64,000 bases of DNA from Nitrospirota bacterium. Its GTDB lineage: Bacteria > Nitrospirota > UBA9217. Positions 1 through 64,000 of the stretch are shown here, piece by piece. How positions within the stretch are numbered: position 1 is the first letter of the stretch; each line of letters starts with the position of its first letter. Both the position numbers and the translations under genes were made by a program. Under the pieces are notes generated by a model. That model was not told where the DNA came from and did not search any database. It saw only the letters and a list, made by a program, of their open reading frames with translations. Location: assembly GCA_963740085.1 (NCBI GenBank), contig CAVUCU010000003.1:96001-160000 (forward strand). The letters are read 5' to 3'.

Positions 1-142
1 ACCATGTTCAGCCTGCAAAAAAAAGTCATGGGGCGTTCCCGGTCATTTACCGGCATAAAAAATCTTGCTTCTTTTTATCAGTTGCTATAAACTAAGCGGC
101 GTTGGGTCTGAACTATTCTCTATGTCGGGGAGGAATATTCTT

Positions 143-589
143 ATGCCGGAAGTGGTGCTGGTCTCGAACGTTGAGAAAATGGACAAACTCAGGGTCTATT
201 TGGAGGAGTCGTTCAAGAAGTCCCGGTATTCCGAGATAACGCAGGCCATCGGCATGCACTCCCTTCTCATCGATCCTCAGCATACCATGAAAGACCAGGC
301 GCGTCTTTATCACAGTATCCTGAACATGATAAAGGAGAGGATCAGCAGCAGCAAAGGCAAAAGCTACGGGGCCTGGTATACTGCATTTCCATCGCTCATG
401 GATAAGCTGGTGGCATCAAAACGGGTAGTGACCGACAGTGCATCCCTTGACGTCATAACAGACCATTGCAACGCCTATGGACCATTCAAGTCTGTTGACG
501 ACTTTTTCTTCTGGGCCCTCGATGATCGCCGGCTGACCCTGGACCAGATCGTTAAGTATCTTGAGACGACCGCTGAGATGCAGCGGTAA
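143..589 (+). CDS. hypothetical protein (~148 aa)
   Basis: Open frame 65-589. ATG at 143 follows GGGGAGGA (127-134). No recognisable motif. Confidence 0.65.
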   Translation: MPEVVLVSNVEKMDKLRVYLEESFKKSRYSEITQAIGMHSLLIDPQHTMKDQARLYHSILNMIKERISSSKGKSYGAWYTAFPSLMDKLVASKRVVTDSASLDVITDHCNAYGPFKSVDDFFFWALDDRRLTLDQIVKYLETTAEMQR

Positions 590-596
590 ATCGATT

Positions 597-1027
597 TGAA
601 TTCAAAATGCAAAATGAAAAATGCAAAATGACAAACGAAACCTTTCGGAACGGCTGTTGAATTTTGGGGCGAGCATTATTCAGCTGGCTGTCAAACTCAG
701 CAAAACAGCAGTTGGGAGGCATATTGGATTCCAATTAATGAGGTCAGCGACTTCTTCCGGCGCCAATTACGAAGAGGCATGCGGTGCTGAAAGCAGGGCA
801 GATTTCATACACAAGATGCAGCTTGTTTTGAAGGAACTACGGGAATCATACTTCTGGTTGAAACTCATAAAAAAAGCTGATTTAATCCCTCTTGACAATG
901 TGCAACCCTCCTTGACTGAAGCCGAAGAGCTCGTTAAAATTTTTTCAAAGTCCGTCGTTACTGCAAAGGGAAAAAAGAAATAGTTTAATTTTACCTTCTG
1001 AATTTTGAATTTTGCATTTTGCATTTA
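597..1027. repeat. inverted arms of ~7-bp tandem repeats flanking the four helix bundle gene
   Basis: Left arm TTCAAAATGCAAAATGAAAAATGCAAAATG (601-630). Right arm TGAATTTTGAATTTTGCATTTTGCATTT (999-1026) is its imperfect reverse complement. Confidence 0.85.
621..983 (+). CDS. four helix bundle protein (TIGR02436 / 23S rRNA IVS protein family)
   Basis: Motifs QLMRSATSSGANYEEA, SRADFIHK and KELRESYFWL are typical of the family. Confidence 0.9.
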   Translation: MQNDKRNLSERLLNFGASIIQLAVKLSKTAVGRHIGFQLMRSATSSGANYEEACGAESRADFIHKMQLVLKELRESYFWLKLIKKADLIPLDNVQPSLTEAEELVKIFSKSVVTAKGKKK

Positions 1028-2049
1028 ACCTTGATCTGTTCCACAACCGCATCAACCGTTATCTCCTTCATGCAGTGAACACCGATCTCACATTTCCTCC
1101 GAAAACACGGCGAACAGGCTATCCCCGTGCGTACAACGACATGCGATGGCCCGTAAGGTCCGGTCCGCCACGGTGCGGTAGGGCCGAACAAAGCCAGTAC
1201 CTTGCCCCCTGCCGCGGCCGCAAGATGCATAGGTCCGGTGTCGGTGGTGATGAAGAGGTCGGCAAGGGACGCGAGGGCAGCCAATTCCTTGAGCGTGGTC
1301 TCCCCTGCCCAATTCATCGCTGTTTCGCCCATCAGTGCAATGATCCGGTCATTGACAGCCCGGTCTTCGGGACTCCCCGTAAAAATAACCACGGCATTTT
1401 TCTCCTTCACCAACCGGTCGGCCAGTTCGGCGAATCTCCTCTCGGGCCAGAGCTTTGTTTTCCACCGCGCAACCGGATTCATTGCGACAAGCGGCCTGTC
1501 CTGCAGATTCATGCCTTCGATCTTTTTTCTGATTACCGAGACCTCGCGTTCGATGGGAAGTGAACACGCGGGAGAAGGGGCACTGGCTCCGAGATAGCGC
1601 GCCACATCGAGATACCGCAGAAGGGCGTGTTTCTCGATATCATAAGCAGGCAGGCGCTCGTTCAGGAAAAGATATGAAAGCTCGCGCGTCCTGTCAAAAC
1701 CTATCTTGCGGGTCGCGCGGGAAAGACCGATAAGGATGCCGCTCTTTAAAAGCCCCTGGAAGTCGATGGCGATGTCGTAGCGTACGCTCCGCAGTCCCCG
1801 GATGAACCGGAGGATATCACCGAGCCCCCTGATTGCCGTGAACGGGTTCCGGAGATCCCTCATCCAGGCCTTCCGTCGCGAGACCAGCAACCGATCGATG
1901 AGGGGATGGCCTTCAAGGATGCCTGCGGCGGCCTCTTCGACAACCCACGTGACCTGACTGTCAGGATAGAGTTTCTTGATCGCCTCAAGCGCGGGCAGCG
2001 TCTGCACCACGTCGCCGATGGCGGAAAGTTTGATGAACAGTATTTTCAT
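991..2049 (-). CDS. glycosyltransferase family 9, LPS heptosyltransferase (WaaC/WaaF-like)
   Basis: KILFIKLSAIGDVV, DFQGLLKS, DTGPMHLAAA and FGPT motifs. Start is 2049 or 2058. Confidence 0.9.
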   Translation of the reverse strand: MKILFIKLSAIGDVVQTLPALEAIKKLYPDSQVTWVVEEAAAGILEGHPLIDRLLVSRRKAWMRDLRNPFTAIRGLGDILRFIRGLRSVRYDIAIDFQGLLKSGILIGLSRATRKIGFDRTRELSYLFLNERLPAYDIEKHALLRYLDVARYLGASAPSPACSLPIEREVSVIRKKIEGMNLQDRPLVAMNPVARWKTKLWPERRFAELADRLVKEKNAVVIFTGSPEDRAVNDRIIALMGETAMNWAGETTLKELAALASLADLFITTDTGPMHLAAAAGGKVLALFGPTAPWRTGPYGPSHVVVRTGIACSPCFRRKCEIGVHCMKEITVDAVVEQIKVKCKMQNSKFRR

Positions 2050-2176
2050 AGACTCCATGTGCCGATAATCATAATCCCTACCATGGATACAGTCAACCAA
2101 GAAACGCCTGTGACTTGAAGATATGACCTGTCGCTGTAAATGAAACCCGCCATCGGCACAATACCTTTGGCTCCAT

Positions 2177-2216
2177 AAAAAAAGAAGCAATCCCCTTCCT
2201 TTCGAGGATTGCTTCT
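2177..2216 (-). terminator. intrinsic terminator after the FadL-like gene
   Basis: AGAAGCAATCC...GGATTGCTTCT stem followed by a T-run on the minus strand. Confidence 0.7.
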
Positions 2217-2253
2217 CTGTGTCTGGATCAGATGATGATAAATCAACTACATG

Positions 2254-3765
2254 TTAAAACCGATAGCTGTACATGACCTGTGCGTTGGTCTGGCTGTGGG
2301 TCACGGTCGCCCCTTCAGGCGCATTGTCCCCGGAGCTCTGCTTCACCTCCGGTGCGTAGGTGAACGAGGCATCCACGGTCGAAGCCATGCTGATCATATA
2401 GCCGGCACCAATGGTCACGTGGGTCTTTTCAATGGCCGGGAACAACGCGTTCAGATACGTATCAGGGATCGGGTTGTTGGCATAATTGATACCGCCGCGC
2501 ACGGTCCAATCAGGATCTATCTTATAGCCGACGCCGATCATGATCACGTTCTGGTCCTTCCACTTCTGATCCAGGGAGGCGTCAACAACAGTGTTGGCAA
2601 AACCCTGGGCAGGATTAGTAGGACCTCCCTGGTCTGCATCCGCAGTAAAGGTCATCTTGAACTCCTTCATCACTGCTTTCCAGTTTATCCACTTGTAGTC
2701 CGCCACGATCATCAAATCTTTGGAAACATTAAATGCCATACCAATGCCTGCCATCTGCGGCCAGTTAAAATCCTTCACCTCGATCTTGCCGGTAAGCGGA
2801 ATAGTCATATTCGCATAAGAGCCATTGGGCGTACCGGTCGTGGCAAAACCCATGTCCATATTCACGTTGAAGCTCACCTTGGCAGAGTTTGTCGTCATGT
2901 CGCCTAAAGCGGTTTTACTATGATACATGGCGCCTATCGTAAAATCATCACTGACTCTGTAAACACCGCCGAGCTTGCCGCCAAAACCGGTCGCTTTTGC
3001 CTTGCCGGTAAAAGAGCTGTCATCGGAAAAATCAAACCGGGCCCAGGGTACAGGGTTGGCAGGATTAAAGGCGCCCATCCCATACATGGTGGCAAAAGCA
3101 TTCACCATGCTGCCGGATGCATTACCATATTGATGCTGATTCGGTGTGGACGAGTCCAACCCGGCGAGATTAAAGAACTGCTGGCCGGTAAGCGCCATCT
3201 TCAGATCCAGCCCTGCCCATACAAAATCAAGGGTAGCGCCAACACTGAGATCCTTGGTTATTGAATATGCAAACGGCACGAGCAACCTGCCGACACTCAA
3301 CTCACTGCGGACCTTTTCTCCCGACCCATAGGCAAGAAACGAGTCGCCGGAAAATTCCGTTCCCATGCCGCCCTGGGCAAACATGCCGATACCGTAGCTC
3401 ATCGGACCGGATTTTTGCACCCAGCCTAATGCAGGCATATAGTATAAGTTGCCTGAGGATGTGGAGGTAGCACCCGGTGTCGACGAAAATGAATTGGTGT
3501 CGTCCGTAGCCTTGACATTCGGTCCCAGTAAACCGAGAGCCACATCCAGCCGGTTGCCCTCGGGCATGAGACCGAGCGTCGCAGGATTGTTCATCATCGC
3601 CGCAGCACCGTTATCGTAGGCCATGGATGCTCCGCCCATGCCGGTGGCGACTGGTCCATATCCCTCCATGTTCATGCCGTTCGTTGCATACACCGTCGTG
3701 GAAACCATTACAGAAGCGATACCGAAGAACAACAGGCACAGCACAACAGGTAAAATCTTTTTCAT
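2254..3765 (-). CDS. OmpP1/FadL family outer membrane transport protein
   Basis: Signal peptide, TNGMNMEGYGP..GMGGA..NNPA N-terminal hatch motif and C-terminal YRF. Alternative start at 3801. Confidence 0.85.
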   Translation of the reverse strand: MKKILPVVLCLLFFGIASVMVSTTVYATNGMNMEGYGPVATGMGGASMAYDNGAAAMMNNPATLGLMPEGNRLDVALGLLGPNVKATDDTNSFSSTPGATSTSSGNLYYMPALGWVQKSGPMSYGIGMFAQGGMGTEFSGDSFLAYGSGEKVRSELSVGRLLVPFAYSITKDLSVGATLDFVWAGLDLKMALTGQQFFNLAGLDSSTPNQHQYGNASGSMVNAFATMYGMGAFNPANPVPWARFDFSDDSSFTGKAKATGFGGKLGGVYRVSDDFTIGAMYHSKTALGDMTTNSAKVSFNVNMDMGFATTGTPNGSYANMTIPLTGKIEVKDFNWPQMAGIGMAFNVSKDLMIVADYKWINWKAVMKEFKMTFTADADQGGPTNPAQGFANTVVDASLDQKWKDQNVIMIGVGYKIDPDWTVRGGINYANNPIPDTYLNALFPAIEKTHVTIGAGYMISMASTVDASFTYAPEVKQSSGDNAPEGATVTHSQTNAQVMYSYRF

Positions 3766-3888
3766 CTCTTCCTCCTTTTTTATTTTTGTTTCTTTATTCA
3801 TCTCTTCCCCCTTGTCCTGCTGGTTGAGCGTTTCGATTGTGTTTTACACTAAAGGGCACCAGGGACATGAAGCGCCTCCTGAGAATTC

Positions 3889-4197
3889 CTATTTTTTCAT
3901 GACGGTGATGATCCGATGCACAAGCAGGAGCGTGATCAGTACATATATGGAGCCGAAGAGAAAAATGAATGCAACGATAAGATCTTTCTTCTCCTGAGAC
4001 AAGACAATAAAAAAAGGCATCGTAAGATAGCCGATAAAAAAGAAACTGACCAACGATGAAAGAACATTCCAGACTTTCCCAACATCGCCGTCAGGGATCG
4101 ATTTTTTATAGTTTTCCGCCATCACAACGGCGATCACCATCGTTATGATGGCAAGACCGCCAATGATGATAAAGAGATCGAACCCCAATATGGTCAT
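3889..4197 (-). CDS. small three-TM membrane protein, hypothetical
   Basis: Three hydrophobic segments and an upstream GAGGAG RBS. Confidence 0.7.
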   Translation of the reverse strand: MTILGFDLFIIIGGLAIITMVIAVVMAENYKKSIPDGDVGKVWNVLSSLVSFFFIGYLTMPFFIVLSQEKKDLIVAFIFLFGSIYVLITLLLVHRIITVMKK

Positions 4198-4553
4198 GCA
4201 GCAAACTCCTCAGCGCACATAGTTGCACATGATTGCAATTATTCCACGTTTATACCCTTCTGTCAAGACTGAACGCTGTTCAATCGGTCTTTTTTTTAAC
4301 TTGCTTTTTATTGCAGTTTTGCTACAATTTTCGCGACTACTCAGGACTATTACGTAACCACAGAGAATGCCGAGGAATGCGCTGGGGAGACAAGAATACC
4401 TTGAATTTATTTATCAACAAGATAACGATACTTAGCATTCACGTGACATAAAGACGAGGTCACGGAGGCAGTCCCTCAGGTAAATCAATGTCTTCGCTGT
4501 GTGCTCTGCAGTCAACTCTTTCAAACATGTAAAGAATACGGAGGAGGTTCCCC

Positions 4554-5102
4554 ATGCCAAAAAAAGCTGGGCGCAAAAGCACTGCTAAGAAATCCGCTTC
4601 ACGAAAACCCGTCAAGAAAACAGCAAAAAAGAAGGTCATCCGGAAAAAATCAACCGTAAAAAAAATCGTAAAAAGGAAACCATCCAAGGGAAAATCGGTT
4701 GTCAAAAAGAAAGCGCTTAGCAAAAAAATTGCAAAAAAGGCCGTAAAGAAGACCGCTGCCAAGACCAGTCAAACGGTCTCATCCGAACGGTTCGCAGTCG
4801 AACCCGGCCCTCCGCCCCCGGATATCCCGCCGGTCGAAGAACCGGCACAGCATGAAGTGGCCATCGGCACGGTGACCCATTTTTACAGCCATCTTGGCGT
4901 TGCCATAGTCCAGATCAACAACGGCACGCTCAAAACAGGCGACTCGATCCACGTTCAAGGGCATACCACGGATTTCACCCAGCCGGTGGAGTCCATGGAG
5001 TTTGAACATCAGCACATAGACCAGGCCGCGACCGGTCAAATCGTCGGGGTGCGGGTCAAGGACGAAGTACGGATACACGATATCGTGTACCTGATAAAAT
5101 AG
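4554..5102 (+). CDS. Lys/Ala-rich histone-like N-terminus fused to a translation-factor-type beta-barrel
   Basis: GGAGGAGG RBS. About 70 aa of K-rich sequence, then IGTVTHFYSHLGVA..L..GD.IH..G..TDFTQ.V.SME. Confidence 0.75.
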   Translation: MPKKAGRKSTAKKSASRKPVKKTAKKKVIRKKSTVKKIVKRKPSKGKSVVKKKALSKKIAKKAVKKTAAKTSQTVSSERFAVEPGPPPPDIPPVEEPAQHEVAIGTVTHFYSHLGVAIVQINNGTLKTGDSIHVQGHTTDFTQPVESMEFEHQHIDQAATGQIVGVRVKDEVRIHDIVYLIK

Positions 5103-5213
5103 CGCCGGGTGCCCAAAACGTATGATGCTGTCATGCCAGCGCGGGTCCTCATGCCTGCGCTGAATTTGTTTACACCCCATATTCCGTAGGAATGTAACAA
5201 TTATTATTTCATT

Positions 5214-5348
5214 GTATCTTCTCAGGTAAAAATCTGTTGGCCACGCAAGGATCGCAGAGAGAATGAGAAACTGAAATACATGGTTTTAGGCTTTTCTTTG
5301 CGTTCTTTGCGTTCTTTGCGTTCTTTTGCGGCCAACATGAGCAGTTAC
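5214..5348. mobile_element. MITE-like element, family A copy 1
   Basis: Ends GTATCTTCTCAGG / CATGAGCAGTTAC with internal (TTCTTTGCG)n repeats. Clearly similar to copies at 40363 and 42124. Confidence 0.7.
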
Positions 5349-5378
5349 ATTTGTCTATTTTAATTCAAGGAGCCCATC

Positions 5379-7055
5379 ATCCCGACCATTTACGGCAACA
5401 CGACCGGCCTCAAGCCTGCTGAAATAAAGATGCTCGAACGTCTCTACCGCAGAAAGATGCCGCCCGACACGGTCATCACCCCCGAAGCCGCTCGTGCGCT
5501 CTCTGAAGCCTCAGCCGGGATCGGCCGCCAGGTCGGCCTCATCATCGACCGTTCGGGAAGCATCCGGAACGTGCTCGTGGGAACGAACCATGACATCCTC
5601 ATCCCCGACCTGTCGGAGCACCGGCTCGGCGCACGGCGCCTGCGCGGGGTACGGTTCATCCACACACACCTGAAAAACATACCTCTGAACCAGGAAGACC
5701 TCACCGACCTGGCGCTCCTCAGGTTGGACATGATCGCGGCGCTCGCCGTCGGCCCCAATGGGAACCCCGGGACCATCTCGCTTGCCTATCTGGTCCCGCC
5801 GAATCCCTCGGGAAAGATCCATGAGGTCCTGCCGCCGCAATCCGTTCATGCCCTCGACGTGGATGCGGCGGAATTCATCGGCGACATCGAACGGGAAATG
5901 GAGCGTGCGCAATCGGCCCTTGTGGTCGCGAAAAAGGACCGCGCCATCCTCGTGAGCGTATCCAAGAAGAGCAGGCACGAACAGGAAGAATCCATCGAAG
6001 AGCTCAAAGAACTTGCGCGAACGGACGCGATCACCGTGCTCGACACCGTGGTCCAGCGTCTGCACGACATAAACCCGCGATACCTGCTCGGCGAAGGAAA
6101 GATCAAGGAGCTCATCATCCGTTCCCAGCAGCTCGGCGCCGACCTCATCGTTTTTAATCAGGACCTGACCCCCGCGCAGGTCAAGTCCATCGGAGACATC
6201 ACCGAGATGCGGGTCATCGACCGCACCCAGCTCATCCTCGACATCTTCGCGCGCAGGGCACACAGCGGCGACGGCAAGGTGCAGGTGGAGCTTGCCCAGC
6301 TCAAGTATCGACTGCCCAGACTGTCGGAACGCTCGACCGCCCTCTCGAGGCTCACCGGCGGCATCGGTGGACGCGGCCCGGGCGAGACGAGGCTCGAGGT
6401 CGATATGCGCCGCGCGCGGGACAAGATCCGAAGGCTGGAGAAGCAGCTCGATGCACTCGGAAAGGCGAGGGACCAGCGGCGGGAACGGCGCATCAAAAGC
6501 GAGATCCCCATCGTCTCGATCGCGGGCTACACGAACGCGGGCAAGTCCACGCTGTTCAATGCGCTGACGCGCTCGGAGGTAAAGGCCGAGGACCTGCTCT
6601 TCGCCACGCTCGATACGGCCACGCGCAGGCTCCGCTTCCCTCGCGACCGCGAGGTGGTCATCACTGACACCGTGGGGTTCATCAAGGACCTGCCGAAGGA
6701 CCTGCTGGGCGCCTTCCGCGCGACACTCGATGAGATGCAGGACGCGGACCTGATCCTGCATGTCGTGGACATCAGCAATCCTCGCTTCGAACAGCAGATG
6801 GAGTCGGTCAACAATCTCCTGGCGGAGATCGGCCTTGATGAGATCCCCCAGCTCATCGTGCTGAATAAGGTCGACCTCGTGAACGGCCTCTGGGCCAGGG
6901 CCATCGCAGCGCGTTTTAAAGGCGTGGTCTGTTCGGCGATCGAGCCGAAAACGCTGGGAGATCTGCTGAAGGAAATCGAGCAGCGGGTGTGGGCGGAGGA
7001 TGTGAGGCTGGAGGATAGTTCGGATTTTATAGTTCAGAGTGAGAAGAAGATGTGA
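5379..7055 (+). CDS. hflX: GTPase HflX, long N-terminal type; probable ATC start at 5379 (first ATG is 5430)
   Basis: GYTNAGKST, LFATLD, DTVGFI, NKVD and GGIGGRGPGE motifs. In-frame IPTIYGNTTGLK lies upstream of the first ATG, behind AAGGAG. Confidence 0.95.
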   Translation: MPTIYGNTTGLKPAEIKMLERLYRRKMPPDTVITPEAARALSEASAGIGRQVGLIIDRSGSIRNVLVGTNHDILIPDLSEHRLGARRLRGVRFIHTHLKNIPLNQEDLTDLALLRLDMIAALAVGPNGNPGTISLAYLVPPNPSGKIHEVLPPQSVHALDVDAAEFIGDIEREMERAQSALVVAKKDRAILVSVSKKSRHEQEESIEELKELARTDAITVLDTVVQRLHDINPRYLLGEGKIKELIIRSQQLGADLIVFNQDLTPAQVKSIGDITEMRVIDRTQLILDIFARRAHSGDGKVQVELAQLKYRLPRLSERSTALSRLTGGIGGRGPGETRLEVDMRRARDKIRRLEKQLDALGKARDQRRERRIKSEIPIVSIAGYTNAGKSTLFNALTRSEVKAEDLLFATLDTATRRLRFPRDREVVITDTVGFIKDLPKDLLGAFRATLDEMQDADLILHVVDISNPRFEQQMESVNNLLAEIGLDEIPQLIVLNKVDLVNGLWARAIAARFKGVVCSAIEPKTLGDLLKEIEQRVWAEDVRLEDSSDFIVQSEKKM

Positions 7056-7206
7056 TCAAGGGTATTTACGTTGGCACTTGTCGCAGATATACTTCGAACC
7101 AATAATATCCCTCTCTTTGCTCAAGACGACAATGACGTCTCTGAAAGCCTGTAATTTGGCGTCAGTGCGTCCTGCTGCTTCGGGGTATTTTGGTTCCACC
7201 AAGTCG

Positions 7207-7243
7207 AAAAAGGCCCTGGAGAAGAGTATTCCAGAGCCCCTTT
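7207..7243. terminator. probable bidirectional intrinsic terminator
   Basis: AAAAAGGCCCTGGA...TCCAGAGCCCCTTT between convergent genes. Confidence 0.6.
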
Positions 7244-7253
7244 CTTCCTCTAC

Positions 7254-7571
7254 CTACCCGCCTACATACCCAGGAGAAAATTCAATGTCCCCGGGTTTCT
7301 CTATCGCATTCACCTGGGCTGTCTCCTCGAAATCCACAGAGCCTTTCCAATCAACGTTGCAGGAATGCGACAATATCTGGAGCTTCCAGTCGATCTGGTC
7401 CGCAAGCTCGCCAAGATGCCGTCCGAACATCCCGCCTTCTATGTCTTTCCCCGGACTATTCGCGACAGACCGATCCTTCAGTTCAATGATCCTTGCCTTC
7501 ATTTCTGCCAGCTCGGTATAGACTTCATCGCAAAATCCTTTGCTTTCTTTCACATTCATAAGGCTTGCCAT
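7254..7571 (-). CDS. hypothetical protein (~105 aa)
   Basis: ATG 7571 preceded by AGGAGGTG; helical N-terminus and acidic C-terminus. Confidence 0.7.
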   Translation of the reverse strand: MASLMNVKESKGFCDEVYTELAEMKARIIELKDRSVANSPGKDIEGGMFGRHLGELADQIDWKLQILSHSCNVDWKGSVDFEETAQVNAIEKPGDIEFSPGYVGG

Positions 7572-7682
7572 AATACACCTCCTTGAAGATAGGCTTCTCT
7601 TACCCATCTTGATATAATTATAGCACATAAAAAGGAGTGCAATGGTGTTGTTTTCATGATCAAACCATATGACCATCGATGT

Positions 7683-8090
7683 CTATTTCTTTTCAATCGG
7701 GTATTTGTCCTTTTCCCATTCTAGCCACCCGCCTTTCAGCGCATAGACACTGGGATATCCCATCTCAATAAGTTTCAGCGCCACACGGGCGCTTGTCGCC
7801 TCATTGGCTCACGAACAGTACAGAATTATCGTTTTCTCCCTGGCATATTTTTTTGCCCAACGGGTGACGTTCTGCGGATCTTCACGAACCGCTCCGCTGA
7901 TCTTGGAGTCGCTCTTTTCCCAATCGCGCCCTGTTCGCACATCTATAACTACAATATTTTTATCGCCAAGTTTCGCCCTAAGCTCCTCGTTTGTCATCCT
8001 CGGGGCATCGGACGATGCTACTGCGACCGTAAAAAGTGCGTTAAAAAATATGAGAGCCATAAAAAGACTAAATATGCTTTTTTTGTTCAT
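7683..8090 (-). CDS. exported rhodanese-domain selenoprotein (C-S-U), 135 aa with UGA readthrough
   Basis: After YCS-TGA (7811-7809) the frame continues ANEATSARVALKLIEMGYPSVYALKGGWLEW...KK-TAG, completing the rhodanese fold. A hairpin follows the UGA. Confidence 0.85.
7777..7793 (-). promoter_or_regulatory. candidate bacterial SECIS hairpin
   Basis: AGCGCC-CGUGU-GGCGCU stem-loop starting 15 nt after the in-frame UGA. Confidence 0.65.
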
Positions 8091-8201
8091 GCATGCCTCC
8101 TCTTGGATGTGCTCACAATACTCATTCTGTGATGTCATGTTTTCTCGTGGTTTGTTTCCCCTGTTGTTATCCTAAGTTTGCGACCAGGTGAACAACACTA
8201 G

Positions 8202-8871
8202 CTACATAAGGAATGAGTAATCACTGGGATACGATGAGACACTTATCCCGTCTGTCCCTGGAACCTGTACCGAAGCCCCGCCATTCTTTCGGACAATTCT
8301 AAACAGTACCTGGTTCTTGGATTGGCTCATGACACTTCCATATTTCGAAAAGAATGTATCGGGGAGCCGAATTTCGGCTACATCTCCCGCATCACTCTGG
8401 CAGAGGAGGACCGCATGATCAAAACCAGCTATTGGCAACCCAAGAAACCAATGGTTAGGTTGACGCTCTGTAGCCACTGCAATCCCTACACGCCGGCCTG
8501 ATTTTGTCAGGTAAATAGTCTTCCCTTTCATTAATTGAAGAGAAACGCCTTCATTCGTCAATCTTTGAAGAAAAGCCTCTCGTATTTCTTCTCCATGTCT
8601 TCTTGCGGCGGCAGCCATTGATTTTAATTTAAGTTCCTTCTCAGATGTTTCTTGTTTAGCGGCGGGTGCTGCCACATTTGAATTAGTTTTATCCTCTCTT
8701 AACGCCTCCAGTTCTTGAACAATTTGACCATGGCGGCTGATGAGAAGCTCAATTTTATGCAGCTTTTCATTTGCAGACAAAACCAGATCGGAGTTTCCTT
8801 CCCTGGCTGACTGCGAAATATTTGATAGTATAATTGCTTTTCTCTTTTTCTAAATCGGCTATTGAATCCAT
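8202..8871 (-). CDS. hypothetical protein, lower GC, with an apparent frameshift near its start
   Basis: ORF 8202-8780. AGGAGG plus ATG at 8871 is out of frame by one base at an A-run near 8845-8850. Confidence 0.55.
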
Positions 8872-8953
8872 ACGTATACCTCCTGCTAAGGATTAACGTC
8901 CGCAGCAGACTTGTCCCTCCTTTTTTAGTGACACTGTGCCCGAAGTATGATTG

Positions 8954-8984
8954 AAAAAGGGGACCCGGATAGTACGGGTCCCCT
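8954..8984 (-). terminator. intrinsic terminator of the cytochrome gene
   Basis: AGGGGACCCG-N7-CGGGTCCCCT followed by TTTT on the minus strand. Confidence 0.75.
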
Positions 8985-9059
8985 CGATTTTTGCAAACTT
9001 TTAATTTTTCGGATCGACTGGCGGATCAAACGCCGGTCAGTACAAACCGATAAATACCG

Positions 9060-10652
9060 TTAGGGAAGTGCTGCCAGAAAATTCGCAAAATCCTGCACGG
9101 TAGTTCCTGATGGCGGTGTAAACATACCGGTGATCGACGACACCCAGGCAGACGCGCTTCTCCCGCTGACTGAGTGTCCGCCTGACTTGAGCACGGTCGT
9201 ATTCACGGTAAGACCGTGACACTGTGTGCATGTCGTTGTCACCTGGGCCAGCGTGAGCGTCGAAGTCGGCGGGACATAAGTGCAGGACTGCGAAAGAACA
9301 GGTGCTCCTCCGCCGCATCCTGCCGGAGACGATGATGCTACTGTCCTGGACTGCGTACTGTTGGACTGGCAAGCTCCCCAGGCAGAGTACGTGAAGGACG
9401 TGCAGGTCGTGGTCGGCGGCACATAGGTGCAGGACTGAGAAAGAACGGGTGTTCCTCCGGTGCAGCCGGAAGGAGACGATGTTGCAACGGTTCTGGTCTG
9501 CGTGCTGTCAGACTGGCAAGCCCCCCAGGCAGAGTAGGTGAAGGAGGCGCAGGCCGTGGCCGTGACCGGCTGTGCTGCCAGGAAATTCGCATAATCCTGG
9601 GCGTTAACGCCGGCAGGCGTCAATGAGGCCCCCAGGCCGATCATAGTGTTGACCGTCGTCAGCCAATCAGTTGCAGTTCTTCCGCTGATCGAGTACCCGC
9701 CGCTCTTGAATACAGTGCTGTTCGAGGTGAGCCCGTGGCACCCTGTGCACGACGAGGTCACATTCGCCGCGGTAATCGTCGTGACCGGCGGCGGTACAGA
9801 GGTGCAGGACTGGGAAAGAACAGGGGTTCCCGTGCAGCCGGAAGGAGACGACGTCGCTACGGTTCTGGTCTGCGTGTTGTCAGACTGGCACGCACCCCAC
9901 GGATTGTACAGGTAGGTGCAGGTCGTTGGCGTGGAGCCGGGTGCGGAAGGCATGTTTTCCGGGTGGAAGGTTCCGGAATCGATATTATCTAAAGGCCCTG
10001 AAAAGATCACGCCGCCGGTCTGCCTGTTCGTAACGGTTACCGTCCCTGAGTTGACCATGATCTCCACGTCGCGGAACATTGCCTGAAGTCCAGTGTTATC
10101 GTCGACATTCTCGTCGGTGATCGGGTCACCAGAAGCTGGATACAGGGCAAACAGAGGCGCCAGCACCATTTTCAGGCTGTTGATGACCGATTCAAAATTG
10201 TCCGCCGTTTTTCGATACATATCCGGATCAGGTCTCACAAAAAGCTCATCCGGATCGGTGCCGTTCACCGCGCAGGCGACTGCTGTATCCGAGATCGGGT
10301 TGATGTTGGTACTTCCGCCGTTCCTCGAAACAGAATACATCCGGATGTTTTCTGGATTATACGTCGGTTCAGCCCTCAGAATATAAGGTGGCTTTAACCC
10401 GCTGACGTCGACAGTGTAAGATCCGTTCTCGATCGCAACAATCTTTTCCTGAGCCGGCTCAGAAGAATCTATTGCGGAAACATATCCGGAGGTCGTCGTG
10501 CCGAGTGAAGCAACACCGTACAGCACGGCCGTTGATTGTGATTGATTAGGCGTGGTCGATGAATCCGACGAACCGGATGAACCGCAGCCGTTCAGCGCGA
10601 GGCCCAGTATAACTGAGCATAACAAGAGTATCGTGGTAGCGTTCTTTTTCAT
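9060..10652 (-). CDS. di-heme c-type cytochrome lipoprotein with three TSP1-like Cys/Trp repeats
   Basis: Lipobox LNGC; CTGCH and CTQCH; three repeats of C..Y..WGACQS..TQ.RTVA.SSP.GC.G..PVLSQSC. Confidence 0.8.
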   Translation of the reverse strand: MKKNATTILLLCSVILGLALNGCGSSGSSDSSTTPNQSQSTAVLYGVASLGTTTSGYVSAIDSSEPAQEKIVAIENGSYTVDVSGLKPPYILRAEPTYNPENIRMYSVSRNGGSTNINPISDTAVACAVNGTDPDELFVRPDPDMYRKTADNFESVINSLKMVLAPLFALYPASGDPITDENVDDNTGLQAMFRDVEIMVNSGTVTVTNRQTGGVIFSGPLDNIDSGTFHPENMPSAPGSTPTTCTYLYNPWGACQSDNTQTRTVATSSPSGCTGTPVLSQSCTSVPPPVTTITAANVTSSCTGCHGLTSNSTVFKSGGYSISGRTATDWLTTVNTMIGLGASLTPAGVNAQDYANFLAAQPVTATACASFTYSAWGACQSDSTQTRTVATSSPSGCTGGTPVLSQSCTYVPPTTTCTSFTYSAWGACQSNSTQSRTVASSSPAGCGGGAPVLSQSCTYVPPTSTLTLAQVTTTCTQCHGLTVNTTVLKSGGHSVSGRSASAWVSSITGMFTPPSGTTVQDFANFLAALP

Positions 10653-10730
10653 GTTTAGATCTCCTTTAGATAGATATAGCTGATGTATTTGGCGAGAAAT
10701 TGATTTTCAATAACAAATCGCTCTTTATAG

Positions 10731-10746
10731 AGCAAGTATGATGCCA
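10731..10746 (-). promoter_or_regulatory. sigma54 -24/-12 promoter
   Basis: TGGCATCATACTTGCT (GG-N10-GC) about 80 bp upstream of the cytochrome ATG. Confidence 0.75.
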
Positions 10747-11140
10747 TACTTGCGGCGTTTGGCGAAGGTTCTGATTGTAAAGGATATTATACGCAAAGAT
10801 GCTCAATCGAATGTTCACAGAGGCAGAAAAAGTGAAGGAATTTCCCTTCGGTCGGTACGAAATTAATTACTCGAAAAGACACTATTGATGTTAATATTCA
10901 ATTGGTTAACTAATTGAAGGGATTTTCATGCGGTCGGTGAAATGATATACAAGTTCCATCTCGAAGTGCCGTTTGAGGCGCACTTCGAGTACTAGCGATA
11001 TCTGCAATCGCCAGCGGGGCGAACCCTTGAGGATATCAACGAATATTATGGATTATGTGACGGCTTAATGCTGACAAGTGCAGTTTGTTACCTGATAAGT
11101 TTTTAAGAGCGGTAACACGAGTGAATACAGGGAGTAGTTA

Positions 11141-12478
11141 TTACTTCCCTCCAATTGACAATTCCTTCACCCGGAGCGAAGGGCTGCCGATCCGGCCGGA
11201 AAAGCGGAGGTCTCTGCCGACTGCGTCCACATTCTTCATAAGATCCAGGATATTCCCCGCGATCGTGATCTCGCGAACAGGATACACTTTTTTACCCTGC
11301 TCGATCCAGAACCCGGTTGCGCCCACGGAGAAATCGCCGGATATATGGTTCGCGGTATGCGCTCCCATTACCTCGGTAACGTAGAGTCCGCTGCTCGTCC
11401 CGCTGATCAGTTCCTCAAGCGAGTAGTTCCCCGGTTCGATATACAGGTTCGTCACGCCCACTCCGGGAATGCCCTTGAACCCGCCGCGCATGCCATTTCC
11501 GGTCGACACCGTCTTGTCCTTGTTCGCTGTATAGGTATTGTACAGGAACAGCGCAAGCCTGCCCTTGTCAATGACCGTCTTCTTTTTCGTCGGCACGGTC
11601 TCGTCGTCCGAGGGTGCGCTGCCGAGCCCTTCCTCAAGCAAACCATCGTCATACACCGTGATGAGCGGCGCCGTCACTTCCATGCCGAGTTTGCCCATAA
11701 AGAGCGACCGTTTTTTTTGCACGCCCTCGGCGGAGAAACCGGAAGCCAGGATCGATAAAAAGTCTCCTGCCACTTCGGCATCTAGGACCACCGGCGCTTT
11801 CACCGAATCAATATGCCTGGCGCCGAGAAGGTCGAGCGCCTTTTGTGCCGCCCGGTGCGCGACTTCCTCGATCATCAGTTTGCGATAAAACCTCTTCACG
11901 TCGAAATCAGATCCTGCCTGCGATTCACCCTTGTCCTCGGCAACAACCTCGATGCTCGACGATGCCCCGGTGCCGCGGTACGAGACCTCGGCGCCATGGG
12001 TGTTCATGATCATGGTCTCGGACTCCGAGAAGCTCGCAGAGGCCTTTCTGATGCGCTTGATCCGCGGGTCCACGCCAAAGGCCTCGCGTTCCATGGCCAT
12101 GATGCGTTCGATCTTCTCCTTCTCGCTCAGGGCGACCAGTTCGGGGTCATACATCGTTATCGATCGATAGGCAACGGCAGGCCTTTCCGGGATCGAATGG
12201 AACGGATCGGGCTCGATGTTCCGCGCGTTCGTTATTGCCGATCGTGTCAGGGTTTTGAGGGCATTCTCCGAGAGGTCGGTGGTAAAAGCGAATCCCATCC
12301 TTCCGTTGACAAGGACCCGGAGACCCCCGCCGATGTCTTTGGCGCGGTCAAAAGCGTCGACCTTTTGTTCCTTGACCTCTATGCTGGTGGATGCCGAGGA
12401 GCGGAGAAAGACCTCGGCAGCGTCTGCCTTGAGGTCTTTTGAGAGGGAGAGGATTTTTTCAGCGATGTGCTTATTCAT
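11141..12478 (-). CDS. pmbA: TldD/PmbA family protein (PmbA/TldE type)
   Basis: G.GLRVLVNGRMGFA, STGNGMR, SGDFSVGATGF and REITIAGN; no HExxH motif. Confidence 0.85.
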   Translation of the reverse strand: MNKHIAEKILSLSKDLKADAAEVFLRSSASTSIEVKEQKVDAFDRAKDIGGGLRVLVNGRMGFAFTTDLSENALKTLTRSAITNARNIEPDPFHSIPERPAVAYRSITMYDPELVALSEKEKIERIMAMEREAFGVDPRIKRIRKASASFSESETMIMNTHGAEVSYRGTGASSSIEVVAEDKGESQAGSDFDVKRFYRKLMIEEVAHRAAQKALDLLGARHIDSVKAPVVLDAEVAGDFLSILASGFSAEGVQKKRSLFMGKLGMEVTAPLITVYDDGLLEEGLGSAPSDDETVPTKKKTVIDKGRLALFLYNTYTANKDKTVSTGNGMRGGFKGIPGVGVTNLYIEPGNYSLEELISGTSSGLYVTEVMGAHTANHISGDFSVGATGFWIEQGKKVYPVREITIAGNILDLMKNVDAVGRDLRFSGRIGSPSLRVKELSIGGK

Positions 12479-12498
12479 GATTTATGTAAAAAATCCAT

Positions 12499-12585
12499 AC
12501 CGCAAAGGCGCGAAGAGCGCGAAGGATTACATTCATTTTACACCCGGTCACTTGCATTTCTTCGTGACCTTGGCGACTTCGCGGT
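12499..12585. repeat. 9-mer-periodic imperfect palindrome
   Basis: ACCGCAAAGG CGCGAAGAG CGCGAAGGA ... TTCTTCGTG ACCTTGGCG ACTTCGCGGT. Confidence 0.7.
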
Positions 12586-12632
12586 TAAGAATATTCTCTC
12601 TGAATGCTCTGTGCCAGGGGTAAAAAAGGTTT

Positions 12633-13001
12633 TTAATCGAAATAGCTCGCCGAGGCCGTGTCCGATTCCCACACGGTAACGCTGGCGACCTCGATGTTCT
12701 CGTTATTGATCTTCTTGGTCATCGTGTCGTAGATCCACTTGGCCAGGTTCTCGGACGAGGGGTTGATCTGGGTGAACGGGAAAATATCGTTCAGGAAGGT
12801 GTGCTCGAGCTGGTCCAGAACATCGCGGAGGGCCTTTTTGAGGTCGTGAAAGTCCATGGCCAGACCGATATCGTCCAGTCGCTCCGCGGTCACGGCAATG
12901 GTCACGCGCCAGTTGTGGCCGTGGAGCTTCTCGCACTTGCCCTGATAGCCCCGGAGCTGATGGGCTGCCGCGAATTTTGATTCAACCATGAGTTCATACA
13001 T
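12633..13001 (-). CDS. queD: 6-carboxy-5,6,7,8-tetrahydropterin synthase
   Basis: FAAAH.L..Y.GKCEKLHGHNW, PSSENLA and WES motifs. Confidence 0.95.
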   Translation of the reverse strand: MYELMVESKFAAAHQLRGYQGKCEKLHGHNWRVTIAVTAERLDDIGLAMDFHDLKKALRDVLDQLEHTFLNDIFPFTQINPSSENLAKWIYDTMTKKINNENIEVASVTVWESDTASASYFD

Positions 13002-13162
13002 AAGAAAGGATAATATGGCATGCGCCGGGAAAAGTCAATAAGGAATAAATACTGCGGGGGTGAGAACAAAGGCCAAGATCATATCAAGGACACATCCGTT
13101 CGCAAGCAGAGAGAAATAAAATTTTCTTGCAATCGCCCGCGATTTCAGCTATGCTTTTTCCA

Positions 13163-13642
13163 ATGGAAGCAACGAAGGAAGAGTCAAGGCAAGCCATCGA
13201 ACCGCATTTCCTCTCGCAGGCCCAAGCAAGCGGCATCAAACTCCATATCGGTCAGATGAACAAAGCCGAACATGAAGGCATCATCCATGACATCGGCCGC
13301 TACGAGATCAACCTTGAGGAAAACGGCAAGATCGTCACGGTCCTGAAGCAGGAGATGTCCTATCTCACCGCGCCCCATCCCGTCATCATTGTTCCCGAGC
13401 CGCAGCAAACATACGGCACGGCCGACCAGGGCCTCGCGGCGCCCTCGCCCGGCAGACCGAATATTCAGCAGGAATTCCTCGACAAGGCCATCAAGGAGAA
13501 CCAGCTTCTCACGCTGTACCTGATCAACGGACAGCGCGTCAGGGCCCATATCGAGGCCTATGACAACTTCACCATCCTGCTCAAAGAGGACGGCAAACAG
13601 CACCTCTATTACAAACACTCGATAGCCACGATCAATCGTTAG
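13163..13642 (+). CDS. hfq: Hfq-like protein with an extra N-terminal, possibly Sm-like domain (start uncertain, 13127-13163)
   Basis: C-terminal IQQEFL..YLING..I..YDNFTILL..QHLYYKHSIATI. Confidence 0.8.
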   Translation: MEATKEESRQAIEPHFLSQAQASGIKLHIGQMNKAEHEGIIHDIGRYEINLEENGKIVTVLKQEMSYLTAPHPVIIVPEPQQTYGTADQGLAAPSPGRPNIQQEFLDKAIKENQLLTLYLINGQRVRAHIEAYDNFTILLKEDGKQHLYYKHSIATINR

Positions 13643-13653
13643 AGGTATTACCC

Positions 13654-14046
13654 ATGGAAACAAATCTCCTCGATAGAATGCTGGACACCTACCTGACAGG
13701 GCGGACCTCCGTGACCGTTACCCTTCGGAACAAGATCCGCGTTTCCGGAAGGATCAAGGCCTTTGACAGCTATGTCATCATCATGGACGGCACCAAACAG
13801 GAGATACTGTTCCGCCATGCGGTCATGAGCCTTTCCTCGTTTTCACCGGAGGAGCATAAGCGCCCGCCCGCAGCAACCAGGCCCGCCCCGGCAAAAACAG
13901 TTCCCCCAAGACCCGCGAAGAGCGTCTCACGCCAACCCGGACAAGCACAGCCTCAGACGCTTCCCTCATCCGCAACCGAGAGTCTCAACAACAGCATGAA
14001 GGACGGACTGCTCAGGTGGATGCAGGAACAAAAGGCCGCGAAATAG
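13654..14046 (+). CDS. divergent Hfq-like protein with a Pro-rich tail
   Basis: VTVTLRNKIRVSGRIKAFDSYVII...ILFRHAV matches the Sm1/Sm2 pattern. Confidence 0.75.
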   Translation: METNLLDRMLDTYLTGRTSVTVTLRNKIRVSGRIKAFDSYVIIMDGTKQEILFRHAVMSLSSFSPEEHKRPPAATRPAPAKTVPPRPAKSVSRQPGQAQPQTLPSSATESLNNSMKDGLLRWMQEQKAAK

Positions 14047-14047
14047 C

Positions 14048-15583
14048 ATGAACTTCCGCTCCCTTTTGCTCGCTGCGCTCTCGGGCATCCTCCTTGCCGT
14101 TGCCTTCCCCGTGCTCAACCTCCATCTCCTTGCCTGGGTCGCCCTGCTGCCGCTGTTCCTCGCGCTCAGGGGACAGAGTGTCAGAAATGGTTTCTGGCTC
14201 GGCGGTGTGGCCGGGATCGTGTATTTTGCAGGCACCGTCTACTGGGTCACAAACTCCGTGCACTTTTACGGCGGCATTCCGATCATCCCGGCGTCACTCA
14301 TCACCCTGCTTCTGTGCGCCTATATGGCGCTCTATCCCGCGGTCTTCGGCGCCGCTGTCGTGCATATCAGGAAAAACCATCCATCGCTTTTTTTCGTCGC
14401 CGCTCCCGCCCTCTGGACAACGCTCGAGCTCGCGCGCACCTACGCGTTCAGCGGATTCCCCTGGTCACTGCTCGGCTACTCGCAATATCTCGCCTTGCCG
14501 GTCGTCCAGATAGCGGACATCACCGGCGTGTACGGCGTCTCATTCCTGATCGTTCTGGTGAATGCCGCCCTGGCCGAGTTCATCAGAGACAGAAAGAACT
14601 ATCCGGGTCTTCTCGTCGCCCTGGCCGTCATGCTTTTCGTGCTTGGCTATGGCTACATGAAATTGCGGCTCCCGGAGCAGGGGGCCGGCATAAAGGTATC
14701 CGTTGCGCAGGGAAATATCGAGCAGGACAAAAAGTGGGACCCAGCCTTCCAGGAGGAAACACTGGCGATATACAGGCGGCTCACCCGGGAGGCGCTCAAG
14801 GAGCATCCGGACCTCGTGATCTGGCCGGAAACCGCCGTGCCGTTCTACTTCGGCGGAGTGGCCCCGACGGACCAGGCCTTGACCGCCGACCTCGGTGCCT
14901 TCGTGAAACAGAGCAGGGTCCCGCTTCTCTTCGGAAGCGCGACCTATGAAGTGAAGCCGAACAGACAGATCATCGGCCGGAACTCCGCGTTCCTGCTTTC
15001 CGCGGACGGACAGGTCGAGGCAACCTACCATAAGCTCCACCTCGTACCCTTCGGCGAGTACGTACCGCTCAAAAAAGTCCTTTTCTTTGTGGAAAAGATG
15101 GTGCAGGCGATCGGAGACTTTCAGGCCGGGGACGACTATGTTGTTATGCGGGTACCTTACGGGCGCACGGAGACGAAGTTGAGCGTCGTTATCTGCTATG
15201 AGATCATCTTCCCGGACCTGGTCAGGAGGTTTGTGGACAAAGGGGCGAACGTCATAACGACGATCACGAACGACGCGTGGTTCGGGAAGACGGCGGCGCC
15301 GTACCAGCACTTTTCCATGGCGGTCCTTCGTGCTGTTGAAAATCGTGTGCCGGTCGCGCGCGCGGCCAACACCGGCATCTCGGGCTTCATCGACGCGCAA
15401 GGACACATCCTGGCTGAATCGGAGATCTTCATCCAGACGCAGCTGACCCACACCCTTGTCCCGGGAACTGAAAAAACCTTTTACACCCGTCACGGCGACG
15501 TTTTCTCCTACCTCTGCGTGCTCGCGAGCTTGATCCTGCTTTCGTGGGCCCCAAAAAAGAAACCTGGATCAAAACCCGCATAG
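14048..15583 (+). CDS. lnt: apolipoprotein N-acyltransferase
   Basis: GFPW, QGNI, WPETA, KLHLVPFGEYVP, ICYE, NDAWFG and ANTGIS motifs. Confidence 0.95.
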   Translation: MNFRSLLLAALSGILLAVAFPVLNLHLLAWVALLPLFLALRGQSVRNGFWLGGVAGIVYFAGTVYWVTNSVHFYGGIPIIPASLITLLLCAYMALYPAVFGAAVVHIRKNHPSLFFVAAPALWTTLELARTYAFSGFPWSLLGYSQYLALPVVQIADITGVYGVSFLIVLVNAALAEFIRDRKNYPGLLVALAVMLFVLGYGYMKLRLPEQGAGIKVSVAQGNIEQDKKWDPAFQEETLAIYRRLTREALKEHPDLVIWPETAVPFYFGGVAPTDQALTADLGAFVKQSRVPLLFGSATYEVKPNRQIIGRNSAFLLSADGQVEATYHKLHLVPFGEYVPLKKVLFFVEKMVQAIGDFQAGDDYVVMRVPYGRTETKLSVVICYEIIFPDLVRRFVDKGANVITTITNDAWFGKTAAPYQHFSMAVLRAVENRVPVARAANTGISGFIDAQGHILAESEIFIQTQLTHTLVPGTEKTFYTRHGDVFSYLCVLASLILLSWAPKKKPGSKPA

Positions 15584-15617
15584 ACACAGAGACACGAAGA
15601 GCTGCCGCCGTGAATCA

Positions 15618-15805
15618 ATTCCGATGAACTCGTAATAAGTAAATAAATATCCAATGTGTCCTTCTGAGCGAAGCGAAGAATCTTGTTTTCCAATCGATCC
15701 TTCACGGAGCCTGTCCGAACAAGCGAGACCCTTCGCGTTGCTCAGGGTGACTGTTCCGAAGGATTCAGGGCGACACTTTCTAACTTTTTTACGAAACCAT
15801 CAATT
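15618..15805. mobile_element. nested MITE/REP-like element
   Basis: Outer inverted ends GATGAACTCGTAATAAGT / ACTTTTTTACGAAACCATC. Inner REP-like hairpin GTCCTTCTGAGCGAAGCGAAGAATCT...TTCAGGGCGAC encloses a further arm. Confidence 0.65.
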
Positions 15806-15823
15806 CTGGCTCAACCTTGTGCC

Positions 15824-16582
15824 TTAGTGACCGAGGGGTAAAACTTTCTTGAGGAACTCAGTTGACTTGAGCCGTTTGCCGAGGATGTGGAAGGAGTGCG
15901 CGGAGAATACCAGGTCGAGCTCCTGCATGATCGAGGGAGAGGGCTTGAGTCTGCAGACCTTGTGCATGTCCATCCTGAGCACGTGGTAGTAGAACCCCAC
16001 CGCTCCCTGGGAGAGCCGTATCCGGGGTTCGCCGGAAGAGACCATGCAATCCGGGCAGAGCATGCCGCCCTTCATGCCGAGGAAGATGATGTCCCCTTTC
16101 GGCTGGATGCCGCAGGAAAGACAGTGGTCCAGTTTGGGCTGGTAACCCAGCAGCGACAGGAACTTGATCTCGAATATCCTGAGCAGAAAAAGCGGTTCCT
16201 CACCCTCGTCGAGAAGATGGAGGACATGAGAAAGGAGCAAAAAGGCCGGCGCATTGCGCTCGCCGAGCGGCGCCATCTCCCGCACCAGTTCGAGCATCAC
16301 CGCGCCGACGGCGGAGCGGCCCAGATCGGAGCCGATGGATGAGTGCTGTTCGATGATGTCCGTGGACTCGATCCGCGCAAGCTCCTGGTGTTCGCGCTCG
16401 AAGAGATGCAGGCGCGATATCGTAAAGGATTCGAGTCCTGCCCCGAAGCGGCGAAAGGACTTCCGCGCGTTCCTGGCAACGCCCTTCAGCATGCCGCGGT
16501 CGAGGGAAAAGAACGTGACGAGCTTGTCCGCCTCGCCCAGGTTCATGCTGCTGATGATGATCGCCTCGGTTTTGGATTTCAT
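15824..16582 (-). CDS. recO: DNA repair protein RecO
   Basis: GEADKLV..F...G...VA..ARKS, and a C-terminal CxxC...CxxC zinc finger. Confidence 0.95.
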   Translation of the reverse strand: MKSKTEAIIISSMNLGEADKLVTFFSLDRGMLKGVARNARKSFRRFGAGLESFTISRLHLFEREHQELARIESTDIIEQHSSIGSDLGRSAVGAVMLELVREMAPLGERNAPAFLLLSHVLHLLDEGEEPLFLLRIFEIKFLSLLGYQPKLDHCLSCGIQPKGDIIFLGMKGGMLCPDCMVSSGEPRIRLSQGAVGFYYHVLRMDMHKVCRLKPSPSIMQELDLVFSAHSFHILGKRLKSTEFLKKVLPLGH

Positions 16583-16750
16583 AATTCCCTGTTAGAATTC
16601 CCCGGCAGACTCAGGCTTCGGCCTGCGCATGAGCCGGGATTACACCATCAGAACGCAAACTGAAGTTTGCTGCTGTTGTGATCATGGCTCATTATACACG
16701 AGCCGACGCTCAAAAACGAGATTCTTCGCTGCACCCGGGATAACGGGAAG

Positions 16751-16770
16751 ACTTTTTACGAGACCATCAA
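16751..16770. repeat. second copy of the MITE terminal repeat, supplying the helicase stop codon
   Basis: ACTTTTTACGAGACCATCAA closely matches 15783-15803. Confidence 0.6.
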
Positions 16771-19164
16771 GCTTCTTTTCCAAAAAGCAGAGACTTCACT
16801 CAAGATGCTTTCGGAAACCAGTTCGCTGACATCGGATTCGTACCAGTCCGCGGGCATGGACCGGGAATAGGCGGGTTGAACGAACCGGTTGTCCATCAGC
16901 ACAATGAGACCCCGGTCGCTCTCGGAACGGATCACCCTTCCCGCCGACTGGATCGCCTTGGCCATCGCGGGTATCGCATAGGCATAGTCGAATCCCGCAT
17001 GATATTGCTTCTGATAATACTCCCTCATCAGCTCGCGCTCAAGATCGAAATTCGGCAGCGGCGGGCCGACCACGAACGCGCCGACCGCCATCTCGCCAGG
17101 ATAGTCGGCCCCTTCCGAGAATATTCCGCCCTGTACGGCGAAGAGGATCGTGGGAGAAGACCCTTCCCGGAGTCGCTCCATGAACTCCTCGATCCGGTCC
17201 GCTTTCATGTCCCGCTCCTGCCTGAGAACAACAAACCCTTCCGGTAGTTGGAAAAGGGCGAGCGCTCGTTCAAGGAATTCGAAGCTCGGGAAGAATGCGA
17301 AATAATTTCCGGGACGCAGGGCCGATAACCGCGCTATGACGTCCGCTATCTTCGCATAATTGCGCTCGCGGTCCGAATACTTGGTCGAGATCTGGGGGAT
17401 GATCAGGATCTTGCGATGTCCACCGGGGAAAGGGCTTTGAAATTCGGCTGTCTTCACGGTCACGGGATCGATGCCGGAGAGCCTGGTGTAGTAATCGAAA
17501 GGCTTCAACGTTGCAGAGAACCCGACAACCTGCTCATATTCATCATAGCAATCCCTGAGCATGGCGGAGGCGTCGCAGCAGGTGATCTTGACGATGCCTT
17601 CACCGGGATGGGGAGTGAAGGTCGTGAAGAATTCCTCTCTTGCCGGATCACCAGCGTACTCGAGCGCCTCGGCGAATGCTGACCAGTAAAAGCAGAGCCT
17701 CATGATAACGTCCCGGCGTTGGAGATCAAGGTCGGAATCAAGATAACGCGAAAGGAAGACTCTGAGCTCAGCATCCAGCTCGAGGAACGAATCAATGGGG
17801 GGGTCGATCTTCGATGGTCTCATACTTTGTTCATGCCTGCATGAGGCGACCACCTGAACGCATGAATCAAGAAGTTCCTCGGCCTCCTCCCTGAAGCGGG
17901 AAGGAACGTGCTGGATCTCGCCCCTCATGGATTCGAGTGCTGTGCTGGAGATCGAGGGAGAATAGTAATCCATGGCGCGCGAGGGAAGATTATGGGCCTC
18001 GTCGATCACGAGGTTCGGTTTCCCTGTTTGATCGATAGCGATCGTCTCCCTGTGACCGAAGGCCGAACGCGGGGCAAAAACATAGTTGTAATCGCAGATC
18101 ACGATGTCGGCTTCCCCTGCCGCGTCAAACTGCAGCTCAAAAGGACAAACTTCATGGTTCTTTCCGAGATCGCGGAACGTTCGTGCCTTGAGCTTCCTCT
18201 TCTTCGAGAGAATGTCGATAAGTCCGTGTTCAGCTACCTTTGCGTAATAGTCCCTGGCATATTCGCAGAAGGCCGGATCGCAAAGCGGCTCGTTCTGAAA
18301 GCAGATCTTGCCTTTCGCCGTGACGGTGAGTGACTTGATCTTTGCACCCGCGTCCTGAAAACGCATGACCGCGTCCTCGGCAACCAGGTGCTGGCTGTTC
18401 TTTGGCGTGACGTAGACCACCCTCTGGCCGCGGCCCAGTGCCTCTCTGAGAACCGGATAGAGAACGCCGACGGTCTTCCCGAGCCCGGTGGGCGCCTGGA
18501 TCAGCATCGGCCTCCGCTCCTGCATTCCCTGCTCGATCTTCTGCATGAGCTCGATCTGCCCGGAACGGGGCGTCTCGTAAGGGAACGCGAAATGTGCAGC
18601 AACCTTCCTCCGGCGGAGTGCGCGCTTCTCGGCCTTTCTGGCCTCTCCCACGAGTTCGTCCAGACGCCGGTCCAGCCATTTTTCGTAAGCAGGAAGATCG
18701 AGCGTGATGTCGAGGTCCAGTGAATCCCTGTTGCGGGTCGAGACGAGATGAAAGGACAACGCGGGGACAGCCTTGTGCTCGAGCCAGGTGAAGTAACCGT
18801 AGGTGGCGAGTTGAAGACCATAGGGATGGTCAAGGGCGGTGCCGGCGAGACTGTGTGCAAGTTCCCGGATATTGAAGCCGGTCTTGATCTCTTCGATCCT
18901 GGGAGGATCGTTCCTGAAGATCCCGTCCATCCGTCCGTCGATCCGGAACCGGTATTCCTCTCTTTTGAATTCGCGACTGATCGCGACTTCGGCTTCGTAG
19001 GAGGGGTCGGACTTTGCCCTCTTCCGCTGCACGCGGACATGTATCTCGTGCCCCTCTGCGGCCGCCCGTCCATAACCGGAATGGGCCTCAATGCTCCCGA
19101 TCCTCGGAACCGGCACCGCGAAATCGCGGACCGCGACAGGGATAAGCTTTAATTCAACATTCAT
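16756..19164 (-). CDS. DinG/XPD-family Fe-S helicase with N-terminal PD-(D/E)XK (Cas4-like) nuclease domain
   Basis: GRMDG...EEIKT; QAPTGLGKT; DEAHN; FFPS; QSAGRVIR; Cys cluster. Confidence 0.85.
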   Translation of the reverse strand: MNVELKLIPVAVRDFAVPVPRIGSIEAHSGYGRAAAEGHEIHVRVQRKRAKSDPSYEAEVAISREFKREEYRFRIDGRMDGIFRNDPPRIEEIKTGFNIRELAHSLAGTALDHPYGLQLATYGYFTWLEHKAVPALSFHLVSTRNRDSLDLDITLDLPAYEKWLDRRLDELVGEARKAEKRALRRRKVAAHFAFPYETPRSGQIELMQKIEQGMQERRPMLIQAPTGLGKTVGVLYPVLREALGRGQRVVYVTPKNSQHLVAEDAVMRFQDAGAKIKSLTVTAKGKICFQNEPLCDPAFCEYARDYYAKVAEHGLIDILSKKRKLKARTFRDLGKNHEVCPFELQFDAAGEADIVICDYNYVFAPRSAFGHRETIAIDQTGKPNLVIDEAHNLPSRAMDYYSPSISSTALESMRGEIQHVPSRFREEAEELLDSCVQVVASCRHEQSMRPSKIDPPIDSFLELDAELRVFLSRYLDSDLDLQRRDVIMRLCFYWSAFAEALEYAGDPAREEFFTTFTPHPGEGIVKITCCDASAMLRDCYDEYEQVVGFSATLKPFDYYTRLSGIDPVTVKTAEFQSPFPGGHRKILIIPQISTKYSDRERNYAKIADVIARLSALRPGNYFAFFPSFEFLERALALFQLPEGFVVLRQERDMKADRIEEFMERLREGSSPTILFAVQGGIFSEGADYPGEMAVGAFVVGPPLPNFDLERELMREYYQKQYHAGFDYAYAIPAMAKAIQSAGRVIRSESDRGLIVLMDNRFVQPAYSRSMPADWYESDVSELVSESILSEVSAFWKRSLMVS

Positions 19165-19315
19165 ATTTTCGTCGAAAAACGTCGAAGTCAAAAAACCACG
19201 GAGATTCACCCCGTTAGAAATAAGTATCTCGAACGGGGCAGGCGGAGACACGGAGGAAAACCCGGGCAAGTCGGTGCTGAAAAATCTTAACAGCCAACGC
19301 ATTCAGGCGGGACCG

Positions 19316-19936
19316 TTACCGCATGTTATCGGTACTCACTTGTTTCTTTCTCCGATGGTTCCAAACATACACAATGATGATCGTCACGCTCAGGGCCACT
19401 GCCCCGATGAGCGCCTGATGTGAATACTGCATGATCAACTCCCGCTCGGCGCCGATAAAATATCCGATGTACGAAAGCACCGTGACCCACAGCCCCGCAC
19501 CGAGCAGCGTGTAGAGAGAGAACTTCATATGGTTCATTCCCGCGAGACCCGCCGGAAGCGAGATCAGGTGGCGGACAACCGGCAGAAGTCTGCCGATGAA
19601 GGTAGACACCTCGCCGTGGTCCTTGAAGAACCGCTCGACCTTCGCGAACTTCGCTTCGGTGATCCAGACATACTTCCCGTATTTCAAAACAAGCGGTCTT
19701 CCCAGATAGTGCGCTGCATAGTAATTCGCGTAAGCGCCCACCAGACTTCCGGCGGCGCCGCTCAGGATAACGAGCGCCATGTTCATCTGCCCCTGCTGCG
19801 CCAGGTACCCGGCAGGAGGCATGATCAGCTCGCTCGGGACCGGGATGACCGAGCTCTCCATGGCCATCAGAAGAAAGATCCCGGGATAGCCGAGCGCCCC
19901 GATGGTGTTCACCAGCCATATCATGAGTTCGTGCAT
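19316..19936 (-). CDS. dedA: DedA family membrane protein
   Basis: ESSVIPVPSE..MPPAG and GRLLPVVRHLISLPAG motifs. Confidence 0.9.
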   Translation of the reverse strand: MHELMIWLVNTIGALGYPGIFLLMAMESSVIPVPSELIMPPAGYLAQQGQMNMALVILSGAAGSLVGAYANYYAAHYLGRPLVLKYGKYVWITEAKFAKVERFFKDHGEVSTFIGRLLPVVRHLISLPAGLAGMNHMKFSLYTLLGAGLWVTVLSYIGYFIGAERELIMQYSHQALIGAVALSVTIIIVYVWNHRRKKQVSTDNMR

Positions 19937-19977
19937 TTTTTCTCCTTGACAAGGACAAGCCGAAACAAAGAGGCTTC

Positions 19978-20085
19978 TCTCGCAGAGGCGCAGAGCTCGC
20001 AGAGAAAAGCATAAAAAAGTCCCAGCTTAAAACAAATTCATAAAAGGTTTTGATTTAACTCTGCGTTCTCTGCGCCTCCGCGAGA
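19978..20085. repeat. 9-mer-periodic imperfect palindrome
   Basis: TCTCGCAGAGG CGCAGAGCT CGCAGAG ... CTCTGCG TTCTCTGCG CCTCCGCGAGA. Confidence 0.8.
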
Positions 20086-20100
20086 AACCGTGTTCGCCCC

Positions 20101-21000
20101 TTATTCTTCTTTGAGTATCCCGAAATTCTTAAGCATGCCTTCGTCCTCGCGCCAGCCTTTCTTTACCTTCACGAAGATTTTCAGAAAGATCTTCGTTCCG
20201 AGCAGCTTCTCCGCATCGAGGCGGGCGAGCGTGCCGATCTGTTTCAGCATGCCCCCGCCCTTGCCGATGAGGATGCCCTTCTGCGAGTCCCGTTCCACGT
20301 AGATGACCGCATGGATGTGCGTGATGTCCGGTTCTTCCTTCATTTCCTCGATGACCACCGCCGTGGAATAGGGGATCTCCTCTTTCGTGAGCTCGAAGAT
20401 CTTTTCCCGGACGAGCTCGGACACAATGAATCGTTCCGGCTGGTCCGTAAGCTGGTCGTCGGGAAAGTATTTCGGCCCCTCGGGCATACGCTTCAAGACC
20501 GCCTCGACAAGACCGCCGAGGTCGTTCTTGAGCGCCGACACGGGGATGATCTCGGCGAAATTGTAAAGTTTGCTGTATTCCTGCATAAGCGGAAGAAGCG
20601 CCTCTTTTTGAATAAGGTCCACCTTGTTGATGAGAAGAAAGACCGGCGTCTTGACCTGAGACAGGGTCTCGATGATGAACTTGTCTCCTCCCCCGGGCTG
20701 TTCCGTGGCCTCGACGAGCATGAGGATCACGTCCACTTCGTTGTAAGTCTGGAGTGCGGTCTTCACCATGACCTCGTTCATCCGGTGCATGGGTTTGTGG
20801 ATGCCCGGCGTGTCCATGAACACCAGCTGCGCTCCCGGTTGGCTCACGATGCCGAGGATGCGGTTCCGCGTCGTCTGGGGTTTGTTCGAGATGATGGCGA
20901 TCTTCTCGCCGAGGAGTGAGTTCAGGAGAGTGGATTTGCCGACATTCGGTCTGCCGATGATGGAGATGAATCCGGACTTGAAGTCTTCTTTGTCAGTCAT
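20101..21000 (-). CDS. era: GTPase Era
   Basis: GRPNVGKST, QTTR, DTPG, NKVD and KH domain IGKGG. Confidence 0.97.
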   Translation of the reverse strand: MTDKEDFKSGFISIIGRPNVGKSTLLNSLLGEKIAIISNKPQTTRNRILGIVSQPGAQLVFMDTPGIHKPMHRMNEVMVKTALQTYNEVDVILMLVEATEQPGGGDKFIIETLSQVKTPVFLLINKVDLIQKEALLPLMQEYSKLYNFAEIIPVSALKNDLGGLVEAVLKRMPEGPKYFPDDQLTDQPERFIVSELVREKIFELTKEEIPYSTAVVIEEMKEEPDITHIHAVIYVERDSQKGILIGKGGGMLKQIGTLARLDAEKLLGTKIFLKIFVKVKKGWREDEGMLKNFGILKEE

Positions 21001-21297
21001 GGCTGGTAGAATACCCGAAATCGTTGGCCTTCGCAATAGAAAAGCCGGAGAAGGAGAAGCACATGGGAACAGATCCAGTGAATCAGGAGAAGGTTTTAAC
21101 CATACTTTCGTCTCATTGACTGCTGCGGAATCTTGTGTTACTTTCTCATTAAAAGGATGATCAAACCGTTAACATGAGAACAAATATATCTTTTCACGCA
21201 ATAACAGGGGCTCTCTTGAGGGATGCGCGCCTGAAGCAGCAAGGGTATATCGACGATCAAGCTGATTCCCATTACGAGCAAGAAGGAGGAAAATAGC

Positions 21298-21885
21298 ATG
21301 AAAAAGATGGTCATTGCAGGTTGTGTAATCCTGGGGTTATTCAGTCTTCTCCTGGTACCGGAAGCCCCGTTCGCCGCCGAACAAAAGTCGGCAGGCGGCA
21401 AAAAGGCGATGATCGCCAGAGGCTTGTATCTGGTGACTGTGGGGGGATGCAACGACTGTCACTCCCCTAAGAAAATGACCCCGAACGGCCCCGTGCCCGA
21501 CGGGATGCGGCTTCTTTCGGGACATCCAGCCAATGAAAAACTGCCCGAGGTTCCGCCAAATATAATCGGCCCGGACAAATGGGGCGCCATTACCAACAAC
21601 AACTTAACGGGCTGGGTCGGTCCCTGGGGTACAAGCTATAGTTCCAATCTTTCACCTGATCCGGAAACCGGGACAGGGGCCTGGAACGAAGAGTTGTTCA
21701 TCAGGATACTGCGCACCGGCAAGTTCATGGCCTCGGGGCGTGACATTTTACCTCCCATGCCCTGGTACGACTTTGCCAAATTGACGAACGCCGACCTGAA
21801 GGCGATCTTCGCCTATCTCAAGAGCCTCAAACCGGTCAAGAATCAGGTTCCCGCACCCGTTCTTGCCCCGCTTCCTCAGCGGTAG
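21298..21885 (+). CDS. periplasmic c-type cytochrome (single CxxCH)
   Basis: Signal peptide; RGLYLV...CNDCHSP; PPMPW distal Met; DLKAIFAYLKSL. Confidence 0.85.
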   Translation: MKKMVIAGCVILGLFSLLLVPEAPFAAEQKSAGGKKAMIARGLYLVTVGGCNDCHSPKKMTPNGPVPDGMRLLSGHPANEKLPEVPPNIIGPDKWGAITNNNLTGWVGPWGTSYSSNLSPDPETGTGAWNEELFIRILRTGKFMASGRDILPPMPWYDFAKLTNADLKAIFAYLKSLKPVKNQVPAPVLAPLPQR

Positions 21886-21903
21886 CGAGCGTCATGGTAG
21901 ATG

Positions 21904-21943
21904 AAAAAGAGGTCCGTCAGACAGCTCGCTGACGGACCTTTTT
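21904..21943 (+). terminator. intrinsic terminator
   Basis: AGGTCCGTCAG-N8-CTGACGGACCT followed by TTTT. Confidence 0.8.
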
Positions 21944-22181
21944 AATTTCAATGCGCCCTGCCTCGCGCCGGAAAGATGGCCCTCCTCATATTCATTCGGC
22001 TGGCGCACGTCCTCCTAGCAATATTACCGATAGCGGCACTCAGGAATGACTGCCGGGAGTGGTTATCAGCTGAGCTCAAAGTTTCTTACAGTTTTACAGT
22101 GCCATAGTGCCTCTGTCGCGTCCTTAACCACAAATTCCATTGACAATCACGTGTTATTCTCGGTATTATCATAATACACCT

Positions 22182-23180
22182 ATGACAACGATAAAGACCG
22201 ACATCAGCGCCCTTCGGGATAAGATCTTCAAGCTGAAAAATGACCTGAACGCCATCGTACTCGCGCACAATTACCAGCGTCCCGAGGTCCAGGACGTCGC
22301 CGACATGACGGGAGACTCGCTCGAGCTCTCGCGCACCGCGGCAAAAACAGAATGCGATATTATCGTGTTCTGCGGTGTGCACTTCATGGCCGAAAGCGCC
22401 TCGATCCTCTCTCCGGACAAGATCGTGCTCTTGCCCGAGATCGGCGCGGGCTGTCCCATGGCCGATATGGTCACGGTCAAGGGACCGCGCAAGACCCGGC
22501 GGGAGTTCTACACGGACAAGCTCGGGATCGCCTTCGAATTCGCCGATGAGTTCACCCTCCTGGACATGAAGAAGAAATATCCCGGGGTTCCCGTCGTGGC
22601 CTATGTGAACACGTCGGCCGCGGTCAAGGCGGAGAGCGATATCTGCTGTACTTCATCGAATGTCGTAAAGGTCGTTGAATCGCTGAAAGAAGATACCGTC
22701 ATCTGCATCCCGGACCGGAACCTCTCGGCCTATGCCGCCAAGCGAACGAAGAAGACGATCATCTCCTGGGACGGATTTTGCAACGTGCACCATGGTCATC
22801 TCGATATTGAGGACGTCAAAAAGGCGCGCGCCGCGCATCCTGACGCGGCCCTGGTCGTCCATCCCGAATGCGCGCCCGAGATACAGGACATGGCGGACCG
22901 GATCACGAGTACGTCGGGCATGCTCCGCTTTTGCAGGGAGTCGAACCACACGGAATTCATCATCGGCACTGAAGAAGGACTGCTCCACCGTCTCAGGAAA
23001 GAGAGCCCCGGCAAGAAGTTCTATATCGTTTCGAACGAGATGGTCTGCCCCAACATGAAGCGGACCAGGCTCGAGAGCGTGCTGACCGCAATGGAAAAAA
23101 TGCAGTACGTCATCAAAGTCCCCGAGGACATCCGCGTCCCGGCGAAGCGTGCGCTGGACAGGATGCTGGCAATACCGTGA
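22182..23180 (+). CDS. nadA: quinolinate synthase
   Basis: [27 protein letters not shown] and CPNMK motifs. Confidence 0.95.
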
Positions 23181-23183
23181 AAC

Positions 23184-23287
23184 AGTCAGGAGTTCGGAGT
23201 TCATAGTTCGGAGCGATAAAAACAGATACTCCAGACTCCAAACTTCCCACTCCCAACTCCGAACTCCGAACTAAACACCCCGAACTC
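23184..23287. repeat. 7-mer tandem-repeat hairpin filling the nadA-rmuC spacer
   Basis: (AGTTCGG)-like units on the left and (ACTCCGA)-like units on the right. Confidence 0.8.
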
Positions 23288-23289
23288 AT

Positions 23290-24390
23290 ATGCAAACAGC
23301 CATTCTCATATTGCTCACTGTCGTTCTTTTGGCGCTAATCTGGCTCGTGCTCATGTCCAGGAGAAAGACCGTCGACCCCGCCATGTCCCTGATGCAGCAG
23401 GAAGTGCAGTCGCTCCGCGGCCAGTTGACCGAGGCTATGCAGAGAAACCAGGAGATGGTGAACCATCAGCTCAATGAGGTCACGCTCCAGGTTAATTCGC
23501 AGTTGAACCAGGTCACCCAGCAGCTCCAGAGATCGACCGGTGACCTGAACAGCAGGCTGGACAATGCAGCCCGGGTCGTGCAGGAGGTGAGCAAGGGGCT
23601 GGGAGGTCTCTCCGAGGCGACGAAAAAGGTTTTCGACGTGGGGAAGGACATCGCAAGCCTGCAGGAGATCCTTCGCTCGCCCAAGCTTCGGGGCGGTCTC
23701 GGCGAGCTCTTTCTCGGCGACCTCCTGTCCCAGATATTCCCGCCGGCCCACTACACACTTCAGCACCGGTTCAAGAGCGGTGAGGCCGTGGACGCGGTCA
23801 TCAAGCTCGGCAGGAACCTCGTGCCGGTGGACGCCAAGTTCCCGCTCGAAAATTTCAAACGTGTTGTCGAGACGGCTACTGAGGATGAACGGAAAACCGC
23901 AAAGAAGAAGTTCATCGGCGACGTCAAGAAACATATCGACGCCATCTCAGGCAAGTATATTCTGCCCGACGAGGGCACCTTCGACTTCGCGCTCATGTAT
24001 ATCCCTGCCGAGAATGTGTACTACGAGCTCATCATCAGAGACGAGGCCGTTGACACTGAAAAGGGACTTTTGAACTACGCCTTTGCCAAACGGGTCGTCC
24101 CGGTCTCACCAAACAGTTTTTACGCCTATCTCCAGACAATACTTCTGGGCCTTAAGGGAATGCACATCGAAGAGCAGGCGCAGGAGATCCTGCGCAGCCT
24201 GGCAAGGCTTTCGGGTGATTTCCGGAAATTTCAGGAGGAATTTGATCTGGTGGGGAAGCATCTGACAAACACGAAGATGCGATATGACGAATCGGACAAA
24301 CGGCTTGCGAAATTCGGAGACAAACTGCAGTCGCTGACCGGGACCGAGGCCGGCCACGTGATCGAGGAAACAAAAAAGCTTCCGTTATAG
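23290..24390 (+). CDS. rmuC: DNA recombination protein RmuC
   Basis: N-terminal TM, coiled coil, RGGLGE, DAKFP, KYI.P..GTFDFA.MYIPAE. Confidence 0.9.
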   Translation: MQTAILILLTVVLLALIWLVLMSRRKTVDPAMSLMQQEVQSLRGQLTEAMQRNQEMVNHQLNEVTLQVNSQLNQVTQQLQRSTGDLNSRLDNAARVVQEVSKGLGGLSEATKKVFDVGKDIASLQEILRSPKLRGGLGELFLGDLLSQIFPPAHYTLQHRFKSGEAVDAVIKLGRNLVPVDAKFPLENFKRVVETATEDERKTAKKKFIGDVKKHIDAISGKYILPDEGTFDFALMYIPAENVYYELIIRDEAVDTEKGLLNYAFAKRVVPVSPNSFYAYLQTILLGLKGMHIEEQAQEILRSLARLSGDFRKFQEEFDLVGKHLTNTKMRYDESDKRLAKFGDKLQSLTGTEAGHVIEETKKLPL

Positions 24391-24435
24391 GGGACGCCCG
24401 CCCGGAAGGGACCTGACCCTGTTGTTTCTCGTCCT

Positions 24436-24831
24436 CTATTGTGCTTCTATCCATTCAAGAGCATCCCGATAGCTCCTGAAAACACTCACCTCCTTTAAGC
24501 CGCTCGGCACAAGGCTCCGATATGTCTCGTACATTCGTCCCAAACCAAATGCCAATGGACTGTTCACAACAATCGCGAGCTTCGTTTTGACTCCCTGACG
24601 ATCAGTACTAGTTGCGAGGCGAGCAAGCTTCATAATGCCCTGGGTGCTCAACGAATAACTACTCGCCTGGCTGAAATCTACAATTTCGTTGTAGGAGAAA
24701 TAATTGGATTGGTTTTTTATGTCTCGTTGGTACTTCGTGAGGGCATCGATAAGTTCGTTGTCAACTGCCTCGCCAAACCAGATCGTGGTAATAAGTCTGG
24801 CGTTATGATCTATTTTATGCTGTGCCGGCAT
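24436..24831 (-). CDS. hypothetical protein (STAS/SEC14-like pattern)
   Basis: KLAIVV...AFGLGRMY...VF....DALEW; lower GC than the flanks. Confidence 0.65.
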   Translation of the reverse strand: MPAQHKIDHNARLITTIWFGEAVDNELIDALTKYQRDIKNQSNYFSYNEIVDFSQASSYSLSTQGIMKLARLATSTDRQGVKTKLAIVVNSPLAFGLGRMYETYRSLVPSGLKEVSVFRSYRDALEWIEAQ

Positions 24832-25119
24832 GGTTCACTTTACCTGCTAGAGCCGAGTTGAGCCGATTGTCGGCTCGAACGTTGGACTCATTGTTTTGAG
24901 TTCACCAACCCCCGATAGTCTTTCCATAGCTTGATTAGCATAATATCGTTAGATTGCCTCAATCATTTTCGCGTTACCGGATGCCCTGACCAGCGGAGAG
25001 TGAGGAAGGCTATTGGCTGCCGGTTTCACGAGAACCGAGGATCTGCTCGCCTGGTTCCCCTTTTCTTCCCGAACACGTCATAGCTCTTCATTCCGCATTC
25101 CTCTTCACGCAATATCGAT

Positions 25120-26940
25120 TTACATCTCCACCCTGGTCACCACGCCGTGGAGCTTGTTGTACGGGAGTTTGTAGAATTGGACGATGTTCGGGGTAAGACG
25201 CTTGATGATCGCGAAAAGCTGCCAGATGACATTGCTCGGCAGGATGTCCTCGACGCCGTAAAAGATCGTCTTCTCGTGGATCCCCGCCTCGCGCAGGATC
25301 TCCTCGACATCAGGTACCTCCATGTAGCCGGTCTGTATCTCGAAGGACCGGAGCCCGGGGGCCAGGCTTTCCTTGAAGAACCCCGTGGTGCCGAAGGGGT
25401 CCTCACGCTTGACGATGGAGATTATGATATTGTCCTCATAAATGATGTTGTTCTTGAATATGGTATGCACGACGTAGGGGGGGACCTCCTTCGCGTCCCT
25501 CGCGAAAAAGAGCGCGGTCCCCTTGATCCTGCTCATGGTCTGATAGATCTGCGTGTAGCTCGGCAGGAAGACGTCGATCGGCAGCGGCTGGAGCACATTG
25601 TAGAGCTTCCGCTGGCCCCTGCGGTAGACCATGATGATCAGGAACGGTATTGCAGCGATGATGATCGACCAGTATCCGCCATGGGGGATCTTATAGGTGT
25701 TGGAAATGAAATATGTCAGGCAGACGAAGGTCACGACCACCGAGAGCGCCGCGTGTCCGAACCTTCTCTTGAGATAGAAGATCCAGGTCATGAAGATGCC
25801 GGTAAGGGTCATGGTGCCGGTGACCGCAAGGCCGTAGGCGGCCGCCAGCCTGCTGGACTCCCGGAACTCCATGATGATAAAAAGCACCGAGAAAAGCAGG
25901 AACCAGTTCACAAAACCGATATAGATCTGGGAATGACGCTCCTCGGACGTGTAGTCCACCTTGAACATGGGCATGATGCGTGTGGTGATGCCCTGGTAAA
26001 CGATCGAGAACATGCCGCTTATCATGGCCTGAGACGCGATGACCGTGGCAATGATCGAGAGAAGCAGGAACGGGATGTAGAGGAAGTGCGCCTGATGATT
26101 CACCATCTCGAACAGCACGTTCCTGGCCTCGGGATGCCCGATGAGGAACGCCCCCTGACCGATATAGTTGAGTACCAGGGCGAAGAACACAAAATACCAG
26201 GCCCGCACGATCGGCTCGCGGCCCAGATGCCCCATGTCAGCGTAGAGAGCCTCGCCGCCCGTGGCGCACAGAATGACCTCGGAGAGTACGAAGAACCCGG
26301 CGATCCCGTGTTGGGCCATGAACTTGAAGGCATAGTAGGGATTCACCGCCTTGACCACCGAAGGCATAGTAAAGATCGAAGCAATGCCGGACAGCGTCAG
26401 GGCTGCAAACCACAGAATCATGAGCGGCCCGAAGGCCCCGGCGACCCGCTCGGTCCCCTTCTTCTGGAACGAGAAGAGCAGAATGGCGATGGCGCCGGCG
26501 ATGATGACGAGGGAGGTCTGGGCCGTTCCCTCAAACCCCTTGATCAGAAGCATGCCCTCCACGGCGCTCAGGATGCTGATGGCCGGCGTGATCACGCCAT
26601 CGCCGATGATGAGCGAAATGCCAATGAACGAAAGCAGGGTGACGACCGCGGCCTGCCTGCCCGATTTGAGAAGCGGGACCAGCAGTTCCCTGAGCACGAT
26701 GGTACCGCCTTCGCCGCGTTTGCCGAGGCTCATGGCCAGCCAGGCGTATTCCACGGTCACCAGGATGACGAGCGTCCAGACAATGAGGGACAGGACGCCT
26801 ATCACGTTGTCCTCGGTCCGCACGATCGTCGGCAAGAGAAAAATGACCGTAAGCGTGTAGATCGGGCTCGTGCCGATATCGCCGAACACGAGTCCGAGAG
26901 ACTTTATGATTCCTTTGGCTGGGGACACTTTGTCAGGCAT
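25120..26940 (-). CDS. kup: KUP/HAK/KT potassium transporter
   Basis: LGLVFGDIGTSPIY, GEGG, DGVITPAIS and EALYADMGH motifs. Confidence 0.95.
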   Translation of the reverse strand: MPDKVSPAKGIIKSLGLVFGDIGTSPIYTLTVIFLLPTIVRTEDNVIGVLSLIVWTLVILVTVEYAWLAMSLGKRGEGGTIVLRELLVPLLKSGRQAAVVTLLSFIGISLIIGDGVITPAISILSAVEGMLLIKGFEGTAQTSLVIIAGAIAILLFSFQKKGTERVAGAFGPLMILWFAALTLSGIASIFTMPSVVKAVNPYYAFKFMAQHGIAGFFVLSEVILCATGGEALYADMGHLGREPIVRAWYFVFFALVLNYIGQGAFLIGHPEARNVLFEMVNHQAHFLYIPFLLLSIIATVIASQAMISGMFSIVYQGITTRIMPMFKVDYTSEERHSQIYIGFVNWFLLFSVLFIIMEFRESSRLAAAYGLAVTGTMTLTGIFMTWIFYLKRRFGHAALSVVVTFVCLTYFISNTYKIPHGGYWSIIIAAIPFLIIMVYRRGQRKLYNVLQPLPIDVFLPSYTQIYQTMSRIKGTALFFARDAKEVPPYVVHTIFKNNIIYEDNIIISIVKREDPFGTTGFFKESLAPGLRSFEIQTGYMEVPDVEEILREAGIHEKTIFYGVEDILPSNVIWQLFAIIKRLTPNIVQFYKLPYNKLHGVVTRVEM

Positions 26941-27220
26941 ACGTAAGATGAGGTTTAGTAATCACGCGGCAGTGCAGAGTTACTGCGGGAAAATCATAAT
27001 ACAGTTCATGTAAAAAAGCAAGGTGAATAAAAAGAACCAGTGACCGCAATTGATTGTTGTTTTGTAAAAAAAGGTTCCAGATAAAATCCTCGGAAATGAC
27101 AATAATGATAAGCGAACGTGTAACCTCCCTGAACGATCCTGCCGGGATATGGCGCTCTTCCTGCAGGAGCTACTTGGACCAAGGGGATGCACCCACAAAG
27201 AAAATATCTGCTCAAGAGGC

Positions 27221-29812
27221 CTATTGATTTTTCTCATTGTTTGCCCCCGGGTTCCCGGAGGCCTGATCCTCATATCTTCCGTCCAAAAAGTTCCTTGCAT
27301 AGCGTTTTACCGACTGGTCGTCCTGAAGCACGGCATCCAGCTGCCGGGTAAAGGAGATCAGTCTGCCAATCTGATCGAGAATACTTTCCGCCTCGCTCCT
27401 GACGATGTTCGCGAGCCGTGCAACGATCAAATCGCCTTTTGTCTTGCTATTGAAACCGTACTCGCCGAGGATCTCAGCGATGAGCTGCAGCCTCCTCGAA
27501 CGCTTGGTTATGTCGGTGGCGCCCCCGGTGAACCGGAAATAGATATGATTGTTGCGAGTGTTCTCGCTGCAAAAACAGTCCAGGATGATGAAATGATAGC
27601 CGAACTTCAGGCTGATGTTCGCGTATTCCCGGGAGATGACGGCCATGTTCGATTCCACGCGGCTGCCGCCGTCGGACATAATGTCAGGCATGCGCAGCAT
27701 GCTCGACATAAAGTCATTGACCTTCAGCGGGACTGCATCGGAGCGCCAGATGCCGGGGCGGGTCATGCCGCTGATCAGCGCCCGAAGCGGCAATGAGGTG
27801 ACCTGCCCGGCTGTGATGTTGCCCGTGTGCACGGAATTATCCAAGCCCCCGCCGATATCGATGACCATGATCCCGGCGGGGATCGTCAGGTCTAATTTTA
27901 CGGCACTGGCCTTCACGCCGAACTGCGCGGTCTCGATCAGCTCGGCAACCGATTTCTCATGGATAAAGCGCAGGATATCATGCATGGTCTTGCATGCCTG
28001 TGGTGTAAACTCATCCCGCAAAGGATCGACAAGGTTCAGTGGAGCGATGTAGCGCAGGAGATACCTTTTTTTGCGGAACTCCGAAAGTTCGTCCATCTTT
28101 GCGGAGTTGTTTCGCGCGTGCTCCACGACCTGCCTGACCAGCCCCTGGTAAATGGTCGCCCCTTCGTTCTCCACCTGAACGGTGATCTCCTGGCCGTGTG
28201 CAAGCAGCTGCGTTGCGTTGCCCGCATTCACGACCGCAGGTATCCTGAACTCCCTGCACAGGGCCGCCATATGGCTCGTCGGCGCTCCCGTGTCGGTGAT
28301 GATCGCGGATACGTCGGTCATCACGCGGACAAAATGGGAAGAATCGTGACGCGCAACAAGGATGGCGCCCTTTGGAATGGAATCAAGCTCGTTGAGGTTC
28401 TTAAGAACGAACACCCTGCCGGCCGCCACGCCGTTCTGGACGGCGAGGCCGCTGTTCTTCACGAGAACCTGTGCATCAGGCGCGTGTGGTTCTGCGACAT
28501 CCGTGTGATTATCATCGCCTGAGAGCCGGAGCGGCCGGGCCTGGAGGATGAACGCCCGCCCCTGCCTGTCGAATGCCCACTCGATGTCCTGGGGCCTGTG
28601 GAAGTGCTTTTCGATCAGCAGCGCCAGTCGGGCGAGCTCGGCGACCTGTCCGGGATCAAGGCTCGGGCGCATTCTTTTTTCATGCGGCGTTTCCATGGTC
28701 GTCACGCCACCCTGCTCACTTCCGATGACCATCGAATCCTTCGTGCCGATCCTCGTCTCGATGATCTCCCGCTCGCCGCTCTTGTTCACCAGATAAAGAT
28801 CGGCATCGGTCTGGCCTTCCACGACGGAGGTGCCGAGTCCCCACGTGGCATTGATGATGAGCATGTCCCGGTTTCTCTGCTGATCGATCGAATACAGCAC
28901 CCCGCTTGTCGCGGCTTCCACCATCACCACGCACCCGACGGCCATCTTCATGTCCCTCGGATCATACCCCAGCCTCTTCTGATAGATCGATGACGTTTCG
29001 GAGAAAAGGCTTGCGAGCACTATCCGGTACGCCTTCTCAACTGCCGCGGTTTCGAGCGGTACGTTCAGAACGGTTTCGAATTGTCCGGCAAACGAAAACT
29101 CCCCGTCCTCCTCCCCCGCGCTGCTCCGCACGGCGAGGGAACACTTTCCCCTGCACCGTGATCGTATCTCGTTGACGGCCTTGTCGATTTCACGGTGAAG
29201 GTCTGGCGGCATCTCTCCTTGCAGAATACGCGCATGCACGTCGTGCAGGGGCACCCCCGGAACCGGGGCAGCGTCCCGCGGAAGCTGTCGCTTTTCAAAG
29301 ATCCGATTATGCCCCATGTAGGCATCGAAGGCCCGGGTCGTCACCGCAAAGGCATCGGGCACGTTCAGCTTCAAGGCGTTCTTGACCTCCGCGAGGTTGG
29401 AGTTCTTTCCGCCGATGTCCCGCACCATATCGCCCGTTACCTGCTCATAGAAGACGACGAGATCCTTTGCCCCGATGACGGTTTCGTCGATGACATGCCT
29501 GATCCCCTCGTCTATTTCCCGGAACTTCTCACGAAGCTGCGGATACCGTTTGTGGGTAAGTACGTCGAAATCGCGGAGGGAGTCTCCCACGGCAACGTGA
29601 AGGTCGGCATAGGATCTTCTGACATACTGAATGTCGAACAGATAGTCCCCGCCAAGGGTATCACCCATGTCCGTAATGATCTCGAGTGCCTTGTTGTTAT
29701 CGTCGAGGACCTGGCGGAATCGGGAGAACAGCAGCTCGAACGACTCCCGATCGCTTCGAACGCCCCGGAGGGTCCGGTACAGTGAATTCAGTTTTCCGGT
29801 GAAGTTTGTCAT
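27221..29812 (-). CDS. PEP-synthase/PPDK-like phosphotransferase (ATP-grasp plus phospho-His domain, atypical termini)
   Basis: GGKNSNL, AVRSSA.EED..SFAGQ, QDIEWA, LQARP and G.PTSHMA motifs; no recognisable pyruvate-binding barrel. Confidence 0.85.
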   Translation of the reverse strand: MTNFTGKLNSLYRTLRGVRSDRESFELLFSRFRQVLDDNNKALEIITDMGDTLGGDYLFDIQYVRRSYADLHVAVGDSLRDFDVLTHKRYPQLREKFREIDEGIRHVIDETVIGAKDLVVFYEQVTGDMVRDIGGKNSNLAEVKNALKLNVPDAFAVTTRAFDAYMGHNRIFEKRQLPRDAAPVPGVPLHDVHARILQGEMPPDLHREIDKAVNEIRSRCRGKCSLAVRSSAGEEDGEFSFAGQFETVLNVPLETAAVEKAYRIVLASLFSETSSIYQKRLGYDPRDMKMAVGCVVMVEAATSGVLYSIDQQRNRDMLIINATWGLGTSVVEGQTDADLYLVNKSGEREIIETRIGTKDSMVIGSEQGGVTTMETPHEKRMRPSLDPGQVAELARLALLIEKHFHRPQDIEWAFDRQGRAFILQARPLRLSGDDNHTDVAEPHAPDAQVLVKNSGLAVQNGVAAGRVFVLKNLNELDSIPKGAILVARHDSSHFVRVMTDVSAIITDTGAPTSHMAALCREFRIPAVVNAGNATQLLAHGQEITVQVENEGATIYQGLVRQVVEHARNNSAKMDELSEFRKKRYLLRYIAPLNLVDPLRDEFTPQACKTMHDILRFIHEKSVAELIETAQFGVKASAVKLDLTIPAGIMVIDIGGGLDNSVHTGNITAGQVTSLPLRALISGMTRPGIWRSDAVPLKVNDFMSSMLRMPDIMSDGGSRVESNMAVISREYANISLKFGYHFIILDCFCSENTRNNHIYFRFTGGATDITKRSRRLQLIAEILGEYGFNSKTKGDLIVARLANIVRSEAESILDQIGRLISFTRQLDAVLQDDQSVKRYARNFLDGRYEDQASGNPGANNEKNQ

Positions 29813-29817
29813 GGCCT

Positions 29818-30192
29818 TTACGGCTGTTTTTCCAGCGCCCGTTTGATAGACGCCTTCAATTCCTTTATCTTGACAGGTTTCGGGAAAAAGTCATGCACGT
29901 CCCTTCGGAGCGCCTCTATGGCCGCATCGAGGTTTGCGAAGGCCGTGATCATGATGACCTGGGTCGCGGGATAGAAGTCTTTCACGGTTTTCAGCACCTC
30001 CATCCCGTCGATTCCCTTCATCTTGTAATCCGTCACGACAACGTCAAATTTTTCTTCCTGCAGCCGCTTCAACGCCGGTTCGGCGTTCAGAAAGGTTTCA
30101 ACAGCATAGCCTTCCTGTTCAAGCGACAGTTTCGCCATGTCGCCTACGATTTTTTCATCGTCAATGACCATGATTCTGTAATTATTACTCAT
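29818..30192 (-). CDS. single-domain response regulator
   Basis: VIDDE, VTDYKM, ITAF and FPKP motifs. Confidence 0.9.
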   Translation of the reverse strand: MSNNYRIMVIDDEKIVGDMAKLSLEQEGYAVETFLNAEPALKRLQEEKFDVVVTDYKMKGIDGMEVLKTVKDFYPATQVIMITAFANLDAAIEALRRDVHDFFPKPVKIKELKASIKRALEKQP

Positions 30193-31597
30193 TGTTCTTC
30201 TCCTCTATTTTATAAGCGGGGAGCTTGATGGTAAAGGTGGTGCCCACGCCGACCTTGCTCTCGACCCTGATCTCGCCCTTATGATTTTTTATGATGCCAT
30301 AACTGACTGACAGGCCCAGGCCCGTCCCCCCTTCTCCCTTGGTGCTGAAAAAAGGATCGAAAATATGGGGGAGAAATTCGGGTGCTATGCCCTTGCCCGT
30401 GTCCGCGACACCTATCTCAATGGAATTTCCGCTCTTTCCCGGCCTCGTGGTAAGCACGAGCCTGCCGCCGGCGGTCATGGACTGAACCGCATTGGTGATC
30501 AGGTTCACCAGGACCTGCTGAATCTGGCTTTCATCCACGAACACCGGGGGCAGACCGTCGGCAAAATGGAGCGAGGTCTCAATGTTCGACACGTCGATCA
30601 TATTCTGCACAAGGGTGAGCGTCTTCTGTATCACCGCGTTGATGTCCGCCTTGTTCGGGTTCGCATCCTTGGGCTTTGAAAAATCAAGCAGGTTCTTCAC
30701 GATCTTCCGTATCCGCTCCGTCTCAGCATCAACCTTAGTCATGAACTCGATCCGGTCACGCTCGCCGAGCTTTGGATACAACTCTGCGTAGGTCTGTGCG
30801 ATCATCGATATATTGTTGAGCGGGTTGGTGATTTCATGGGCCACGCCCGCGGTCAGAATGCCGAGCGAGGCGAGCTTCTTGGACTGGATGATTTCCTCCT
30901 CGCGGTGCGCCAGCTCCTCGGACATCGAGTTCACCGCATTGATGAGCGAGCCAAGCTCGTCTTCATACACTGCTCCCTCAATCTTGTTGAAATTCCCATG
31001 GGAGATCGATTTCGCAAGCTTTTCGATCTCCCGAAGGGAACGCACGATCTTCTGGGAGATGAAATGGCCGATCAGGAGTGCCGAAACGAGTATCGCCCAG
31101 AACAGGAGGATGAGTATCCGCTTCGAACTCAGGATGATGTCGTTCACCCGTTTCCGTTCAAGGTGGGTGATCGAATCGGAAAATTCCTTCAGTTTTTTCC
31201 CTTCGGCCCTGATCCGGACTTCCATCTGCGGATCTCCCGGGGTGCCTCTCGCCGCCAGGTCAACAGTGGCAGAATAGGCCTTCAGACGCGACTCCAGCGT
31301 ATCCAGGTCGGTATTGCCGATCGCCCGGATGATGTCCTCGCGCACTTCTCCGATAGTATCCATGGTTTTCGTGATACTCTCGCGTATCGCCGGGAGCGCC
31401 TTGTTGTCCTTGTAAAGAAAATAGTTTTTCTCCGAAAGCCTCATTTCCAAGAAAGACGCATTGAGGTCATCGGCGATCTCCACGAACCGGAGCTTCGTGA
31501 GAACAAGGCTCATGTTCTGAAAGGCGAAGAAACCGATCAGGATGATGAATGCCCCGTTGATGACATTGGAAACGATGAGTTTGTTTTCTATCTTCAT
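30185..31597 (-). CDS. membrane sensor histidine kinase with HAMP domain
   Basis: Two TMs, AHEITNPL, NLITNA, DTGKG, FDPFFSTK and GTGLGL. Confidence 0.92.
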   Translation of the reverse strand: MKIENKLIVSNVINGAFIILIGFFAFQNMSLVLTKLRFVEIADDLNASFLEMRLSEKNYFLYKDNKALPAIRESITKTMDTIGEVREDIIRAIGNTDLDTLESRLKAYSATVDLAARGTPGDPQMEVRIRAEGKKLKEFSDSITHLERKRVNDIILSSKRILILLFWAILVSALLIGHFISQKIVRSLREIEKLAKSISHGNFNKIEGAVYEDELGSLINAVNSMSEELAHREEEIIQSKKLASLGILTAGVAHEITNPLNNISMIAQTYAELYPKLGERDRIEFMTKVDAETERIRKIVKNLLDFSKPKDANPNKADINAVIQKTLTLVQNMIDVSNIETSLHFADGLPPVFVDESQIQQVLVNLITNAVQSMTAGGRLVLTTRPGKSGNSIEIGVADTGKGIAPEFLPHIFDPFFSTKGEGGTGLGLSVSYGIIKNHKGEIRVESKVGVGTTFTIKLPAYKIEEKNNE

Positions 31598-31615
31598 GAC
31601 AATGATCCGGCCGTA

Positions 31616-32845
31616 TTACATCGGCACGGGACACCGCGGGATCTCCGCCTGCTCCTTTCTGACCGGCAAATACCACAGGAGGCCGTCCACGGCCATGAAC
31701 ACCCCCGCCGCGATAAGCAGTGAATCGAAGACCGTCAGAAAACTGAACCCGAAATAATGCATTAGCCCGAACCCGACCGTGGTAAACGAAACACCGGTAC
31801 GAATAAATGCCAGTCCTGTCCTCGCTCGCGCATAGATCGTCCGGTAGCAGGCGGCCACGGTCCGCTGGGCCGCGAGCACATTACGCTCGCGCGCCAGATG
31901 CGTGCGTTCCCTGCTGGCCGGCGAAGGAAAGAGGATAGTGCAGTGACCGCCGAGACAATCGCCAAGCCGGGCGAGCATGGTCCCCTTCGTCGGTGATGCG
32001 ACCACGCACTGATCGAGATAATGGTAGTTATCAAGGAACTGGAGCGTCGCCGCGGTCACCTCGATAAGCGTCTGGTGCCCGGGCTTTTTTATCCTGGTTC
32101 TCCTTACGTTTAAATACCCTGTCAGACCGAAAACGCCCAGCGAGATGCCGGCCGCGATCATCAACCAGTATACGGGCGTCATCGCGCCGGCAGCATGAGT
32201 TCGCATCAGTACGTCTGACAACGCGATAAGACCCAGCCCCCATCTGAGGATGGCAAGTTCGGTGCGGCCCTTTGCCAGGTCATTGCGGTAGCAGGCCAGC
32301 CGCGTTCTCCAGTGAGCCATGGTGTTTCGCCAGAAGGCGAGGCCGGTCCTCTCCGTCCCGATCAGCAATCCGGGTTTTGCGTGCAGGTAGTCCTGTATGA
32401 ACCACTGGAGGTCCTCTTCAAGCGCCACCCAGAACTCATACTGTTCGGCCTTGATGGCTTTTCTGACCTCGTCATACACACGCTGATCCTGCGGATCATG
32501 CGCTGCGATAATGACGGTTTTCCCGTCATGAATGATCGGGAACCACAGACTGAGGGACAGCCATTCGCCGTCGAGTCCTGTGAGACATTCGGGGGGTATG
32601 GGCATCCTCTCGTCATATTCCACGAAGGGGCACTTGCAGTATTCGGACAAAGCGGCCAGAAGCGTGCTCTTTGGTACGCCGTACTCGCGAATGAGAATCC
32701 CCTCGATGTCGATCCCCCGGGCAACGGCAGCCTGTTCGGCTTGACGCAGCTCATCGTTCGTCAGCACTCCCCAATCCATCAGAATGAGAAACCGCCCGGA
32801 CTGCCGTCCTGATTTCACATCGTTTTGAGTTGTTTTAGAGGTCAT
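31616..32845 (-). CDS. T2SSE_N/MshEN-like domain fused to two DUF202-like membrane units
   Basis: N-terminal G.L...EL..A...LSEY...PFVEYD...WFP...DP.D; two RTxLA heptad runs each followed by a TM hairpin. ATG 32845 lies inside the last codons of the upstream gene. Confidence 0.75.
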   Translation of the reverse strand: MTSKTTQNDVKSGRQSGRFLILMDWGVLTNDELRQAEQAAVARGIDIEGILIREYGVPKSTLLAALSEYCKCPFVEYDERMPIPPECLTGLDGEWLSLSLWFPIIHDGKTVIIAAHDPQDQRVYDEVRKAIKAEQYEFWVALEEDLQWFIQDYLHAKPGLLIGTERTGLAFWRNTMAHWRTRLACYRNDLAKGRTELAILRWGLGLIALSDVLMRTHAAGAMTPVYWLMIAAGISLGVFGLTGYLNVRRTRIKKPGHQTLIEVTAATLQFLDNYHYLDQCVVASPTKGTMLARLGDCLGGHCTILFPSPASRERTHLARERNVLAAQRTVAACYRTIYARARTGLAFIRTGVSFTTVGFGLMHYFGFSFLTVFDSLLIAAGVFMAVDGLLWYLPVRKEQAEIPRCPVPM

Positions 32846-34481
32846 CGTGACTGAATACCGCTTTTTTCCAGGAACTGGACAGCGTCCCGTAATCGGGAAG
32901 CGTGATCTCCATTTCCCCGTAACAATACGGAAATTGTTTCCTTGTTTTTTCAGCGGGGAGATGCCAGTAAAGCCCGTCGGCAATAAACAGCAGTCCTGAT
33001 AGGATCAGCACGACGTCGAATATGGTCCACCAGACATTTCCTGCGCCGAAATAAACCAGCAGTCCCAGGCCCACCGCGGAGATGCTCATTCCCGTTCTGA
33101 TGAACGCCATTCCGGTCCGGGACCGGGCCATGACGGTGCGGAGCCGTGCCATCACGTTCCTCCGCTCCGCAAGGAGGGTCCGTTCCAGGGCAAGACCCGT
33201 CGTGGCCCAGATCCCCGGAGAGCGGAACCCCTTCACCGGGGGAAGAGGCGTGCGAATGGTCTCAAACTTTTCGTGTTTAAACACAGGAGGAAAAACCGCA
33301 TCCCAAATACTCGGTTTATCCTCCGAGCTTTTTACGACTTGCGAACTTTTTGCGCCGGCGTGACGACCGGGCAGGTACCAATAGAATCCCTCTGCCACCA
33401 TGACCATCCCCAGGATGATAAGCACACCGTCAAGTGCAACCCAGAGACCGTCATGATATTGTCTGAACAATGCAATGCCGATCCCGATAAAGGCGATCCC
33501 GGTGCGCGTGAAGGAAAGCCCCGTACGCGCCCGCGCCATGAGCGTACGATAGCATGCAAGGACCGTCCGTTCTTCGGCAAGGTCCGTCCTGTCGCTCGCC
33601 AGAAACCTCCGGCGCATGACCGGAGAGAGTTTGTTCCATCCGCTCCGGAGCTTTTCGGCCTGAGATGCCTCACCGCTGCGGCTGAAAACCGGGTCATCCC
33701 CGGGGTTGGAAACTTGAAGCACGGTCGATCCGCCCGTCGGCTCCGTCGATGAGCAGTCCAGGTGCTTTTTCCCGACAATACGGGCAGGGAGATACCATTT
33801 CACGCCGTCTGCCGTCATGAACACACCCGCGACAAAGAGCAGCACCTCGACGACCATGAGATAGCCCACGCCGAAGATTCGGAAGAGTACCAGGGCGATC
33901 GTGATAAAAGAGAGACCGGTCCGCAGGAAGGCAAGCCCCGTTCTCCCCTTCGCCAACGCCGTCCGAAAATAGGAAAGCATCGAACGACGGTCGGCGAGAA
34001 AGGTCCTCACCTTGGCAAGCGGGGTCCTGCCCGCAGAGGGGGGGAAGCCGGGGTTCAAATCCTGATTGTGCTCTATGATCCTGATAAGGTCTGCGGCAAG
34101 GGCAACCCGGAACTCAATGTTCTTGACCTGAAGCGTATGCCTGATATCGTCGATCACCTTCGGGTCGTCGGGATAAGAGGCGATGACCTCGGCCGAATCC
34201 TGCTGGACCGACAAGGGCAGCCACAGAACGTGTTTCAGCCTCTCCATATCCATACGCCGCACGACCTGCTGAGAGACGATGACACCCTCGTCGTATTCTA
34301 CAAAAGGCGCGTTATAATATTCCGAGAGACAAAGGAGTATCTCGTGTTTGGGAATATCCGCGGCTCTCAACAGCTCTTCGAGCGAAGTCCGTGAGAGTTC
34401 CGCTTCCCGTATGAGCCGGTCCAGCTCCTCACCGGAGAGAACGCCCCTTTTTATTAACCGTTTAAATTTTTTGCGTTCCAT
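32835..34481 (-). CDS. T2SSE_N/MshEN-like domain fused to three DUF202-like membrane units
   Basis: Same N-terminal domain; three RTxLAxx heptad runs (e.g. RTDLAEERTVLA) each ending RTG..F.RTG plus two TMs and WYLP/WHLP. Confidence 0.8.
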   Translation of the reverse strand: MERKKFKRLIKRGVLSGEELDRLIREAELSRTSLEELLRAADIPKHEILLCLSEYYNAPFVEYDEGVIVSQQVVRRMDMERLKHVLWLPLSVQQDSAEVIASYPDDPKVIDDIRHTLQVKNIEFRVALAADLIRIIEHNQDLNPGFPPSAGRTPLAKVRTFLADRRSMLSYFRTALAKGRTGLAFLRTGLSFITIALVLFRIFGVGYLMVVEVLLFVAGVFMTADGVKWYLPARIVGKKHLDCSSTEPTGGSTVLQVSNPGDDPVFSRSGEASQAEKLRSGWNKLSPVMRRRFLASDRTDLAEERTVLACYRTLMARARTGLSFTRTGIAFIGIGIALFRQYHDGLWVALDGVLIILGMVMVAEGFYWYLPGRHAGAKSSQVVKSSEDKPSIWDAVFPPVFKHEKFETIRTPLPPVKGFRSPGIWATTGLALERTLLAERRNVMARLRTVMARSRTGMAFIRTGMSISAVGLGLLVYFGAGNVWWTIFDVVLILSGLLFIADGLYWHLPAEKTRKQFPYCYGEMEITLPDYGTLSSSWKKAVFSHDDL

Positions 34482-34550
34482 AAGGTTATTATACCATTCG
34501 GCGGGGAAACAGCCTAACAGAAATGACTTTTCATGACGGAGTTCAAGGTC

Positions 34551-34583
34551 AAAAAGAGATGGAGGCGTTTTTGCGCCTCCATC
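34551..34583 (-). terminator. intrinsic terminator downstream of tatA
   Basis: GATGGAGGCG-N6-CGCCTCCATC followed by a T-run on the minus strand. Confidence 0.7.
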
Positions 34584-34712
34584 ACAAGTGGGATATATGA
34601 GCCCTGTTTCAACAATAGTGCGACGACTTATACTTCAGTTTTTCCTCGTGATGGACCTTCATCATTCCAGCTGCAATTTCCCTTCCGCCGCTGTTCCAGA
34701 TAATCGTGCCCA

Positions 34713-34895
34713 TCAAGCCTTCATTTTTCCCTTCTGATCCTGCTCGACACCTTCGGTTCTGTCCCGCAAACCCTCTTTAAAACCCCTGATCGCCTTGCCA
34801 AGACCCTCGCCAAGCGCGGGAAGCCTGTTCGGCCCGAAGATCACCAGGGCAATGACCAGAATGACCACCATTTCAGGAAATCCAAGGTCTCCCAT
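34713..34895 (-). CDS. tatA: twin-arginine translocase TatA/TatE subunit
   Basis: GFPEMVVILVIALVIFGPNRLPALGEGLGKAIRGFK, with an AAGGAG RBS. Confidence 0.92.
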   Translation of the reverse strand: MGDLGFPEMVVILVIALVIFGPNRLPALGEGLGKAIRGFKEGLRDRTEGVEQDQKGKMKA

Positions 34896-34954
34896 ATGTT
34901 CTCCTTTACCATACCGAAATGAACAATAGTACGAATATTCCGCTTCAAGCCTTT

Positions 34955-35377
34955 TTATACGCTCACGACGTACACCGGACACGGCGCCAGGTTGATGACC
35001 TTTTCCACAATATGATCGCCGAACAGCCGGCTCAGGATGCCCTTCTTCTTTTTCGATCCCATGATGATGAGGTCGCACTGCTCTTCTTCCGCGACTTCAA
35101 CGATCCTCTGCGGGACATCGCCATGTTCAAGTCTCGTCTTGATCAGCGCCCCTTCGGTCTTCGCCATCTCGTGAATCTCCGAAACGGCCTTTGCACCGCC
35201 GTCGTCCAGCACGTCATTCAGGTTCTTGATCCCGGTCAGATCAAGATCGCCGTCGAACGGACGGAGCACCTTCACGACCGTGATCCAGGTCTTTTCATCC
35301 TTGGCCATTTTGATCCCTTGTTCCAGGACCTCTTTATGTCCATTCAAAGCAATAAGTACTTTTCTGTACCCTTTCAT
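34955..35377 (-). CDS. universal stress protein (single domain)
   Basis: YRKVLIA, DLIIMGS and APCPVYVV motifs. Confidence 0.88.
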   Translation of the reverse strand: MKGYRKVLIALNGHKEVLEQGIKMAKDEKTWITVVKVLRPFDGDLDLTGIKNLNDVLDDGGAKAVSEIHEMAKTEGALIKTRLEHGDVPQRIVEVAEEEQCDLIIMGSKKKKGILSRLFGDHIVEKVINLAPCPVYVVSV

Positions 35378-35382
35378 TTTAC

Positions 35383-36246
35383 TCACCTCACTATCAGTAT
35401 CGGACGGGCGGCATGGGCAATGATCCGTTCCGCAGTACTTCCCATGATCGCCTTGTTCATGCCGCTCCAACCGTGGGTCCCCATGACGATCAGATCGTTC
35501 TTGAACTTGTCGGCGAGTTCAACGATCTTGTCGCTCGCATGGCCTTCCTGAACCACTGCCTTGATCTGTACTCCGAGTCCGGCTGCGATCTTCTTTGCGC
35601 CTTCGAGTATTTTCTCAGCCTCCTGGAAAAGGCTTTTCGTGATGGACTCGGTCTTATAAAAATTCACCATCTCTTCATAGCGGGGGATTACATAGAGGAC
35701 CGTGATCTCTCCACCATCGAGCTTGGACAGTTCGCAGGCACGGTCCAGCGCCTTTTTGCTGGACTCGGAGCCATCAAAGGGGACCAGCAGGGAGCTGTAT
35801 ATCCCGGTGCATCTGGTGCATTCCCTGGTCACCACCAGCACATCGCAGGGTGCGTTCATGATGACCTGTGACGCCACACTGCCCATCAGCAGCCGTTTGA
35901 GCCCCTTCCGTCCGTAGGTGCCGAGGGCGATAAGGTCGGCCTTCTTCCCGTTGGCCATGTCAACGATAACCTCGGGCGGCTCGCCCTCGCAGATCATCGA
36001 CTCAACATTGCCGTTCAGACCGAACTCATCGTGAATGTTATTTTTTGCGGCGAGACAGACGGATGTGCCGAACTCGAACCGTTTCTCCATCTGTGAGGGC
36101 AGAATGGAGAACTCTTCCTGGTCGAAATAGACCGCATGGATAAGGAAGAGCTTCCCCCCGTGCACCTTTACCCATCGGGAGGCCTCTTTCAGCGCGGCCT
36201 TGCTCGATAGCGACTCGTCATAGCCTACAACAATGGAGTTATACAT
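35383..36246 (-). CDS. universal stress protein (tandem domains)
   Basis: Two USP units with GTYGRKG..LMGSVA and GTHG..G...MGSTA. Confidence 0.92.
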   Translation of the reverse strand: MYNSIVVGYDESLSSKAALKEASRWVKVHGGKLFLIHAVYFDQEEFSILPSQMEKRFEFGTSVCLAAKNNIHDEFGLNGNVESMICEGEPPEVIVDMANGKKADLIALGTYGRKGLKRLLMGSVASQVIMNAPCDVLVVTRECTRCTGIYSSLLVPFDGSESSKKALDRACELSKLDGGEITVLYVIPRYEEMVNFYKTESITKSLFQEAEKILEGAKKIAAGLGVQIKAVVQEGHASDKIVELADKFKNDLIVMGTHGWSGMNKAIMGSTAERIIAHAARPILIVR

Positions 36247-37082
36247 CAGTGAGAACCTCCACCTTTCTTGAACACCATGCTTACGCCTACGCCTGCGCCA
36301 AGCGCGACGCCGATGGCAAGAAATCCGTAGATCGCCGGGCTGTTCTTCGCCATGGTTGATAACGTCTTGACCATGCCGACCTGCTCTACGTTGACCTTTG
36401 ACTGGGCCTGTTCTACGACTTTATTGTCCTTCACGGCATAGACCGAGACAAGGTAATCGCCGGGCTGGGCCTGGTAGGGCCAATCGGTGAGGATATAGTA
36501 TTCCTGCTTTCCGTCCGAGTTCATGGTTGTCTCGATTTTTCCGGACGACGTCGTATACACTTTGGACTCTTCCTTGAACTTGACGAACTCATCGAACCAT
36601 TTTGCCTTCTCTTCCTCGTTCGCGACCGGGGTTATATCCACATGTTTTGCAAGCGCGGGATAGCCGATTACATATTTTTCCCTTTCTTCGCGGCTCAGGA
36701 TGTCTTCAACCTTCTTCGTGCTGAAGACCTCGTAGAAGTTGGGGGTCTGATCGAACTTCAGTTTGCCCACGTTCATCCACAACACCCCCGCGACCTTGCC
36801 CTTCTGCTTCAATACCTGATGCCCTTCGGGAGAGGCTATCTTGATGACCAGGTCCACGCCCGGCTCCGATATGCCCCGCACGCTCACCGTGCTGCCATGA
36901 TAGAAGAAGTCGATGGTAATGTGGTCATGGTTTGCCCTGGCCGTAAGCATGGCCGACGCCGGTTTTGCACCGGCAAGCTGGAACAGGGAAAACACGAGCA
37001 TGAGAAGTAACGTGCCCAGGAATCTTGTACTGCCGATGAATCTGGCAAAGTGCATTATGAATGAATGGAGTTGAATATGCAT
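36246..37082 (-). CDS. TIGR02186-like partner protein of the TauE permease
   Basis: Signal peptide, KGKVAG.LWMN, P.FY, PGDY.V and a C-terminal TM; directly follows TauE. Start uncertain. Confidence 0.7.
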   Translation of the reverse strand: MHIQLHSFIMHFARFIGSTRFLGTLLLMLVFSLFQLAGAKPASAMLTARANHDHITIDFFYHGSTVSVRGISEPGVDLVIKIASPEGHQVLKQKGKVAGVLWMNVGKLKFDQTPNFYEVFSTKKVEDILSREEREKYVIGYPALAKHVDITPVANEEEKAKWFDEFVKFKEESKVYTTSSGKIETTMNSDGKQEYYILTDWPYQAQPGDYLVSVYAVKDNKVVEQAQSKVNVEQVGMVKTLSTMAKNSPAIYGFLAIGVALGAGVGVSMVFKKGGGSH

Positions 37083-37083
37083 T

Positions 37084-38010
37084 TTAATGTCCTCCTACTT
37101 GAGAGAGAAGTAACGACGGGGTCAATGTAACCTCGAAGACGATCTTGACCGTCACCACGAGCACGATCACCGCGAGGAGGATCTTGAGCTGTTCGGCCTT
37201 GAGCTTCCTGCCGAACACGGTGCCGATCTGCGCCCCTACGGTCGAACCCAGGAGCAGGAGCACGGCGAGCAGGAAGTCCACGCTGTGATTGGTGTATGCC
37301 TGGAGGAACGTGACCTCGATGCACGTGAACAGGATCTGGAACAGGCTCGTACCGACCACCACGTGCATCGGCATCCTGAGCAGGTACACCATGATCGGCA
37401 CCATCAGGAACCCGCCGCCCACGCCCATGATCGCGGCAAGAATGCCGACAAACCCGCCCAGCACGATCGGAACGAACACGGAATGAGTGATGCCCGACTT
37501 CTCGAAGTGTGTCTGAAGCGGCAGGGATTTCAGGAACCTGCCCATCGCGGATTCTTTTTCTTTCTTCACTTCTTCTCCGGCCACATCCTTTTTCTTCCTC
37601 ATGCTCTGGAGGCTCTCGATGAACATGTAGACGCCGACGATGCCGAGCATAAGGATATAGGTAATCTTGATCACGAAATCGGCATTGCCCATGGCATGGA
37701 GGAGTTTGATGACCTGAACGCCGACGATGCCGCCGATAAATCCGCCGACAAGCAGATACAGCCCCATCTTAAAGTCCACGTTCCCCACCCTCCAGTGCGC
37801 ATAGGTGCCGGACGTGGATGCCGCCACGATCTGGTTGGAATCAGTTGCCGCGGCAACCGTCGATGGTATGCCGAACATGATGAGAAGCGGCGTCAAGAGA
37901 AATCCGCCGCCTACGCCGAAGAGACCGGAAAGCAGTCCCACGGCCAGCCCGAGCCCAACGGGGATCAGGATATTGATGCTGGTCAATGCTACAGGTAGAT
38001 ACAGGTACAT
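37084..38010 (-). CDS. sulfite exporter TauE/SafE (DUF81) permease
   Basis: SGLFGVGGGFLLTP, MGVGGGFLMVP and VGTSLFQ motifs. Confidence 0.92.
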   Translation of the reverse strand: MYLYLPVALTSINILIPVGLGLAVGLLSGLFGVGGGFLLTPLLIMFGIPSTVAAATDSNQIVAASTSGTYAHWRVGNVDFKMGLYLLVGGFIGGIVGVQVIKLLHAMGNADFVIKITYILMLGIVGVYMFIESLQSMRKKKDVAGEEVKKEKESAMGRFLKSLPLQTHFEKSGITHSVFVPIVLGGFVGILAAIMGVGGGFLMVPIMVYLLRMPMHVVVGTSLFQILFTCIEVTFLQAYTNHSVDFLLAVLLLLGSTVGAQIGTVFGRKLKAEQLKILLAVIVLVVTVKIVFEVTLTPSLLLSQVGGH

Positions 38011-38072
38011 CTCGATAGCTCCTTTTCTTTATTTAAAATTTTTACTGCAAAAACCCGCAGAGCCTCTGATTC

Positions 38073-38146
38073 GGCATGGAGCAGAGCGCATGAACTCCTG
38101 TGCTTTGCTCTCTGCCCTCTGCTTTCTACTCTTTGTCCTTCGCTCC
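38073..38146. repeat. degenerate 7-mer repeat hairpin
   Basis: GGCATGGAGCAGAGCGCATG ... TGCTTTGC TCTCTGC CCTCTGC TTTCTAC TCTTTGT CCTTCGC. Confidence 0.6.
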
Positions 38147-38637
38147 TACGCCACCGCGCAGGCCTGCCTGGTCATGGTCACGATCGGCCGCGACGCTGTC
38201 CGCACAAGCCGGCTCAGATCCTTTGAAGTGACGTTCCCTGCCTCGGTAATTGCGGGGCTCAACACGACCTTATCGATACCCGCATGTTCCTTGATAAATT
38301 TTCTTATGCCTGATATCGCATCCAGACTTGTGGCATGGACATTCGCCTGAATTCCTTCGTTAAGGCATTTTTTCACAACAGTGTCTACCTCTTTTTCGTA
38401 GATGCCCTTCACGACCTGGGAAGTCATGATCTGTTGCGCCGTATCGTGCTCGCCGGCCTCGGCAAAGCTCACGGCTGTCATCATGTTTCCCAACTTATCC
38501 ATGAGTGAGCTTTGCTTCTGGACGAAAAGGAGCGTGATGTCCTCATACATAGCCTTTGCAAGCTCGATAGCGTACGAAACCCCTTCTTCCAAATTTTCAT
38601 CCCGGAAGGTGACGAACAACAACTGCCTCTTTCCCAT
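38146..38637 (-). CDS. degenerate USP-like protein with FAEAGE motif
   Basis: YAIELAK...I.LLFV, MTAVSFAEAGEHDTAQQIM and RPIVTM; AGGAGG RBS. Confidence 0.75.
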   Translation of the reverse strand: MGKRQLLFVTFRDENLEEGVSYAIELAKAMYEDITLLFVQKQSSLMDKLGNMMTAVSFAEAGEHDTAQQIMTSQVVKGIYEKEVDTVVKKCLNEGIQANVHATSLDAISGIRKFIKEHAGIDKVVLSPAITEAGNVTSKDLSRLVRTASRPIVTMTRQACAVA

Positions 38638-38681
38638 TTCTCTGCCTCCTTATGAGTAATTGGTTTCTTGCCCTGTACTAT

Positions 38682-38697
38682 TGCAGTATGAGTGCCA
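38682..38697 (-). promoter_or_regulatory. sigma54 -24/-12 promoter
   Basis: TGGCACTCATACTGCA (GG-N10-GC), with IHF-like AATCAGCATGTTA just upstream. Confidence 0.75.
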
Positions 38698-39007
38698 AGT
38701 CATAACATGCTGATTATGCTTAGTATTTTATACTGGCATGATTTTCTGTTGTTTCATATTTGAACGCAGATGAACGTTATCCGAGAGGAGAGAACGATTC
38801 CGGCAGAAGAAATGGCAAAAAACCCTTTATTAACAGACTTTCCATCCAATGGAATGAAGTTTAGCCGTCAAGAATAGCGGGGTCAAGAAAAGGCGTGGTG
38901 TTTAATTGTGAAACATGGTCTGGCTCACACAACCCGATGAGCACTTCCCTTTCGGGAAATTTGTTTGGCAGGGCAAGAAGGGGCGATATTACGCTAGAAC
39001 AATGGTC

Positions 39008-40348
<1,341 letters not shown>

Positions 40349-40362
40349 AATAGGTCCTTTTT

Positions 40363-40492
40363 TAACTGCTCAGGTTGGCCGCAAAAGAACACAAAGAGCT
40401 CAAAGAAAAAGCCAGAAAGCATGAAGTTCAGTCTTATTTCTCCCTGCGTTCCTTGCGTTCTTTCGCGGCAAAAAGTGAATTCGACTCGTTAC
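40363..40492. mobile_element. MITE-like element, family A copy 2 (inverted)
   Basis: TAACTGCTCAGGTTGGCCGCAAAAGAACACAAAG... matches the reverse complement of 5214-5348. Confidence 0.7.
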
Positions 40493-42076
40493 TCTAAGTT
40501 ATCCTGCTGCACCGGCAAAACGATCACGAACCTCGTGCCCTTGCCTGGCTCGCTTTCGGCTGCGATATCGCCGCCGTGCTTCTTGATGATATTATACACA
40601 ATAGCCAGCCCAAGACCCGTACCCTTGTCCTTGGTCGTAAAGAACGGCTCAAAGATCTTGTCCAGTGACTCCCGGGGGATCCCCCTCCCCGTATCAGCGA
40701 TCCTGACGATGACCGCTTCATCCGCCTTCTTGAGCGAAACAGAAATGTCTCCCCTCCCCTGCATGGCATCCACGGCATTCGCAAACAGGTTTCCGAAAAC
40801 CTGCTCCATCTGCCCTCCGTCCGCGGACACGACTATCTGCAGCGGGTCCGGATCAAATGAAAAACGGATGTTTCCGAGATCACGGGTGCTCCCAAGGTGC
40901 CGATAGGAGTCAGTGATCAACCCCACCAGATCCACGTCCTTGAACTGCGGATCCCTTCCCCGCGCAAACTCGAGGAGCTCTCCCACGATCCGCTTTACCC
41001 GTTCCGTCTGACCGAGGATGTCACTCACCGACTCTTTGATCTCGGTCGAACAATGCTCACCCCCTTCCTTCGCGAGCACCTGTGCCGAAAGATAGATATT
41101 GTTCAGGGGATTGTTCAACTCATGGGCCACGCCGGCGGCGAGGGTACCGATGGCGGCGAGCTTTTTGGTCTGCATCAGCTCTTTGTTCTTCCGTTCGATC
41201 TCCGACCGCCCGTTCAGCAAGCTGGTCCCCCATGGTATTGAACCGGTCTATCAGCACCCCCACCTCGTCATGGGCATTTCCCCCGGAAGAAGGGATGGAT
41301 AGGTGCGGGTAGGAACCTTTACCCGTCTTTTCCACCACATTGATCAGAAGCATCAGCCTTTTTACAACGTTCGTACTGATGAAGAAGAGTGTCCCGATTC
41401 CCACGGCAAAGAAGAGCGGGAAGAATATCAGGATCGCGATCTGCGAAACCCGGATCACGGTCTCCACTTTTTCCCGCGCCACCCTGTCGAGGTCCTTGGA
41501 AATGACCATGATATCCTCGCCGGTCTTTCTAAGTGCGGTGATCTCCGTGCCGAGTTCGCGAAGGCCCTGTACGAGCGGATGGCCAGGGGGCAGGAGAAAT
41601 ACTTTTTCGAGAAAATCCGCGGATTGGAAGGGCTGCTCGATAAATGTGGATTCAACAAGCGAGAGATATTTTGCAGTTCCTTTGAATGAAGCTTTTGTCC
41701 GGTCGAAGAGCCCCGTCACCAAGGTCGCATCTCTCCGCATCACGCTGAAGCGGCGTTCATAGTCTTTAATACTGCTCCGCAAAGACAGTTTATCAGTCTG
41801 GTCGATATCCGGGTTCTGAGCAAGGAGGGTTTTCAGTTCAGCTAGATATGCAGTGACCGCCGCGGATTCTTCGTCAGCCTTTTGAGGACTGTAGAGAAAG
41901 AAATTCTTTTCGTGCCTCCGAAGCTGGAGCGACTTGCGGCTGATCGTGTCCGTGATCTCGAGATACCGGATTTCCTTTTTGATCTCGACAAAGCTCAGAT
42001 ATTCAAATGCGGCGAGGATGGCGATGATAGCCGCGCTGATAAGAAAGCTGAGCGCTATTTTTTTCTTCAGCGACAT
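40489..42076 (-). pseudogene. sensor histidine kinase split by a 1-nt frameshift near 41210 (real or sequencing error)
   Basis: ORF 41120-42076 holds the sensor and HAMP; ORF 40489-41220 holds HisKA and HATPase. Removing one G joins LAER to RSEIERK. Confidence 0.8.
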
Positions 42077-42123
42077 AGTTCACAGTATCACAGGTAAACC
42101 GTCTCGTGCAACCATAAAAAGGG

Positions 42124-42246
42124 GTAACTACTCAGGTCAAAATCTAAGCCGCGAAAGAACGCAAGGAACGCAGAATAAATTTAAAGCTGAAATTATGATT
42201 TTTGGCTTTTTCTTTGAGTTCTTTCGCGGTAAGCCTGAACAGTTAC
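42124..42246. mobile_element. MITE-like element, family A copy 3
   Basis: Terminal inverted repeats GTAACTACTCAGG / CCTGAACAGTTAC with internal 9-mer repeats. Confidence 0.75.
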
Positions 42247-42283
42247 AAAAAAAGGCTGAAGGAACGTTCTCCTTCAGCCTTTT
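42247..42283 (-). terminator. intrinsic terminator after the USP gene
   Basis: AGGCTGAAGGA-N6-TCCTTCAGCCT with A/T runs on both sides. Confidence 0.75.
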
Positions 42284-42300
42284 GGAAACATTCTCTGCTG

Positions 42301-43155
42301 TTACGCCTTGACCACAAGCACCGGGCAGGGCGCATAGCCGATGACCCTTTCCGCCACACTTCCCATAAGAAGCCTGCGGAGGCCGGTCCTGCCGTGCGAG
42401 CCGATGACGATCATGTCGGCGGTCTGTTCCTTCGCAAGATTGGTGATCGCCTCGTCGGCCTCGGCCTCTCCAACAAAGGTTTCAGACCGAACCCCTGCCG
42501 CTTCGGCCTGTTTTTTCACCTCAGCAACGTAACCCTTTGCTTTTTTGACCAGGTCGTCCACAGCCTGAGGCGCCTCGGCATAAAATTCGGAAGGAACGTT
42601 CACAACCGAGATGACCCTGAGTTCCCCTCCATAGGACTTCGCGAAGGAGATCGCCCGTTCCATCGCTTTGACGCTGTACTTCGATCCGTCGGTCGCAAGC
42701 ACGATCTTTTTCCATCCAACAACAGTCCCGTTAGGGACGACGAGCACATCGCGCTGGGTGTGGCCGATGACCCTCGCCGTGACGCTGCCGATGAGCGCAC
42801 GCTCAATGCGGTGGAGCCCGCTCCTCCCCATAACGATCACGTCGCAGTTCTCAGCGTCGGCCAGATCCACAATGCGTTCGTGAACCTCGCCTTCTTCGCA
42901 GACCGTCTTGACGAGCATCCGCTCGGTCTTTGCGATCTTTTCAACTTCCGCGAGGGCCTCGTCGCACGGTTTCCGGAGCGCTGCCCTGATGTCTTTGATG
43001 CCAAGGAGCTCGATCTCGCCGTCATACGAGGGGACCACGGAGGTGACCGTTATCCAGCACTTTTCCTCGTTGGCCAGCTTGAACGCCTGATGGAGCGCGT
43101 TCCTGCCGGATTCAGAATTGTCAACAGCAACGAGTATCTTCCTATATCTTCCCAT
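42301..43155 (-). CDS. universal stress protein (tandem domains)
   Basis: YRKILVAVD, GRSG...LIGSVT and GSHGRTGL..LLMGSVA motifs. Confidence 0.92.
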   Translation of the reverse strand: MGRYRKILVAVDNSESGRNALHQAFKLANEEKCWITVTSVVPSYDGEIELLGIKDIRAALRKPCDEALAEVEKIAKTERMLVKTVCEEGEVHERIVDLADAENCDVIVMGRSGLHRIERALIGSVTARVIGHTQRDVLVVPNGTVVGWKKIVLATDGSKYSVKAMERAISFAKSYGGELRVISVVNVPSEFYAEAPQAVDDLVKKAKGYVAEVKKQAEAAGVRSETFVGEAEADEAITNLAKEQTADMIVIGSHGRTGLRRLLMGSVAERVIGYAPCPVLVVKA

Positions 43156-44233
43156 GCTCCAGGGCTCCCGATGCCTGCTGCAGTTTCTCTGCCTGACGAC
43201 CTTGCCAGATCGCTTTCAGAATAATGAATGCGCCGATAAAGAGCGCTGCGATCATTATACCAAAACTCGAGGTTTTTAGGAAGCTCGCGGTACCTTCGTT
43301 CAAGGTGCTGATCAGACCGAGCTTTGAAAGATATACCGGGATCATGAGCCCCCTGCTGACCAGGACGATGACCATGATCGTGCCCATGACGAACTTGATC
43401 ATGAAAGGTTTCACATAGGTGGTGCCCATGGCGCCAAGCTGAATGCCAAAGAGCGAGCCTCCCAGGATGAGCATGGCAAGCCGGATATCAACCAGACCGT
43501 GCATGGCGAACTTGAACGATCCGCCCATGCCCATCACAAAGGCAACCACAAGCTCTGTGGCCGAGGCCATCAGGCTCGGGACCCCGAGGGCGTAGATCAT
43601 GGCGGGGACGCCGATGAATCCGCCAACCGCGATCGTCGCCGCCAGCAATCCGGTCGCGATTCCGAGGGGGATGGTGAAGAGGACCGAGATCCGGGCATCC
43701 AAGCTCTTGAAATACATCATAGTATAGGGGATATTGATCGACTGCACCCACTTCGCGAGCTTGCCGACCGTTTCCTTCTCATCGGTCTTGCCCGAGCGGT
43801 AGGTCTTGATGGCATCGCGCAGCACGAAACCGCCGACAACCGCGAGGATCACGACAAATGCGGCGCTGACATACAGGTTGGAACCGGCATCGCCGAAGGC
43901 CTTCTTGATCGATTCCTGTATATGCGCGCCGTACAAGACGCCCGCCTCAGCCGAAATACCGAAGATCAGGCCGAGTTTCACGTCCACCTGGCCATACTTG
44001 AACCGCTTGATGGACCCGACAAGCGCCTTGGGAAACTTATGCGCCATGTTGCTCGCCACCGCGACAAGACCGGGTACGCCAAGGCTCATCATGGCCGGCG
44101 TAAGAACGAAAGCGCCTCCGGAACCGATAAATCCGCTCACGAGACCACCGACAAAACCCACCCCGAGCAGATAAATCACCGTAAACAGGTCAAGGTGAAT
44201 GAACTGCGCCGCATTTCCTATAAGATCAGGCAT
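43142..44233 (-). CDS. second TauE/SafE (DUF81) permease, different subfamily
   Basis: SGFIGSGGAFVLTP, AVASNMAHKF and IAVGGFIGVP; many TMs. Confidence 0.88.
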   Translation of the reverse strand: MPDLIGNAAQFIHLDLFTVIYLLGVGFVGGLVSGFIGSGGAFVLTPAMMSLGVPGLVAVASNMAHKFPKALVGSIKRFKYGQVDVKLGLIFGISAEAGVLYGAHIQESIKKAFGDAGSNLYVSAAFVVILAVVGGFVLRDAIKTYRSGKTDEKETVGKLAKWVQSINIPYTMMYFKSLDARISVLFTIPLGIATGLLAATIAVGGFIGVPAMIYALGVPSLMASATELVVAFVMGMGGSFKFAMHGLVDIRLAMLILGGSLFGIQLGAMGTTYVKPFMIKFVMGTIMVIVLVSRGLMIPVYLSKLGLISTLNEGTASFLKTSSFGIMIAALFIGAFIILKAIWQGRQAEKLQQASGALEHGKI

Positions 44234-44234
44234 C

Positions 44235-44486
44235 TTACTTTACCTCCTTTTTCTTTTTGGCCGCTTCAATTCCGAGAACCGTCCAGAAATGTCCGGTAAA
44301 AGAACCGTGTACTAGTGAAAAAAGAAGTGCGGTACCGATCGGTAAAAATGCGTACCAGCCCCCGCGGGTGAATGCGCTGCTGACCAGGTCCTGATTCGAG
44401 AACAGGGCGGTAAACAGCAGGATCGAAAAAAAACCTGAGATGAGCAATTTTCCTACCGGCTTCTTCCTTGCGATACTTTGTGCCAT
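44235..44486 (-). CDS. small two-TM membrane protein
   Basis: AGGAGG RBS; FSLVHGSFTGHFW..LGI; abuts the TauE start. Confidence 0.75.
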   Translation of the reverse strand: MAQSIARKKPVGKLLISGFFSILLFTALFSNQDLVSSAFTRGGWYAFLPIGTALLFSLVHGSFTGHFWTVLGIEAAKKKKEVK

Positions 44487-44544
44487 GATAATTCCTCCTT
44501 GCGTAGAATAGATTATTTTTTTGCGGTGTTATGCGGTGTGATGT

Positions 44545-44572
44545 TGACTCCTGACTCCTGACTCCTGACTCC
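44545..44572. repeat. perfect heptamer tandem repeat (TGACTCC)x4
   Basis: Read directly from the sequence; abuts the stop codon at 44573. Confidence 0.9.
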
Positions 44573-45076
44573 TCACGCCTTCGCCCCGTCCATAACCACG
44601 ACCAGCGGGCATTTCAGCTTCTGCCAGAGCTCCGAAAGCGTCTTGTCCCGCTTGTTGCAGTCCATGTCAAGACTTTGCGGAGACTCAATAACCGCGAAGA
44701 GAATCTCCTTTTCACTGTTCGTATAGTCGATAATCTGCTGTTTGAGACATCCGGTTCGCGGGATCATGCGGTAGGCGATGCCTTCCGCCTCGAGTTCTGA
44801 CCTGAAGTTAGAAAACAAAGGGTCGATGGTGAACTCGTCGTTGCCCGCGCCGGTAACATAGAGAATATCGAGGTCAGCACCGATCCTCTTGGAAGTATTC
44901 AATGCATACTTCAGGGTCCCGGCGTCGATCCGGCCCTCTTTGAGCGCAAGCAGGACCCTTCGCCCTTCCTTCATGATCGATCTGGCCGTCGCAGCCTGAC
45001 CTTCCTCCGCGAACGTTGCCGCCGCCAGCGCATTCTCGACGTTCTTCATTATTTTTTTTAACTTTGTCGCTTCCAT
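44573..45076 (-). CDS. degenerate USP-like protein with FAEEG motif
   Basis: AAATFAEEGQAATARSIM, YALN..KR..A.LDILYV and LKCPLVVV. Confidence 0.75.
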   Translation of the reverse strand: MEATKLKKIMKNVENALAAATFAEEGQAATARSIMKEGRRVLLALKEGRIDAGTLKYALNTSKRIGADLDILYVTGAGNDEFTIDPLFSNFRSELEAEGIAYRMIPRTGCLKQQIIDYTNSEKEILFAVIESPQSLDMDCNKRDKTLSELWQKLKCPLVVVMDGAKA

Positions 45077-45108
45077 AGCAAACCTCGTGGGATCAGTCTC
45101 CCCGGTTC

Positions 45109-45279
45109 TTAGTCGGCGCGCAGTTCTTTTCTCGCGGCTGGTCTCTTGTAATCGTACTGAGACGGCCGGTCGTTCTTCCTGTCTTCATTTATGATCTGGC
45201 GCGCGGTCTCAAATTCCCCTGCTTCCGCGAATGAAGCGGCGACCATCACTGTCTCGAATTTCTTCATTAAGGTCTTCAT
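45109..45279 (-). CDS. 56-aa protein with FAEAGE motif (not in ORF track)
   Basis: MKTLMKKFETVMVAASFAEAGEFETARQIINEDRKNDRPSQYDYKRPAARKELRAD; GGAGGG RBS. Confidence 0.8.
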   Translation of the reverse strand: MKTLMKKFETVMVAASFAEAGEFETARQIINEDRKNDRPSQYDYKRPAARKELRAD

Positions 45280-45326
45280 CGTTGTTCCCTCCTTTTCCTT
45301 TTATTTGTTTCTTTGCTATTCTCTAT

Positions 45327-45342
45327 TTCAACTCCTGTGCCA
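45327..45342 (-). promoter_or_regulatory. near-consensus sigma54 promoter
   Basis: TGGCACAGGAGTTGAA: perfect -24 box, GA instead of GC at -12. Confidence 0.55.
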
Positions 45343-45545
45343 AAACAGAACAGCGTGCTAACACCTTGACAATATGCTCTTATTGAAAGGCGGCGTCCGA
45401 TCAGTCCTCATCCACGACTGTTTTATTATGCAATGGCCTTTGGTTGAATACTCACACCATGTTGATTTTTATGATTAATTTTGTCTGTTGCATCAAAACT
45501 AAAAACGTTGTAAAATGCAACCATCTCAAAATCTCAAGGTGTTGC

Positions 45546-47555
45546 ATGAAATTCTTTAATAAATCGGAAGACAATCATCAACTATTCGTTATTGAAGAAC
45601 TTCGCCGGAAGATCTCAGAGGCTGTGCTGCCACAACCGGTACAGAAGATCGCTGAACAGGAACTCGATCTGCTGAACAGGATCAGTTCCGCGTCGGCCGA
45701 GCACACGATCGGCATTACTTACATCGACTACCTCGCTTCCCTTCCCTGGAACAAAAAGACCGAGGACAACCTTGACATGGTCCGTGCTGAGCGGATCCTG
45801 AACGAGAACCACTTCGGGTTGAACAAGATCAAGGAAAGGATCATGGAGCACCTTGCCATCAAGGTGCTTATCATGAACAGGAAGGCACGGGTCCTGATCG
45901 TCGACGACGAGGAGATCGCAAGAAAAAATCTGGCGCATATCCTGATGAAGGAAAATTACGATGTAGTCGCTGTTGCTGACGCCGAAACGGCAATCCGGGA
46001 GTTGGAGTCTTCTGAAATTGATGTAGTGCTTACCGACCTGCGCATGGGCAAGATCGACGGCATGGACCTGCTGGACCGGGTCCGGATAAAACACGCCGAC
46101 ACGAAGGTCGTTATGGTAACGGGCTATGCCACGGTCCCTTCGGCAATCGAGGCCATGCGGAAGGGCGCATTCCATTACCTGGCCAAGCCCTACAAACTCG
46201 ATGAGGTGCGCGAGACCGTAAAGCGGGCAATGGAGCAGCGGGCGCTCAAACCGAGCACCAAGGGCACCGTGCTCTGTTTCACCGGCCCTCCGGGAACCGG
46301 CAAGACCTCGCTCGGGAAATCCATCGCCCGCGCCCTTGGGAAAAAATTTACGCGGATCTCCCTCGGCGGTCTCAAGGATGAGGCCGACATTCGCGGACAC
46401 CGGCGCACCTATGTGGGCGCCAAGCCCGGCAGAGTGATCGAAGAGCTTCGCCGGGTGGAATCGGCCAATCCCGTCATCATGCTTGACGAGCTCGACAAGA
46501 TCGGTCATGACTTCAAGGGAGATCCCGCTTCGGCCCTGCTTGAAGTGCTCGACCCGGAGCAGAACCGCTCATTCACGGACCACTACCTCGATGTTCCCTT
46601 CGACCTTTCGAGCGTCATGTTCATCCTGACCGCGAACGTCCTCGACTCCATCCCCGCCCCGCTCCGCGACCGCATGGAGGTCATCAAGTTTACCGGCTAC
46701 ACGCGGGAAGAGAAGACCCATATTGCTCGGCAATTCCTCTGCGTCAAACAAATTCGGGAAAAAGGCCTCTCCCAAAACCAGGTCGTCTTCACGGATGAGG
46801 CCGTGGACAGGATCATCCAGGAATACACGCGCGAGGCCGGCATCCGGAACCTCGAACGAAGGATCGCCACGATCTGCCGGAAGATCGCCCGGGAATCGCT
46901 CCAAACCGCGGGCAGCGCGGAGATCGTGACCATAACCCCCGGGTCAGTCCAACGCTACCTCGGAAGGAGAAAGTTCCAGTTCGAAGTGATCGAAGAGCAG
47001 GACCGCGTCGGCGTGGCCACCGGACTCGTGCGCACCGAGACCGGCGGCGAGATCATCTTCGTCGAAGCCGCCCAGATGAAGGGAAACAAGGAACTCATCA
47101 TCACCGGATCCCTCGGTGACGTGATGCGCGAATCCGCCCAGGCCGCGCTCAGCTATATCCGGAGCAACGCCGGGTCCTTCGGCATTGCTGAAGACTTTTT
47201 TGAGCGCCAGGACATCCACATCCACGTACCGTCCGGCGCGATCCAGAAGGATGGCCCTTCTGCCGGCGTCACCATTCTCGCGGCGCTCCTGTCGCTGTTG
47301 ACCAAACGGCCTGCGCGCAGGGACGTGGCCATGACCGGAGAGATAACGCTGACCGGACGGATCCTCCCCGTCAGCGGCATCCGGGACAAGGTACTCGCGG
47401 CCAGGCGTGCCAGGGTCAAGATCGTGCTCGTGCCCGCGCGAAACCGGGTCGAGGTGGAAGAACTGTCCGAAGATATACGAAAGGACGTCGACATCCGGCT
47501 TGTCGACACCGTCGCTGAAGTGGTGGATTCTGTGCTTGCCGGTCATCAGAGATGA
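45546..47555 (+). CDS. lon: Lon protease lacking the N-domain, with an inserted receiver (REC) domain
   Basis: LPW...HFGL.KIKERI.E.LA, then a REC domain, then [30 protein letters not shown] and GIRDK. Confidence 0.9.
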
Positions 47556-49079
47556 ATTACACTCCGAGCATCAGACAGAAGATAACACTCGGCTATTACG
47601 CCATCGTCGCCATGATCATCGGATTGTCCGTGTTCACCTTTCTGGAACTGCGGTACATCGAGAAGAAGATCATGTTCGGCGAGGCCATCTCGGAATTTTT
47701 CGATGCCACACTTGAGATCCGGCGCTTCGAAAAAAATTATTTCCTCTACGAGCAGCATTCGGACTACGACGAGAATATCCAATACGTGTCCCGGGCCCAG
47801 GACCTCATCGACAGCAACATCGCCGGGTTCACCTCGATAGCATCTGCTGAGCAGATGGCAAACGTACAGGAAAGTCTTAAAAAGTATAAGAACTTGATGG
47901 ACCAATACGCGAAGATCGGCAGAGCAATACACGGTACGAAAGAACCTGTTTGCCGCAGGGATCCGGACCACCGGGAAAAACATAATCACCATAGCAGAGA
48001 ATATCTCCAAGACCGAGCGGAAGAACCTTCAGCAGATCCTGAGCAGTTCCCGAAACATCCTTCTCGTCTCGATCGTGCTTCTCTCTCTGGCGGCTATCGC
48101 CATAGGCCAGATACTTTCGCGAATGGTGGTCAAACCGCTGAAATCGCTTGAGAAGAGCATGGGGGTTATAGCCGGGGGTACGTTCGAGCGAATTGCCATA
48201 AAATCCAAAGACCGTGAGATCGTCTCGCTCATGAACGCGTTCAACAAAATGTTGAAAGAGCTCGAACTGCATGAGCGGCATCTGATCCAGTCCGAGAAGC
48301 TCGCGTCCCTCGGCACCCTTCTCTCCGGCGTTGCGCATGAATTGAATAATCCCCTGTCGAACATCTCATCGTCGAACCAGATACTGATGGAGGAATTCAA
48401 GGAAGCCCTCGAGAAGCAGTCTTCGCTGCCCTGGCCGCTGGACCCCGGCTTCACCAAGGAACTGCTCTCCCAGATCAACGATCAGACGGACCGGGCCCGG
48501 AATATCGTCCGTTCACTTCTCGACTTCTCGCGGGACAGGGCGTTCAAAAAAGAATCGCTGTCGCTCAAGAACCTTTTTAACGAGACCATCCAGTTCGTGA
48601 AGGGACAGGTGCCGACGAACATAGTAATCTCCCTTTCCATACCCGAGGACATCGCGATCTTTGCGGACAAACAGCGGATGCAGCAGGCATTTTTAAATTT
48701 GATCAAGAACGCCATTGATGCGATCTCATCCGAGGAAGGGACGGTCGCCATCACGGCCGTGAAGCGCCGGGCGATGGACGACATTGAAAATGAAAAGACC
48801 GGAATCTACAACTATCTCAAGTACCGCGGAAAGTGCACGCTGGACCAGGACACGGTCGACATCGAAATACGGGACAGCGGATCCGGGATACCGCTCGATA
48901 TCATTTCGAAGATCTTCGACCCTTTTTTCACGACCAAGGATGTCGGCAAAGGCTCCGGGCTCGGCCTGTTCATTGTCCACGAGATCATCAAGGAGCATGA
49001 CGGCTGCATTGCGGTGGACAGCCATCCTGACAAAGGCACAAGGTTCCTGATACGGCTGCCGATCGGGCAAGAAGCCTGA
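47552..49079 (+). pseudogene. sensor histidine kinase split by a frameshift near 47915-47935 (real or sequencing error)
   Basis: ORF 47552 holds TM1 and the sensor. The frame of ORF 48075 holds TM2, HAMP, AHELNNPL and GSGLGL and reads open back to about 47930. Confidence 0.8.
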
Positions 49080-49190
49080 ACCACGGATGACGAAGAATTC
49101 AATTTGGACACGAAAGGCGCGAATGAGCCAATCTCACGAATAACAACCTTGTTGTTTCGTGTAATTCGACTCTTTTTGCGTCGTTCGTGG
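49080..49190. repeat. degenerate imperfect palindrome of ACGAA/TTCGT units
   Basis: CCACGGA..ACACGAA..GCGCGAA..TCACGAA ... TTCGTGT..TTCG..TTCGTGG. Confidence 0.5.
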
Positions 49191-49243
49191 CAACACATTT
49201 GATAAAGTCGCTTTTCTACCGATTTCTCTGGAGTGAGACAACC

Positions 49244-50605
49244 ATGCAAGATCAGGCAAGACTACTCATCATCGATGACGAACGGATCGCGCTCAGAAAC
49301 CTCGAGCATGTTATGAAGAAGGAAGGCTACGACGTGACAAGCACGCAGAGCGGGCCGAATGCGCTCAAGCTGCTCGATGAGCAGCAGTTCGACGTGGTGC
49401 TCACGGACCTGCGCATGGAAAAGGTGGACGGCATGCAGATCCTGAAAAGGACCCGCGAGTTCTACCCGGACACGGAAGTGATCATGATCACCGGTTATGC
49501 CACGCTCGACTCGGCAGTCGAGACCATGAAGCACGGCGCGTTCTACTACATCGCCAAGCCGTTCAGGCTTGAGGAAGTGCGCAAGGTCGTACAAGAGGCG
49601 GTGAACAAGGTCCGGCTTAAAACCGAGAACCGCCATCTCCGGGAACAGCTTGAGACCTACCAGGGCAAGGTCAAGATCGTCACCCAGGACCCGACCATGC
49701 TGAAACTGCTCGACACCGCGCACCAGATCGCGCCCACGGACTGCAACGTGCTCATCACGGGCGAGAGCGGGACGGGTAAGGAACTCTTTGCGCGGTTCAT
49801 CCACCTGAACAGCGGCCGCGCCGGAGGGCCGTTCTTCGCCGTCAACTGCGGCGCCTTTAACGAGGAGCTTTTATCGAACGAGCTCTTCGGCCACGAAAAA
49901 GGCGCCTTCACCGGCGCGAACAACGCGAAAAAAGGGATCATCGAAATGGCCTCGGCAGGCACGCTCTTTCTCGATGAGATCACCGAGATGCCGCCATCGA
50001 TGCAGGTGAAACTCCTTCGTGTCATTCAGGAAAAGGAGGTCCTGCGCGTCGGCGGCACCGAATCGCTCAAAGTGGACGTGCGGTTCATTGCCGCGACGAA
50101 CCGGGATATCCATGATTCCATGAAGACCGGCGCCTTCCGCCAGGACCTCTACTTCAGGCTGAACGTGATCTCGATCCGGATCCCGCCTCTCGCAGAACGC
50201 AAAGACGACATCCCCCTGCTCTGCTACTATTTTTTAAAGAAATACGATGTGCTGATGAAAAAAACCGTGGCCGAGATCAGCGAGGAAGTGCTCGCACTGC
50301 TCATGAACTATGACTTCCCCGGGAATGTGCGGGAACTTGAGAACATCATCGAACGCGGAGTGGCGCTCACGAATGGCGGCGCTATCGAGACCGGCCATCT
50401 GCCCGAGGACCTGCGGGAACTCAGCATCAAGACCTTCCGGAAGAAGGAGGGCAGGATACCGTCGCTCGATGAGCAGGAACAGACATATATCCAGTGGGTG
50501 CTCGGCGAGGTCGGCGGAAACAGGACCCTTGCGGCCCAGATACTCGGCATCGACCGGGTCTCGCTCTGGAGAAAGCTGAAGAAGTACGGGCTGGACGCGG
50601 AATGA
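49244..50605 (+). CDS. sigma54-dependent response regulator (NtrC family)
   Basis: REC domain, GESGTGKE, GAFTGA, PGNVRELEN and HTH. Confidence 0.95.
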   Translation: MQDQARLLIIDDERIALRNLEHVMKKEGYDVTSTQSGPNALKLLDEQQFDVVLTDLRMEKVDGMQILKRTREFYPDTEVIMITGYATLDSAVETMKHGAFYYIAKPFRLEEVRKVVQEAVNKVRLKTENRHLREQLETYQGKVKIVTQDPTMLKLLDTAHQIAPTDCNVLITGESGTGKELFARFIHLNSGRAGGPFFAVNCGAFNEELLSNELFGHEKGAFTGANNAKKGIIEMASAGTLFLDEITEMPPSMQVKLLRVIQEKEVLRVGGTESLKVDVRFIAATNRDIHDSMKTGAFRQDLYFRLNVISIRIPPLAERKDDIPLLCYYFLKKYDVLMKKTVAEISEEVLALLMNYDFPGNVRELENIIERGVALTNGGAIETGHLPEDLRELSIKTFRKKEGRIPSLDEQEQTYIQWVLGEVGGNRTLAAQILGIDRVSLWRKLKKYGLDAE

Positions 50606-50910
50606 CCCGTTTTTCGGCGGGCCCGGCCAATTCCTTTCTCTCTTTTTTCCTCACGCTGCAACGGTCCCGCCTTTGCGGCAAACACTATCAAGGATTTTGT
50701 CGAAATACGGGAATTTGCACCTTTTCATTCTGCTTGTGAAATAATTGACCATCCGGAAATCGCGCGGGCTGGCGACCTATTGGATGGAACGATCTCAATA
50801 AAAATTAGCCTGCCCAGTGCCAGAAGCCGTTGCCGGTTTCTCCCTCTTCAATGAAGAACTTATCATCAAGGGGAACAACGCATTTATGACAAATTCGCAA
50901 AAGAGTATCT

Positions 50911-50997
50911 TTTAGCCACAGAAGTCTCAAAGGGCTCAGAGAAATGCTTTGGGTTTTTAAGATCTTCCTTTGTGTTTTCCGTGCATTTTGTGGCAAA
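50911..50997. repeat. 9-mer-periodic imperfect palindrome
   Basis: GCCACAGAAGT CTCAAAGGG CTCAGAG ... CTTTGTG TTTTCCGTG CATTTTGTGGC. Confidence 0.6.
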
Positions 50998-51022
50998 TCT
51001 TGACTTATTACGATTCCATCAT

Positions 51023-52024
51023 TTATGGATTACTCAAATTCAGCGGAATCGATGTTCCGTTGGACAGGAGATAATTTCCGGTTGCCCCCAGGATCTTGAC
51101 ACTGCCGTTACAAACGGATTTGAAAGAGAACGCCGCCGTTGCAAGAATCGTTTGCGAGGAAGTCGACGACACTTCATTGAGCACGGCCAGGCCTGAGACC
51201 GGATTGAGGACGCACTCCGGTCCCATCACCACCTTGGCCATCCCAAGTTGCAGGACGGACACCGAACCGGAGCTTACATCGACATACTGGCCTCCTCCGC
51301 TAATACTGTACGTGTCGTCTGAAAAAACACCGGGAGTGCCGCCATCATCCACGTTGATGATCCAGGCATCCATTTTGAGATTTACGGAAGGATCGGTCGA
51401 GGGCGTGACCGTAAGCAAGCCTAACGTGGCTTGTTTTTGCTGAGACGTCAAGGTTGCAGGATCAGCGGCCCCGGTCGAAACATCGACATCCACATTCGCA
51501 TAGACGATTTCCAAAAGGCCGGACGAGGTCCTGGTGACCGGAAACGCGGCGATATAGTGAACGGGATACAGGCCGCTCCCCGCAACCATGTTGGTGAAAG
51601 AGACGGTGAGGATCGCCGTATCTGATGAATCCCATAACCCGGTGACAATGATATTCCCATAAGACACAAATTGCAGTGGCAATGTGGAGCTGTCCACGGC
51701 AATCGTCACCACGGAGACACAGGGATATGACAAGCAGGTATTCGTTGCCGACGCGTTAGCCGGCGGTGTACCATTGACGGTCGCCATGGCAACAGAAGCG
51801 GCATAGGCCAGGGGAAGCGTCGTTCTTACCACAGCCTTCATCGGTTCTCCGCTGGGATCTTTGAAATTGCTCTTATAGTCGGAAACGCTGTCACCTTTGC
51901 TGCATCCGCCAAGCGCCAGCATGAATCCGAACACAATGCCTGATATAATCATGACTGTCCGCAAGCGATGCCTTTCCTGCCGTTGAGGGCGCCAAAAAAT
52001 AACTTTGCCAGCGAAGAGAAGCAT
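51023..52024 (-). CDS. hypothetical lipoprotein
   Basis: Hydrophobic stretch ending LGGC; beta-rich with paired Cys. Start may be 51952. Confidence 0.7.
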   Translation of the reverse strand: MLLFAGKVIFWRPQRQERHRLRTVMIISGIVFGFMLALGGCSKGDSVSDYKSNFKDPSGEPMKAVVRTTLPLAYAASVAMATVNGTPPANASATNTCLSYPCVSVVTIAVDSSTLPLQFVSYGNIIVTGLWDSSDTAILTVSFTNMVAGSGLYPVHYIAAFPVTRTSSGLLEIVYANVDVDVSTGAADPATLTSQQKQATLGLLTVTPSTDPSVNLKMDAWIINVDDGGTPGVFSDDTYSISGGGQYVDVSSGSVSVLQLGMAKVVMGPECVLNPVSGLAVLNEVSSTSSQTILATAAFSFKSVCNGSVKILGATGNYLLSNGTSIPLNLSNP

Positions 52025-52116
52025 TTCCCGCCTCCATGTGAATGTTTGCTTAATGAGCAGTAGAGTAATTTTATTGCGTACTTTCTCTCACGATAGAACG
52101 CCGGCCAAATAACCGG

Positions 52117-52713
52117 TCAATGGGAAGGGAAGTACTTATTCACGGCTTCTCGTACCTCCTGCAGCCATTCGTCCCTCCGTTGGGGCGTGCTGGTGACAAT
52201 GACTCCGAACGTTTTCCGATGAACATCCGTGACGCCGCAGAGACCGAAGATGCAATTCTTCCAGATCGTCTCGAGCGGATCTCCAAAAAACTGTATTTCT
52301 CGCTCGGCTTGCGTATTGGATGTATTAAAAACGAGAGCCGCCGTTGCCTTCAATAAGCCCCTTGGCACGCCTTCGCCGGCGTCCCCTTCCATGAATTCAT
52401 ATGCCACGCCCGGCCGGATGACCCGGTCGATCCATCCTTTCAAAATAGCCGGCGGCTGGCCCCACCAGTTCGGATGGATGATTATGATTCCATCGGCAGC
52501 GGCAAGCTCATCGCAATAGCGTTGTATCGCGGCGTCGAGGGGAGCCTCCTTGGGAAGTTCCGCGGCGGAAAGCGCTGGATCGAACCGTTCCGTATAGAGG
52601 TCGTGGAAGAGGGCCCGGTGTCCGTTCTCCCGAAGGGTCGCGATAACGTTGGCTGCAATGGCATGATTGAAACTCTCTTTGTTAGGATGTGCGAGAATGA
52701 CCGGGATGTTCAT
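52117..52713 (-). CDS. flavodoxin-fold NAD(P)H dehydrogenase (quinone) family
   Basis: AHP...SFN, DLY...FDP and PNWWGQPPAILKGWIDRV motifs. Confidence 0.9.
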   Translation of the reverse strand: MNIPVILAHPNKESFNHAIAANVIATLRENGHRALFHDLYTERFDPALSAAELPKEAPLDAAIQRYCDELAAADGIIIIHPNWWGQPPAILKGWIDRVIRPGVAYEFMEGDAGEGVPRGLLKATAALVFNTSNTQAEREIQFFGDPLETIWKNCIFGLCGVTDVHRKTFGVIVTSTPQRRDEWLQEVREAVNKYFPSH

Positions 52714-52832
52714 CGTTACGTCCTGTCCATGCCATCGAAAAATAACGGGGGTCATCGTTACAAAGACTCCCTGTCAAGTGAAATAACCCACCAAAGGTCA
52801 AGATTGATGCCTTGCGTAACTCACCGGTGCCC

Positions 52833-53912
52833 CTATGACGACGCTTCCTGATGCTGTTCGAAGATCTCCTCAAATGCCGGTGCGGTCTCCTTGAACGCCT
52901 TGAGCACAGCGGGGTCGAAGTGTCCGGGCAGGGTCCTTCCGTCGCCCTCGGTGATGATCTTGTACGCCTTCTCGTGGTCAAAATCCGGTTTATAGGGTCG
53001 TCGGCTCCGCAGGGCGTCATACTGGTCGACGAGCATGACGATCCTCCCCTCAAGGGGGGTCTCCTCTCCCTTGAGCCCCCGCGGATAGCCGCCTCCGTCC
53101 CACCGTTCGTGATGGTTCAATGTGATGGCGGCAGCCATCTGGATGTTGGGGTAGGCTGATTTGGACAGTATCCTTTCGCCGATGGTCGTGTGTGACTTCA
53201 TCGTTTCAAATTCTTCACGCGTCAAAGGCCCCGGTTTCAGCAGGATGCTGTCGGCGATCCCGATCTTCCCGATGTCATGCACCTGGCTGGCAAAGGTTAT
53301 TGCCTCGACAAAATCCACGTCCAGGTCCATGCCTTCGGCGAGCCTGCTTGAATAGAACCCTATCCGCGCGATATGGGCGCCCGTGTCCGTATCCCTCAAT
53401 TCTGCGGCTGCCGTCAACTTCTGCACGATTTCGTTGCTCATGTTTTTGAGTTCCCTGAAAGCCTCATCGAGCTCCAGCGTCCTTCTCCTGACCTCCTCTT
53501 CCAGGTTCTCGTTGTGCCTGAGCAAAAAGTCCTGTGATGCCTTGATTTCCAGGAGGTTCTTCACGCGCAGTGTCAGCTCCGACCGGTCAATGGGCTTGGA
53601 AAGGAAATCGTTCGCGCCGGCCTCAAGGCCCTTGAGCTTCGATTCCCGGTCATGCAAGGCCGTGACCATGATGATCGGAGTGTTCGCCGTTTCAAGGTTG
53701 GCCTTCATGCGCCTGCACGCCTCGTACCCGTCCATGACCGGCATCATGATGTCGAGAATAACGAGATCGGGCCGGTACTCACTGCTCTTCTGAACCGCTT
53801 CCGCGCCGTTGGAAGCCGTTTCAATAACGTACCCCATGGAAACAAGCCAGTTGACAAGCAGTTTGACATTCGGTTCCTCATCATCCACGATCAGGATCTT
53901 TTCATTGCTCAT
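52833..53912 (-). CDS. REC-HD-GYP c-di-GMP phosphodiesterase (RpfG-like)
   Basis: REC domain; [18 protein letters not shown] and RPYK motifs. Confidence 0.92.
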
Positions 53913-56900
53913 CTATCCAGCACCTCCCTCACCTTTCTCAAAAGCTCTTTAGGGGCAAAGGGTTTGCGCATCACTTCCATCCCCGCCTCGATCTCCATTC
54001 TGCTGATCATGTCCATGGTGTAGCCGCTCAGAAAGAACGCCCTGACCCCGGGACTTATCGCCTTGATCTCCTCATACGCCTCTTTCCCGCTCTTCTTCGG
54101 CATAACCAGATCGAGAATGACAAGCTGGATGCGGTCTTTGTTCTCCCGGTATTTCGTCACCGCTTCATCCCCGTCCTCGGCGATGATGACATTATAACCA
54201 AAGGACTCCAGGATGAGTCTTGTCAGTGTCCTCAATGAGGGATCGTCCTCGGCCACAAAGATGGTCTCCGTGCCTCCTTTTACGCCGTCGGGGGCCTCGA
54301 TCTGTGCGCCGGATGCGCCCTTGTCTTCGATGAGCGGCAGATAGATCTTAAACGCGGTGCCTTTTCCTGTTTCGCTGTAGCACCGTATGTAGCCGTTGTG
54401 CTTTTTTACGATCTCATAGGTGATGGCAAGTCCGAGTCCCGTCCCCTCGCCGATCCCTTTCGTGGTAAAAAAGGGCTCGAAGATCTTCTTCTGTGTTTCG
54501 GCATCGATCCCTTTGCCGGTGTCGGCAATGACAATCAACGCATACGCGCCGACTTTGCCGTATCCGTAGGCGGCTATGTAGTCATCATCCATGTGCGCGG
54601 TTTCGGTCGTGATCATAAGGTGTCCGCCTTTGGGCATGGCGTCACGCGCGTTCGTTGCCAGGTTCATAAGCACCTGTTCGATCTGCGAACTGTCGGCCAT
54701 GACCGTCAGGGGCCTGTCGACAAGGTCAACGCGCAGATCGATATCCTCGCCTATGACCCGACTGAGCATCTTTTTGATGCCGGAGATGATCCCATTCACC
54801 TCAACCGGCTTCACCTCCGCAACCTGTTTTCGGCTGAAGAGCAGCAGCTGCTTGGTAAGCACTGCGGCCCGCTCGGCAGCGGCGAGCACCTCATGCATCT
54901 GTTCGCGTGAAGGGCTCCCGGGCGAGAGGTCTTCCATTATCATGCCCCCGTACCCGATGATCACGTTCAGGATGTTGTTGAAATCATGTGCCACGCCACC
55001 CGCAAGCTGGCCGATGGCTTCCATCTTTTGCGCGTGCCGAAGCTGATCTTCAAGTTTGCGGTGCTCTACTTCCTTCTGTTTACGAGCGGTGATGTCCTCA
55101 TAGATGCCCAGTATGCCGATGACCCTTCCAGCGTCATTGTGCATCGGCACCTTGAAGGTGCGCAGCCAGATGGTTTGCCCGTCGGGCGTAGTTTGCGGCT
55201 CTTCGAATCCAATCTTCTGTTTGTCGGAATCCATCACCTGCTTGTCGTCGGCACGGTATAGTTCGGCCTGTTTACTCCAGGCCATCTGAAAGTCATCCTT
55301 GCCGATCAAATCCTCCGGGCGCGATAATCCCGCATCGCGCGCAAATGCCGTATTACAGCCAAGATAGCGCAATTCGGCATCCTTCCAGAACACACGCAGA
55401 GGGGCGTTTTCCACGATTGAGCTGAGTATGTTCCGCGACTCAATGATCGACATCTCCGTCCGCTTTCGTTCGGTAATGTTGTCGAAAACCGCGACAAAAT
55501 ACTCCTTTTCCGTGCTATATACGGAGATCGCGAGCCAGCCGCCGAAAGACTCTGAAAATGTTTCGAACTGCTCCGCTTTGCCGGTCAAAGCGACCCTGCC
55601 GTAGATTACGAACAGCTCCGGCAGAGACTCTTGTATACCCGGGATCACTTCCGAAACTTTTTTCCCGATGACGTCCTTCAAGCCGGTCAATTTTTCGAAT
55701 GCGTCATTTACCTCGAGATAAATAAAGTCCCGGGGGACATCATTTTCGAACAGCATCCTGCAATACGCAAATCCTTCGAGCATGTTCTCGAACAGCAGAC
55801 GAAAGCGTTTTTCGCTCTTCCGCAGCGCGGTTTCCGCTTCATCTTGCGCCGTCCTGAGCCGGATCGCGTCAATCCCATAGGATAGATCTGCAGCCAGGTC
55901 GGAAAGCAATCTCACTTCACTCTCGGAGAACGGGTCCTGTTCCCGGGAGTATATATTCAAAGCGCCGAAGGCCTTCCCGTCTTTAAGCAGAGGAATGGCG
56001 ATCACGGAGGCATATCCGCGTTTGAGAGCTTGTTCCCGCCACGGCGCGAATATGGGATCGGCTAATATATTGCGGGACAATAACGGCTTGCCCGTCCTGA
56101 TCGCCGTGCCGGTCGGTCCCCTGCCCCGTTCGGTATCCGCCCACGTTATCTTCGCGGATTCAAGGTAGCCCTCTTCAAAACCGGCGTAGGCGACCGGTCT
56201 GACCGTTTTCCCCTCATCGTTTTGAGCATAACCGATCCAGACCAGGGCATAACCGCAATCCTCAACGATGACCCGGCAAGCCTCGTTCAGATACCCGCGT
56301 TCATCACTGGCGGTCATCATGGCCTTGCTGCTTCTGCTCTTCGCCTTCAATATCCTGTTCAGACCCCTGAGTTCCTCCTCGGCCTCCTTACGTTCCGTGA
56401 TATCCGTCCATACGCCTACGGCCTGTATCGGTCTGCCGGTCGCATCGCGCACTACGCGGCTGTTATCTTCGATCCAGTGGTACGCGCCATCCTTGCCGCG
56501 GATCCGGTATTCCGTTGAGTAACCTGGACCCTTCATTCCCTCGCTAACCACTGCCAGGATGCGGTCGCGGTCTTCCGGGTGCAGGACTTCCAACCACCAA
56601 TCATATCGACAGACATCGGGCGCGTTGTAGCCCAACAACCGTTGAATATTATCGCTGACGAACACGGGGGTCAGGCTCTGCCCGTCGATCTTGAGGCTGT
56701 AGATCACCGCCGGAGTGTGCTCCAGCAAATGGAGCAACTTATCATGCGTCTCACGTAATTGCGGCTCAACCTGATAGTGATCGCTTCTCTCATCGGCTTC
56801 CTTCAGCGCCCTGCGCACCGCAGGCGCAAGACGGAACAGTTTGGACTTGATCACATAATCCGTTGCGCCTTTTTTCACGGCTTCGATGACAACGTCTTCA

Positions 56901-57166
56901 CCGATGGTCCCGGAGATGAAGATAAAAGGCACGTCCGGACATTTTTCCAGTGAAACAGCGAGCGCCGACATGCCATCGAACGAAGGCAGGGTATAATCGG
57001 CCAGGACGAGATCGACGCCGCCCCGGTCAAGGGCCGCGATGAAGTCCGCTCTGTTGTCAACGCGGTGGATTTCGCAGTCAACACCCTCCTCGTTCAGCCT
57101 TTCCCGAATGAGCTCTGTGTCATTCGGGCTGTCTTCGAGAATGAGAATATTAAGCTTCTCGTTCAT
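53909..57166 (-). CDS. hybrid histidine kinase REC-PAS-GAF-PAS-PAS-HisKA-HATPase-REC
   Basis: DITERK PAC ends, GRGPTG GAF motif, AHDFNN, GTGLGL and a C-terminal REC. Confidence 0.92.
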
Positions 57167-57177
57167 GCCTGCTCTCC

Positions 57178-57623
57178 CTACTTGATGATCTCAGGCGGTG
57201 CTTCGTTAAAAACCGCCCAGAATGCGCCGAACGTTTTCATCGCATCGATGAATTCATGGAAATCCACAGGCTTGACCGCGAGCGTTCGCGCCGTTGCGGT
57301 AACCCTGCTCCAGGTCCCGCTCTTCCCGCGAGGACGTCAGGATCACACGGGAATGAACTTCAGTTTGTCGTCGGCCCTGACCCGTCTCAGCACTTCATGG
57401 CCGTCCACTTTCGGGAGCTTCAGGTCGAGAAGGATCACACCGGATTGCCGGGGGCACGGGAGGCGAATTTTCCCCGCCGGTAGAGGTAATCGAGGGCCTC
57501 TTCCCCGTCGCGGGCAACTTCGACGCCGTTCGCGAGATTATGCGCCGCAAGCGCTTCAAGCGTTAGTTCCAGATCATTCGGGTTGTCTTCCGCCAGCAGT
57601 ATTCTCTTCAAGTTAGTGGTCAT
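57178..57623 (-). pseudogene. Rcp1-like response regulator with several frameshifts
   Basis: [20 protein letters not shown] and FWAVFNEAPP fall in different frames. Confidence 0.8.
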
Positions 57624-59550
57624 ATGCTTTCCTCCTTGTTTTGGGGAGCGAGAACCGGATGGTAGCGCCTTCGTTTACGACACCTTCAGCCCACGTTCTC
57701 CCCGTGTCTATGGATAACCCGCCGTACATTGGCAAGGCCCACACCGGTCCCTTCGAAATCCTCGGGCTGGTGCAGACGCTGAAAAATATTAAAAAGCTTA
57801 TCCACATATTTCATATCGAATCCCACTCCGTTGTCCCTGACATATACTACCATTTCCCCATCCGTGTCAGAGGATTCGCATCCCACTTCGATCGTGGCCT
57901 TCGGGCGCGAACGAGTGAACTTGAGAGAATTTGAAAGAAGGTTCACGAACACGAGCTTCAGCATTGCAGGATCGCCCTCCACTTCCGGCAGTTCCCTGAT
58001 GTCCCAATCGATGGTTCTCCCCTTGCTGTCCTCTTTCAAATCGTGCAACGCATCATCTACAACGGTCCTTAGTTTCACCCGCGTTGCCATCATCTCGGTC
58101 CGTCCCATGCGCGAAAAGGTCAGCAGATCGTCCACAAGCCTTCCCATGTGCCTGGCCGCTGTCGATATTACCTCCAGATAATGACGGCTCTTTTCATCGA
58201 GCGTCATGGTGCGCTTATTCAGCAGATCGACAAAGCCGGTCATGTGCCGAAGCGGGGCACGGAGGTCGTGAGAGACCGAATAGCTGAAGGCCTCCAGTTC
58301 CTTATTAGCGACTTCCAGCTGGGCGGTTCGATCGTGAACGCGCTGTTCAAGCTCTTCATTCAGCTTATTGATTTTTTCCTCTGTTTGTTTGCGTTCGGTG
58401 ATGTCGCGCGTTACTTTTGAGAACCCGCGCAACCGTCCACCCCGATCTCTTAAAGCCGTTATGATCACGTTCGCCCAGAACCGGGACCGATCCTTCCGCA
58501 GCCGCCAGCCCTCGTCCTCGAAACGCCCGGCAGTAATCGCTTCTTGTAAATCCTGTTGTGGTTTGCCAAGTGCAATGTCTTCCCGAGAGTAAAAGTAATT
58601 AAAATTCTTGCCGATGATTTCATTTTCGCGATACCCCTTGATGATCTCGGCCCCCGAATTCCAGCTCACTACGTTCCGTCCGGGTCAAGCATGAATATTG
58701 CGTAATCGCTTACCCCTTCTATCAACAGGCGGAAACGGTCCTCACTCTCACGAAGCGCCTTCTCCGCCCGGACACGCTCTGTGATTTCCTTTTGCATATT
58801 ATCTATTGAAGTGTATGATTTCTTCAACCTCGCGGCCATTTCATTGCTCGCACGGGCGAGCTCCGAAAGTTCATCGTCCCCCTCTACTTCGATCCGATGA
58901 TCAAGGTTGCCGGACCGAGAATTCCGGCCTTCGCTCAGCGCAGTAATTCGTTTCGTAAAGATACTGTACACTGCATTGGAATTCGCGACAACGATTACAA
59001 CGACGCCGATAAAAAAGAAAACGATAAAAGCGTTTTCACGATCTCTCGCCCGTATGGCATTTTTCTGTTCTGCCTCGCGCATTCGCTTTATTGTGTCAGT
59101 CAATGCAGAGGCGTTTTGAAATACATGACTGAGCAACCTTGTCTCGGCCTCAGCAGAAAGAAGTTCCGCTCCCCCCTGGCGCTCATTTTTTTCGCGACTG
59201 TCAATGATCTTGTTGAACACGAGGACGGTTTGCACAAATTCTTCCCGCGCTTCTTCCAGCAACGCCTTCTCTCCCCTGTTCGTTAATAGCGTATCCGCCA
59301 GATCGATCAATTTTTCAAAATCTCCCGACTTGGCGATCCACTGGATCTGCGCTCGCGCCTCCTGATGCTGCAGATACTCATCCCTTAATATCGTCCTTTC
59401 AAAATGCATGGTCCGCATCTTTTCTACAAGACCTGTTTTTTTGTCCGCCTGGAGCACTTCCAAGTACGACCAAAGAAGAGAAAGCAATGCGATGAAAAGC
59501 ACGCCGAGGGAGATGTAGGAGTTAACTCTTAGCCTTGTCCTGATTTTCAT
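57613..59550 (-). pseudogene. HAMP-PAS histidine kinase with frameshifts
   Basis: ORFs 58669-59550 and 57686-58669; SHDLRAPL, FQRLH and GTGVGLA. The C-terminus is also shifted. Confidence 0.8.
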
Positions 59551-59563
59551 ACGTCATTATCCC

Positions 59564-60570
59564 CTACCGGATTATTCTGACCGCATCTGGTTTGACCGTC
59601 TGGAGGCCCTCAACATATATGAAGTCGAGGTAATTCGGAATGGTCCGGGCCGGGATCAGCCTGTTCTTTACCGCCCACCGCGACTGTTCCTCAAAGTTGA
59701 GAAGAAGGGCCTGGTCCAGTGTGACTCTAAGATTAAAGATATCCCATATCTCATCGAGGACAGGCTTGTCCGTTTTAATGAAATTTGCAACAAGCCGACG
59801 CGCCTCATCAGGCTTCTGCTTCGCGAATGTCTCGGCCTTGATAAGGGCGCGCAGGACTTTATTTACAGCTTCGGGATGCTTTTGAATATATTCTCGACTT
59901 CCTGCGAGGCAAAAGGTCTCGGTGTAAAACTCTCCACCATAAAAGGTTATCCTTGTTTCCGAGATCCCTGCCAAGTTGTCTCAAGGTGGGGTTCCATGTC
60001 GAGACGCGTCCACCTCCGTGTCGAGGGCCTCAGACATCTCATCCGGCTTCATGTCGATAAATCTGACCTGATCTCTTGACACCATGGACAAGAAGGAAGG
60101 AATCGGCAAAGAAATCCCCGTTGTGCGAACGTTACCCGATCTTTTTCCTTCAGATCAACGGGCTTCAAAATCCACCGGTCCTGCCTCGCAACAATGGCTT
60201 CATTCCTGCTGGCCCTCTGGATCACCGCGATCGTTGAGAGCATCTTCCGGCCATTATAGATAACAGAGAGGGGTATCTCCCACGGTCGCCAGGTCTGCCT
60301 TGCCCTCGATAACCGCATTGAGCGCTAATTTTCCGAAGAGATAGGACTGCGGCGTTGCAGCAGGCCTTCTTCTTTAAAATACTCATTTGCAAAGGCGATA
60401 TATACGAGGATGGCGTTCGATGCGGTCGAATAGGCAATGGTTATCTTTTCAGGCGGGCCAGACTGCCTTTGTGATGGTTTGCAGGCGCTGCTGAGGCAAA
60501 GGACCGTGACAACGGTCAAGATGGCGAGAGTCCTATAGAATAACTGTCTATTCCATCTGAATATTGACAT
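59564..60570 (-). pseudogene. NrtA/SsuA-type substrate-binding lipoprotein with several frameshifts
   Basis: LSAC-like lipobox region, YFKEEGL, ALIKAE.F and IPNYLDFIY spread across fragments. Confidence 0.7.
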
Positions 60571-60624
60571 TAGCCTCTCTCCTTTTGAATATTCGGACGT
60601 GTTGCGGGCTTCATTGTCCCTTTA

Positions 60625-61243
60625 TCAGTTTATCCAGTCCTCATAGGCCTTTTTCTCGCACGCGGGGCACAACCCATGCGAAAATTCAACCTCGGCATGC
60701 TCACTGATATAGCTCTCGATCTGGCTCCAGTATCCGTTGTCGCCCCTGATCTTCTTGCAGCTCGCGCAGATCGGGAGCAGTCGCGAATGCCTTTACCCGG
60801 GAAAGCGCTTCCCGGAGCTCCACGATGAGCCGTTCCCGTTCCTCTTCGGCTTTTTTGCGATCTTCCTTCTCTTTTACCTCAGCCAGGGCCCGTGTCACCG
60901 CCGGCGCAAGACGCGACAATTTGTCCTTCAAGACATAGTCCGTTGCACCGCTTTTCAGGGATCGATCGCCCGGTCTTCACCACTGGCCTGAGACGAACAG
61001 GAAGGGGATATCCGGACATTTCTCTTTGCAGATAGCGAGGGCTGACAGACCATCGAAGGAAGGGAGTTTATAATCGGCGAGGACCAGATCGAATGCTCCG
61101 CGTTCGACGGCGGAGGTAAAATCATCACGGGTTTCGACTCGCACGATCTCGCAGACAACTCCCTCGTCGCCGAGCTTTTCCCGGATAAGCTCGGCGTCGT
61201 TATTGCTGTCTTCCAGATGAATGATCCGTATCAATGAGCTCAA
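60625..61243 (-). pseudogene. response regulator with C-terminal CxxC...CxxC domain, frameshifted
   Basis: REC fragments plus CASCKKIR..GYWSQIESYI...FSHGLCPAC. Confidence 0.75.
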
Positions 61244-61598
61244 GTAAGCTCCGCGAGTATAACGTCAGAAGCGTGTCATCAGCCGGACGTCCTGTTGGAA
61301 TACTGAAGAAACCAGCCTTGCTCGAATATTTTTTTTACACTGCGATTGTTTTGGTTCTTTGAGGGTTGATGAGGTGAGAATGTTCACAACAGGTGTGCGT
61401 TACCGGCCAGGGGGGTGTATACTTTGTTACATGCCCGCATTCATATGACAATGTCCTTTATCCCAATCGATCACCGTTTTTACTTGAGAATAATTAAATA
61501 TATCATAGGAGGCTGTTTTTATCAAGCCGCATCTTCATCCGTGTCTTCATCCGCCTGATCCGTCGCGAATAATCCGCCCGATCCTTCCGTAAGTCTCG

Positions 61599-62630
61599 TC
61601 ATTTCGTGAACAGGAACTCCCCCACGTACAGGAGCAGCAGAATGAACCATCCGCCGAGGATGACGAACTCAATGGTCGCCCGGTAGGACACGCTGAAGTT
61701 CTCCGTGGCCATGGTGTAAACGTCCTCAAGGGTGTCGAGCTTTTCCTTGATCTCCGCCTTCCAGCTGTCCAGGTGGAATTTCTTTGAGATAAGCGTGTAG
61801 AGTTTCGCGGAATACCAGTCCCCTATCAGCTTGATGTTCCGCTCCACGGCCTCTGATTCCAGAATGGACTGGGTCCGGATCTCGATGATCTCCCTCACCA
61901 CCCTCCTCACCTCTGCGGAACGGATGACCGGTAGCTTCTTGGGAGCTTGTACGAGGCGAAGGGTCTTTTCGAGTCGCTCATCCAGATCGTAGTCAAGTAT
62001 CCGCGATTTCAGGAGTTGAAGGTTCGCGATCTCGAACAGCTCGATATTGCTGTCAAAATCACCGGAAGAGTCGAAGATGAAGGCACCGTCCCAGTCCACG
62101 ATCGTAATGTCGTCCTTGCCGTATTTCAGGTAGGCCGACAGCGTGGCATTCACCACTTCCTCGTCAAGCGCAATGCGTTCATTCTTGAGGAACGCAGCGA
62201 TCGTGTCCCCATATTGGTCCAGATACGCCTCGGGATCGCCGCTGTAGGCCGAGATGCAGTACACGCTGTACTCTTCGTCGAACTTCGGGTCGCAGCCAAA
62301 CTGTCCCAGGATCTTCCGGCATTCGTTGATGAGCCTTCGTTTGAGCTCCAGCGTGGTATCAGACAGAATACTGTCCATATCGAGCGTCGCTTCGACAACG
62401 ACCACATCGGGCAGATATGCCTTAACGATGAAATCGACCGTGAGTCCGCCGACCGGGCGTCTTTCCACTTTGATGATCTTCTGCCGGGGGATGACGTCAG
62501 GGTAGCTCGGGCCGCTCTTCATCGTCTTGCTCTCGACCACCTCAGAGGCCTCAAGGTTCATCGCGGTCTCACCAAAGAGGAAGACCACGAGTTCCCCGGG
62601 AACAGGTTGTATTTCTACTTTTGTTTCCAA
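61599..62630 (-). CDS. hypothetical protein with C-terminal TM (RMD1/DUF155-like pattern)
   Basis: TTG start after GGAGA; IVDWDGAFIFD, LFEIANLQLL, long helices, terminal TM. Confidence 0.65.
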   Translation of the reverse strand: METKVEIQPVPGELVVFLFGETAMNLEASEVVESKTMKSGPSYPDVIPRQKIIKVERRPVGGLTVDFIVKAYLPDVVVVEATLDMDSILSDTTLELKRRLINECRKILGQFGCDPKFDEEYSVYCISAYSGDPEAYLDQYGDTIAAFLKNERIALDEEVVNATLSAYLKYGKDDITIVDWDGAFIFDSSGDFDSNIELFEIANLQLLKSRILDYDLDERLEKTLRLVQAPKKLPVIRSAEVRRVVREIIEIRTQSILESEAVERNIKLIGDWYSAKLYTLISKKFHLDSWKAEIKEKLDTLEDVYTMATENFSVSYRATIEFVILGGWFILLLLYVGEFLFTK

Positions 62631-62712
62631 TGGATTCTCCCAAAGTAACTTTAACTGATCGACCTTCTTATCAACCCAGACTCTTTCCCTGCCTTCTCGC
62701 CAGCCTACCTTC

Positions 62713-63243
62713 TCATCTTCTCAATTTCCTATCCCCGTCGCCATCCTCCGGCACTTCGGGCGAATAATCAAATTGTTTCGACATGAATGCCTGATATCCG
62801 AACACGGTCAGCGAAACAAGACCCCATGCCAGTCCCACGACCACGCTGCCATCAATGATCCCCCGCCAGGGCTGGGACAGAAGCCGTACCAGTATAATGA
62901 GGACGATGATCCCCGCGGTGACCGAGATGGACACGATCTGCCGTCTTTTCTTCGCATGAAAATACGCCATGCAGAAAAGTGGAGCGAATATGACATGAAG
63001 CGCGACAGGATGGTCCCGGAGATACCGCGCACGCGCGGCCACCCGGGGAGAAAACCCCTGCTGGAACGCCCGGTACCCCTCGGCATAAGCCATGAAAAAT
63101 AACATGAGCGCAAAGGACAGCCAATGATACCAGGACCAGTCATATGAAAAAGCACTGATCGCCAGCGGAGTCAGCCGGGCTATTGCGCTGCCGAGCAGCA
63201 GTGCGACCCCCGCAAGCCCCCAAAATGCCCCGAAAACACCCAT
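62713..63243 (-). CDS. hypothetical membrane protein
   Basis: Several TMs; MAYAEGY..FQ..FSPRVAAR and QPWRGIID. Confidence 0.75.
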   Translation of the reverse strand: MGVFGAFWGLAGVALLLGSAIARLTPLAISAFSYDWSWYHWLSFALMLFFMAYAEGYRAFQQGFSPRVAARARYLRDHPVALHVIFAPLFCMAYFHAKKRRQIVSISVTAGIIVLIILVRLLSQPWRGIIDGSVVVGLAWGLVSLTVFGYQAFMSKQFDYSPEVPEDGDGDRKLRR

Positions 63244-63380
63244 CAGACCATCCCTTCCCGGATATTAACTCTAATCCAAACAACAAGAATATTTTGCCAA
63301 ATAAGACACAGAGAAGAGCTTGAAAGTAGTTTTAACCTGACTAGATACGAAATCTCTACCAAAATGCCTCCGAGGAACCC

Positions 63381-64000
63381 TCATGGTCCGAAGATATTCT
63401 GATCGAGGAACCGGTCCCACAGTTTTTTCCACGTGGACCAGTCATGCCCGCCGTCGATGGCGATGACCTGGTCCGGCGGCAGCAGCGATGCAAGGAGATC
63501 CTGGGCATAGGCGAAACGGTCGTTCGTGCCGTATCCCAGATATATCTTCGGAACGCACCCCTGCCTCTTCAGGCAATCCTTCTCCCCTGCCCTGAGTTGT
63601 CCCTGCTGGCTGCGCTCTTTCAGCCAGATCCAGATATGTTTTTCAGCATCTTCCCTGGTCTTCAAGGGGACCTCGCCAGGCTCCCATCTCAGCAGACCGC
63701 CGGAACTCCTGATCTCCTCAATGAGCTTCCGTTCTCCCAGGAACGGGCCTAACAGAACAACGCCTGATATATCGTCCGGGTGCTGCCATATATAGGATAA
63801 TGAGCCAAAACCTCCCAGCGAATTTCCGATCAACCATATGTGCTCATACCCTTTGGCCCTGGCGGGCCCGATCACATCCTCCCTGAGCCGCGTCACGATC
63901 GTTGCGTTCATATAATAGCCGATATGGGCATCCACCGATATCATGTCAACGGGAAGTCCGTGCCTTCGAACAGACTCGACAAAACCCTCTTTATCAAAAA
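63381..64000 (-). CDS. alpha/beta hydrolase (5' end beyond the window)
   Basis: GNSLGG nucleophile elbow, YLGYG..DRF and GGHDW. Confidence 0.8.
   Translation of the reverse strand, partial: FDKEGFVESVRRHGLPVDMISVDAHIGYYMNATIVTRLREDVIGPARAKGYEHIWLIGNSLGGFGSLSYIWQHPDDISGVVLLGPFLGERKLIEEIRSSGGLLRWEPGEVPLKTREDAEKHIWIWLKERSQQGQLRAGEKDCLKRQGCVPKIYLGYGTNDRFAYAQDLLASLLPPDQVIAIDGGHDWSTWKKLWDRFLDQNIFGP

Follow-up and report, generated by a model that had tools for sequence, protein, structure and literature searches.

The closest characterised relative of the membrane unit considered here is found in VTC of yeast, in whose Vtc subunits DUF202 is annotated as the membrane domain (PMC7283521). As presented in two further reports (PMC9911596; bioRxiv 10.1101/2023.01.27.525886), VTC is a 3:1:1 heteropentamer with a pore lined by TM1 helices and bearing basic rings seven residues apart, formed in Vtc1 by K24 and R31, mutation of which abolishes vacuolar polyphosphate. 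According to the same accounts, each VTC unit comprises three membrane helices, with TM3 participating in an inter-subunit E30-R83 lock. An earlier note, composed from the DNA letters alone, had named DUF202 as the VTC membrane domain and the VTC channel as a heteropentamer, in agreement with these sources. The same Pfam family (PF02656) also includes single-unit, YidH-type proteins of about 100-130 aa. Among the papers listed by full-text searching, judged by titles and abstract openings, there was no functional study of YidH, which is named in the abstract of work on alanine exporters of E. coli, and none of the full-text searches brought up functional work on DUF202 proteins from bacteria. 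Two apparent hits, PMC6393860 and PMC10434189, were set aside, as these concern DUF2023/DUF2024 and were retrieved as word-start matches.

The stretch of Nitrospirota DNA analysed here (the window; 64,000 nucleotides, to which all coordinates refer) contains two overlapping genes on the reverse strand that encode DUF202 proteins of a different build. On the basis of ORFs, Pfam matches and AF2 models, gene A (32835..34481, - strand) encodes a 548-aa protein comprising an MshEN/GSPII-fold N-domain and three DUF202-type units, while gene B (31616..32845, - strand) encodes a 409-aa protein comprising a similar N-domain and two such units. The longest ORF corresponding to B begins with a TTG at 32983; the ATG at 32845 is preferred because homologues are 395-421 aa long, and this start results in an 11-nt overlap with the end of A. 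MshEN was detected by Pfam in A (E 2.9e-9, residues 57-141) and in B (E 1e-10), as was DUF202, in three stretches of A (E 5.9e-15; 55.9 bits versus a cut-off of 23.4) and in two stretches of B (E 8e-5; 23.4 bits, exactly the cut-off), such that both proteins belong to PF02656 by gathering score. A genome-wide DUF202 scan recovered four of the five units at E<=1e-3. No T2SSE ATPase domain was found by Pfam in either protein. A and B are paralogues, 34% identical across 393 aligned columns (E 5e-58), and many of their homologues carry the JGI label 'uncharacterized membrane protein YidH (DUF202 family)'. YidH-type proteins, however, lack the long heptad stalk of five to six repeats, the MshEN domain and the tandem arrangement seen here.

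Each unit consists of a run of Arg residues spaced exactly seven residues apart, followed by a two-helix hairpin. In A (- strand throughout), these are A1 (33774..34046, residues 146-236; Arg 152, 159, 166, 173, 180 and 187), A2 (33357..33629, residues 285-375; Arg 291, 298, 305, 312, 319 and 326), which contains the best Pfam DUF202 stretch (312-369), and A3 (32943..33200, residues 428-513; Arg 434, 441, 448, 455 and 462). In B (also - strand), these are B1 (32096..32368, residues 160-250; Arg 166, 173, 180, 187, 194 and 201), the most divergent of the units, and B2 (31652..31924, residues 308-398; Arg 314, 321, 328, 335, 342 and 349). The chains thus number 6/6/5 Arg in A1/A2/A3 and 6/6 in B1/B2. 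When each protein was shuffled 20,000 times, a chain of at least five Arg appeared in 30 shuffles of A and in 11 of B, with at most one such chain per shuffle, as opposed to the three and two observed. AF2 modelled each unit as a helix of 49-56 residues followed by one of 28-41 residues, that is, a stalk and a two-helix hairpin, with periplasmic loops predicted at only 3-5 residues (pLDDT 81.8 for A and 76.6 for B). The ORFs, Pfam and the A-B alignment agree with the earlier description of overlapping paralogues with an MshEN-like N-domain and no ATPase, the Pfam stretches and Arg chains with its count of three and two repeats, the HMM match (for B, exactly at the cut-off) with its assignment to DUF202, and the Arg positions, shuffles and AF2 models with its reading of an Arg every seven residues and a membrane hairpin per repeat.

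Conservation of the stalks was assessed in 42 A-type and 43 B-type sequences, sharing 47-92% identity with the proteins of the window. Heptad position 1 is Arg in 100% of the sequences in 28 of the 29 stalk columns, the exception being B R194 (97%). Positions 2 (T/N/S), 4 (L/M) and 5 (A) are near-invariant, while positions 3, 6 and 7 vary. Together, the five 36-residue stalks contain 41 K+R versus 10 D+E, so that their charge is not neutralised inside the protein. Helix 1 also carries basic residues at its outer end, namely A R201 (97%), A R340 (100%) and B R215 (86%).

Comparison with VTC, as described in the sources cited above, reveals both kinship and divergence. Vtc1, Vtc3 and Vtc4 fall into the same Pfam family as A and B, and in both systems a pseudo-symmetric heteromer would be built of paralogous units, five of which have been solved in VTC, while five are suggested for A-B by the conserved 3+2 arrangement and a predicted ring. 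In VTC, as in the ring predicted for A-B, the inner ring is made up of the first helices of the units, and the basic pair K24/R31 has its counterpart in the last two Arg of each A/B stalk, also seven residues apart. Whereas VTC units contain three membrane helices, those of A and B contain two in the AF2 models, making it possible to string units in tandem in the same orientation. As A and B lack TM3, the E30-R83 lock reported for VTC cannot exist in that form. VTC presents two basic rings, in contrast to the five to six Arg rings predicted for A-B on a cytoplasmic stalk of ~35 residues per unit, and distributes its units over five chains rather than two polypeptides (3+2 units). Finally, VTC includes SPX and polymerase (VTC/TTM) domains, neither of which is found in A or B, where MshEN-fold N-domains appear instead.

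Prediction of the A-B complex at the single stoichiometry considered (1:1) yielded ipSAE values of 0.72, 0.71 and 0.69, as compared to 0.00 for the best of three controls. At least 75% of the contacts agreed between runs, and pLDDT was 61-67 (61-64 for the partner), corresponding to moderate confidence. Of 80 solved complexes, 58 attain the pass mark, as do 2 of 110 mismatched pairs, although solved look-alikes remembered by the predictor may also yield a pass, and the structure of VTC is available. In the model, the first helices in contact between the chains are those of A1 (152-202) with B2 (310-363) and of A3 (430-476) with B1 (163-213), while helix 1 of A2 makes no contact with B. Every helix meets one neighbour via heptad positions 1, 2, 5 and 6 and the other via positions 7, 1, 4 and 5, such that positions 1 (Arg) and 5 (Ala) face both neighbours. 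These predicted contacts fit a closed ring of the order A1-A2-A3-B1-B2 with Arg and Ala central, in keeping with the pseudo-five-fold arrangement inferred in the earlier note. In terms of register, A1 and B2 are aligned (A R173 with B R335), while the pairing of A R448 with B R180 places A3 one heptad out of step with B1, a shift that may be real or may be a register error of the kind typical of repeats. A tightly packed five-helix bundle would, in such a model, yield a contact pattern identical to that of a pore.

Single-chain fold searches with Foldseek and VIA-align returned specific matches for the N-domains alone. The membrane parts matched ABC exporters, syntaxins, designed bundles and the like, at levels expected of noise for helical models. 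The fold matches listed for the full-chain A and B models included no VTC chain, though this does not argue against a shared fold. Likewise, a unit profile searched against PDB sequences returned no VTC chain, only a chance match to TetR (E 0.42). CorA and Mrs2 are pentameric Mg2+ channels in which a long cytoplasmic stalk helix is continuous with the pore-lining helix and is followed by a second membrane helix. This fivefold layout of a stalk and two helices resembles the A-B model by analogy only, as the charge is opposite and CorA and Mrs2 are homopentamers of one-unit chains. Human MRS2 was indeed returned by VIA-align, yet as a generic match (Z 7.7) within the noise range for helical models, with no homology shown.

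The pairing of A and B is conserved. In a survey of 64 genomes of the class, A was found in 37, in every one of which a B-type match adjoined it. The intact 3+2 pair was present in 32 of the 37 (31 of 36 retrieved regions, together with the window), while in the other five, frame breaks or a contig end disrupt the pair. Among the 37 A-positive genomes, no intact pair with a different number of units was seen, in line with the 3+2 pairing that the earlier note had expected a survey of homologues to reveal. Of 19 loci on contigs, 14 contained an intact 3+2 pair, four had frame breaks and one was truncated; the 3+2 pair also occurs in Desulfobulbaceae. At locus L022, A ends after unit 1 and is fused directly to a dikinase. 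A search of 1.84 billion representatives gave 1,636 matches, the best 150 of which included no arginine-heptad protein of four or five units. The relatives found include single-unit proteins with long Arg stalks, a representative combining an MshEN-like domain with a single B2-like unit (P0308) and a canonical protein with four DUF202 domains (P0361). Most representatives seemingly containing MshEN and one unit turned out to derive from A- or B-type genes, as fragments or through frame shifts, and Arg-heptad matches lacking membrane segments (P0346, P0369, P0337 and P0345) were discarded as ordinary coiled-coil or unrelated proteins.

The N-domains of A (34047..34481, - strand; residues 1-145) and B (32369..32803, - strand; residues about 15-159) both adopt the MshEN/GSPII fold in the models. 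The former matched 5htl_B in Foldseek (E 2.2e-4, TMt 0.75) and a PilF GSPII profile (E 2.8e-10), while the latter, matched by Foldseek as well, aligned with 5htl_B in VIA-align (Z 13.8, rmsd 3.5, 139 aligned residues). The fold is common to the N-domains of MshE, PilF, PilB and XpsE (Foldseek TMt 0.65-0.75), although in A and B no ATPase follows. The c-di-GMP motif of MshEN consists of two 24-residue RLGxx(L/V/I)(L/V/I)xxG(L/V/I)(L/V/I)xxxxLxxxLxxQ stretches, for which a relaxed form is also given (PMC5013675). Neither form was found in any of the 42 A-type or 43 B-type sequences (0/85), extending to the families the degeneracy of the RLG motif already remarked upon in the window. In lacking the motif, these domains resemble that of XpsE, for which loss of c-di-GMP binding has been reported (PMC5013675). 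As judged from sequence, canonical c-di-GMP binding by the A and B N-domains is unlikely. MshEN-DUF202 fusions might already figure in the domain-architecture tables of the same publication.

A and B are followed by three further genes in a conserved order. Downstream of B by 18 nt lies a gene encoding a HAMP-HisKA-HATPase_c histidine kinase (30185..31597, - strand), then, with an 8-nt overlap, one encoding a REC-only response regulator (29818..30192, - strand) and finally one encoding an 863-aa PEP-synthase-like dikinase (27221..29812, - strand) with PPDK_N and mobile His domains (TSH present), the assignments being based on Pfam and, for the kinase and regulator, also on synteny. Kinase, regulator and dikinase genes follow B in 16 of 19 loci spanning Nitrospirota and Desulfobulbaceae. 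An orthologue of the dikinase C-domain is found in 33 of 37 A-positive genomes versus 1 of 27 A-negative ones. As regards assignment as a PEP synthase or pyruvate,water dikinase, the ATP-grasp and mobile His parts are present, while the PEP/pyruvate-binding C-domain was not found: the NCBIfam PEP synthase model matched only at positions 4-478 of 798 (329.6 bits versus a cut-off of 598) and PDB 2ols aligned only to residues 117-571. No Pfam family was found in the C-terminal 304 aa and nothing usable in the N-terminal 115 aa or so (E up to 5), and an Atlas query with the C-domain returned its own family alone. Pfam likewise returned nothing usable for the periplasmic part of the kinase (E up to 5; 4HB_MCP_1, E 0.22). 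PADLOC matched none of A, B, kinase and dikinase to a defence system, giving generic REC matches only.

Upstream of A, a terminator-like hairpin (34558..34583, - strand; 10 pairs, 7 GC, followed by a T-run) lies 3' of tatA and separates the upstream genes from A. A TATAAT preceded by TGg (34488..34493, - strand), read by eye, ends 6 nt before the ATG of A, which has no Shine-Dalgarno sequence before it. This element, not selected by a two-hexamer scan, is a possible promoter of a leaderless A-B-kinase-regulator-dikinase transcript. A sigma-54 promoter pattern was dismissed, as 24 matches were obtained versus 26 expected.

With these features in hand, a VTC-like anion conduit is, as far as the models can be relied upon, a well-supported picture of A-B. 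Starting from the observed domains, repeats, conservation, synteny and co-occurrence, and from the predicted heterodimer and ring order, we propose that A and B would assemble 1:1, with their five units closing into a ring A1-A2-A3-B1-B2. The first helices, of about 50-55 residues, would run from the cytoplasm into the membrane as an inner ring, surrounded by the second helices as an outer one. The invariant Arg and Ala at positions 1 and 5 would point to the ring axis, stacking Arg in five to six tiers of up to five residues each, about 10.5 A apart, and thereby prolonging the two-ring basic lining of the VTC pore. We infer that these Arg would face a lumen, and that the strongly positive, uncompensated conduit would most likely bind an anionic substrate, probably one that is phosphorylated or polymeric, and conduct it between cytoplasm and periplasm. 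The cargo would most likely be supplied or energised by the dikinase, while the MshEN-fold domains would more likely act as docking or gating modules than as nucleotide sensors. Taken whole, this proposal of a 1:1, five-unit, Arg-lined anion conduit working within a five-gene module falls a little short of probable, and is held tentatively. Of the Arg-lined, five-fold polyanion channel envisaged in the earlier note, the DUF202 homology, the 3+2 count and the predicted ring stand, while the likeness to VTC is weakened by the two-helix unit and polyphosphate as cargo is not directly supported, PPK1, PPK2 and the VTC polymerase domain (PF09359) not having been found in the genome (98.5% complete).

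That genome contains, as its only detected polyphosphate-related gene, a Ppx-GppA family member, and the question of cargo bears on how the proposal is weighed against its rivals. A and B could do in bacteria what VTC does in yeast, namely translocate polyphosphate, with the dikinase-like enzyme replacing the polymerase. The DUF202 homology and ring model would suit such a role, as would the correspondence of the Arg rings to the phosphate-binding rings described for VTC, a dikinase with intact ATP-grasp and His-carrier parts and a putative acceptor domain that co-occurs with A, and the presence of Ppx-GppA where the known polymerases are missing. Nonetheless, the lack of polyphosphate kinases is a trait of the class (PPK1 in 1 of 64 genomes, PPK2 in 0 of 64, module present or not) and is equal in the 27 module-free genomes, such that no complementary pattern exists; Ppx-GppA may instead serve (p)ppGpp metabolism; and, to our knowledge, no dikinase of this superfamily makes polyphosphate. 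As such, this reading is improbable. The chances are slimmer still that A and B form separate homo-oligomers or larger mixed assemblies, the 3+2 arrangement merely recording a history of duplication. Any rings formed by the single-unit, long-stalked relatives would have to be homo-oligomers, P0361 offers a canonical precedent for four units, and the complex prediction addressed one stoichiometry; still, adjoining three- and two-unit genes with translational overlap recur in 32 of 37 genomes with no other intact number, and the predicted contacts use exactly the chain ends (A1 and A3; B1 and B2), leaving A2 free, as a closed five-membered ring requires.

The proposed conduit must also be set against a non-conducting sensor or scaffold, in which a closed, Arg-lined bundle would hold as its cofactor, structural or regulatory, an anionic ligand, be it a phosphate-rich metabolite, polyphosphate or lipid head groups. 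Nothing would cross the membrane, and signals would reach the kinase, regulator and dikinase through the MshEN-fold domains. The tight operon shared with a two-component system and periplasmic loops of just 3-5 residues are in keeping with this role, and GSPII/MshEN-fold domains bind partners elsewhere, as described for the solved complexes of the PilB N-terminal domain with PilZ and of EpsE with EpsL. Moreover, the contact pattern cannot separate a pore from a packed core. Yet the closest characterised relative of the unit, VTC, is described as a pore, and the axial alternation of Arg with small Ala, together with the basic outer end of helix 1, fits a through-path better than a plug. A sensor or scaffold is accordingly considered unlikely, if deserving of attention, and the anion conduit is the reading retained here. 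In its boldest form, a long shot, the five-gene module would be an independently assembled bacterial analogue of VTC: the dikinase, by way of its new acceptor domain, would convert ATP via phospho-histidine into a polymer rich in phosphate, such as polyphosphate or a related chain, dock on the MshEN-fold domains and feed the product into a pseudo-fivefold A3B2 arginine tube for export to the periplasm, all under the control of a periplasm-sensing kinase and its REC partner, in lineages without PPK1 or PPK2.

Mechanistic knowledge of the DUF202 domain comes only from the yeast VTC structures. A-B, as modelled, would be a natural concatenated pentamer (3+2 on two chains), in which subunit order is fixed and the stoichiometry and pore of the family become directly testable. 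It would likewise present an extreme arginine ladder, with about 29 invariant Arg predicted to lie on one axis, as well as a conserved enzyme partner, the dikinase, whose chemistry would be new to learn. Were small anions the cargo, A-B would represent a new pentameric anion-channel architecture; were a phosphate polymer the cargo, it would reveal a new way for anaerobic bacteria of the sulfur cycle, without known polyphosphate kinases, to export a polyanion.

Two paralogous genes (34% identity, E 5e-58) are found on the minus strand, namely gene A (32835..34481), an ORF encoding 548 residues, and gene B, lying 3' of A. The longest ORF of B opens at a TTG (32983). Since homologues of B are 395-421 residues long, the ATG at 32845 is the likely start, yielding a protein of 409 residues and an 11 nt overlap between the end of A and the start of B. 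Pfam searches returned MshEN (E 2.9e-9) and three stretches of DUF202 (E 5.9e-15) for A, and MshEN (E 1e-10) and two stretches of DUF202 (E 8e-5, exactly at the cut-off) for B, with no secretion ATPase domain being detected in either. The ORFs and Pfam matches thus confirm what an earlier note had described, that is, two overlapping paralogues bearing an MshEN-like N-domain, no ATPase and three and two repeats, respectively. No DUF202 gene other than A and B was found in the genome, which is 98.5% complete.

In all five DUF202-type units, termed A1-A3 and B1-B2, Arg is spaced at exactly seven residues, generating ladders at A residues 152-187, 291-326 and 434-462 and at B residues 166-201 and 314-349. 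When residues were shuffled, chains of at least five Arg at this spacing arose by chance in 30 of 20,000 instances for A and 11 of 20,000 for B, with at most one such chain per shuffle, as opposed to the three and two observed. When 42 sequences of A type and 43 of B type, sharing 47-92% identity with the proteins of the window, were aligned, heptad position 1 proved to be Arg at 100% in 28 of the 29 columns that make up the stalks (97% at B R194), positions 2 (T/N/S), 4 (L/M) and 5 (A) were almost invariant, and positions 3, 6 and 7 were variable. The five 36-residue stalks include 41 K+R versus 10 D+E. AlphaFold2 models (pLDDT 81.8 for A and 76.6 for B) present each unit as a continuous helix of 49-56 residues and a second helix of 28-41 residues, with far-side turns of 3-5 residues; as modelled, the unit is a cytoplasmic stalk continuous with a membrane hairpin of two helices. 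The strongest DUF202 match in Pfam begins at A residue 312; canonical DUF202 would thus take in no more than the final two or three Arg heptads, the earlier heptads being an extension. Cytoplasmic linkers and tails (A residues 238-286 and 517-548; B residues 251-309) contain conserved short strands, with invariant or near-invariant Cys residues at A C243, A C520 and in an RCP motif near the C-terminus of B.

The assembly of these units was considered by predicting the complex of A residues 146-548 and B residues 160-409, each with its own alignment. The A-B pair gave ipSAE values of 0.72, 0.71 and 0.69, while none of three controls exceeded 0.00. Of 80 solved complexes 58 attain the pass mark, as do 2 of 110 mismatched pairs, rates that hold only roughly with user alignments, and a pass may reflect a similar solved structure known to the predictor. 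The partners had a pLDDT of 61-64, and at least 75% of contacts were shared between runs. In the model, helix 1 of A1 (152-202) runs along helix 1 of B2 (310-363), and helix 1 of A3 (430-476) along helix 1 of B1 (163-213), while helix 1 of A2 makes no contact with B, precisely as required by a closed A1-A2-A3-B1-B2 ring. A residues 514-524 also contact B. Each helix uses heptad positions 1, 2, 5 and 6 toward one neighbour and 7, 1, 4 and 5 toward the other; as positions 1 (Arg) and 5 (Ala) belong to both contact faces, they would point toward the two neighbours at once and hence toward the ring axis. The wedge of ~110 degrees so modelled would fit a five-helix ring. A1 pairs in register with B2 (R173 opposite R335), and A3 and B1 are shifted by one heptad (R448 opposite R180), an offset that may be a register error of the model.

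The pairing of a three-unit with a two-unit gene is conserved. Among 19 loci from species-representative genomes, 14 contain an intact MshEN-plus-three gene followed by an MshEN-plus-two gene, and four (L005, L015, L020 and L023) contain frame breaks. In the remaining locus, L022, the A-type gene is cut after unit 1; here (7953-11142), a dikinase gene lies within 86 nt of the shortened A, with B, the kinase and the regulator missing, and the locus is either what a deletion has left or a join made during assembly. Desulfobulbaceae/Desulfobulbia account for four intact loci and one broken locus of the 19, the others being from Nitrospirota. A survey of the class to which the window belongs, made without selection and covering 64 genomes, found A in 37, and in every one of these a B-type match lies next to it in the same orientation. 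Counting units with an HMM derived from the five of the window gave intact 3+2 in 31 of the other 36 A-positive regions and no other intact number in any of them, the remaining five being interrupted by frame breaks or by the end of a contig; as the surveyed genomes overlap the 19 loci, the two 3+2 counts are not independent. Given the contacts, the ipSAE values and this conserved pairing, which the earlier note had asked to be surveyed, its proposed pseudo-five-fold, Arg-lined 3+2 ring, akin to the VTC pore, is well supported as a model.

Searching 1.84 billion representative proteins with the unit profile yielded 1636 matches at E<=1e-3. The best 150 of these include three-, two- and one-unit proteins and no four- or five-unit protein of the Arg-heptad type. 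Of the matches comprising MshEN plus one unit, most represent fragments or frame-shifted pieces, and P0308 appears to be a genuine MshEN-like domain joined to one B2-like unit. P0361 contains four canonical DUF202 stretches, and P0385 combines a DUF202 unit with a transporter of the SBF (sodium/bile acid symporter) family in one fused protein.

Both N-domains assume the MshEN/GSPII fold, with A matching 5htl_B (Foldseek E 2.2e-4, TMt 0.75) and B giving similar matches; VIA-align against 5htl_B returned Z 13.8, with 139 residues aligned at rmsd 3.5, and a profile match to PilF was obtained (E 2.8e-10). For MshEN, a c-di-GMP motif of 24 residues has been defined in a strict version, together with a relaxed one for searching (PMC5013675). 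Neither was found among the 42 sequences of A type or the 43 of B type, bearing out the degeneracy of the motif that the earlier note had described, such that canonical c-di-GMP binding by these domains appears unlikely. The XpsE N-domain is reported to have lost such binding (PMC5013675). GGDEF diguanylate cyclases, some REC-fused, lie close to the module in three of the six further loci that were inspected (L012:15184-17906; L018:2783-3907; L021:164-580), in contrast to its motif-less MshEN-fold domains.

A, B, a HAMP histidine kinase, a REC-only regulator and a PEP-synthase-like dikinase are packed with overlaps or gaps of at most 18 nt. No Shine-Dalgarno sequence precedes the ATG of A (34481) and TGgTATAAT ends 6 nt upstream, so that the five-gene transcript may be leaderless; a two-hexamer scan called no promoter before A (34482-34600, minus strand). 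B is followed by kinase, regulator and dikinase in 16 of 19 loci; in L020, regulator and dikinase passed the coverage filter, L021 breaks off behind the regulator, and L022 retains only the dikinase. The 863-residue dikinase contains ATP-grasp and mobile His domains, with TSH present, and only these parts aligned to PEP synthases; its C-terminal 304 residues gave no Pfam match and, in the Atlas, matched only their own family. Orthologues of this C-domain (E<=2.8e-98) were found in 34 of 64 class genomes, namely 33 of 37 A-positive and one of 27 A-negative genomes; in the four A-positive genomes without one, the contig ends within ~3 kb downstream of B. C-domain paralogues (32-37% identity, ORFs of ~1060-1090 residues) lie away from any A/B pair in G016, G017, G042, G046, G001, G027, G030 and G020, pointing to a wider family of dikinase-like enzymes that would share this domain.

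Outside the module, flanks vary among loci. Upstream (34713-38637, minus strand) are genes for a 163-residue protein, TauE/SafE, Alph_Pro_TM (TIGR02186), a tandem Usp, a single Usp and TatA, with a terminator-like hairpin (34583-34558, minus strand) following tatA. This order is kept in most of the Nitrospirota loci whose upstream flank is long enough, L012 excepted, and a TauE/Alph_Pro_TM pair also lies close to the module in L021, a locus from Desulfobulbia. A Kup K+ transporter gene (25120-26940, minus strand) follows the dikinase here and in the closest relative (L005:8764-9786), and not in more distant loci.

As to cargo, the charge left uncompensated on the stalks suggests that an anion or polyanion of some kind is bound. 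The earlier note had proposed polyphosphate or another polyanion. The window's genome contains a Ppx-GppA family gene (C1:140381-141268), yet no PPK1, PPK2 or VTC polymerase domain was found there. Going by the class survey, where PPK1 was present in one and PPK2 in none of 64 genomes, with or without the module, the clade has no known polyphosphate kinase, and no complementary pattern of module and PPK was seen. Polyphosphate would be a possible cargo only were the dikinase-like enzyme to make it. The functional half of the earlier reading, polyphosphate transport gated by the N-domains, is not well supported, unlike the structural half.

VTC, whose subunits are annotated with DUF202 (PMC7283521), is described as a 3:1:1 Vtc1:Vtc3:Vtc4 pentamer with three membrane helices per subunit, an inner ring of TM1 helices, two basic rings seven residues apart (Vtc1 K24, R31 and equivalents), mutation of which removed vacuolar polyphosphate, and an E30-R83 lock between TM1 and TM3 of neighbouring subunits (PMC9911596; bioRxiv 10.1101/2023.01.27.525886). 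The A/B units share with VTC the DUF202 family and, in the modelled ring, basic rings on the inner helix and the number five. Unlike VTC, they lack TM3, such that tandem units can keep one orientation, would form a ladder of 5-6 basic rings rather than two, and have no SPX or polymerase domain. The unit profile detected no VTC chain in the PDB by sequence, and for the membrane parts the matches listed by whole-chain fold searches were generic helical ones only. By title, none of the literature matches listed for 'DUF202' has a bacterial DUF202 protein as its subject, nor does the term appear in the main text of the MshEN paper (PMC5013675); YidH is named in the abstract of an E. coli alanine exporter study.

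Among metagenomic representatives, P0264, P0267, P0277, P0272 and P0265 are single-hairpin DUF202 proteins with stalks of 12-20 consecutive xRTxLAx heptads, an Arg-every-7 helix of up to ~140 residues. The Arg stalk is thus a module of variable length within a wider subfamily. A and B are filed as DUF202-family members with a new architecture, rather than as members of the VTC complex.
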